Origin: Cereibacter sphaeroides 2.4.1
GTDB lineage: Bacteria > Pseudomonadota > Alphaproteobacteria > Rhodobacterales > Rhodobacteraceae
Direction of reading: 5' to 3'
Length of the DNA stretch: 32,000 nucleotides
Assembly (NCBI RefSeq): GCF_000012905.2
Contig: NC_007493.2
Span: forward strand, 2,340,001-2,372,000
The translations under genes and the position numbers were made by a program. This document shows positions 1 to 32,000 of this stretch, in pieces. Every line of letters starts with the position of its first letter. Within the stretch, counting starts at the first letter, position 1. Below the pieces are notes generated by a model. That model did not search any database, was not told where the DNA came from, and was given only the letters and a program-made list of their open reading frames with translations.

Positions 1-224
1 GAGCGCGGCCGGATCTGCACCTCGAACCCGTCGGGGATCTCGATCCTGAGCCCGGTCGGCACCAGCACCCGCCCGAGCGGCGCCAGAACCAGCCCCTCGG
101 CCCGGCTCTCCGGCGGCAGGTTCGCCCTGAGGTCGGCCCCCGCCGCGCCCGCCGTCTCGTAGCCAGGCAGAGGCAGCGCCGTATCCGCCCAGTCTTCCCG
201 GATCACCCTCACCACCGGCCGCAT
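1..224 (-). CDS. dut: dUTP diphosphatase, N-terminal part (3' end lies beyond the window start)
   Basis: Manual translation of the minus strand from ATG at 224..222 gives [39 protein letters not shown]...[23 protein letters not shown]. This carries the dUTPase motifs (AGxDL, PTG, PRS). It lies directly downstream of coaBC, the classic dfp-dut arrangement. It is absent from the ORF track because no stop codon falls inside the window. Confidence 0.75.
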
Positions 225-244
225 CCTCGCCTCCGTCTCTTCCT

Positions 245-274
245 GCCCGCCCTCTCCCGCCGGACAGGGCGGGC
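245..274. other. GC-rich stem-loop (9-bp stem gcccgccct/agggcgggc, 12-nt loop) in the coaBC-dut spacer
   Basis: The perfect inverted repeat was read directly from the sequence. Its function is unknown. Confidence 0.4.
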
Positions 275-289
275 TTCGGGTCGCGCTTT

Positions 290-318
290 CATTCTGGTCC
301 AAATATCCCCGCCGGAGG
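290..318. repeat. Intergenic motif copy 1 (cattc-tggTCCAAATATCCccgccggagg)
   Basis: An AT-rich core TCCAAATATCC with a preceding CATTC and a following G/C-rich tail. A second copy in the same orientation lies at 28477..28509. Both copies are in minus-strand intergenic spacers. Confidence 0.4.
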
Positions 319-329
319 CGCACGCATCC

Positions 330-1520
330 TCAGGCGATCCGCTCGGCGATCCGGGCGGCCAGTCGCTCTGCCACCGCCGCCTTGTCCATCCGCGGCCAGT
401 CCTCGACGCCCGTTTCGGTGATGAGATGCACCGCATTCTCGGTCCCGCCCATGATGCCCGTCGCAGGCGAGACATCGTTCGCCACGATCCAGTCGCAGCC
501 CTTGCGGGCGCGCTTGGCGGTGGCATGGGCCAGCACCTCGTCGGTCTCGGCGGCAAAGCCCACCACGAGCCGCGGGCGGCCCTCGGCCCTCCGCGCGACC
601 GTGGCGAGGATGTCGGGGTTCTCGGCGAAGGAGAGCGCGGGCCCGCCCGTCCCCTTCTTCATCTTCGAGCCGGAGGCATTCTCCACGCGCCAGTCCGCCA
701 CCGCCGCGGCGAAGATCGCCGCCTCCACCGGCAGCGCCGCCTCGACGGCCGCCATCATCTCGCGCGCCGTCTCGACCCGCACGAGCTCGACCCCGGGCGG
801 CGGGGGCACGGTCGCGGGCCCGGTGACGAAGGTCACCCGCGCGCCCAGATCGCGCAGGGCCGCGGCGATGGCCGTGCCTTGCGCGCCCGACGAGCGATTG
901 GCGATATAGCGCACCGGATCGATCGGCTCATGGGTCGGCCCCGAGGTCACCAGCACCCGCCGCCCGGCGAGCGGCCCCGCCCCCAGCGCCGTCTCGATGG
1001 CGGCGAGGATCTCCATCGGCTCGGCCATCCGCCCCGGCCCGTATTCGCCGCAGGCCATGTCGCCCTCGTTCGGCCCCACCGCCAGCACCCCGTCGCACGT
1101 GAGCGTCGCGAGGTTCCGCTGCGTGGCCGGATGCTGCCACATCCGCACGTTCATCGCCGGCGCCATCAGGACGCGCGTGTCGGTGGCCAGCAGCAGCGTC
1201 GAGGCCAGATCGTCCGCCCGGCCCTGCGCCATCCGGGCCATCAGATCGGCCGTCGCAGGCGCCACGACCACCAGATCGGCCACCCGCGACAGGGCGATAT
1301 GCCCCATCTCGGCCTCCTGCGTGAGGTCGAAGAGCTCGCGATGCACCTGCTCGCCCGCCAGTGCCGCAACCGAAAGCGGCGTCACGAATTCCGCCGCGGC
1401 CCGGGTCATGACCGGCGTCACCGCGGCCCCGCCCTCGCGCAGGCGGCGGATCAGCTCCAGCGTCTTGTAGGCCGCGATCCCGCCGCCGATGATGAGGAGT
1501 ATCCGTTTTCCGTCCAGCAT
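330..1520 (-). CDS. coaBC: Bifunctional phosphopantothenoylcysteine decarboxylase / phosphopantothenate-cysteine ligase
   Basis: The track ORF 330..1907 contains MLDGKRILLIIGGGIAAYKTLELIRRLREGG... (flavoprotein domain) followed by the CoaB ligase domain (RYIANRSSG, VVGFAAET). I placed the start at the ATG 1520..1518. The upstream 129 codons are Arg/Gly-rich junk that overlaps the neighbouring gene. Confidence 0.9.
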   Translation of the reverse strand: MLDGKRILLIIGGGIAAYKTLELIRRLREGGAAVTPVMTRAAAEFVTPLSVAALAGEQVHRELFDLTQEAEMGHIALSRVADLVVVAPATADLMARMAQGRADDLASTLLLATDTRVLMAPAMNVRMWQHPATQRNLATLTCDGVLAVGPNEGDMACGEYGPGRMAEPMEILAAIETALGAGPLAGRRVLVTSGPTHEPIDPVRYIANRSSGAQGTAIAAALRDLGARVTFVTGPATVPPPPGVELVRVETAREMMAAVEAALPVEAAIFAAAVADWRVENASGSKMKKGTGGPALSFAENPDILATVARRAEGRPRLVVGFAAETDEVLAHATAKRARKGCDWIVANDVSPATGIMGGTENAVHLITETGVEDWPRMDKAAVAERLAARIAERIA

Positions 1521-1582
1521 TCCGTGCCCCCCGAGGCCGAAGCCAAGCTGTAGGGGCCCGGGCCGGGCGTGACAAGCCGCTC

Positions 1583-2410
1583 TCAGCCCGCCCCGCCGCC
1601 CTCCGCGAAGCCCGCACACGGGTCGGGCCGCGGCGCCGGCGCCGTCACCAGCCACAGATCGAAAGGCACCTCCCCCTCGGGCGGCGCCTCGAACTGGCCG
1701 ATGGACAGGACCCGCAGCGCGGGCGCCGCCTCGGCCAGCAGAGCCGGCACGCCCACGTCGCGCCGCGCATGGCCCGTGCCGGTGATGACGGCGACCGGGC
1801 CGCCGGTCTCCTCCATCGCCTCCATCACCGCGCGCGCGAGCGCCGCATCGCGCAGCCGCTGCGCCTCGACCATGCCGGACAGGAGATCGGCCGGCAGCGC
1901 CCCGCAATGGGCCACCCTCTGCTCCTCGATCCGCTCCGCCAGATCCTCGGGCGCGAGCGGCCGGTCGAGGCCGAAGCGGGCGGCCTCGGCCCCGAACGCC
2001 GCGGCGGCTCCTTCCGACACGGCCGCGCGGGCCTCGTCGCGCGGCACCTCGGCGCCGAACACCTGCGCCTCGGGCGCGGCCAGCAGGATCGGATGATACA
2101 TGGCGAAATCGGGCCAGCCCGACCGATCCCAGTCGAGCACCGCGGCAAGGCGACGCTCGGAGGGGCGCAGGTCGGGCGTGACCAGCGCCGCCTTCTCGGG
2201 TGTCAGCATCTCGAAGACGAGAGCGGCGGGCCTGAGGCCCGCCACCGCCAGCGCCTGATTTTCATGGTGGCGCGGATTGTCGTGCACCTCGCCCAGGATC
2301 ACCACATCGGCCGGCGTCAGACGCGCCAGCTGGGCCGGTTCGATCCGGTCGGCCAGCCCCGGCCGGGCGACGACGGCCAGCCCGGCCGCGAGGAGGAAGC
2401 TCCGTTTCAT
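1583..2410 (-). CDS. ChaN-family (haem-binding/Tiki-superfamily, DUF399-like) secreted lipoprotein
   Basis: 275 aa with a signal-like N-terminus MKRSFLLAAGLAVVA. It carries the ILGEVHDNPRHHENQ motif typical of ChaN/Cofac_haem_bdg proteins. Its ATG overlaps the rpoH stop (ATGA at 2407..2410). Confidence 0.65.
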   Translation of the reverse strand: MKRSFLLAAGLAVVARPGLADRIEPAQLARLTPADVVILGEVHDNPRHHENQALAVAGLRPAALVFEMLTPEKAALVTPDLRPSERRLAAVLDWDRSGWPDFAMYHPILLAAPEAQVFGAEVPRDEARAAVSEGAAAAFGAEAARFGLDRPLAPEDLAERIEEQRVAHCGALPADLLSGMVEAQRLRDAALARAVMEAMEETGGPVAVITGTGHARRDVGVPALLAEAAPALRVLSIGQFEAPPEGEVPFDLWLVTAPAPRPDPCAGFAEGGGAG

Positions 2411-3285
2411 AGGAGGAAGTGATGCACCTCCCGCGACTGGGCTTCAAGGCTCCGCCGCATCTTCGCAAAGGCCGCTGCTTCAAGCTGCCGCACCCGCTCC
2501 TTGGAAAGCTTCAGTTCTTCGCCGAGGCTTTCGAGCGTCCGGGGCACGTCGCGCAGCTTGCGTTCGGTCACGATGAACCGCTCGCGCGCGTTCAGCTGCT
2601 GCATGGCCGACACCAGCCAGCCCCGCAGCCGCGCGGCATCGAGCGAGCCCTCCACCACCTCGGCCGCCTGTGCCGAATCGTCCTCGAGCGCGTCGATCCA
2701 CTCCCGCCCCTCGTCATCGGCCGACTGGGTGGCGTTGAGCGAGAAGTCCGAGCCCGAGAGCCGCCCCTCCATCATCTCGACATCCGAGAGCGGCACGCCC
2801 ACGTCATGAGCCACCATCTCGCGCAGCTGATGCGCATCGAGCGCTTCGCCCCGTTGCGAGGCCTCGCGCTCGAGCCGGGCCTGCACCCGGCGCATGTTGA
2901 AGAACAGCGCCTTCTGGCTGGAGGTGGAGCCGGTCCGCACCAGAGACCAGTTCCGCATGACGTAATCCTGGATCGAGGCCTTGATCCACCAGACGGCATA
3001 GGTCGAAAAGCGCACGCCGCGGTCGGGATCGAACTTGTCGGCGGCCTTCATCAGCCCGAGCGACGCCTCCTGGATCAGGTCGTTCATCGGCGCGCCGTAG
3101 CGGCGGTATTTCGAGGCCATCGAGATCGCAAGGCGCATGTAGGCGGTGATCAGACGGTGGAGCGCCCGCTCGTCGCGCTGGTCCCGCCAGGCATAGGCGA
3201 GGCGCAGCTCCGTCTCTGCGTCCAGAAGCTCCGCCCTCATCGCTTGGCGCGACATCGTTTGATCGGTATATCCGTCCAGTGCCAT
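2407..3285 (-). CDS. rpoH: RNA polymerase sigma-32 family heat-shock/oxidative-stress sigma factor
   Basis: 292 aa. Region 2 reads DLIQEASLGLMKAADKFDPDRGVRFSTYAVWWIKASIQDYV. The RpoH box is QKALFFNMRR and a region 4 HTH is present. The sigmaE-type promoter upstream suggests the RpoHII paralogue of R. sphaeroides (inference). Confidence 0.9.
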   Translation of the reverse strand: MALDGYTDQTMSRQAMRAELLDAETELRLAYAWRDQRDERALHRLITAYMRLAISMASKYRRYGAPMNDLIQEASLGLMKAADKFDPDRGVRFSTYAVWWIKASIQDYVMRNWSLVRTGSTSSQKALFFNMRRVQARLEREASQRGEALDAHQLREMVAHDVGVPLSDVEMMEGRLSGSDFSLNATQSADDEGREWIDALEDDSAQAAEVVEGSLDAARLRGWLVSAMQQLNARERFIVTERKLRDVPRTLESLGEELKLSKERVRQLEAAAFAKMRRSLEAQSREVHHFLL

Positions 3286-3325
3286 CAGGACCCCCTGTCG
3301 AACCCGGCCGCGTCTCGGGATTTAC

Positions 3326-3351
3326 TACGGAAAAAACACATGTCCGGATCA
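3326..3351 (-). promoter_or_regulatory. ECF sigmaE (RpoE/ChrR group)-type promoter for rpoH: TGATCC-N16-CGTA
   Basis: The minus strand reads TGATCCggacatgtgttttttcCGTAgtaaatcc. The -35 is at 3351..3346 and the -10 at 3329..3326, about 40 nt upstream of the rpoH ATG. This matches my recollection of the R. sphaeroides sigmaE consensus (TGATCC, ~16-nt spacer, CGTA-like -10). rpoHII is a known direct sigmaE target. Confidence 0.55.
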
Positions 3352-3894
3352 CATATTTTCGCGCTGCCCCCGCTCACGCTTGTGCTGGGAGGGGCGCGGT
3401 CCGGAAAATCTCGGCTGGCGGAACGGCTTGTCATCGGGTCGGGCCGCCCCATGTTCTACCTGGCCACCGCCGAACCATGGGATGACGAGATGCGCGAACG
3501 GATCGCGGCTCACCGCCACGACCGGGGCAGCGGCTGGCAGACCGTCGAAGAACCGCGCCATCTCTGCCCTGTCTTGTCACGGATGCCTCCCGAGGCTTGC
3601 GTCCTGCTGGATTGCGCGACGCTCTGGCTGACCAATCATCTGCTTGCGGAAAGCGACCTCGATGCCGAAATCGCCTCGCTTCTTCATGCGCTTGGGGCCT
3701 GTGCGGCGCCCGTTGTCGTGGTGTCCAACGAGGTGGGGTGGTCCATAGTTCCCGAAAATTCTTTGGCAAGGCGCTTCCGCGACGAACAGGGACGGCTGAA
3801 CCAGCGCCTCGCGGCGCAGGCGGAGCTGGTGGTGGCCGCCATGGCGGGGCTGCCGCTCCCGCTGAAGGGCCGCCTGCCCGAGGGGTTCGCATGA
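3340..3894 (+). CDS. cobP: Adenosylcobinamide kinase / adenosylcobinamide-phosphate guanylyltransferase
   Basis: MSGSHIFALPPLTLVLGGARSGKSRLAE... carries a P-loop and shows CobU/CobP-family collinearity over 184 aa. I placed the start at the ATG at 3340. The rest of track ORF 2419..3894 is antisense to rpoH. Confidence 0.85.
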   Translation: MSGSHIFALPPLTLVLGGARSGKSRLAERLVIGSGRPMFYLATAEPWDDEMRERIAAHRHDRGSGWQTVEEPRHLCPVLSRMPPEACVLLDCATLWLTNHLLAESDLDAEIASLLHALGACAAPVVVVSNEVGWSIVPENSLARRFRDEQGRLNQRLAAQAELVVAAMAGLPLPLKGRLPEGFA

Positions 3895-4469
3895 CGCGCC
3901 TGCACTGGGTGCGCCATGGGCCGACGCACGCAACCGTGATGGTGGGCTGGACCGATCGGCCCGCCGATCTCTCCGATGGGGCGGCCCTCGCGCGGCTGGA
4001 TGCGGCGCTGCCGCGGGAAGCGCGGCTCGTCTCCTCCGATCTCTGGCGGGCAAGGGCCACGGCCGACCGGCTCGCCGAGGGCCGCCTGCGGCTACCCGCC
4101 GACCCACGCCTCCGCGAAATCCATTTCGGCGCCTGGGAGGGCCGCAGCTTCGCCGAGATCGAGGCCGGCACGCCGCAGCGCATGCGCGCCTTCTGGCAGG
4201 AGGCCGGCCCCGCCCGCGCCCCGGGGGGCGAGACCTGGCACGAGCTTCAGGCCCGCGTGACCGAGGCGCTGCAGTCGCTCTGCGCCGCACACCCGGACGA
4301 GGAGATCGTGATCGTCTGCCATTTCGGCCCGATCCTCGTGGCCCTGCAGGTGGCACTGGGCCTCGGCGTGCAGGAGGCTTTCGCCCATCGGATCGAGCCT
4401 TTGTCGATCACCTCGATGACATTGGTGGGGGGCAACTGGCGCGTCGAGGCGATCAACCGCCTCGCCTGA
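3891..4469 (+). CDS. cobC: Histidine-phosphatase family protein, probable alpha-ribazole-5'-phosphate phosphatase
   Basis: [13 protein letters not shown]... carries the RHG catalytic motif of the PGAM/histidine phosphatase family. Its ATG overlaps the cobP stop (ATGA at 3891..3894), implying translational coupling. Confidence 0.7.
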
Positions 4470-4606
4470 GGCCGGCTGCGGCGACGCATCGCGCGCACCG
4501 GCCTCCGGCAGCCCGCCTGCAGCTGTTCCCCGCCCTGCAGGAAAGTGGCCGGCTCCCGCAGCATCCTGTTGCAGCCGCCTCGGCAAGCCGCTATACCGCG
4601 CCCAAC

Positions 4607-4683
<77 letters not shown>

Positions 4684-4763
4684 GAAATCAGACAGTTAGC
4701 GGTTAGCTGGACAGCAGCGCCACGGATACGCCCCGGAAACCGGCGGTTTCGAGCGCTGCGCGG

Positions 4764-5030
4764 TCATTTCCGTCGCCTCTCCATCGCCTCGACGGCGCTC
4801 GCCTGATGGTCCGGATGGTGGTGGGCATAAACCTCCTCCATCGTCTCCCGCGACACGCCGAAGAAACCGCCCGCCTCCCACATGTCGGCACCCCGCTGCA
4901 TCGCCCAGGTGATCGCCGTGTGGCGAAGGACATGCGGCGTCGTGTCGGACAGATCGATCTCGCGCCCCGCCTTCGCCGCCAATTCGGCGGCCTTCACCAC
5001 GGCTCCCGCCCAGGCCTTCTTGATGTCGGC
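4764..5030 (-). pseudogene. Tyrosine recombinase (phage-type integrase) C-terminal fragment, fused in frame to the cas3 relic
   Basis: The last ~88 aa of track ORF 4764..6443 read ADIKKAWAGAVVKAAELAAKAGREIDLSDTTPHVLRHTAITWAMQRGADMWEAGGFFGVSRETMEEVYAHHHP. This contains the HxLRHT box and the catalytic Tyr region of tyrosine recombinases. The N-terminal two thirds of an integrase are missing. The fragment points toward the tRNA-Arg 3' end. The junction position is approximate (+/- 15 nt). Confidence 0.75.
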
Positions 5031-6761
5031 GACCCGGTTGTCCCGCTCTCCGTCCCGACCGACACGCGCCAAAACCTCGGCCTCGATCCGCTTGCGATCC
5101 GCCAGGGCGAAGCGGGCGTGAAGCAGTTGGGCTGCCACGCTGCGCGCACGCAGCGCTGCGACCGCCTCGATTGCGTCATCCACCGAGTTTCGCACCCAGA
5201 CACAGGCCGCTCCCCTCCGCACCGCCTCCGCCAGAAGGTCGGCCGCGTCCTCGGCCTGCTGCACCCGGGTGACGCGAACGGCTCCCTTCACCGGACGTCT
5301 ATCGGGTGGAAATTCCACCCTCGCCTCCCCTCCCGCCAAGGTGAGCGCCGGGTAGGCAGGTCCCGGATTGTCTCCGCCATACGTCGCCAGCAAGCGTCCC
5401 CGCAATGCCATAGGCAGGGTCGCCGTCGGCAGAATGGCCGAACCTCCGGCCGCGCGGTGCGTCTGCAAGAGGCGCTCCAGTTCGCGCCCGATGTAGGGTT
5501 CGCCCATCTCATGCACCTCATCCTCAATCAGGATCTTGGAGGAGAGGCCGAAGTGCCGCAGGGTCTGGTGTCGGACAGGCAGCACGGAGAGCAGGGCCTG
5601 ATCGATCGTGCCCACCCCCACATCGGCCAGAAGGGCGCGACGGCGGCTTTCGGCAAGCCATTGGGTGCAGGATGCTGCATCCTCCGCTCGGGGCTTTCCG
5701 ACCACGAGGTCGCGGAAGCCCTCGGACAAGCCAGCGCGACCGTGTGCGAGAGTCAACGACGGCGCAGTCAGCATCCGTCCGATCACCTGTTCCGCGCGGC
5801 TGAACATCGCGTCGCTGGTCGCCATGGTGGGCAAGGCAAAGTAGAGACCGCGTCCCTTGCCTGCCGCGATCATCCGATGCGCCAGAAGGAGCGCCGCCTC
5901 GGTCTTGCCTGCGCCCGTTTCATCCTCGATCACGGCCAGCGTCGGGCCCGACGGCAACAGGATCTCGGCGCAGGCGGCCTGCAACGGGCGCAGCGCGAAG
6001 TCGAACAGGCGTCCCTGTTTCACGGCGCTCCCCGCCAGACCGGCCGCAGAGACGGCTTCTTCGGCGCGAGCCTGGGCGCAAGCCAGATAGGCCGCAAGTT
6101 CCGGCCGAGTGCCATCCGGCGGAAACCACATCATGTTGGAGCCAATCCAGTCTGCCGCCATGCGGAGCCCGGGAAGGCACCAAGACAAGGCGGTTGTATC
6201 CACCCCGCACTCGAGCCCCGACAGCGAGGCTTCGGGCCAAAGGTCACAAAGCGCCTCGATCACCTCGGCCGCCGGCTCCAGGCCCGAGCCTAAAGATGTG
6301 AGCGCCGCCCGAAGCCCCCGCGCGGCGGTCGGAAGCCCGGGCCGCCCACCGAGATCGAGATCCGACGGCTGGCCATGATGGCCGGCAACGGACGCGTAAA
6401 GCGCTTGCCGTTGGCGCCAGGTCCCGCCGATCCTTCTCGCCAACCGCTCGTCATGCGCGAAAAGAAGCGCCTCTGTCAGTTGCCAGTGCCTGAACTTCTA
6501 CGGCTGGCCGCTTTCGATCATGGCGCGGAAGCTGTCGCTGATCTTTCCAAGGTCGTGCAACGCCACGAGCAGCACGAGGGCGCCGCGCAACGCCGGCTCG
6601 AACTGGAAAGGTGCAATCAGGCGCTCGGCCACGGCCGCTACGTCCAGCATGTGCAGCACGGCGGAATGCCTGACGGTTGAGCCGTCCGGTGCACTCTTTC
6701 CGGGCCAATCGAAAAGCTGATTGGTTACCTCGCTCGCCGCCACTCTTCCCTGTCCGCCCAC
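5031..6761 (-). pseudogene. cas3: Type I-E-like CRISPR-associated nuclease/helicase Cas3, interrupted by an in-frame TAG and truncated at the 3' end
   Basis: The HD domain is in ORF 6498..6761 (FDWPGKS...HSAVLHMLDVAAVAERL...LLVALHDLGKISDSFR). The same frame continues after the TAG at 6500..6498 into VAGHHG, AADWIGS, VIEDETGAGKTEAALL (motif I), YFALPTMATSDAM, GVGTIDQALLSVLPVRH, ILIEDEVH (motif II), PTATLP (motif III) and LLHARFALADR. It is collinear with E. coli YgcB/Cas3 as I recall it. The match ends where Cas3 motifs V/VI and the C-terminal domain should follow. Confidence 0.8.
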
Positions 6762-7134
6762 CGACTCACAGATCGCCCCAACCTACACTCATCGCCACCT
6801 TGCTCTCCGTACGGCAATTAGTCTTCAGCTTTTACCTCATGCGAGCCCCCTGCCCTCCGCCCATTATGGTGGGGCCGGGTTTGGACGGCTGCGGCTAAAG
6901 GTCTTCGGCGGCAGCTTCAACCACCCCGCCCATGCGGGGCGGCTCCCAGCTCAATCCCAAAGCTGCCGCCCGCGCGAGCCGCAGCGAAAGACCGCAGGCG
7001 GCGCTCTGCCGCCCTTCGGGACCCGCGCAGCATGACGCCAAGTGCCGGCACGCCGGGCTGAAAGCCGACTTGTAGCGCTGCCGCGCGGCACTCGCAGCGA
7101 AACTCGGCAAGAGGAGAAGATTCTCGCTTCTCGA

Positions 7135-7161
7135 TGTCACAACCGCCTTCCCTCGCCCGTC
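7135..7161 (+). promoter_or_regulatory. ECF41-type promoter TGTCACA-N16-CGTC
   Basis: The sequence is gaTGTCACAaccgccttccctcgccCGTCatgg, with the -35 at 7135..7141, a 16-nt spacer and the -10 at 7158..7161. It sits ~32 nt upstream of the CMD-family ATG and its AAGGAG RBS at 7181. It is an exact match to the group ECF41 target promoter motif as I recall it from Wecke et al. 2012. Confidence 0.7.
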
Positions 7162-7192
7162 ATGGGGGTGTCAGTTGCAAAAGGAGAGAGCG

Positions 7193-7666
7193 ATGACGCC
7201 CCGCATGACCGACCATTTCAAACGCATCGGCCAAGCCTTCCAGGGACTGGTCACCTTCGAGACCGAACTGCGCAAGGGTCCCCTGGAACCAGCGCTGCTG
7301 CATCTGGTGAAGATGCGCGCCAGCCAGCTCAACGGCTGCGCCTTCTGTCTGCAGATGCACGCTTCCGAGGCGCTGAAGGACGGCGAAACCCACCTGCGGC
7401 TGCACATGCTGGCGGGCTGGCAGGACAGCTCGCTGTTCTCGCCGCGCGAACGGGCGGCGCTGGCCTGGACCGAGGCAGTGACGCTCATTGCTCAGAGCCA
7501 CACGCCGGATGCGGACTGGGAGGCGCTACGCGCCGAATTCTCCGAGGATGAGGCGGCCTATCTAACCTTCGCCATCGCGGCGATCAACCTGTGGAACCGA
7601 ACCCAGATCGCCTTCCGCGTGGCCCATGCCACCGAGCTTCCGGCCGAGCGCGCCCGTGTCGCCTGA
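7193..7666 (+). CDS. Carboxymuconolactone decarboxylase (AhpD-like) family protein, ECF41-associated 'COE' gene
   Basis: LHLVKMRASQLNGCAFCLQMH carries the CxxC..H AhpD-core motif. An AAGGAG RBS lies 6 nt before the ATG at 7193. The TTG at 7175 used by the track is less likely to be the start. Confidence 0.8.
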   Translation: MTPRMTDHFKRIGQAFQGLVTFETELRKGPLEPALLHLVKMRASQLNGCAFCLQMHASEALKDGETHLRLHMLAGWQDSSLFSPRERAALAWTEAVTLIAQSHTPDADWEALRAEFSEDEAAYLTFAIAAINLWNRTQIAFRVAHATELPAERARVA

Positions 7667-8516
7667 CGTCTACCTGCAGATTTTCGAGACGCGGCGGCCC
7701 CAGCTGCTGCGTCTTGCTTATCGGATGCTGGGCTCCCATGCCGAGGCCGAAGATGTGGTACAGGAGGCATGGATCCGCTGGCAGGCCGCCGATCAGGCAC
7801 AGATCGCCATCCCGGCGGCTTGGTTGAACCGGGTGGTGTCGCGCCTCTGTCTGGACCTGATGCGCTCGGCCCGGCACCGTCGCGAGAGCTACATCGGGCC
7901 TTGGCTGCCCGAACCGCTGATTGAAGAGGAGGATGCCGATCACCGCCCGGACAACCTGACCCTGTCGCTGATGATGGCGCTGGAGCGGCTGTCCCCGCTG
8001 GAGCGTGCCGCCTTCCTTCTGCATGACGTCTTCGGCCAGTCCTTCGATGAGGTGGCGCTGGCCCTCGACCGCTCACCTTCAGCGGCACGCCAGCTGGCGG
8101 TGCGCGCGCGGGCACATGTCCATATCGACCGCCCGCGCTACAAGGTGGAGCGCGAGGCAGCGGAAGGCCTGACCCGCGCCTTCTTCGAGGCCTGCAAGAC
8201 GGGCGATGCGGCGGTTCTGTCGGGCCTCTTGGCCGAAGACGCGGTGCTGCATTCGGACGGTGGCGGCAAGGTCTACAACCTGCTGAACGTGATCGTGGGC
8301 GCCCAAAAGCTGCTGCGGATGTTCACCAGTCTGTCGCGCAAGCGGGGGGACGAGATGGAATTCGTGCAATTCACCTTGATCGACGCTCTTCCCGGCTATG
8401 TCTGGCGAATGGGAGACCAGATCCAGACCACCGCGCTGGAGGTCGAGGACGGCCGCATCACCCGGGTCTACACGACACGCAATCCCGACAAGCTGACCCG
8501 TATCAGGCTCAACTGA
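7626..8516 (+). CDS. ECF sigma factor, group ECF41 (SigJ-like) with fused C-terminal SnoaL-like regulatory domain
   Basis: Sigma2 and sigma4 regions are present, plus all three ECF41 signature motifs: WLPEP, DGGGK and NPDKL. No anti-sigma gene is adjacent. The start is uncertain: ATG 7626 gives a 41-nt overlap with the CMD gene, and GTG 7656 gives an 11-nt overlap. Confidence 0.85.
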   Translation: MPPSFRPSAPVSPDVYLQIFETRRPQLLRLAYRMLGSHAEAEDVVQEAWIRWQAADQAQIAIPAAWLNRVVSRLCLDLMRSARHRRESYIGPWLPEPLIEEEDADHRPDNLTLSLMMALERLSPLERAAFLLHDVFGQSFDEVALALDRSPSAARQLAVRARAHVHIDRPRYKVEREAAEGLTRAFFEACKTGDAAVLSGLLAEDAVLHSDGGGKVYNLLNVIVGAQKLLRMFTSLSRKRGDEMEFVQFTLIDALPGYVWRMGDQIQTTALEVEDGRITRVYTTRNPDKLTRIRLN

Positions 8517-8969
8517 TCGTGCCACAGGGGGGCGGCTTCCGGGTACGCGGCCACGCAGCATTGGTCGAGGCCGACCGGCAGCTTTGGGCCGGGTGCGCAT
8601 GGTTGGGCGAGCCGCGTCCTTCCGAGCGCGGTGTCCGCTAGATGCGCATCGCGGCCATCAGAACGCGGCACGGCGAAGGCGCGCAGGCAGCTCTGCGGAC
8701 ATGCGACCCTCCCGGAGCTGCCGCCGAAGCGGCCGCTTGCGCGTGCCGAAGCGTGAGGCGCGCGCAGCGCTTTGCTGACCGTCGAGCCCATTGCGGCATG
8801 GCCAGCGGCACCGACGCGGCAGGCGGGGAGCGGTCTGACGGCGGCGCGGCAGGGTGGTCGCAGAAACCCACGCTAGCGGACGCTCGCTCCGATGCAGCAA
8901 TTGGCAGCGATGCGGAGGAAGCGGACCGTAATTCCCAAGGGCGCCTTCCGATGTTGACGCCATTCACGT

Positions 8970-9353
8970 TCATTCAGGTCCCTGAAACACCGCTTCAACG
9001 TTGTTTCCAGCCGGATCGATGACGAAAGCCGCATAGTATCTGTCATGATAACTCGCGCGTACGCCCGGGGCGCCGTTGTCTATTCCGCCAGCGATCACGC
9101 CTGCGGCATGAAATGCCTGCACCTCTTCACGGCTCCCGGCACGAAAGGCCACATGAACCGGAGCGGGCTCTGTTCCCTGAACCTCAGTGAGGAAGAGCTC
9201 GACGCGGTCGCGCCCGAAGCCGGCAACATTGCCTTCGGCGCGCTCCACATAGAACCTCCTGTCTATGCCCAAGGTCGCGAGGGCTGCTTCATAGAACCGC
9301 CGGGTCTCTTCCAGACGGGTGGTTCTGAGGCTCACATGATCGAAAATGCTCAT
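8970..9353 (-). CDS. VOC (glyoxalase/bleomycin-resistance/dioxygenase) family protein
   Basis: 127 aa: MSIFDHVSLRTTRLEETRRFYEAALATLGI...HVAFRA...YYAAFVIDPAGNNVEAV, a typical VOC fold signature. Confidence 0.8.
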   Translation of the reverse strand: MSIFDHVSLRTTRLEETRRFYEAALATLGIDRRFYVERAEGNVAGFGRDRVELFLTEVQGTEPAPVHVAFRAGSREEVQAFHAAGVIAGGIDNGAPGVRASYHDRYYAAFVIDPAGNNVEAVFQGPE

Positions 9354-9397
9354 CCGGCTGTCCTTTCATTGACTGCCTTGATTGTCCGCAGGCGGTG

Positions 9398-10204
9398 TCA
9401 GACGGTCGGCAGCATTCCCCCGTCCAGGCGAAGGTTCGAGCCGGTGATGTAAGAGGCGCGGGGACTGGCGAGGAAGGCCACGGCATCCGCGATCTCATCC
9501 AGCGTGCCAACCCGTCCTGTGGGGACGCTCGCGAAGAGTGGAAGGGCCTCTGCTTCCACCACTTCCCATGGCGCTTCCGGCGCAATGCCCCGCTGCTGCG
9601 CCACCTCGCGAAACTTGCGGTCGAGCTTCTCGCTGTGGATCGTGCCGGGAGACACGGTATTCACGGTCACCCCATCGGCCGCAACGGCCTTGGCCATCGA
9701 GGCAGACATCGCCAGCATCGCGGCCTTGGCGGCCGAATAGTCCGGGTTGCCGGCAGGTGGCATCAGCGCGGCGAGGCTGGAAATGTTGATGATCCGTCCC
9801 CACCCGGCATGGCGCATCTGTGGCAGGACCGCCTTCGCAATGCGCATGGCCGCCAGCACGTTGGCATCATAAGTTGCTGCCCATGCGCCAGCCTTTGTCG
9901 TGGCCCAGTCCGAATTCCCGCCCGAGCCGCCTGCGTTGTTGACGAGGATGTCGATGTCTCCGATGGCGCGCACCTCAGCGAGAAGAGTATCAACCTCCGC
10001 TTCCTCTGTCAGATCCCCCGTCACGACATGCGCCGTTCCGCCGTCCTGCCGGATTTGCCGCGCCACGGCAGTCGCTTGTTCCCGGTCGCGCCCGTGAACC
10101 ATCACCACCGCGCCTGCGCGTGCCAGCCCGCGTGCGATACCGGCGCCGATGCCCTTGCTGCTTCCGGTCACCAAGGCAATCTTACCTTCGAGATGTAGAT
10201 TCAC
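9398..10204 (-). CDS. SDR-family oxidoreductase
   Basis: GKIALVTGSSKGIGAGIA is the TGxxxGxG motif. NNAG and a YSAAK catalytic motif are also present. The GTG start is preceded by AAGGAG. Confidence 0.85.
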   Translation of the reverse strand: MNLHLEGKIALVTGSSKGIGAGIARGLARAGAVVMVHGRDREQATAVARQIRQDGGTAHVVTGDLTEEAEVDTLLAEVRAIGDIDILVNNAGGSGGNSDWATTKAGAWAATYDANVLAAMRIAKAVLPQMRHAGWGRIINISSLAALMPPAGNPDYSAAKAAMLAMSASMAKAVAADGVTVNTVSPGTIHSEKLDRKFREVAQQRGIAPEAPWEVVEAEALPLFASVPTGRVGTLDEIADAVAFLASPRASYITGSNLRLDGGMLPTV

Positions 10205-10246
10205 GGTCGGGCTCCTTTTATGGTGAAGCCATGATGTAGGAACGAC

Positions 10247-10630
10247 ATGATGGACCCCTCAAGAACGCACAAAAAGGTGCCTGTGGCCGAGCTCGATCGG
10301 AGTGCCTGCCTCGGACCGGATGGCGCGGTGGCTCAGGTCGCCCGGTGCCTGAAGATGATCAGCGGACGATGGAAGCTGCCTATCCTTTTCCGACTTTATG
10401 CCGATGGGATGCAGCGCAGTTCCCTGCTCCTGCGCGACATTCCCGACGTTTCGCAGAAGATGCTGACCCAGCATCTGCGCGAACTCGAGGACGACGGACT
10501 GGTCCGGCGGACGGATTTCGGTGAAAAGCCCCCACGGGTGGAGTATCGCCTGACTGACCGTGGCGAAGCGCTGATGCCCGTGTTGCTTGCTGCACGCCAG
10601 TTCTCGGAGGAACACGATCGAGCTGTCTGA
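10247..10630 (+). CDS. HxlR-family winged-helix transcriptional regulator
   Basis: ISGRWKLPILFRL...QKMLTQHLRELEDDGLVRR...PPRVEYRLTDRG matches the family. The gene is divergent from the SDR gene across a 42-bp spacer. Confidence 0.85.
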   Translation: MMDPSRTHKKVPVAELDRSACLGPDGAVAQVARCLKMISGRWKLPILFRLYADGMQRSSLLLRDIPDVSQKMLTQHLRELEDDGLVRRTDFGEKPPRVEYRLTDRGEALMPVLLAARQFSEEHDRAV

Positions 10631-10903
10631 TCATGCGGGACCCGGCTCGCGCGATCCCCTTTCATCTGGGCGCTCTTGGGCAGGTGCTGCTATCCGTGCG
10701 TGCACCTGACGATGCCCGTTTCGGGCGGCCTCGGACTCTTGCTCTTTCGGCGTGAAGGCCCGCTTCGGGTCAAGCCTGCCTGCTGCGAGCCGGCCCAACG
10801 GACGGCAAGCGGCCTGTGGTTGCGGCATCCGCGGAGTGGCCGTAGCCGCAGTTCGCGGGTCTCCCTGTGGACGGTGCAGGACGCAAGAGGTGCCGCTGGT
10901 TGC

Positions 10904-11533
10904 TCAGGGTTGCGGTCGCTCCATCAGGACGAGGCGCAGCCCCACTGCAACGAGCAGGCCACCCGCAGTCCGCTCCAGCCAACCCCGCAGCTTCAGCGAC
11001 TGGCGCAGGCGATAGCCTATCGATCCCGCCAGAAGTGCCATTCCTCCCTCGACCACCAAGGCCACCACCCGCATGAGGATGCCCAGGAAAACGAATTGGG
11101 CCATCACCGATCCGTCTTCCGGGCGGACGAACTGCGGCAGGAAGGCCAGAAGGAAAATATGACTCTTGGGGTTCACAAGGCTGGCGATGAAACCTTCCTT
11201 GATTGCGGCTCCAGTAGAGGCATGATCGGCCGAAACGGTATCTCCCTGTCCTGCATTGCGGATCATCACGATCCCGCGCCACATCAGATATGCACCACCG
11301 CCATAACGCAGGACGTCGAAAAGCGCGGGGCTGCCAGCAACGACGTTGGCAAGTCCAAAGGCAAGCAGCGGCACCTGGATGAAGCCCGCGAGAAAGAAGC
11401 CGAAAGCGGTGAACAGGGCGGCGGCCCGACCTTGAGAGATGCCGCGCCCCACGATCAGGAAAAGATCGGGGCCGGGCGTGATCGTCAGAACGATCACCGC
11501 AGACACGAACATGAAGAGTGTGACGCAATCCAT
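10904..11533 (-). CDS. LysE/RhtB-family amino-acid (or homoserine-lactone) exporter
   Basis: MDCVTLFMFVSAVIVLTITPGPDLFLIVGRGISQG...NPKSHIFLLAFLPQFV matches the family. I placed the start at the ATG 11533; the upstream part of the track ORF is junk. The gene is visibly lower in GC than the core genes. Confidence 0.8.
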   Translation of the reverse strand: MDCVTLFMFVSAVIVLTITPGPDLFLIVGRGISQGRAAALFTAFGFFLAGFIQVPLLAFGLANVVAGSPALFDVLRYGGGAYLMWRGIVMIRNAGQGDTVSADHASTGAAIKEGFIASLVNPKSHIFLLAFLPQFVRPEDGSVMAQFVFLGILMRVVALVVEGGMALLAGSIGYRLRQSLKLRGWLERTAGGLLVAVGLRLVLMERPQP

Positions 11534-11820
11534 TTCAAAACGCCCACAGATGGAGGATAACGCACTTTTACAGAGCACCTGACCGTGCGCAACGGAGTGC
11601 GAGCGCCTCTTGCTGCGACTCGCTTCACCGGCGGTCTGCGCACGGCTTCCGTCGCAGGCTCGGGTATCTGCAAGCCTTCGCTGACCTCTGACCATGACTG
11701 CCGCAGCCTGCCAGTCGTTGATTGCCGCCCCGACAGACAGTCAGATGACTTCGCAGCCATTGCTGCCATGGCCTTGCTCTCTTATCCTCACGGCATCCCG
11801 CGAACACTGGAAGCCGCAGC

Positions 11821-12333
11821 ATGAATTTCCGCACCGGGCAGCCGTCTGACGCAGCTGCTCTTGCCGCAATTTCAATCGAAGTCTGGCTGGGGACCTATAT
11901 GCGGAAAGGCGTCAGCGCCTTCTTTGCTGAATATGCCTTGAATGAGTTCACATCGACAAAGATGGCGTCACTGCTGAAGGATCCGAATGAGCATGTGATT
12001 GTGTCGGAAAACGAAGGCGGAATTGACGCATTCATCCGCCTCGGTCAAGGCAGAGCAGCTCCTGTCTCCGGCTGTTCGACCTTGGAGATAGCAACTCTCT
12101 ACGTTCAGCCGAGACACCACAGGAGGGGACTCGGGCGCGCCCTTCTCGAGCAGGGCCTGGCCTACGCACGTCAAGCAAGTGCTCCATCGGTCTGGTTGAC
12201 AACCAATTCCGAAAATGCACCAGCGATTGCATTCTATCTCGAGCAGGGTTTTGAGAAGGTCGGCACCACGCACTTCAATATCGGGGATCAGGCGTACCTG
12301 AACGATGTCTTCAGACGCATCGTGTCAATGTGA
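11821..12333 (+). CDS. GNAT-family N-acetyltransferase
   Basis: 170 aa. LYVQPRHHRRGLGRALLEQGLAYAR is the acetyl-CoA binding Q/RxxGxG/A motif, and AIAFYLEQGFEKVG follows. This is the lowest-GC stretch in the window by eye. Confidence 0.8.
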   Translation: MNFRTGQPSDAAALAAISIEVWLGTYMRKGVSAFFAEYALNEFTSTKMASLLKDPNEHVIVSENEGGIDAFIRLGQGRAAPVSGCSTLEIATLYVQPRHHRRGLGRALLEQGLAYARQASAPSVWLTTNSENAPAIAFYLEQGFEKVGTTHFNIGDQAYLNDVFRRIVSM

Positions 12334-12741
12334 ACACCCTCGACCGGCAGCCAGGGGCTACTCAGCCTCTCGCCGAGACGTGCCTGAACGGCGGTTTCGG
12401 AGGGCCCCGTGCGGTGAACGAGCTTCGGCTCAGGGCCGAAAGCTGCGGGTGATGCGGCTGGGGATGTGCGATCAGCAACAACCGCTTCCTGTGCATCACA
12501 TCGCTCCCGGAATGCACCGAGGGCGGCCGGATGCACCAGATTCCGCGAATGGACTGCAGCGACCTCGCAGGTCGCTCCCCGTTCAAGCGCACCGCGATCC
12601 TGCCTGGCGGCACCCTCTGGACTTGAGATGGGCCGCTGCGGAATCGGCGGCTCCTACCGCTCATCGTTGCAGTTGAGCTCTCCCAAGCCTTGGCGCATCT
12701 GCTCGACGTCTGCACCGTGGTGCGTGTTCAGGCGCTTCCGG

Positions 12742-13659
12742 TCACTCGATCGTCAAGACGATCTTGCCGCGCACACGGCCCGCTGCGGACAAGGCGAGCG
12801 CCGCCTTGACGTCGACAAAGGGGAAGGTCTTCTCGACGTGGGGTGTAACTTTGCCTGCCTCGACGAGCGCCGTAATTGCCCGGATGCTGCCGGCATTCGC
12901 CGCCGTGAAAGCCCGCTTGACGCGCACTCCGTGGGCTTTGGCTTCCTCTCCGTCGGGGAAGGCCACAATCGTGACCATAATCCCGCCCTTTCTCAACGTC
13001 GTGAGGGCTCGCTGGAACGTGTCGCCTCCGACGGTGTCGAGCACCACATCCATGTCATGGACGATCTCCTCGAACGGCCTCGCAGTATAGTCGACCACCT
13101 CATCGGCGCCGAGGGCGCGAACGAACTCCGCGTTGCGCGCCGAGGTCATGGCTGTGACATGCGCGCCCTTGGCTTTGGCCAGTTGAACGGCAAGCGAGCC
13201 GACGCCACCGGACGCGCCGGTGATCAGCAGGCGTTGACCGGCGCGGAGCCCCGCTTCATCGAACATGGCCTGCCAAGCCGTCGTGCCCGCGAGCGGCAGC
13301 GCCGCCGCCTGCGTGATGTCGAGATTTCCGGGCTTGCGCACGATATCGGCCGCATTGACCGCGACATATTGCGAGAAGGCGCCGGTCCTGACCATGCCGA
13401 AGACGATCTCCCCGCGCTCGAAGCCCGCGACGCCTGGGCCGATGTCCTCGATCGCGCCGACGAACTCGCCGCCCAGATGGATCGGAAGCGTCAGCCCCAT
13501 CCGTTCCCCCGCTCCGTCCCGGATCTTCCAGTCGATCGGGTTGACCCCCGCGGCGCTGACCTTGATCAGCACCTCGCCGGCCTGAGGGGAGGGACGTTCC
13601 ACCTCCGCCACCTCCACCACGTCGTTGGCGCCATAGGCGTTGATGAGGACCGTGAGCAT
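12742..13659 (-). CDS. NADPH:quinone oxidoreductase-like medium-chain dehydrogenase/reductase (MDR)
   Basis: 305 aa with a GroES-like N-terminus (EVLIKVSAAGVNPIDWKIR) and a Rossmann motif (LITGASGGVGSLAVQLAK). Confidence 0.85.
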   Translation of the reverse strand: MLTVLINAYGANDVVEVAEVERPSPQAGEVLIKVSAAGVNPIDWKIRDGAGERMGLTLPIHLGGEFVGAIEDIGPGVAGFERGEIVFGMVRTGAFSQYVAVNAADIVRKPGNLDITQAAALPLAGTTAWQAMFDEAGLRAGQRLLITGASGGVGSLAVQLAKAKGAHVTAMTSARNAEFVRALGADEVVDYTARPFEEIVHDMDVVLDTVGGDTFQRALTTLRKGGIMVTIVAFPDGEEAKAHGVRVKRAFTAANAGSIRAITALVEAGKVTPHVEKTFPFVDVKAALALSAAGRVRGKIVLTIE

Positions 13660-13752
13660 GCGTTGACCTTGTCGCTTGGTGATCGTTCCCTGTCCTGCTA
13701 GCAGAGTCTCTCATCGACGTGTCGCCAACCTGCATCGCGGAACCGCCACCCC

Positions 13753-14496
13753 ATGACGCGGCCCTTCACCTTGACGCGCCTGCGTAAGCCGCGCGGAGAG
13801 AGCCTGCCGGACCATTCCCACGGCGCGGCCCAGCTGACCTTCGCCGCCTCCGGCATGGTGCAGGTCCGCACGGAGGACGGCGTCTGGCTGGTTCCGCCCC
13901 AGCTGGCGGCCTGGATCCCGCCGGGTGCACCGCATCGTCTGGACATCCTGACAGATGCCGATCTGTGGATGATCTTCTGGGAGCCGTCGGCAATGGCCTG
14001 CTGGATGCCCGGGACCTTCCCCGCCCGCGCCTTCGTCTCGCGCGTGTCGCCGCTGCTGCGCTCGCTTCTGGATGCGGCCACGGCGGCCGATCCGGCATCG
14101 GAGAGGGTGGAGCTCATGGTCAGGCTGATCCTTCACGAATTGACAGCGACCGAGGAGGCGCCCACCTTCCTTCCGCGGCCGACGAGCGCGGAGGCTCGGC
14201 GCGTGGCGGATCTCGCGCTCGCTGACCGCCGTAACGAGCTGGACCTCGACACCCTTGCGCGCCGCGCGGCGACCTCTGTCCGCACGGCCAGCCGGCGGTT
14301 TCCGGAGGAGACCGGGATGACGCTGAAGGCCTGGCGCCAGCGCGCGCGCATCCTGTGGGCGATGACGCAACTCGGACAGGGCCAGCCCATCGCCCGGGTG
14401 GCCCGCGACGCGGGCTTCGCCAGCACGGCCGCCTTCTCTCATGCCTTCAGGCAGGTCACGACCGTCACGCCAAGCGCATTCCTCTCCCCGCCCTGA
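13753..14496 (+). CDS. AraC-family transcriptional regulator (cupin N-terminal domain)
   Basis: The cupin-like N-terminus reads HSHGAAQLTFAASG. The C-terminal AraC HTH reads TLARRAATSVRTASRRFPEETGMTLKAWRQRARI...GFASTAAFSHAFRQVTG-like. The gene is divergent from the MDR gene. Confidence 0.8.
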   Translation: MTRPFTLTRLRKPRGESLPDHSHGAAQLTFAASGMVQVRTEDGVWLVPPQLAAWIPPGAPHRLDILTDADLWMIFWEPSAMACWMPGTFPARAFVSRVSPLLRSLLDAATAADPASERVELMVRLILHELTATEEAPTFLPRPTSAEARRVADLALADRRNELDLDTLARRAATSVRTASRRFPEETGMTLKAWRQRARILWAMTQLGQGQPIARVARDAGFASTAAFSHAFRQVTTVTPSAFLSPP

Positions 14497-14834
14497 CGGG
14501 CCGCCTGTGCCTCCGATCTGGCTGCTGCGCCTGAACGGGAAAGCCGCATTGGGTGGCTGCTCCGCACCGCTGCGCGCGGCTTCGAGTAGCAGCAATGGGC
14601 CGGGTTCATCGGCCGCGCCAGGCGTGCCGCCCCGCACGCCATGTCCGCTCCTTGCACATGGCAGAGGGTCCGGCACGCCTCGGGTGCCGAACCAACGGCG
14701 AGACCGGCAGAGGCCGTCGAGAAACTCCCGGTCGGCTGCGCTGCTTGAACCCTTCCCATCAACCCAACCGGCGCAACGGTCCGGAACATCTTGACCTGTA
14801 CCGCATTAACGGCATCCGAAGAGAGGAGTTCGAC

Positions 14835-15107
14835 ATGGGATTTCTGGCACTTGACGTGACAAGGACGGGAGTGGTGCTGCGCAAGTTCGATGAACGCGGG
14901 ACGCGGATCCTCGAGCGCTTCAACACGCATGAGGTGGGGATGCGCCGGGCCCTGATCACGGCGCAGCGCGAGCTTGCCCGCGACGACGACCTGACTGAGG
15001 TTAGGGCAAATGTTCAGGAGCCCGAGCTGGCGCAGCGCCTCAAGCACTGTGTGACGACCGAAGCCAGTGACGGCGGCAAGCTTCAGGCGCTCGCAGACGC
15101 GCTCTGA
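14835..15107 (+). CDS. Hypothetical small protein (90 aa)
   Basis: The ATG at 14835 is preceded by GAGAGGAG with a 6-nt spacing. It is the in-frame part of track ORF 14553..15107. I recognised no family. Confidence 0.35.
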   Translation: MGFLALDVTRTGVVLRKFDERGTRILERFNTHEVGMRRALITAQRELARDDDLTEVRANVQEPELAQRLKHCVTTEASDGGKLQALADAL

Positions 15108-15576
15108 GTAGTGACGCCTGGCGCCTGTGGACGCGGGATGGTCAAGCCGCCCGCGCCTTCGCCGGCGCCCGAGAGCGCGGCCGAGATCGCACCATGGCCC
15201 TCGGCTTCGAGGAACCGGGCGGCGTTGTCCGGGGCGCCCTTGGTGCGGGCGAGCGCCTGGACCATGAAGCTTACAGCCACCCCGTGATGCGCCGGATCGG
15301 ACGCCACGGACGCCACGGCCGGCACGGCATCCGCGCAGCCGGAGAGCCCCGCCGCGGGCGAGGATGGGAAAGGGGCGACGGGGGAAGCCAGACGTCTCGG
15401 CTTAGGCGCGACGGGGACAAAGGCCGCGCGTCAAGGCGACGTCCGGGCACGACCCCGAGGCCGCTTTCGGAGCCGCGCCTCCTGCAGGGCGTCTCATCGT
15501 CGCAATTGAAGAGCGGTTCGAGCGAAGGATTGAAGGTGGCGGACTTTTTCGAAGGCTTCACGGAGCAGGCTGAACC

Positions 15577-15963
15577 ATGACGAAAACCGAGATCACCGAA
15601 GCCCACCGCGCCTATATCGCCTGCCTGAACCGTCAGGACTGGGAGAGGATTCACGAGCATGTGGCCGACCGGGTGACATATAATGGGGCCGTCATCGGGG
15701 TGCACGGCTACAGGAAGATGCTCGTCGAGGATTTTCGCGCGATCCCCGATCTTGCCTTCAACATCGCCCTGCTGGTCTGCGACCCTCCGGTCATCGCCAG
15801 CCGGCTGATCTTCGACTGCACGCCGAAAGACGTGCTCTTCGGATTGCCCGTGAATGGGAAACGTGTGCGGTTCGAGGAGAACGTCTTCTACCAATATCAG
15901 CAAGGGAAGATTGCGGCCGTCTGGTCGATCATCGACAAGGCGGCCGTGGCTGCACAACTCTGA
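15577..15963 (+). CDS. SnoaL-like ester cyclase / NTF2-fold protein
   Basis: 128 aa: AYIACLNRQDWERIHEHVADRVTYNG...YRKMLVEDFRAIPDLAFNI...ENVFYQYQQGKIAAVWSIID, the typical ester-cyclase pattern. Confidence 0.75.
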   Translation: MTKTEITEAHRAYIACLNRQDWERIHEHVADRVTYNGAVIGVHGYRKMLVEDFRAIPDLAFNIALLVCDPPVIASRLIFDCTPKDVLFGLPVNGKRVRFEENVFYQYQQGKIAAVWSIIDKAAVAAQL

Positions 15964-16441
15964 ATGCCTGCCGGAAGGGAGGCTCGGCCATGATGAGCGG
16001 CGCTCGGGCTGAAGGCGCACTCCGGGCTGGTTCATCGCTCCGACCGTCGCGGTTACATGATGCCGCGCCCATTCAAGCGGTCGATCGGATGGTCGGGCAT
16101 GACGCATCGGAGCCGCTATCGGGAGCGGCTCGCCGCGGCTTGCGGTCGCAGAGCTCCGGACCTGCCGCAGCGGGATCAGCCGGCAATGCCGGGCACGGGG
16201 AGTGCGGACTGCCCGGATATGAGTGATCTCGACCGATCTGAAACTGTCCGGTTTTGCCGCGGCTCAGGGCCTCCCGATATTGACCGCGCGGCCACATTCT
16301 CGGCGGGCGCCATGAAGATTGACGCACCCGGGCCGCCGCAAACCCCGGTGCGGCGCGGTGCGACCCTACGGCTTTTGGACATTGCGGTGCCGGGTGGCGG
16401 GCTCTAGTCTTCGCGCCATTCTATTGAAGTGACCGGGTTTC

Positions 16442-19400
16442 ATGGCGTTGCTGGGGTTCTTGCGATCGAGGCGAGAGGACAAGACGCCTCTCCTCGAGCG
16501 CTGTTTATCCGTCGATCTGGAAGTCCATCCCAAGACCGCCGAGATTTTCGACATGGCGGCGGTGCGGTTCGGGGATGGGCCGGCCGTCGTTGCGCCGAAG
16601 GCAAACATCCGGCAGGGACTGGATCGGCTCGAACAGGCGCTCGGCAAGGCCACGCATGTCGTAGGCCACAATATCCTGCGCCACGATATCGAGCATCTGC
16701 TGGCGGCGCGGCCGCAACTCCTCGAGAAGATGGCCGCGCCGATCGACACGCTCTGGCTCAATCCGCTGGCCTTTCCGCGCAACCCCTACCACCATCTCGT
16801 GAAGCATTATCACGACGGGCGGCTGCAGGCGGGGCATGTCAACGATCCCGAGCTCGATGCGCGTCTGGTATTCGAGGTGCTGGAAAACCAGATCGCCGCG
16901 CTGAGCGAGATCGGCGGGCGCTCGCCGGAAACCCTGATCGCCTATCACTATCTGGCCACCCGGATGGACCGGGCCGAGGGGTTCGACGCGGTCTTCTCCG
17001 AGATCCGCAGGGCACGGCAGCCCGATCGCGCCGAGGCGTTCGCGGCGATCCGGGGGCTGCTTGCCGGCAAGGCCTGCGGCGCACGGGTGGAGCCGGCGCT
17101 CGAGGCGCTGTCGGACCCGCGCGCGGGCTGGCCCATGGCCTATGCGCTGGCCTGGATCTCGGTTGCGGGCGGAGACTCGGTGATGCCGCCGTGGGTGCGC
17201 GCCGCCTTTCCGCAGGCAGCGCTGATCGTGCGCGATCTCAGGGATACCAACTGCGGCGACCCGGCCTGCGGCTGGTGCGCCGAGATGAACGACCCTGTGG
17301 GGGCTCTGCGGAAGTGGTTCGGGTTCGACGGCTTCCGTCCGCAGCCCGCGGACGCGCACGGCCGGCCGCTTCAGCAGGTCATCGTGGCCGAGGCGATGGC
17401 GCACCAGAATGTCCTCGGCATCCTGCCCACGGGCACGGGCAAGTCGGTGTGTTATCAGGTTCCGGCGCTGAGCCTGTTCGACAAGACCGGGGCGCTGACG
17501 GTGGTGATCTCGCCGCTCGTGGCGCTGATGGCCGATCAGGTGCAGGGGATGGAGCGGGCGGGGATCTCGTCGGCGGTGACCGTCAACGGCATGCTCTCGA
17601 TGCCCGAACGGCAGGACGCGCTGGATCGGGTGCGTCTCGGCCAGGCGGCGATCCTGCTGATTTCGCCCGAGCAGCTGCGCAGCGTCTCGGTCCGCGCCGT
17701 TCTGGCGCAGCGCGAGGTCGGGCTCTGGGTGCTGGACGAGGCGCATTGCGTCTCGAAATGGGGCCACGATTTCCGGCCCGACTACCGCTACATCGGGCGC
17801 TTCATCCGCGAGTTCTCGGGCGATGCGACGCCCGCGCCGGTGCTCTGCCTGACGGCCACGGCGAAGCCCGAGGTGGTGCGCGACATCACCGAGCATTTCC
17901 GCGGGCGTCTGGGGGTCGAGCTCGGGCTCTTCGACGGCGGGGCCACGCGGACGAACCTGACCTTCTCCGTGCTGGCCACGACGAAGGAAAGCAAGCTCGG
18001 CGACATCATGACGACGATCTCCGGCCATCTGCCGGCGGACGAGCGATCTGGCGCCGTCATCTACTGCGCAACCCGGGCAGAGACCGAACGCATCGCCGAG
18101 TTCCTGAAGCGTCAGGGGATTGCGGCCGAGCATTTCCACGCAGGCCTGACGCCCGACGACAAGCAGACGGTGCAGGAGCGTTTCCGCGTGGGCGATCTGC
18201 GGGTGATCGCGGCCACCAACGCCTTCGGCATGGGCATCGACAAGCCCGACATCCGGCTGGTGCTGCACGCCGACATTCCGGGCTCGCTCGAGAACTACCT
18301 GCAGGAGGCGGGCCGGGCCGGGCGAGACCGACAGCCCGCCGACTGCGTGCTGCTCTATCATTCCGACGATGTGGAGCGACAGTTCACCCTGACGGCGCGC
18401 TCGCGTCTCGAACGGCACGAGATCGGCGCCATCCTCAAGGCGCTGCGCCGCATCGACGAACACACCCGCAACAGCGGCAAGGTGGTGGCGAGCGCGGGCG
18501 AGATCGTGCGCGAGGAGAAGGACCGCGCCTTCGTGCGAGACAGCGCGACGGACGACACACGGGTCAAGACGGCGGTCTCGTGGCTGGAGGAAGCGACCCT
18601 CGTCTCGCGCGAGGAAAACCGGGTGCAGGTGTTTCCGTCGTCGCTTCTCGTTCGGACGCTCGCCGAGGCAGAGGCCCGGCTGGCGGGAGCCGGGATCACC
18701 CAAACGCGTCGCAGGCAGCTTCTCGGCATCGTGCGCCACGTCATTAACACGCCGCCCGATCAGGGCATTTCGACGGACGAGCTGACAGGCATCAGCGGGC
18801 TCACGCATCGAGCGCTCGGGAAGGCCATGGCCGATCTCGAAGCCCTTGGGATCGCGCGCAACGACCTCGCCCTCACGGTCTCCGTGCATGTGGGCATCGA
18901 GAACCAGTCGCGCCAGCGGCTGACGCGGGCGGTGCGGCTGGAAGAGGCGCTGATCGCGCGGATGCGCGAGCTTGCGCCCGAGGCCGATGTGGGCCAGGGC
19001 GCGCCGCTCGATCTGGCGGCCGCGAGCCAGGTTCTGCGGGGCGAAGGACACGAGGAGGCAAGCCCGCACATCCTCGACCGCCTTCTGCGCAGCATCGAGC
19101 GGGACGGGCGCGACAGCGACGGCGGGCGCGGCAACATCCGCCTGCGCAAACTTTCCAGCAAGACGCTGGAGGTGATCCTGCAACGCTCGTGGCGGGTGGT
19201 GGGCCAGACGGCCTCGGTGCGATGGGGGGCGGCCGAGAAACTGCTCGAAGTTCTGATCGGCAAGGTGCCCACCGGCACGAGGGGCAAGGACATTCAGGTC
19301 GAGACCACGGCGGGCGAGCTGCTGGCGGCGCTGAGCGGGGATGCGATCGCGGCGGCCGGCGTGAAGGACAGGACGAAGCTCATGGAGCGCGCGCTCCTCT

Positions 19401-21589
19401 GGCTGCACGAGCAGCAGGTGATGACGCTGGGCAAGGGACTGACGGTGTTCCGCTCGGCCATGACCATCCATCTCAAACCGGGACATGCGGGCTTCACCAA
19501 GAAGGATTTCCTGCCGCTGGAAGACCATTACCGCGAGCAGACCCTTCAGACCCATGTGATGGCCGCCTATGCCGAGAAGGGGCTGGAGCGGATCGAGGAA
19601 GCCGTGCGGCTCTCCGAAGATTATTTCGCGCTGGATCAGGAGAGCTTCCTGCGCCGCTGGATGCCCGGCCGCGGGGTCGAGCTCCGCCGCCAGACCACGG
19701 GCAAGGCGTGGAAGCAGATCGTCGAGGATCTGGGCAACCCGGTGCAGCAGGAGATCGTCGCCGACGACCGCGAGGAGACGAACGTGCTGGTGCTGGCCGG
19801 CCCCGGCTCGGGCAAGACGCGGGTGCTGGTCCATCGCATCGCCTATCTGCTGCGGGTGAAACGCGAGGACCCGAGAGGTATCCTCGTTCTCAGCTACAAC
19901 CGCCATGCCGCCGCCGAAATCCGGGCCCGGCTGCGCCATCTGGTGGGCGAGGACGCCGCGCGCGTGACCGTCTCGACCTGTCACGCGCTCGCGATGCGGC
20001 TGGTGGGCGCGAGTTTCACCGGCGGCACCGCCGAGCAGCACGACTTTCAGGACGTGCTGCGCGAGGCGGTGCGCCAGATCAATGGCGAGGGGTTGAGCCG
20101 CACCGAGGCCGAGGCCCAGCGCGAGGCGCTCATTCAGGGCTATCGCTGGATCCTCGTCGACGAATATCAGGACATCGGGCGCGAGGAATACGATCTCATC
20201 GCAGCGGTGGCCGGGCGCTCGCTCGAGGATCCCGACCAGCGGCTGAGCCTCTTTGCCGTGGGGGATGACGACCAGAACATCTACGCCTTCAATGGCGCCT
20301 CGGTCTCCTACATCCGCCGTTTCGAGGAGGATTACCGCGCGAGGCCCAAGTTCCTGACCGAGAATTACCGGTCGACCCGCCATATCGTGGAGGCGGCGAA
20401 CCAGGTCATCGAACCGGCCCGGGGGCGGATGAAGGCCCGCCATCCGATCACCGTGGACAAGATGCGCAGCCTCTATCCGGGGGGCGGCGCGATGGCGCGC
20501 CACGATCCGGTCGGTCAGGGACGGGTGCAGTTTCTGGATGTCGCTGCCGATGACACGGCGCAGGCGATGGCGGCGGTCGAGGAACTGGTGCGGATCGCGC
20601 GGCTCGATCCCGATTTCTCCTGGGCGCGCTGCGCGATCATCTCGCGCGACTGGCGCAGGCTCGGCCCGGTGCGGGCCTACGCCGAAAAGCTCGGCCTGCC
20701 GGTCGAGATGGCGAATGAGAAGCTGCCCAGCCTCTGGCGCCTGCGCGAGATGCAGCGCTTCGTGGCGAGCCTGAACCGGCGGCCGGCGGCGATGCTCACC
20801 ATCCCGGACATGCTCGAGCTGCTCAACGAACAGCGGTCGAACCGCTGGATCGATCTGATCGCCGAGGGCATCGCGGATCTCGCGCGCGAGCTGGGCCGGA
20901 AGACGATGCCGGTGCCCGACACGATCGAATGGGTGGCGGAATGGGCGCAGGATATCCGCAGCGCCCAGCGGGGGCTCCTGCTGCTGACCGCCCACCGCTC
21001 GAAGGGGCTCGAGTTCGACCATGTGGTGATCCTGAACGGCGGCTGGAAGACGCTGTCGCAGGGCGAGGACGGCGAGGCGCCCCGCCGCCTGTTCTATGTC
21101 GCCATGACCCGCGCACGCCGCAGCCTCGCAGTGGTCACCCACGGGCTCCATCCCTTCGTCGAGGCGGACAGCGATTGCGAGATGCTGCGCAGGGTCGAGA
21201 TGCCCCGCAGGCTCGATCTGCCGCAGCCGGATCACTATCAGGTTCCCGACATGGGCGTGGTCGACCTGTCCTATGCGGGCCGGCTGCCGGAGACGAGCCC
21301 CACGCTGGCCGCCATCGCCGCGGCTCAGGTCGAGGATCCCGTAACGATCGAGCGGCGCGAGGGGAAATGGCTGATCCTCGACCGACGTCGCCGTGTCCTC
21401 GGGCGCATGGCCGGTGGCTGGGCACCGCCCGAGGGGACCGATCTCGTGTCGGGCAAGGTGGGCGCCATCGTGCGCTGGCGCCGGTCGGACAATGAGGAGC
21501 GCTTCCAGAGCTACCTCAAACGCGAGGAATGGGAGACGATCCTGCCCGAATTCGTGTTCCGGAAGACCGCGCCCGCGCGCACCGTCTGA
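16442..21589 (+). CDS. Giant multidomain protein: DEDD 3'-5' exonuclease + RecQ-family SF2 helicase + unassigned wHTH-containing linker + UvrD/Rep-family SF1 helicase + unassigned C-terminal tail
   Basis: A single uninterrupted 1,715-codon ORF. Exonuclease motifs: SVDLEV, GHNILRHDIEHL and HVNDPELDA. RecQ motifs: FGFDGFRPQ, PTGTGKS, VLDEAH, LTATA, ATNAFGMGIDKPDIRLVLH and QEAGRAGRD. UvrD motifs: AGPGSGKT, ILVDEYQDI, FAVGDDDQNIYAFNGA, ENYRSTRHIV, TAHRSKGLEFDHVVIL and FYVAMTRARRSL. Confidence 0.9.
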   Translation: MALLGFLRSRREDKTPLLERCLSVDLEVHPKTAEIFDMAAVRFGDGPAVVAPKANIRQGLDRLEQALGKATHVVGHNILRHDIEHLLAARPQLLEKMAAPIDTLWLNPLAFPRNPYHHLVKHYHDGRLQAGHVNDPELDARLVFEVLENQIAALSEIGGRSPETLIAYHYLATRMDRAEGFDAVFSEIRRARQPDRAEAFAAIRGLLAGKACGARVEPALEALSDPRAGWPMAYALAWISVAGGDSVMPPWVRAAFPQAALIVRDLRDTNCGDPACGWCAEMNDPVGALRKWFGFDGFRPQPADAHGRPLQQVIVAEAMAHQNVLGILPTGTGKSVCYQVPALSLFDKTGALTVVISPLVALMADQVQGMERAGISSAVTVNGMLSMPERQDALDRVRLGQAAILLISPEQLRSVSVRAVLAQREVGLWVLDEAHCVSKWGHDFRPDYRYIGRFIREFSGDATPAPVLCLTATAKPEVVRDITEHFRGRLGVELGLFDGGATRTNLTFSVLATTKESKLGDIMTTISGHLPADERSGAVIYCATRAETERIAEFLKRQGIAAEHFHAGLTPDDKQTVQERFRVGDLRVIAATNAFGMGIDKPDIRLVLHADIPGSLENYLQEAGRAGRDRQPADCVLLYHSDDVERQFTLTARSRLERHEIGAILKALRRIDEHTRNSGKVVASAGEIVREEKDRAFVRDSATDDTRVKTAVSWLEEATLVSREENRVQVFPSSLLVRTLAEAEARLAGAGITQTRRRQLLGIVRHVINTPPDQGISTDELTGISGLTHRALGKAMADLEALGIARNDLALTVSVHVGIENQSRQRLTRAVRLEEALIARMRELAPEADVGQGAPLDLAAASQVLRGEGHEEASPHILDRLLRSIERDGRDSDGGRGNIRLRKLSSKTLEVILQRSWRVVGQTASVRWGAAEKLLEVLIGKVPTGTRGKDIQVETTAGELLAALSGDAIAAAGVKDRTKLMERALLWLHEQQVMTLGKGLTVFRSAMTIHLKPGHAGFTKKDFLPLEDHYREQTLQTHVMAAYAEKGLERIEEAVRLSEDYFALDQESFLRRWMPGRGVELRRQTTGKAWKQIVEDLGNPVQQEIVADDREETNVLVLAGPGSGKTRVLVHRIAYLLRVKREDPRGILVLSYNRHAAAEIRARLRHLVGEDAARVTVSTCHALAMRLVGASFTGGTAEQHDFQDVLREAVRQINGEGLSRTEAEAQREALIQGYRWILVDEYQDIGREEYDLIAAVAGRSLEDPDQRLSLFAVGDDDQNIYAFNGASVSYIRRFEEDYRARPKFLTENYRSTRHIVEAANQVIEPARGRMKARHPITVDKMRSLYPGGGAMARHDPVGQGRVQFLDVAADDTAQAMAAVEELVRIARLDPDFSWARCAIISRDWRRLGPVRAYAEKLGLPVEMANEKLPSLWRLREMQRFVASLNRRPAAMLTIPDMLELLNEQRSNRWIDLIAEGIADLARELGRKTMPVPDTIEWVAEWAQDIRSAQRGLLLLTAHRSKGLEFDHVVILNGGWKTLSQGEDGEAPRRLFYVAMTRARRSLAVVTHGLHPFVEADSDCEMLRRVEMPRRLDLPQPDHYQVPDMGVVDLSYAGRLPETSPTLAAIAAAQVEDPVTIERREGKWLILDRRRRVLGRMAGGWAPPEGTDLVSGKVGAIVRWRRSDNEERFQSYLKREEWETILPEFVFRKTAPARTV

Positions 21590-21867
21590 CGCAACAGGTC
21601 GGGATGCCCGGTCGACCCGCTCTCTGAGGCGGCGGCCTATCTGGTCCTGTCCTGGGTGCTGTACGGTCGATGGCTGCCCCTTGACCCGCAGGCTTCACCC
21701 TGAGCGAGGTCTCGGAGGCGGTCCCTCCTGCGCCGGACCGCGAAACCGGTGGAGGCACGTCGGGAAGGTGCGCACGGCGAGGCGGCACGGCCTTCGGTCT
21801 CTTCGCAGGCAAGCGGAAGATGCCGGTTCGAACCGGTTCAGACAGTGCAGACGACGGGAGAGGAGAG

Positions 21868-21943
21868 TGGTGCCCAGAGCCGGAATCGAACCAGCGACAC
21901 GCGTATTTTCAATCCGCTGCTCTACCAACTGAGCTATCTGGGC
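21868..21943 (-). tRNA. tRNA-Phe (anticodon GAA)
   Basis: The reverse complement folds as GCCCAGA ta GCTC agttggta GAGC a GCGGA ttGAAaa TACGC gtgtc GCTGG ttcgatt CCGGC TCTGGGC a CCA. There is one G30:A40 mismatch in the anticodon stem. Confidence 0.85.
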
Positions 21944-22031
21944 ACCGTTTCCGGCAGCGCCGGGTTGGTGGAGCGGTCTTTAAAGTGAAGCGCGGAGGCT
22001 GTCCAGAGGGTCCGCGAAAAATCTTCGCCGG

Positions 22032-22214
22032 TCAGTGCCGGGGCGCTTCGGGATCGTCCGGGCGGCGGTCGTCCGGGGTCTCCTCCTCGTCGCCCAGAGC
22101 CGGGATCCGGTAGTTGCCCTTCAGCCAGTGGCCGAGATCCACGTCGGCACAGCGGCGCGAGCAGAAGGGGCGATAGCGCGCCTCGGCGGGGCGGCCACAG
22201 ATCGGGCAGGTCAC
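22032..22214 (-). CDS. yacG: DNA gyrase inhibitor YacG (zinc-finger protein)
   Basis: [31 protein letters not shown] shows the CxxC...CxxxC YacG pattern. Its GTG start overlaps the rng stop. Confidence 0.8.
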   Translation of the reverse strand: MTCPICGRPAEARYRPFCSRRCADVDLGHWLKGNYRIPALGDEEETPDDRRPDDPEAPRH

Positions 22215-23254
22215 GTCAGAAGCTCCGTCAGCGGGATCCGGTCGCGCTTGCGCACGAGTTCGTAGAGGCCGAGCGGGGTCCAGCCGGCGAGGCTGGTCTC
22301 GGCCGACTCGCCGCGGAAGGCGGCGCGCAGCACCTGCTCGAGCGCCACACGGTCGCGCTTGGGCATGGGGGCGAAGTCGATCACCACCTGCCCGCCCAGC
22401 CCGCGCAGCCGGAGCTGGCGCGGCAACTCGCGCGCGGCCGCGACATTGGCCTTCAGCGCCGCAGCGGGGGAGGTGTCGGAGCCGGTGTTCACATCGACCG
22501 CAACCAGCGCCCGCGTCGGCTCGACCGCCATATGCGCCCCGCCGCCGAGCGGAACCTGCGCGGACAGGAGCGCCTCGCAGGCCTCGGCCACGCCATGACG
22601 CTCGAAGGCGCCCTCGGTCTCGTCGATCTCGTCCGGAGACGGATCCGACCAGTCGCGCCAGGCGAGCTGATGGGCGCCGGGCGCATCGACCAGAAGTTCG
22701 GGCTCGCCCGCGACATCGGCCAGCACCGCCTCGGCGAGGGCCCGGGTCTCGACGATCTCGGCGGCGATCTCGGAGTCGGGAGCGGTCTCGCAGGCCGACC
22801 GCAGGATGAGGCCCAGATCATCGGCCGCGCCGGTCATCGCCTCGGCTGCGATCGCGGAGAGTTCCTCGCGCAGCGCCTCGTCGCGGATGCGGCGCGAGAT
22901 GTTCAGGCCCGGCGCGCCGGGCGTGAGGATGCAGAGGCGGCTCTTGAAGAGGAGCCGCGCGGTCACCGGCACGGCCTTGCCGGGCTCGGCCACGCCCGAG
23001 ACCTGCACCAGAAGACGCTGGCCCGGGGCCAGGCCCGAGACCTGCCGCAGGAAGCCCGTGCCGCCCTTGGGGAGGCGGACGAAGACGCCGCCCTGCCCCT
23101 TCACCGGCCGGTCGACGATCGCCCGGAAGATCGCCTCGGGTGCCGGACGGTCCTCGGGCGGGTCGATGAGCAGATCCTCGAGGCGGCCGTCGACGATCAG
23201 CGCCGCCGCCTCGCGGCCGCCGCGGCTGTCGAGACAGATCACCCGGCCCTTCAT
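22211..23254 (-). CDS. rng: Ribonuclease E/G-family protein (short alphaproteobacterial form)
   Basis: Reading from the ATG at 23254: [31 protein letters not shown]...[15 protein letters not shown]...VDVNTGSD...[12 protein letters not shown]. The upstream 79 codons of the track ORF overlap maf and were rejected. Confidence 0.75.
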
Positions 23255-23829
23255 GCCGCGGCCCGGTAGAGGGGGACGCCCGCCGCCGCCAGCAGCGTGG
23301 CGGTCTCGGCCAGGGGCAGGCCCACGATGCCGGTGAAGGAGCCCGAGATCCAGGGGATGAAGGCCGAGGCGAGGCCCTGGATGGCATAGCCGCCGGCCTT
23401 GCCCTCCCACTCGCCGCTGGCGAGATAGGCGTTCAGTTCCAGATCCGACAGACGCTTCATCTTCACCTGACTCACCACCTCGCGCTGCCAAAGCCGGTCT
23501 CCGCGGCGGACGGCCACCGCGGTGATGACCTCATGCCGCCGGCCGCCCAGGGCCACGAGAAAGCGCGCGGCCTCGCCCGCATCGGCAGGCTTGCCGAGAA
23601 TGCGACGGCCGAGCGCCACCGTCGTGTCGGCGCAGAGCACCACATCCTCGGGCCCCGCCGCGACCGCCGCCGCCTTTTCGGCCGCGAGACGGGCGCAATA
23701 GGGCCGAGGCAGTTCGCCCCGGCGCGGCTCCTCGTCGATGTCGGGGGGCAGGATGGCGTCGGGGGTCACCCCGAGCTGGGCCAGCAATTCGCGGCGACGC
23801 GGGCTGGCCGATCCGAGAATCAGCGTCAC
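23251..23829 (-). CDS. maf: Maf-family nucleoside-triphosphate pyrophosphatase
   Basis: [21 protein letters not shown]...[10 protein letters not shown] matches the family. It has a GTG start, and its stop overlaps the rng ATG. Confidence 0.85.
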
Positions 23830-24048
23830 TTACTTGAAGCGGTAGTTGATGCGGCCCTTCGACAGGTCGTAGGGGGTCATCTCAACCTGCACCTTGTCGC
23901 CGGCAAGGACACGGATGCGGTTCTTGCGCATCTTTCCTGCCATTACCGCGATCAGCTCATGGCCGTTATCCAGCTCGACCCTGAATGTCGCGTTTGGCAG
24001 GAGTTCCTTCACGACACCGGGAAATTCGAGCGTATCTTCCTTGGCCAT
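23830..24048 (-). CDS. infA: Translation initiation factor IF-1
   Basis: The 72-aa product is [72 protein letters not shown], near-canonical for IF-1. Confidence 0.95.
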
Positions 24049-24222
24049 GGTCTCTCCAATGGGATTTGGCCCGCGTCAAGCGCAGGCTCGGAAGTCAAAT
24101 GCGCGTTTTCGCGCCAATTTTCAAGGGAAAAAACACCCCGACTCCCAGCTGGGCAGAGGCGGCACAGGCAGGCGCCACCCCGGACGACGCCATAGCAGGC
24201 CGCCAAGGGTGAGGGGAAGCCC

Positions 24223-25098
24223 TCATCCGAGACTCACGCCCCCAGCCAGCCGCTCCGCCTGCTCGGGCCAGTGGGCGTGGTTCAAGACCCCGCCCTCGCG
24301 CCGGACGAGGGCCACGGCGGCCATATCGACCTCGGCGATGGCCCAGCCCGGCACATCGAGATCGGTCTCGACGAGGATGCCCGTGGCGGGCCAGCCGTGA
24401 TCGGGCGGGCCGTAGATCGCGGCGCGGCCCACATTCTCATCGACCGCCGGGCAGAAGTCGCAGAGGCCCACAGTGGGCGCATGCACCACCACGCACTGAT
24501 TCTCGAGCGCCCGCGCCATCGCCCCCACCCGCACCCGGGTGAAGCCCGCAAGACTGTCGGTGCAGGAGGGGGCGAGCAGGATCTCGGCGCCCTGTTCGAC
24601 CATCGCCCGCGCGAGCAGGGGAAATTCGCTGTCGTAGCAGATCACGATGCCGATCCGCCCGAGCGCGGTCTCGAAGACCCGCGCCTCCGATCCCGGCACC
24701 ACGTCCCAGATTTCGCGCTCGAAGCGCGTCATGATGAGCTTGTCCTGATGGCCGATCACGCCTGCGGGCCCGTAGAGAACGGCGCGGTTCACCGGCCGCG
24801 GGCCCTCGAACACCGGCGCCGAAGGCCCGAGGATATGCACCCCATGCGCCGCGGCGAGCCGGGTCAGAAGCGCCCCCACCGCCGGACCATGCCGCGCCAC
24901 CTCGTGCAGGGCCGCCTCGAGATCGGCCGCGACGGCCCGGCCGCCGAGGCTCGCAAGTTCCATCGCACCGTATTCGGGAAAGACCAGCAGATCGGCCCCC
25001 TGCCCCGCGGCGCGGGACACCCAGTCCGTCAGCTTGGCCTCGACCTCGGCGAAGCTGTCGAACCAGTCGAGCGGATAGGCGGCGGCGGCGATCTTCAT
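24223..25098 (-). CDS. Carbon-nitrogen hydrolase (nitrilase superfamily) protein
   Basis: Reading from the ATG at 25098: MKIAAAAYPLDWF...LLVFPEYG...IGIVICYDSEFP..., which shows the E-K-C triad context. Confidence 0.8.
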   Translation of the reverse strand: MKIAAAAYPLDWFDSFAEVEAKLTDWVSRAAGQGADLLVFPEYGAMELASLGGRAVAADLEAALHEVARHGPAVGALLTRLAAAHGVHILGPSAPVFEGPRPVNRAVLYGPAGVIGHQDKLIMTRFEREIWDVVPGSEARVFETALGRIGIVICYDSEFPLLARAMVEQGAEILLAPSCTDSLAGFTRVRVGAMARALENQCVVVHAPTVGLCDFCPAVDENVGRAAIYGPPDHGWPATGILVETDLDVPGWAIAEVDMAAVALVRREGGVLNHAHWPEQAERLAGGVSLG

Positions 25099-25117
25099 GG
25101 CAGCTCTCTCGGGACGG

Positions 25118-25705
25118 TCACAGGTCGCGGATCCAGAACTGGAGCGGCTTCTGCGTCTCGCGCTCCTCGCCCACGTCGGTCCAGCCATAGTGGGCAACCA
25201 CCCCCGGAAGAGGCGCATAGCCGCGCTTGCGCCAGAAGGGCTCGTTGCTGCGGGCGGCGGCGGGGCGCAGCGGATGATCCTCGGGCCGGATCACCGAGCA
25301 GAAGGCCGAATGACGCCGCCCGAGCGCGCGGGCATGGGCCTCGCGCAGGTCGAAGAACCGGTGCCCCATGCCGTGCCCGCGATAGTCCGGCAACAGGACC
25401 GACTCGGCGCAGTAGAAGATTTCATCAAGCGGCAGGCCGGTTCGGGCAAAGGCCGCTGCGAAATCCTCGGCATGATCCTCCATCGGCGTGCCGGTCGAAG
25501 CCCCCACCAGCCGGTCGCCGTCGAAGGCGCCGACGAGGATCGCGCCGGGGCTCGTGCGGTAGGTGGACAGGTAGCTCCGCTCATAGTCCATCGAGCCCTC
25601 GTAGAGGTAGGGCCAGTCGCGGAAGACCGCGATCCGCAGGCGCGCCACCTCGTCGAGCCGGGCCTCGAGCGCCGCGCCCGTCAGGACGCGCGCCTCGAGG
25701 CTCAT
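25118..25705 (-). CDS. GNAT-family N-acetyltransferase
   Basis: 195 aa. VLLPDYRGHGMGHRFFDLREAHARALG is the acetyl-CoA motif. Its ATG overlaps the stop of the upstream gene. Confidence 0.75.
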   Translation of the reverse strand: MSLEARVLTGAALEARLDEVARLRIAVFRDWPYLYEGSMDYERSYLSTYRTSPGAILVGAFDGDRLVGASTGTPMEDHAEDFAAAFARTGLPLDEIFYCAESVLLPDYRGHGMGHRFFDLREAHARALGRRHSAFCSVIRPEDHPLRPAAARSNEPFWRKRGYAPLPGVVAHYGWTDVGEERETQKPLQFWIRDL

Positions 25706-26106
25706 GCCGAGACCTGCCGGATCCAGTCGCTGAGGTTGTAGAAGGTGGTCACCCGGGCGATCCTGCCGTTCCGCAGGTCGAAGAAGGCGCCCGCGGGCAG
25801 GACATAGGTCTGGCCCTGCGCCTCGGGCAGGCCGGGATCGGTCTGCAGGTACGTGCCGTGCACCACGAATTCCGCAGCCCCCCGCGTGCCGTCCTCGGTC
25901 ACGAAGATCACCATGTCGCGCAGTTCCTCGCGGTAGCTCACCCCCATGTGCGAGCAGAAGTCCGCGAATGCCTCCCGGCCGTGGCGCACCTCGCCCTCGT
26001 TCACCCGGTGCTCGATATCGTCGGTGACGCAGGCCAGCATCCCCTCCGCATCGCCCGCGTTGAAGGCTTCGTAATAGCGCCCGATCAGCTCACGTCCCGT
26101 CATCAT
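25702..26106 (-). CDS. NTF2/SnoaL-like (ketosteroid-isomerase-like) protein
   Basis: Reading from the ATG at 26106: MMTGRELIGRYYEAFNAGDAEGMLACVTDDIEHRVNEG...RIARVTTFYNLSDW. Confidence 0.7.
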   Translation of the reverse strand: MMTGRELIGRYYEAFNAGDAEGMLACVTDDIEHRVNEGEVRHGREAFADFCSHMGVSYREELRDMVIFVTEDGTRGAAEFVVHGTYLQTDPGLPEAQGQTYVLPAGAFFDLRNGRIARVTTFYNLSDWIRQVSA

Positions 26107-26581
26107 CCCTCTCCTCTGCCCCGTCCCGCGGCGTGCCGAAGCGCGCCACCATCCGGCCGCGGATCTGGTCGCGCACCTGCCGGTAGACGGAGAGCTTCTG
26201 CTCGCGCCCCTCGCCCAGCCCCGTCGGATCCATGATCGGCCAATATTCCACATCAAGGTGATAATATCGGGTGAGTTCAAGGGCCATCCGCTGGCTCGCG
26301 GGCGAGAGCGCCACGATCAGATCGAACCCCGACAGATCGTCGCCCCAGTCCATCATCTCCTCAAAGGAGCGCGCGCGGTGACGCGACAGCTCGACCCCGA
26401 TCTCCTGACAGACGGCGACGGTGAAGCCGTCGATCTCGCGGTCGTTCTTCACGCCGGCCGACTGCACATAGGCCTGCCGGCCGTAGAGCTTCTTCATCAG
26501 CCCCTCCGCCATCGGCGAGCGGACCGAATTGTGGTCGCAGCAGAACAGCACCGAGGACGGCGGCTTCTGCGGCACGGTCAC
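26090..26581 (-). CDS. Low-molecular-weight phosphotyrosine phosphatase / ArsC-like family protein
   Basis: VLFCCDHNSVRSPMAEGL is the CX5R(S) P-loop. Its GTG start overlaps the UPF0262 stop. Confidence 0.75.
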   Translation of the reverse strand: MTVPQKPPSSVLFCCDHNSVRSPMAEGLMKKLYGRQAYVQSAGVKNDREIDGFTVAVCQEIGVELSRHRARSFEEMMDWGDDLSGFDLIVALSPASQRMALELTRYYHLDVEYWPIMDPTGLGEGREQKLSVYRQVRDQIRGRMVARFGTPRDGAEERDDDGT

Positions 26582-27054
26582 CCCCAGTGCAGGACGCAGA
26601 TGAGGGTGAAGAGGCGCCGCGCCGTGTCGATATCCACTTCGGCCTTGCCCTCCAGACGTTCCTTGAGCACCCGTGCACCCTCATTGTGGATGCCCCGGCG
26701 CGCCATGTCGATGGCTTCGATCTGGCTCGGCGGCAGCCGTTTGACCGCCTCGAAGTAGCTTTCGCAGATCTGGAAGTAGTCCTTCACCACCTGCCGGAAG
26801 GGGCCGAGGCTCAGGTGAAACTCGCCCACCGTCTCCTCCTCCTCCGAGCGGATATCGAAGACGAGCCGCCCCTCGCGGATCGCGAGCGTCAGCCGGAAGG
26901 GCCCCTCGGCCGGCGCCCGCCCCTCGCGCGCGGGCAGGGCGAAGCTGTTCTCCTCGAGCAGATCGAAGATCGCGACCTGCCGCTCCTGCTCGATCTCGGC
27001 AGTGGGCGGGATCGGGCTCGTCTGGTCGATCTCGATATGGCAGATGCGGTTCAT
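26578..27054 (-). CDS. UPF0262-family protein
   Basis: MNRICHIEIDQTS...EQERQVAIFDLLEENSF matches the family. It holds the conserved alphaproteobacterial position just downstream of hisD. Confidence 0.75.
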   Translation of the reverse strand: MNRICHIEIDQTSPIPPTAEIEQERQVAIFDLLEENSFALPAREGRAPAEGPFRLTLAIREGRLVFDIRSEEEETVGEFHLSLGPFRQVVKDYFQICESYFEAVKRLPPSQIEAIDMARRGIHNEGARVLKERLEGKAEVDIDTARRLFTLICVLHWG

Positions 27055-27057
27055 CTC

Positions 27058-28362
27058 TCAGCCCTCGTTCAGCCGGTCGAGCCGGGCGCGGACGGACAGG
27101 CCGTGCGCCTCGAGGCTCTCCGAAATGGCCAGCCGCTCGGCGGCGGGGCCCACGGCGCGCAGCGCCGCGGGCGTCATCCGGGCGAGCGTGGTGCGCTTGA
27201 GGAAATCCATCACCGACAGGCCGCTCGAGAAGCGCGCCGAGCGGGCGGTGGGCAGCACATGGTTCGGCCCGCCCACATAGTCGCCGATCGCCTCGGGCGT
27301 CCAGCCGCCGAGAAAGATCGCCCCCGCATGGCGGATCCGCGCGGCCAGCGCCTCGGGATCGGCCACGCACAGTTCGAGATGCTCGGGCGCCACCCGGTCC
27401 GACAGCGCCGCCGCCTCCTCCAGATCGCGCGTCACGATCACCGCCCCGTAGTCGCGCCACGAGGCGCCCGCGATCGCCCGCCGCTCGAGCGTCTCGAGCC
27501 GCGCCTCGACCGCCTGCACGACGGCCCGTCCGAGCGCCTCGTCGGGCGTGACGAGGATCGACTGCGCGCTCTCGTCATGCTCGGCCTGACTCAGAAGGTC
27601 GAGCGCGATCCAGTCGGGATCGACCGCGCCTTCCGCGATCACGAGGATCTCGGAGGGGCCCGCGATCATGTCGATCCCCACCCGGCCGAAGACCCGCCGC
27701 TTGGCCGCCGCCACATAGGCATTGCCCGGGCCGGTGATCTTGTCGACCGGCCGGATCGTCTCGGTGCCGTAGGCCAGCGCCGCCACCGCCTGCGCCCCGC
27801 CGATCCGGTAGACGGCATCCACGCCCGCCAGCCGCGCGGCCAGCAGCACCAGCGGATTGACCACGCCGCCCGGCGTGGGGCAGGCCACGACCAGCCGCTC
27901 CACTCCCGCGACCCTGGCGGGGATCGCATTCATCAGCACCGAGGACGGATAGGAGGCGAGCCCCCCCGGCACATAGAGCCCGGCCGAGGCGATGGGCCCC
28001 CAGCGCCAGCCGAGTTCGGCGCCGGCCGCATCGGTCCAGCGCGCATTCTCCGGCATCTGGCGGGCATGATAGGCCCGGATCCGCTCGGCCGCGAGCTCCA
28101 GCGCCGCGCGGTCCTCGGCAGATACGGTCGCGATCTCCGCCTCGATCTCCGCCTCCGAGAAGGCAAGCCGTTCGGGCGTCAGCTCCAGCCGGTCGAACCG
28201 CGCGGTCAGCTCGATCACCGCCGCATCCCCGCGCGCCCGCACATCCGCGATGATCCCGGCCACCACCGCATCGACATCGGGGCTGTCCTCGCGCTTCATG
28301 CCGAGAAGCGCGGTGAAATCCGCCTCGAAGCCGGGCCGACGGGTGTCGAGAAACTGGGGCAT
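27058..28362 (-). CDS. hisD: Histidinol dehydrogenase
   Basis: 434 aa with GLYVPGG, ITGPGNAYVAAAK, IDMIAGPSEILVIA, SQAEHD and PEHLEL. Confidence 0.95.
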   Translation of the reverse strand: MPQFLDTRRPGFEADFTALLGMKREDSPDVDAVVAGIIADVRARGDAAVIELTARFDRLELTPERLAFSEAEIEAEIATVSAEDRAALELAAERIRAYHARQMPENARWTDAAGAELGWRWGPIASAGLYVPGGLASYPSSVLMNAIPARVAGVERLVVACPTPGGVVNPLVLLAARLAGVDAVYRIGGAQAVAALAYGTETIRPVDKITGPGNAYVAAAKRRVFGRVGIDMIAGPSEILVIAEGAVDPDWIALDLLSQAEHDESAQSILVTPDEALGRAVVQAVEARLETLERRAIAGASWRDYGAVIVTRDLEEAAALSDRVAPEHLELCVADPEALAARIRHAGAIFLGGWTPEAIGDYVGGPNHVLPTARSARFSSGLSVMDFLKRTTLARMTPAALRAVGPAAERLAISESLEAHGLSVRARLDRLNEG

Positions 28363-28476
28363 GACGGACCTCCTTGCGTGCGCTTCCCTTAGCGCGCATC
28401 CCCCCCCGTCTCAAGCGCCGCCCTGCCCCCGCGGAGTGACACTTTCGCACGAGGCGGCGCGGGCCCGACCGCCTCC

Positions 28477-28509
28477 CATTCACTCTGTCCAAATATCCTC
28501 GGGGGGAGG
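28477..28509. repeat. Intergenic motif copy 2 (cattcactctgTCCAAATATCCtcggggggagg)
   Basis: It has the same core and orientation as copy 1 at 290..318. It lies in the DUF2948-hisD spacer, directly next to the stem-loop at 28508..28531. Confidence 0.4.
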
Positions 28510-28531
28510 GCCCGGCCGAAGGGCCGGGCCC
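28508..28531. other. Perfect 10-bp GC stem-loop (gggcccggcc GAAG ggccgggccc), a possible transcript 3'-end/stabiliser element
   Basis: The inverted repeat was read directly. It is located 53 nt downstream of the DUF2948 stop on the minus strand. There is no adjacent U-tract, so it is not a canonical intrinsic terminator. Confidence 0.4.
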
Positions 28532-28583
28532 CGGGGGGCAGACAGCCCCCCGCCCGTCCGTCCCGGGCTCACCCGAGGGCCCG

Positions 28584-29063
28584 TCAGTCGCGATGGTCGG
28601 GCACCCGTCCCGAGGGCGCCGCATAGGGCCGCGTCACGTCGCGCAGCACCACCTCCAGCGCCTCGACCTCGAGCGCCACCGCCCCGTCGCCCGCCAGCAC
28701 CAGAAGGATCCGCCCGCCTCCGTCGGCCCCCGGCTCGAACTCGACCGACAGGAGCGACAGGACGAGATCCGCGTCCGACCGGTCGAAGCCCTGCGTCCGG
28801 ACCGACAGCACCTCATCGATCGCCAGCACCGACTGCACCCGCTCGTAGGGCCGCCGGTCGCGTTCGGCCGCCTCGCGGTCCTCCCAGCGGAACCGGTTCA
28901 GGAGCAGCGCAAACCGCCGCTTGCGCGGCAGCCAGCGCATCTCGCCCGCAGGCAGGACCGCATCCTGCACCAGCGCCGAGATCACCCCCAGATCCTCGGG
29001 CGTCTCCGCGCCGAGATAGAGCGGCGCCTCGCCTCCGGCGTCTTCGAACCGCGCATCCGCCAT
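28584..29063 (-). CDS. DUF2948-family protein
   Basis: 159 aa: LYLGAETPEDLGVISALVQDAV...RRFALLLNRFRWED. Its start overlaps the murA stop by 1 nt. Confidence 0.7.
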   Translation of the reverse strand: MADARFEDAGGEAPLYLGAETPEDLGVISALVQDAVLPAGEMRWLPRKRRFALLLNRFRWEDREAAERDRRPYERVQSVLAIDEVLSVRTQGFDRSDADLVLSLLSVEFEPGADGGGRILLVLAGDGAVALEVEALEVVLRDVTRPYAAPSGRVPDHRD

Positions 29064-30331
29064 CAGCCGGGGATCCTTCTGATCTGCGCGCCGCAGGCGC
29101 TCAGCTTCTCTTCCACCCTCTCATAGCCGCGATCGAGGTGGTAGACCCGGCTCACGATGGTCTCGCCCTCGGCGGCGAGCCCGGCGAGGATCAGGCTCAC
29201 CGAGGCGCGCAGGTCGGTGGCCATCACCGGCGCCCCACGCAGCTTCTCGACGCCCGTCACCGTGGCGGTGCCGCCGTGCACCTCGATCCGCGCCCCCATC
29301 CGGATCAGCTCCGGCGCATGCATGAAGCGGTTCTCGAAAATCCTCTCCTCGAGCACGGAAGTGCCCTCGGCGGTGCAGAGAAGCGCCATCATCTGCGCCT
29401 GCAGGTCGGTGGGAAAACCCGGGAAGGGCTCGGTCATCACATCGACGGCCTTCACCCGGCCGTTCCTGCGCGCCACGCGCAGCCCGCGCTCGGTCTCCTC
29501 GACCGAGATGCCGGCCGCATCGAGCTTCTCGCAGAAGGCGCCGACCAGCTCGATCCGCCCGCCCAGAAGCTCGACCTCGCCGCCGCAGATCGCGGGCGCG
29601 AGCATGTAGGTGCCGAGCTCGATCCGGTCGGTGACGACGGGGTGCGTGGCCCCGCCCAGCCGGTCCACGCCCTGAATGGTCATGATCGAGGAGCCCTCGC
29701 CCTCGATCTGGGCCCCCATCCGCCGGAGGCAGCGGGCCAGATCGACGATCTCGGGCTCGCGCGCCGCATTCTCGAGCACGGTCGTGCCCTTGGCGAGGGT
29801 CGCGGCCATCAGCGCATTCTCGGTCGCTCCCACCGAGACGAGCGGGAAGACCACCCGCGCCCCCTTCAGCCCGCCCGCCGGGGCCTTGGCGTGGATATAG
29901 CCGTCGCGCAGGTCGAGCTCGGCCCCCATCGCCTCGAGCGCCTTCAGATGCAGGTCGACGGGCCGCGCCCCGATGGCGCAGCCGCCGGGCAGCGACACCA
30001 CCGCATGGCCGTCGCGCGCGAGCATCGGCCCCAGCACGAGGATCGAGGCGCGCATCTTCCGCACGATGTCGTAATCGGCGCGATGGTCGGTCAGCGCATG
30101 CGACGAGAGCGCCAGCACCTGCCCGCCCTGCAGGCTCGCCACCTCCGCGCCGAGCGACTGCAGAAGCTGCGTCATCGTGCGGATGTCCGACAGCCGCGGC
30201 GCATTGGTCAGCGTCAGCGGTTCGTCCGACAGGAGCGTGGCCGGCATCAGCGCCAGACAGGCATTCTTCGCCCCCGCGATCGGGATCTGCCCGCGCAGCT
30301 CGCCATTGCCCTTTACGAGAATCGAATCCAT
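29063..30331 (-). CDS. murA: UDP-N-acetylglucosamine 1-carboxyvinyltransferase
   Basis: 422 aa: [24 protein letters not shown]..., [15 protein letters not shown] (catalytic Cys) and HLDRGYE. Confidence 0.95.
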
Positions 30332-30341
30332 CCGCCTGCCC

Positions 30342-30536
30342 TCATTCCGGCGCGTCCCCGGGCCCCGCCTCGCGGGCCGCGCGCGCCTTCGCCTGTGCTT
30401 TCCGCCGGGCCATATTGGCCTTCAGCGCCGCCTTCAACCGGTCTTCGCGGCTCTCTGCCGCAGGCCCCTTCGGCCCCGGCGGAGCCTTGCCGCCGTCCGC
30501 GTCCTTCGACGCCCGATCCTTTGTCTTTCCGCTCAT
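30342..30536 (-). CDS. Small basic Lys/Arg/Ala-rich hypothetical protein (64 aa)
   Basis: The ORF ends 10 nt before the murA ATG on the same strand. It has a low-complexity charged sequence ([24 protein letters not shown]). Coding status is uncertain. Confidence 0.4.
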
Positions 30537-30651
30537 GGCACCTTTCGTAGCGCAGCGGCAAAAAAGCGTCCAGTTGACCCTTGCACGGCGATCCGATTGC
30601 GTCTAATCACCCGCCACGCCCGAAGGCGGCACCCGACGCCGCGGCACCGGC

Positions 30652-30726
<75 letters not shown>

Positions 30727-31132
30727 CTCTTCCCCATGAAGTCCATGCAGATCCTGCGAGGCGCGCGCGTCTTCGTTCGCTGAAGAGGAATGCTCCCAGC
30801 GCCCGAACGGACGCTGAGCCTGCCTTCCGGCGATGCCTCGCGGCGGATCAGCCCGCCCGGGCGGGCAGTCAAGATCCGATGGGCCATGCAGGAGCTCGGC
30901 CGGAAATCGGAGAGGGGCGCGAAGCCACGACCCTAAGGTTGGCTGGTCTTCAGGGATGAGGGAACGCAGGAGCCTGAGGGCTCTCGATCCTCGGGAGGCG
31001 GGCCTGCCGGTCAGGCCGGCGTCAGGCCCTGCTCATCCTCGGAAGCCCGAGAGGGGACGGCAGTCTCGCGTCCGCCCTGCCCCCCAGGCGAAAGACCCCT
31101 GCCGCGCCATGCGGAACAGGGGCCGGGCGCCG

Positions 31133-32000
31133 CTAGAACATCAGGCTCGGCAGGCCGGTCACGAGCACGGGCCATTCGACGAGAATCGCGAGCAGCACCA
31201 GATCGACCGCGATGAACCAGCCCACACCCTTGAAGATCGTCGTGAGCGACACCCGGTCTCCGAGCGCGCCCTTGATGATATAGACGTTGAGGCCGACCGG
31301 CGGGGTCAGCAGGCCGATCTCGAGCAGCTTCACGAGGATGATGCCGAAGAAGATCAGATCGAGCCCCGCCTCGCGCGCCATGGGCAGGATGATCGGCATG
31401 GTCAGAAGCAGGATCCCCATGGAATCGAGGAACATGCCGAGGAAGATGTAGAGAAGGCTCACCGCAAGGAGCACCATGAGCTGGGTGGTGCCGAACTCGA
31501 TGAGAAGCGAGGCCGCATAGGCGGGCACCCCGGAGATCGCCATGAACTTGCCCAGCAGCGAGGTTCCGATGATGACGAGGAAGATCGAGGCGGTCGACAT
31601 CAGCGTGGCCTCGGTGGCCCGCTTCATGACGGCGAAATCGATCTTTCCGCGGAGAAGGCCCAGCAGGATCGCCAGTGCCGCACCGACGGCTCCGGCCGCG
31701 GTCGGGGTGAAGAAGCCCACGAAGATCCCGCAGAGCACGCCGAGGATGATGACCGGCAGCGGCCAGGTCTCCTGAAAGGCCGCGAGCTTCTCGGCCCGGG
31801 TGAAGCGGTCCTCGACCCTCGGCGCGAGGCGCGGGTTCACGAGGCAGCGCACCACGATCATGGCCGAGAAGGCGAGCGCCGTCAGGATGCCCGGAACGAT
31901 CCCCGCCGCGAAGAGCTGGGCGATCGAGACCTCGGCCAGATAGCCGTAGAGCACCATGAGGATCGAGGGCGGGATCAGCGCGCCGAGGGTCCCCGCGGCC
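31133..32000 (-). CDS. TRAP transporter large permease subunit (DctM family), C-terminal part; the 5' end lies beyond the window
   Basis: Highly hydrophobic multi-TM sequence: ...LGALIPPSILMVLYGYLAEVSIAQLFAAGIVPGIL...GMFLDSMGILLLTMPIILP...LLTPPVGLNVY. The frame stays open to the window edge. Confidence 0.85.
   Translation of the reverse strand, partial: AAGTLGALIPPSILMVLYGYLAEVSIAQLFAAGIVPGILTALAFSAMIVVRCLVNPRLAPRVEDRFTRAEKLAAFQETWPLPVIILGVLCGIFVGFFTPTAAGAVGAALAILLGLLRGKIDFAVMKRATEATLMSTASIFLVIIGTSLLGKFMAISGVPAYAASLLIEFGTTQLMVLLAVSLLYIFLGMFLDSMGILLLTMPIILPMAREAGLDLIFFGIILVKLLEIGLLTPPVGLNVYIIKGALGDRVSLTTIFKGVGWFIAVDLVLLAILVEWPVLVTGLPSLMF

What the first reader, a model, noticed from the sequence alone, without database searches (positions are those of the whole stretch)
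4764..6761. Chimeric ORF: decayed type I-E cas3 fused in frame to an integrase C-terminus, an orphan relic of a lost CRISPR-Cas locus
The 559-aa track ORF is not a gene but a scar. Its first ~470 aa are collinear with the helicase part of E. coli-type (I-E) Cas3 up to the LLHARFALADR...GRDGERDNRV region. The sequence then switches abruptly to the last ~88 aa of a tyrosine recombinase (HVLRHT...EEVYAHHHP).

The Cas3 HD nuclease domain sits immediately upstream in the same reading frame (6761-6501). It is separated from the helicase part only by a single TAG at 6500..6498, so this is a nonsense mutation and not a frameshift. Cas3 motifs V/VI and the C-terminal domain are deleted.

I can find no cse/cas5/6/7, cas1/2 or repeat array anywhere in the 32 kb. 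This implies a deletion that joined mid-cas3 to mid-int right beside the tRNA-Arg attachment site. It records both a former island integration and the loss of an adaptive immunity locus.
Basis: partly seen in the sequence, partly recalled or inferred. Interest (0 to 1): 0.6.

Follow-up and report, generated by a model that had tools for sequence, protein, structure and literature searches.

The report
Dead cas3 fused to integrase remnant
This "gene" in a Cereibacter (Rhodobacter) sphaeroides 2.4.1-type chromosome is the front two thirds of a type I-E CRISPR nuclease-helicase gene (cas3) joined to the tail of a tRNA-linked integrase gene; it marks a lost immune locus and is an ordinary pseudogene, not a new function.

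Summary
The minus-strand ORF 4764..6443 (559 aa) has three parts:
- Residues 1-466 match residues 101-566 of an intact 843-aa type I-E Cas3 from a sister C. sphaeroides strain (97% identity, no gaps).
- Two junction codons have no assignable origin.
- Residues 469-559 match residues 273-363 of an intact 363-aa C. sphaeroides tyrosine integrase (90 of 91 identical).

The first 81 cas3 codons lie upstream in the same frame. They are cut off by a single TAG (6500-6498) at a position where 44 homologues all have Gln. The last 277 Cas3 residues are missing, including helicase motifs V and VI and the C-terminal domain.

The surviving part carries 12 replacements found in no homologue. Six fall at invariant or nearly invariant sites, so the gene is decaying.

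No cse1, cse2, cas7, cas5, cas1 or CRISPR array was found in the 4.6-Mb genome. The one exception is a roughly 165-bp relic of the cas6e 3' end on chromosome II.

The same chimera appears on dozens of public contigs, so it is not an assembly error. DNA homology to a sister species runs through tRNA-Arg into the integrase tail and stops at base 5040.

A deletion of at least 8 kb in place is the simplest origin, but I could not prove it because no DNA from an intact strain was obtainable. Interest is low.

The parts
4607..4683 (+). tRNA-Arg(CCG), the integration target of the integrase family
   Evidence: ARAGORN; Rfam tRNA at 67 bits
4638..4683 (.). Probable att core: the 3' 46 nt of tRNA-Arg
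   Evidence: In sister species G005 only window 4638-5040 is shared (97%). That is these 46 nt without the rest of the tRNA, followed by an intact integrase, about 14 kb from that genome's own tRNA-Arg. No second copy exists in this genome.
4764..5040 (-). Integrase 3' remnant: codons 469-559 of the ORF plus the stop, equal to residues 273-363 of a 363-aa tyrosine integrase. It keeps the HxxR box and the catalytic Tyr region only.
   Evidence: 90 of 91 identical to P0141. 95-97% DNA identity to G001 and G005, ending at 5040. Intact G005 integrase matches PF00589 at 166-348, 30.6 bits.
5041..5045 (-). Junction bases of unassigned origin, within codons Arg467-Asp468 (CGG GAC, 5045-5040). The six-base word repeats a CGGGAC found 12 nt upstream.
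   Evidence: Codon-level view of window against G005 and G001 DNA and against the intact Cas3 proteins, which continue ...GRDGE-GRAG
5046..6497 (-). cas3 pseudogene, part after the nonsense codon. It equals Cas3 residues 83-566: the end of the HD domain, RecA1 with GAGKT and DEVH, and the first ~60% of RecA2 up to the motif IV region.
   Evidence: Derived replacements at conserved sites.
6498..6500 (-). In-frame TAG nonsense codon replacing Gln82
   Evidence: Translation. Gln in all 8 close and 36 more distant homologues.
6501..6743 (-). cas3 pseudogene, first 81 codons (N-terminal half of the HD nuclease domain, including the HD motif). Start GTG at 6743-6741 by homology.
   Evidence: Cas3_HD profile 2-77, E 2e-10. 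Aligns to P0001 residues 1-81.
5041..19345 (.). Accessory stretch absent from the syntenic locus of sister species G001. It holds the cas3 relic, an ECF sigma module, mixed cargo genes with G+C down to 58-64%, and the 5' half of a 1,715-aa helicase gene.
   Evidence: blastn synteny; composition; Pfam; genus-wide DNA search

Best explanation
The region is a non-functional scar in a Cereibacter sphaeroides 2.4.1-type chromosome I.

Proposed history (inferred): a type I-E CRISPR-Cas operon once lay on the minus strand in the order cas3, cse1, cse2, cas7, cas5, cas6e, cas1, cas2, array. Downstream on the same strand sat the tyrosine integrase gene of an integrative element inserted at the 3' end of tRNA-Arg(CCG). 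An illegitimate, non-homologous deletion of at least about 8 kb removed the last 277 codons of cas3, all Cascade and adaptation genes, the array, any remaining element genes, and the first 272 codons of the integrase. By chance (1 in 3) the two stumps are in frame, which creates a long open frame that gene callers report.

Shown here: a separate C-to-T change turned Gln82 into TAG, and the stump has since collected replacements at conserved sites.

Consequences: nothing here can act as Cas3. It has a split HD domain, no helicase motifs V or VI, no C-terminal domain and no Cascade partner. Nothing here can act as an integrase either, because the DNA-binding half and half of the catalytic residues are missing.

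What is shown: the composition, the break points, the decay and the genome-wide absence of partner genes. What is inferred: the single-step deletion in place and the order of events.
For: Cas3 side:
- 97% identity with no gaps to intact Cas3 P0001 residues 1-566 of 843. Intact Cereibacter proteins continue ...GRDGE-GRAGFALVGTQVLEASLD, whereas the window switches after GRDGE.
- The PRK09694 match stops at position 620 of 878. Only positions 2-63 of 106 of the RecA2 profile are kept.
- TAG replaces a Gln that is invariant in 44 homologues.
- Twelve replacements are unique to the window. W189C, C194R, V407E (flanking the DEVH motif II), M428T, L439P (before motif III) and G535S hit invariant or nearly invariant columns. 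The closest intact protein differs from its relatives only at variable sites.

Integrase side:
- 90 of 91 identical to residues 273-363 of an intact C. sphaeroides integrase.
- The same gene is intact in G005, next to a 46-nt copy of the tRNA-Arg end.

Synteny: G001 matches window 1-5040 at 95% and stops exactly at the junction.

Absence of partners:
- No Cas1, Cas7e or Cse1 profile hits.
- tblastn and tblastx with three intact type I-E operons find only this relic and a 165-bp cas6e piece on chromosome II.
- No arrays and no type I-E repeats.

Reproducibility: the identical chimera occurs on 41, 13 and 24 or more public contigs under different start calls. Some copies carry further breaks.

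Operon order: relatives show cas3-cse1-cse2-cas7-cas5-cas6e-cas1 followed by an array about 8.5 kb downstream of the cas3 start, all on one strand.
Against: - The ancestral arrangement was not seen. No DNA from strains with the intact cas3 could be fetched, so I do not know that their type I-E locus lies beside tRNA-Arg.
- None of the type I-E loci examined in other genera has this integrase nearby.
- No second att copy marks the far end of an island.
- A second type I-E relic on chromosome II shows that the history of type I-E in this genome involves more than one event or site.
- Expression was not tested. The consensus promoter scan found nothing, but it does not cover alphaproteobacterial promoters well.
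Confidence: 0.85

Rival explanations
1. Same dead chimera, but not from one in-place deletion. Either several successive deletions or rearrangements produced it, or an illegitimate recombination with incoming DNA replaced the interior of the tRNA-Arg element with a segment that already carried a truncated cas3 plus cargo genes.
For: - The 14.3 kb to the right of the junction (5041-19345) is absent from G001 and mostly absent from the genus. It has lower G+C and looks like a mosaic of cargo genes and repeated elements.
- The tRNA-Arg to tRNA-Phe interval differs in every genus member. G001 shows its own independent deletions: a degraded integrase, a phage portal fragment and a helicase cut to 789 aa.
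- Five bases of unassigned origin lie at the junction.
- A second type I-E relic sits on another chromosome.
Against: - cas3 and the integrase lie on the same strand in the order a simple deletion predicts.
- There is one clean junction with no IS element or repeat beside it.
- The nearest intact Cas3 proteins (94-97% identity) are from the same species complex, one on a 3.16-Mb contig of chromosome I size. That argues for vertical presence, not a recently imported fragment.
Confidence: 0.12
2. The chimera is a working gene: a truncated Cas3 motor fused to an integrase tail, recruited for a new role such as a regulator or a dominant-negative factor.
For: - A 559-aa open frame persists, and GC3 stays at 72-88% along it.
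- The fusion is in frame and is conserved in many assemblies of the clade.
Against: - The HD domain is split by a stop, and helicase motifs V and VI and the C-terminal domain are gone.
- Replacements hit invariant sites, including next to motifs II and III.
- Other assemblies carry extra breaks inside it.
- Gene callers disagree on the start: 559, 499, 465 or 455 aa.
- None of the 120 best Cas3 relatives among 5.8 billion proteins carries an integrase domain. Of 57 relatives of the integrase tail, the only one carrying Cas3 domains is this window's own chimera.
- The high GC3 is simply inherited from two recently intact genes.
Confidence: 0.02
3. Assembly or sequencing artefact: a false join or a miscalled base creates the stop.
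For: None found.
Against: - The exact 559-aa product is recorded on 41 contigs from several sources. Its variants span the junction in slightly diverged strains with 1-5 substitutions.
- No version of about 660 aa lacking the TAG exists in the 90% identity cluster.
- The genome is 100% complete in 7 replicon-sized contigs.
Confidence: 0.01

Closest known systems
Type I-E Cas3 nuclease-helicase (E. coli YgcB type; NCBIfam PRK09694 / TIGR01587; Pfam Cas3_HD + DEAD + Cas3-like_C_2)
   Same: The HD domain, RecA1 with GAGKT and DEVH, and the start of RecA2 are colinear with family members. Identity is 97% to an intact Cereibacter Cas3 and 58% to the Cas3 of a complete type I-E operon in G033.
   Different: A nonsense codon sits in the HD domain. 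The last 277 residues are missing (motifs V and VI and the C-terminal domain). The score of 258 bits is below the 569-bit cut-off. No Cascade, Cas1-Cas2 or array exists in the genome. Replacements hit invariant sites.
Tyrosine integrases of tRNA-linked integrative elements (Pfam PF00589)
   Same: The tail is 99% identical to the C-terminus of an intact 363-aa C. sphaeroides integrase. It lies 80 nt from the 3' end of tRNA-Arg(CCG), as in G001 and G005.
   Different: Only residues 273-363 remain. The core-binding domain and the first half of the catalytic domain are deleted. The Pfam score of 20.4 is below the 27.1 cut-off. No attR copy remains.
Degraded or partly deleted CRISPR-Cas loci, such as E. 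coli and Shigella lineages that keep arrays or cas fragments after losing type I-E cas genes (from my own knowledge, not checked in a paper here)
   Same: An adaptive-immunity locus was lost by deletion, leaving a cas pseudogene. Sister strains of the same species keep the intact gene.
   Different: Here the array is also gone. The deletion end lands inside a neighbouring integrase gene and produces an in-frame chimeric ORF that annotation pipelines list as a protein.

Membership tests
Type I-E Cas3 | HD nuclease domain, uninterrupted | tested here: not met
   Both halves of Cas3_HD are present (profile 2-77 and 116-207) but a TAG at 6500-6498 separates them.
Type I-E Cas3 | SF2 helicase RecA1 domain with Walker A and DEVH motifs | tested here: met
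   DEAD profile 2-161 of 167. GAGKT and DEVH are readable, although V407E next to DEVH and L439P before motif III are derived changes.
Type I-E Cas3 | Complete RecA2 domain (motifs IV-VI) and C-terminal domain | tested here: not met
   Only positions 2-63 of 106 of Cas3-like_C_2 are kept. The alignment to P0001 ends at residue 566 of 843.
Type I-E Cas3 | Score above the curated family cut-off | tested here: not met
   PRK09694 scores 258.5 bits against a cut-off of 569. The TIGR01587 core domain scores 109.2 against 102.45 and just passes.
Type I-E Cas3 | Encoded with Cascade (cse1, cse2, cas7, cas5, cas6e), cas1-cas2 and a CRISPR array | tested here: not met
   None found in the window or the genome, apart from a 165-bp cas6e fragment on chromosome II.
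Tyrosine recombinase / phage integrase (PF00589) | Full catalytic domain with the Arg, Lys, His-x-x-Arg, His/Trp and Tyr residues | tested here: not met
   Only profile positions 118-170 of 172 remain (the HxxR and Tyr region), at 20.4 bits below the 27.1 cut-off. The intact relative covers positions 2-170.
Tyrosine recombinase / phage integrase (PF00589) | N-terminal core or arm DNA-binding region | tested here: not met
   Homology to the 363-aa integrase starts at its residue 273.
tRNA-linked genomic island | Integrase gene adjacent to the 3' end of a tRNA gene | tested here: met
   The integrase stop at 4764 lies 80 nt from the tRNA-Arg end at 4683. G001 has the same layout.
tRNA-linked genomic island | Direct repeat of the tRNA 3' end (attR) at the far boundary | tested here: not met
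   No second copy of window 4638-4683 in the window or the genome.

The most novel reading that the evidence does not exclude
The scar may be the footprint of CRISPR autoimmunity. In this reading, a spacer of the lost type I-E array matched the element integrated next door at tRNA-Arg. Processive Cas3 degradation, or selection against self-targeting, then favoured a survivor whose single deletion removed the target element, the array and the cas operon together. The two stumps would be what remains. The second cas6e relic on chromosome II would then suggest that type I-E systems have been purged repeatedly in this lineage.
Probability: 0.08. Interest if true: 0.45.

Novelty: new member of a known kind. 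Interest (0 to 1): 0.2.

Why it matters
The main value is for annotation. Public databases list this chimera as a protein of 455-559 aa under varying starts. It should be flagged as a cas3 pseudogene fused to an integrase remnant.

It also documents that the model strain lineage of C. sphaeroides lost a type I-E CRISPR-Cas system that sister strains keep. That is useful background for phage, conjugation and genome-editing work in this organism.

Finally, it marks the tRNA-Arg to tRNA-Phe interval as a decaying hot spot for mobile and defence genes. It does not reveal a new mechanism.

Tried and rejected
- Scan of one genome per species with P0001: 44 type I-E loci, best 77-79% identity, none from Cereibacter. 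None has this integrase or a tRNA-Arg downstream.
- Plasmid collection: only a 72% cas3 hit in Paracoccus, tRNA hits, and a 78-bp repeat.
- Five genus genomes: none has cas3. They could only anchor the integrase side.
- Search for attR or any direct or inverted repeat at the junction: nothing.
- Candidate arrays from a k-mer scan: C6:1131-1900 is a 75-nt tandem repeat without spacers, not CRISPR.
- A 16-nt match to a type I-E repeat at C2:188695-188710 lies inside a gene conserved in the genus. I treat it as chance.
- The Pfam Cas6e genome scan missed the chromosome II fragment. A database search with that fragment found nothing at E <= 0.001, so its source lineage is unknown.
- The E. coli control genome did not respond to the type I-E Cas3, Cas6e, Cas7e or Cse1 profile searches. 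I therefore rely on my own tblastn and tblastx searches for the claim of absence.
- Rfam and the promoter/terminator scans added nothing.
- Three papers that came up in two searches do not mention this locus.
- dN/dS could not be computed because no DNA of a close intact homologue was available. I used polarised amino-acid changes instead.

Full report
**What is there**

The window is G000:C1:2340001-2372000. The genome has replicons of 3.19 Mb, 0.94 Mb and five of 37-114 kb, at 69% G+C. These sizes, together with the source names of the closest proteins, identify a Cereibacter (Rhodobacter) sphaeroides 2.4.1-type strain.

On the minus strand, ORF 4764..6443 (559 aa, TTG start) is preceded in the same frame by ORF 6498..6761. 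One TAG at 6500-6498 lies between them. tRNA-Arg(CCG) lies at 4607-4683 on the plus strand, 80 nt from the ORF's stop codon.

**Composition of the ORF**

- Pfam finds the second half of Cas3_HD, a DEAD helicase domain, the first 63 of 106 positions of the Cas3 RecA2 profile, and the last 53 positions of Phage_integrase, which scores below its cut-off. The upstream ORF carries the first part of Cas3_HD.
- NCBIfam places the ORF in the E. coli-type Cas3 model PRK09694 at positions 214-620 of 878, with E 1e-76 and 258 bits against a cut-off of 569.
- A database search found an intact 843-aa Cas3 (P0001, C. sphaeroides). The same 90% identity cluster holds further intact proteins of 812-865 aa from C. 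sphaeroides, C. azotoformans and C. johrii.
- The read-through, with X at the stop, aligns to P0001 residues 1-566 at 97% identity with no gaps. The stop falls on Gln82, and the homology ends at ...GRDGE. Intact proteins continue from there with the motif V region.
- ORF residues 469-559 are 90 of 91 identical to residues 273-363 of an intact 363-aa C. sphaeroides integrase, P0141. They are 95% identical to integrases in two genus members. The intact G005 protein is a bona fide PF00589 member.

**The junction**

DNA identity to G001 (95%, running from window base 1 through tRNA-Arg) and to G005 (97%) stops at base 5040. The last assignable Cas3 codon is Glu466 at 5048-5046. Codons 467-468 (CGG GAC) cannot be assigned to either parent, and they repeat a CGGGAC found 12 nt upstream. 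No repeat or IS element flanks the junction. The join is therefore non-homologous, and it is in frame by chance.

**Decay**

I aligned the stump with 8 close and 36 more distant Cas3 proteins. Besides the stop, it carries 12 states found in no other sequence. These include W189C, C194R, V407E (next to DEVH), M428T, L439P (before motif III) and G535S, all at invariant or nearly invariant columns. P0001 differs from its relatives only at variable columns. This excess of damaging changes on the window's branch indicates relaxed selection.

Other public assemblies carry the same chimera with additional breaks. That also rules out an assembly artefact. The product is recorded on 41 contigs, with alternative start calls on a further 13 and 24.

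**Missing partners**

- Cas1, Cas7e and Cse1 profiles find nothing in the genome.
- tblastn with the Cas proteins of G033 finds only this relic plus one short piece on chromosome II. Pfam confirms G033 as a complete type I-E operon with an array.
- tblastx with two closer operons (77% Cas3 identity) gives the same two places above a noise level of about 45 bits.
- A k-mer scan for arrays and searches with ten type I-E repeat variants find no array.
- Caveat: the built-in E. coli control did not respond to several type I-E profiles. The absence claim therefore rests mainly on my own BLAST searches.

**Context**

G001, the closest species, is syntenic up to base 5040 and again from 19345. The 14.3 kb between is replaced there by about 3 kb.

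In this window the stretch holds a carboxymuconolactone decarboxylase-family gene and an ECF sigma factor. It also holds glyoxalase, SDR, HxlR, LysE, GNAT, Zn-ADH, AraC and SnoaL genes, with G+C down to 58%. The 5' half of a 1,715-aa helicase gene closes it. That helicase is full length in G002 and G003 but cut to 789 aa in G001.

G001's integrase is itself degraded, and a phage portal fragment lies beside its truncated helicase.

In G005 the intact integrase follows a bare 46-nt copy of the tRNA-Arg 3' end, about 14 kb from the real tRNA. A second P4-like integrase lies on the other side of that copy. This identifies 4638-4683 as the likely att core and shows that elements stack at this tRNA.

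The interval between tRNA-Arg and tRNA-Phe is thus a hot spot that has suffered independent deletions in sister lineages.

**Mechanism**

cas3 and the integrase share a strand. In all type I-E relatives the order is cas3, Cascade genes, cas1-cas2, then the array about 8.5 kb from the cas3 start. One deletion running from cas3 codon 567 to integrase codon 272 would therefore produce exactly this structure.

Its minimum size is about 8 kb: 0.83 kb of cas3, about 6.1 kb of cas genes, the array, and 0.82 kb of the integrase. This is an inference.

One intact homologue lies on a 3.16-Mb contig, which is chromosome I in size. That is compatible with the model but does not prove it.

**Complication: a second relic**

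Chromosome II carries C2:188350-188514, a fragment of the cas6e 3' end. Its first 30 codons are up to 76% identical to Cas6e in 25 or more type I-E operons, at the correct operon position. It lies in a 363-nt intergenic stretch that G001 replaces with 136 nt.

No near-identical Cas6e was found in the protein database. It may therefore be an older, separate loss. Either way, the cas3 stump is not the only type I-E relic in the genome.

**Verdict**

This is a real, well-delimited pseudogene chimera. It is an ordinary kind of genome decay, of interest mainly for annotation and for the natural history of defence systems in a model bacterium.

Noticed in passing
G000:C2:188350-188514 (L062:2350-2514), chromosome II, outside the window: A second type I-E relic: the 3' end of a cas6e gene. 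Thirty codons are up to 76% identical to Cas6e of 25 or more type I-E operons, and similarity runs on for about 54 codons across an in-frame stop. It lies in a 363-nt intergenic stretch that sister species G001 replaces with 136 nt.
   Followed up: partly
window 6858-6945 and 7119-7196: Two short repeated elements lie in the divergent spacer upstream of the cas3 start. Copies of the first are at C2:888560, C1:222799 and C2:729909. A copy of the second is at C7:25905 (95%) and on Cereibacter plasmids. No Rfam family matches them.
   Followed up: no
window 14764-15319: Two adjacent repeated segments with no Pfam hit. Copies at 81-88% identity exist on C2 (730794, 761757), on C1 (239006) and in G001, G002 and G005. 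This may be a small mobile element or an IS remnant.
   Followed up: no
L015 (G001:C140) 4600-10341: The sister species carries its own decay at the same locus. Its integrase has an internal gap and has lost about 115 N-terminal codons. A phage portal fragment is present, and the large helicase is cut to 789 aa, against 1,715 aa here and full length in G002 and G003.
   Followed up: partly
L014 (G005:C15) 8346-11051: Two different integrase genes flank a bare 46-nt copy of the tRNA-Arg 3' end, about 14 kb from the real tRNA-Arg. One is P4-like with an Arm-DNA-binding domain, and the other is the 363-aa type found in this window. This indicates tandem elements at one att site.
   Followed up: partly
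window 16442-21589: A 1,715-aa protein combines DEAD/Helicase_C (RecQ-like) and UvrD helicase modules next to tRNA-Phe.
   Followed up: no
G000:C6:1131-1900 and 2276-3028: Two long tandem repeats at the start of a 100-kb plasmid-sized contig: a 75-nt unit in 10 copies and a 137-nt unit in 5.5 copies. They have no spacers, so they are not CRISPR arrays.
   Followed up: no
tool controls: The E. coli control genome did not respond to the type I-E Cas3, Cas6e, Cas7e or Cse1 family searches, although it did respond to Cas1. Either that control strain lacks these genes or the first-look filter misses them.
   Followed up: no

Follow-up and report, generated by a model that had tools for sequence, protein, structure and literature searches.

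A horizontally mobile single-chain protein of Cereibacter sphaeroides 2.4.1 joining an exonuclease-like domain with RecQ-type and UvrD-type helicase motors: a candidate enzyme of defence or genome surveillance

What is the task of a single bacterial gene whose product unites two helicase motors, each from its own superfamily, with an exonuclease-like domain? The question is raised by a locus of Cereibacter sphaeroides 2.4.1, analysed here within a window of 32,000 nucleotides, meaning the whole stretch of DNA under study. The protein is Q3J089 / ABA79795.1, present in identical form on 24 contigs, and the GC3 of its reading frame (0.87) is in line with that of the other genes of the window. 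An earlier note had described one intact frame of 1,715 residues with three catalytic modules, and had proposed an undescribed single-gene system. The frame holds, with an ATG start and homologues of similar length (1,670-1,911 aa), and all of the motifs quoted are present at the residues given for them. We read the gene as a self-contained, horizontally mobile DNA-processing enzyme, most likely acting in defence or genome surveillance against foreign DNA, with a probability of roughly 0.45. The features of the locus are as follows.

16382-16410, plus strand: promoter-like motif, TTGCGG (16382-16387), 17 nt, TAGTCT (16405-16410), about 32 bp 5' of the ATG, found by eye
16442-21589, plus strand: complete open reading frame, 1,715 aa and stop codon, ATG start
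16442-16921, plus strand: DnaQ/DEDD-fold exonuclease-like domain, aa 1-160 (AlphaFold2, Foldseek, conserved residues)
16922-17305, plus strand: all-helical linker domain, aa 161-288 (AlphaFold2 model; four invariant Cys)
17306-18376, plus strand: RecQ-family SF2 helicase core, aa 289-645 (Pfam, NCBIfam, PDB alignments, conservation)
18377-19735, plus strand: family-specific middle region of about 450 aa, aa 646-1098 (AlphaFold2 model, cluster matches)
19736-21139, plus strand: UvrD/Rep-type SF1 helicase core, aa 1099-1566 (Pfam, NCBIfam, PDB alignments, conservation)
21140-21586, plus strand: conserved C-terminal domain of about 150 aa with no family assignment, aa 1567-1715 (alignment)
21868-21943, minus strand: tRNA-Phe(GAA), 278 bp past the stop codon, its 3' end facing the 3' end of the gene

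In one polypeptide, a DEDD-fold domain is followed by an SF2 motor of the RecQ type, an array resembling winged helices and an SF1 motor of the UvrD type, and the whole layout stays constant at about 1,670-1,910 aa down to about 30% identity. In an alignment of the query with 50 homologues (34-52% identity, each 1,670-1,911 aa), the residues D25, E27, H76, D82, D139, C212/271/276/279, Q311, K334, DEAH 432-435, R625/R628, K1125, DEYQD and GDDDQ are invariant or nearly so. The three modules of the earlier note are real, as their catalytic residues are conserved across a large and divergent family. The presence of all modules, with the acidic tetrad and both sets of ATP-site motifs conserved, favors a role in defence.

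The exonuclease-like domain carries D25, E27, H76-N77, D82, D102-T103, Y116-H117...K121 and N134-D135-P136...D139. The AlphaFold2 model of aa 1-288 has a mean pLDDT of 87.9, and its top Foldseek matches (S. aureus DinG, the TREX1 homologue Plex9.1, and T7, Pol II and family-B polymerase chains) are all proteins with a 3'-5' DEDD exonuclease domain, at probabilities of about 0.9-1.0 and E-values of only 2.5e-3 to 1e-1; the Plex9.1 match has a target-normalised TM score of 0.51. A weak profile match covers the Exo II region, and Pfam gives nothing over aa 1-288 even at E<=10. Among the 51 sequences, D82 and D139 are each found in all, and D25 and E27 in 49 each, the other two being gapped. The exonuclease call is supported by the fold and the four acidic residues, but a Pfam match and the fifth residue of Exo III, a His (H-x4-D) or Tyr (Y-x3-D), are both lacking. 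The proposal that 'HVNDPELDA' represents Exo III with its His has to be given up: H132 is not conserved in the 51 sequences, and the DEDDh/y position is taken by N134 (D139-5), an Asn in 42 of the 51, with D135 at D139-4. This register was set by hand alignment to the E. coli DnaQ sequence, and N134 is presumably the right placement. Because of the Asn at this position, the domain is perhaps not canonical in catalysis and its nuclease activity is putative, which weighs against a defence function; the invariant Y116, H117 and K121 could act as stand-ins. The domain was overlooked partly because many RefSeq models of the family begin at Met38 and lose the Exo I motif; the members are currently annotated just as 'RecQ family helicase'.

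Between this domain and the first motor, the cysteines of CGDPACGWC pointed out earlier are invariant (C271, C276, C279), though the cluster was incomplete, since a fourth invariant Cys lies at C212; together the four form a putative Zn site of the linker. The RecQ core contains Walker A K334, DEAH 432-435 and the arginine finger R625/R628. Its motif 0 Gln had been placed in 'FRPQ', and the invariant Gln is instead Q311, which follows a 9-residue insertion. Pfam finds DEAD at 308-480 and Helicase_C at 534-629, and membership of the RecQ family is given by the NCBIfam model TIGR00614 recQ_fam (302.7 bits, cutoff 219.8, aa 308-657), while the scores against the canonical RecQ equivalogs stay below their cutoffs (354.3 vs 640.2 and 264.9 vs 1015, TIGR01389 / NF008279). 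As noted before, no RecQ_Zn_bind, RQC or HRDC follows the core by Pfam, and the PDB alignments of the core end at about aa 645-675.

The N-terminus aside, the middle region and the tail were rightly called unassigned, since Pfam returns nothing for aa 651-1100 or aa 1566-1715 even at E<=10. The AlphaFold2 model of the middle region (pLDDT 90.5) is built of tandem units of the order helix-helix-helix-strand-strand. Foldseek gives it no significant relative, the best matches (E>=0.036) being to ESCRT-II, to RTP and to RPC62, a protein with four winged helices. From the secondary-structure pattern and these weak matches, the region looks like a tandem of winged helices. In a library clustered at 50% identity, 875 clusters match it, and in all of them the match falls at about positions 640-1110 of proteins of about 1,700 aa.

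The second motor belongs to the UvrD/Rep/PcrA group of SF1A, with UvrD-helicase from residue 1099 (PF00580, 137.1 bits, cutoff 23) and UvrD_C at 1512-1566 (PF13361, 53.6 bits, cutoff 25.6). Its motifs comprise K1125, DEYQD 1240-1244, GDDDQ 1274-1278, R1310 and R1557, the first four being invariant. The scores against the SF1 equivalogs stay below their cutoffs, at 152 vs 1144 for uvrD, 165 vs 911 for pcrA, 120 vs 951 for rep and 136 vs 543 for helicase IV. The C-terminal domain ends in W-E-x-P-x-x-E with a nearly invariant W1697, has no invariant acidic or basic residues, and as a profile of 33 tails gives a best PDB match of E=0.75, to a BglG domain. A RecB/AddA-like nuclease was ruled out for this tail, given the absence of invariant catalytic-type residues and of a Pfam match.

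Known proteins resemble parts of this layout. Eukaryotic WRN likewise has, from N to C terminus, an exonuclease-fold domain and then a RecQ-family SF2 core, and WRN structures align to the RecQ core at E of about 1e-46. However, WRN has RQC and HRDC domains, both absent from Q3J089, so the architecture is not of the WRN type; the exonuclease-like domain of Q3J089 differs by its lack of a Pfam match and its Asn at the catalytic Tyr/His, the protein adds the winged-helix-like array of about 450 aa and an entire UvrD-type SF1 helicase after RecQ, and its gene is found in bacteria and moves horizontally. DinG of S. aureus and B. subtilis also has a bacterial exonuclease-fold domain N-terminal to a DNA helicase, and is the best, if weak, structural match of the N-terminal model (8zef, 9ii8; E 2.5e-3). 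Unlike Q3J089, DinG has no second motor, and its helicase is an XPD/Rad3-type 5'-3' motor, neither RecQ nor UvrD. These likenesses invite the reading of an accessory enzyme of DNA repair or recombination, a bacterial functional analogue of WRN, which we regard as possible yet rather doubtful. The exonuclease-like domain and RecQ would act on stalled or regressed forks and on the ends of double-strand breaks, with UvrD as an anti-recombinase or a protein-displacing translocase. It is favored by the exonuclease and RecQ layout, by strong homologies to WRN, BLM, RECQ1 and UvrD/PcrA structures, and by DinG of S. aureus, in which a repair helicase is likewise joined to a DEDD domain; a GC3 equal to that of host genes also speaks for it.

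No named system or repair protein accounts for the gene, as the earlier note had suspected: PADLOC 2.0.0 and NCBIfam contain no full-length model of it, and full-text literature searches, with accession numbers included, returned no description of the protein or the family. In PADLOC-DB 2.0.0, the best 25 of 86 matching models each cover no more than one module. The best matches to aa 285-690 are DpdF (3e-113) and PsyrT (2e-93), both to the RecQ core only. DpdF itself is not indicated, with 201.5 bits against a cutoff of 550 (NF041063) and no dpd genes near, and neither is PsyrTA, since the match spans positions 23-379 of a 689-position profile and the window holds no DprA-like neighbour. GajB models match the SF1 UvrD-like core at 5e-56, partially and in pieces; GajB has about 500-600 aa and neither RecQ nor exonuclease modules. 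With this partial match and a window devoid of GajA, the locus is not Gabija, although GajA is a neighbour in one related locus. Nhi, Hna, Hhe and RecBCD/AddAB are alike in combining helicase motors with a nuclease-type domain to act on foreign or broken DNA, but none of them has the combination of SF2 RecQ and SF1 UvrD. RecBCD has motors of opposite polarity and a PD-(D/E)xK nuclease. The domains of Hhe are different ones (DUF4011, AAA_11/12, MTES_1575), and so are the domain families of Nhi and Hna (in part from PMC11232893).

The surroundings of the gene in the window are plain. It lies beside tRNA-Phe as described before, 278 bp from the stop codon with the 3' ends facing. One flank consists of ordinary metabolic and regulatory genes, the other of core genes, and among these neighbours there is no GajA, dpd gene or PsyrA/DprA-like partner. 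The closest upstream gene with a family match is SnoaL, ending at 15963; small ORFs between 14439 and 16407 have no Pfam matches, including a 116-aa ORF (16057-16407) that appears in one of two annotations. The 'integrase and cas3 debris' of the earlier note does exist, but as one chimeric ORF (4764-6443, minus strand) that adjoins tRNA-Arg, about 10 kb upstream of the gene. Integration of an island at tRNA-Phe was considered and rejected, as the tRNA 3' end has no second copy in the window at <=3 mismatches, and no convincing direct repeats (att) link the gene to such an island. In the gene flanks, Rfam at E<=0.1 finds the tRNA alone and no other non-coding RNA, and terminator-like sites are as frequent as in shuffled sequence. 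The pair TTGCGG/TAGTCT is a putative promoter on the strength of its recurrence by eye, with the same spacing, at the loci of R. capsulatus, Rhodovulum tesquicola, Sedimentitalea and Rhodobacter viridis; 5' of it the sequence is unrelated, and blastn homology to these loci starts at 16381-16435. A strict sigma-70 consensus scan calls neither this motif (16382-16410) nor any other promoter in the gene flanks. SOS regulation was rejected, since GTTC-N7-GTTC / GAAC-N7-GAAC occurs within 400 bp upstream in only one of the 84 loci scanned, no more often than background. The absence of such a box, the LexA box of the alpha type, speaks against repair and in favor of defence.

The distribution of the family is patchy, as a defence gene was expected to show, and crosses orders, classes and phyla: the gene is found in at least 582 species genomes, the family has members in Alpha- and Gammaproteobacteria, Cyanobacteria and Bacteroidota, and full-length copies occur on 17 plasmids or chromids, among them a second, 65%-identical copy of Cereibacter. 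Identity to the copies of Rhizobium, Agrobacterium and Mesorhizobium (67-68%) exceeds that to Roseovarius and Ruegeria of the same order (62-66%), five genera share copies that are 89-97% identical, and about 5 of 80 loci hold truncated copies that do not lie at contig ends. DNA homology between genera is confined to 16381-21590, the ORF and about 60 bp upstream, in keeping with the one-gene unit proposed earlier; the gene moves by itself, taking along just a short stretch of upstream sequence. This mobility favors defence, and the patchy, horizontal distribution and the truncated copies argue against repair. Against defence stand a sequence conservation that is unusually high for a defence gene (62-88% over the full length across genera) and the presence of the gene in many C. 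sphaeroides strains; both of these fit repair.

Could the gene be an ordinary, vertically inherited housekeeping helicase of Rhodobacterales, its length being incidental? Gemmobacter aquarius has it at the same site as Cereibacter (variable region, gene, tRNA-Phe, yacG, rng), which also counts against defence. Given this shared tRNA-Phe/yacG site and the retention of the gene in many C. sphaeroides strains, it may locally be inherited by vertical descent. Flanks that differ in nearly every other genus, similarity incongruent with taxonomy, a family that crosses phyla, plasmid paralogues and decayed copies nevertheless make the housekeeping role very improbable.

A plasmid- or island-borne factor that serves mobile elements rather than the host, in maintenance, replication, recombination, anti-defence or competition between elements, would explain the plasmid and chromid copies, the toxin-antitoxin modules and H-NS gene near the C. 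sphaeroides plasmid copy, and the tRNA genes, IS110/IS66/IS21 elements and integrases near some loci. It is nevertheless unlikely. The carrying plasmids are mostly large, typed non-mobilizable and chromid-like, the transferred unit is the gene alone, and in the 80 loci no conserved association with genes of conjugation, replication or partition is seen. A phage origin was rejected, with no full-length copy in 50,697 phage records and just 5 of 2.9 million viral contigs matching; these five matches, which could be counted for a mobile-element factor, lie near contig ends, as expected of host DNA flanking a prophage.

The neighbourhoods were compared over the 80 related loci most similar to Q3J089, a set biased to Alphaproteobacteria. 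About one third of them have a recognised defence gene directly adjacent, an approximate figure from aggregated PADLOC output and a raw share rather than an enrichment over matched controls. Directly upstream lie a TagI-like HNH_2 nuclease (11 loci and 2 remnants, limited to two subclades), Hhe (4 loci, assigned from a table in PMC11232893), a PLD-ResIII-DUF3427 type IV restriction enzyme (4 loci) or a WYL and HEPN module (5-6 loci). Single strong neighbours are ZorD, type I HsdR, DrmD, GajA, UG9 reverse transcriptase, RTasPolA, a CBASS cyclase, PtuA and DarT; the Allochromatium plasmid copy adjoins a type I R-M system and an HNH gene, and the Novosphingobium copy adjoins HATPase_c_3, HEPN_RES_NTD1 and HNH_2 genes. 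Within 2.5 kb of the gene, 12 distinct loci have a tRNA downstream and 1 has one upstream (the window's site, L001/L002, counted once); of the tRNAs nearest on the downstream side, 10 are encoded on the opposite strand, and eight amino-acid specificities occur. A dedicated partner was rejected, since clustering of the flanking ORFs over the 80 loci yields no universal gene, and WYL and HEPN form an independent module that elsewhere stands beside McrBC and other genes; a DprA-like neighbour does not recur either.

The related loci are indeed rich in defence genes, as anticipated, but the neighbours in the window are ordinary or core genes. The frequent adjoining of defence genes and the nearby tRNA integration sites support defence; the recurrent adjacency to restriction, Hhe, Zorya, DISARM, Gabija and DRT genes, and the fact that across the 80 loci no other repair genes are linked to it, oppose repair. 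Many related loci, like the window, have ordinary metabolic or transport neighbours, which counts against defence, and the many loci lacking defence genes are in turn consistent with repair. Defence is therefore a credible candidate function, partly supported by association.

How might such a defence enzyme work? Characterised members of the RecQ and UvrD families move 3'-to-5' along single-stranded DNA. The enzyme would attach to phage or plasmid DNA that is entering the cell or being copied, loading at 3' single-stranded tails, at nicks or at branched intermediates of replication. The RecQ core would unwind the duplex, with the first winged helix possibly as a strand-separation pin, and the UvrD module would unwind from nicks or strip bound proteins, while the N-terminal domain would bind, and probably trim, the freed 3' end. 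Self might be told from non-self by the middle array and the C-terminal domain, the candidates for a sensory or regulatory role. The invader DNA would be dismantled or degraded, as by RecBCD or by the single-protein helicase-nucleases Nhi and Hna. A bipolar model of the RecBCD type, however, does not fit two motors that are expected to share one polarity. More tentatively than defence or surveillance as such, Q3J089 may be the founding member of an undescribed, stand-alone, single-polypeptide immune enzyme, the first known machine to couple SF2 RecQ and SF1 UvrD motors with a non-canonical DEDD domain (Asn for His/Tyr), spread horizontally through Proteobacteria, Cyanobacteria and Bacteroidota. 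It would recognise and take apart phage or plasmid replication intermediates, in some lineages together with an exchangeable nuclease encoded next to it (TagI-like HNH, Hhe or PLD-type restriction enzyme).

If the defence reading is true, the family would be a large, cross-phylum, single-gene addition to helicase-nuclease immunity, and the genetically amenable C. sphaeroides 2.4.1 would offer a tractable model for the cooperation of motors from two superfamilies in one chain. If the repair reading is true, the protein would stand as the counterpart of WRN in bacteria, extended by a UvrD module, and would bear on the coordination of exonuclease and helicase at forks. On either reading, a family of 875 clusters at 50% identity has so far been annotated merely as 'RecQ family helicase'.

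The fusion helicase is a single unbroken ORF of 1,715 aa at 16442-21589 on the forward strand, as the earlier note had read it, and every motif quoted in that note lies at the residue given. Its product matches ABA79795.1 / Q3J089 of Cereibacter sphaeroides 2.4.1 exactly, and the 90%-identity cluster of Q3J089 includes strains KD131, WS8N, AKP1 and others. Many RefSeq models of the gene and its orthologues are 1,676-1,679 aa long rather than 1,715 aa and, judged by the length difference, would begin at the equivalent of Met38. Such a start would cut into the first 38 residues (window 16442-16555) and remove the conserved Exo I motif residues D25 and E27. The longer predicted start is supported by tblastn homology and by 49 of 51 divergent homologues.

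Two helicase cores can be assigned within the chain:

aa ~289-645, RecQ-family SF2 core (Pfam; NCBIfam recQ_fam, 302.7 bits against a cutoff of 219.8)
aa ~1099-1566, UvrD/Rep SF1 core (Pfam and NCBIfam)

In the PDB, the SF2 core matches the sequences of RecQ, RECQ1, BLM, RECQ5 and WRN, and the SF1 core those of UvrD, PcrA and Rep. Neither core reaches an NCBIfam equivalog cutoff, and no RQC or HRDC domain was found in the protein. The first 288 residues, the middle of about 450 residues and the tail of about 150 residues gave no Pfam match at E<=10. Structurally, residues 1-288 yield a confident AlphaFold2 model (pLDDT 87.9, 55 homologues as input), with which Foldseek retrieves S. aureus DinG, the TREX1 homologue Plex9.1, T7, Pol II and family-B polymerases. 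All of these carry a DEDD/DnaQ-fold exonuclease, with high probabilities and weak E-values, and a profile search aligns the Exo II region with T7 and TREX1-like sequences, at E about 1. The model of the middle region is also confident (pLDDT 90.5) and shows a series of helix-helix-helix-strand-strand repeats; Foldseek returned no significant structural relative for it, the best non-significant matches being multi-winged-helix proteins. For the tail no relative could be detected, and it lacks invariant residues of a catalytic type.

The middle region is specific to the family: among 1.84 billion proteins clustered at 50% identity, 875 clusters match it. Every full-length member is about 1,670-1,910 aa long and has this region at a constant position. 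Conservation was read from an alignment of the fusion helicase with 50 full-length members at 34-52% identity. The invariant or nearly invariant residues are D25, E27, H76, D82, D102, K121 and D139 in the N-terminal domain; four cysteines (C212, C271, C276 and C279); Q311, K334, DEAH and R625/R628 in the RecQ motifs; and K1125, DEYQD, GDDDQ and R1310 in the UvrD motifs. As the motifs of all three modules are conserved across these 51 sequences, all three are under purifying selection. H132, in the Exo III-like motif quoted earlier, is not conserved among divergent homologues. By hand alignment, the D102 to D139 spacing would nearly match that of E. coli DnaQ, a register in which N134 presumably occupies the position of the catalytic His/Tyr. 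Exonuclease activity of the N-terminal domain is plausible, and may be non-canonical. The Y116-H117...K121 motif is also invariant.

Among known proteins, the closest layouts are WRN (exonuclease and RecQ) and DinG (DEDD and helicase). Of the defence proteins, the RecQ core comes nearest to DpdF and PsyrT and the UvrD core to GajB, each a match at the level of the domain only. By their membership criteria, the protein belongs to none of WRN-type, DpdF, PsyrTA or Gabija. The earlier note recognised no named system here, and a search of library models and literature (PADLOC, NCBIfam, full text) likewise did not recover the full architecture. A WRN-like accessory repair enzyme is the second-ranked reading, possible but on balance unlikely; the shared exonuclease-RecQ layout speaks for it, and against it, an alpha-type LexA box stands ahead of the gene in hardly any locus. 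The RecQ and UvrD families both move 3'-5', which makes a RecBCD-like bipolar model unlikely.

Assorted regulators and enzymes lie upstream of the gene in the window, and the core genes yacG, rng, maf, infA, hisD and murA lie downstream. The RNA genes and mobile-element remains that bear on its setting are as follows:

4607-4683, forward strand, tRNA-Arg
4764-6443, reverse strand, chimeric Cas3-integrase ORF of 559 aa, adjoining tRNA-Arg
278 bp downstream of the fusion helicase, opposite strand, tRNA-Phe(GAA), 3' end toward the gene

The integrase and cas3 debris described in the earlier note is present, as one chimeric ORF that sits beside tRNA-Arg, about 10 kb away. This ORF joins a truncated Cas3 (partial HD domain, DEAD, Cas3-like_C_2) to a C-terminal tyrosine integrase fragment (aa 489-544), and looks like the scar of a tRNA-Arg island that disrupted, or fused to, cas3. 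No att repeat joining the fusion helicase to tRNA-Phe was found in the window. Sixteen nucleotides of the tRNA-Phe 3' arm, GCCCAGAGCCGGAATC (21872-21887), recur with one mismatch at 22092-22107, 220 bp off in the yacG region. This is probably chance; seen from the helicase gene the repeat lies beyond the tRNA, the wrong side for an att site of the helicase segment. Separately, hisD lies between UPF0262 and DUF2948 in the window (~27058-28362) and in related locus L001 (20617-21921), and is missing in the C. sphaeroides assembly GCA_009767555.1 (L002), where a 52-aa ORF is called in its place (20614-20892).

With one genome taken for each species, a pattern scan gave at least 582 carriers, and those listed include Rhodobacterales, Rhizobiales, Geminicoccus, one gammaproteobacterium and some oddly placed MAGs. 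Nearly every related locus holds one full-length tblastn alignment at 62-88% identity, and about five loci carry shortened copies away from contig ends. Similarity is discordant with taxonomy, Rhizobium and Agrobacterium standing at 67-68% and Roseovarius and Ruegeria at 62-66%. From one genus to another, the DNA resembles the window over 16381-21590 only, a span made up of the ORF and about 60 bp upstream with a conserved promoter-like motif; the downstream tRNA-Phe/yacG/rng synteny is found again in Gemmobacter aquarius alone. A plain vertical housekeeping gene, with the site common to Cereibacter and Gemmobacter aquarius in its favour, is ranked last and is very improbable beside this distribution. 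The GC3 of the gene, 0.87, is like that of the adjoining host genes.

Seventeen plasmids or chromids carry full-length copies, with divergent ones in Thiothrix, Allochromatium, Nostoc, Scytonema, Bacteroides and Aliarcobacter. A second full-length paralogue, 65% identical, lies on a ~298-kb Cereibacter plasmid (L088, C. sphaeroides EBL0706 p.A, CP031752.1 173103-178232), near an H-NS gene and two toxin-antitoxin pairs, and also on C. azotoformans plasmids. Copies of 67-76% identity occur in L023 (CP059262.1, labelled MAG Exiguobacterium profundum), L061 (Vicinamibacterales MAG) and L083 (Phycisphaeraceae MAG); given their labels (Firmicutes, Acidobacteriota and Planctomycetota), these reflect either recent long-range transfer or binning or contamination error. 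A function in service of mobile elements, ranked third and improbable, has these plasmid copies and the integrases and IS elements among the neighbours to draw on; the gene was not found in 50,697 phage genome records and is almost absent from viral contigs.

No neighbour is present in all of the 80 related loci, and the median intergenic gap is about 400 bp on both sides. The set is biased to close relatives, and its neighbour counts are uncontrolled raw counts. Recurrent defence genes immediately upstream are a TagI-like HNH_2 nuclease (11 loci and 2 remnants), Hhe (4), a PLD-ResIII-DUF3427 type IV restriction enzyme (4) and a WYL and HEPN module (5-6).

L080 2192-3112, L066 8947-9867, L081, L085, L074, L070, L059 and L065, HNH_2 nuclease
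L030 and L035, older version of the HNH_2 nuclease; L075 and L077, remnants
L032 3996-9884, L036 3972-9857 and L046 138-6026, same strand as the helicase, Hhe-type gene of 1,963 aa
L038 9134-9796, L040, L049, L055 and L068, and L096-L100, HEPN protein of 221 aa

The HNH_2 nuclease (307 aa; similar to the restriction endonuclease TagI, PDB 6ghs, E 6e-5) is encoded ~130 bp ahead of the helicase gene, on the same strand. Five genera share the pair at 89-97% identity, a level seen in Roseovarius, Cribrihabitans, Maritimibacter, Lentibacter and an unclassified MAG; an older lineage has the pair too, with an HNH of only 45% identity. The nuclease may be a functional partner in its subclade, or the pair may reflect shared island ancestry. 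L077, from Ruegeria, retains a ~94%-identical helicase beside its HNH_2 remnant. The Hhe-type protein (DUF4011, AAA_11/12, MTES_1575, DUF3320) is 94% identical over Tritonibacter, Alloyangia and Pararhodobacter, which suggests that Hhe and the fusion helicase were recently transferred as a two-gene block. The WYL and HEPN module is independent of the fusion helicase, occurring also beside McrBC, RNase_H_2-AAA_11/12 helicases and SNF2 genes. Its 221-aa protein, named HEPN domain protein by NCBI, is highly conserved with an R-x4-H motif (LRNQLVH), has 4,329 homologues and no Pfam or PDB match, and its gene always follows one for a WYL-WCX regulator.

The first and second neighbours, for which PADLOC results are pooled over proteins and not per locus, include single strong matches to ZorD, type I HsdR, DrmD, GajA, a CBASS cyclase, PtuA and DarT, together with two defence reverse transcriptases. 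With the window's own site (L001 and L002) taken once, 12 distinct loci have a tRNA at most 2.5 kb downstream, and only 1 has one as close upstream; eight amino-acid specificities occur, and in ten cases the nearest downstream tRNA is encoded on the opposite strand. This bias is the pattern expected at the edges of tRNA-integrated islands.

Mechanistically, family properties suggest that the enzyme would load on 3' tails, nicks or branched intermediates, that both motors would translocate 3'-5', and that the DEDD domain would bind or trim the 3' end. We rate the protein as belonging among the helicase-nuclease fusion enzymes, a known kind. The findings are consistent with an accessory, horizontally mobile enzyme for DNA processing that is encoded by a single gene, often in defence islands, and defence or surveillance against foreign DNA is its top-ranked role, held tentatively at a probability of about 0.45.
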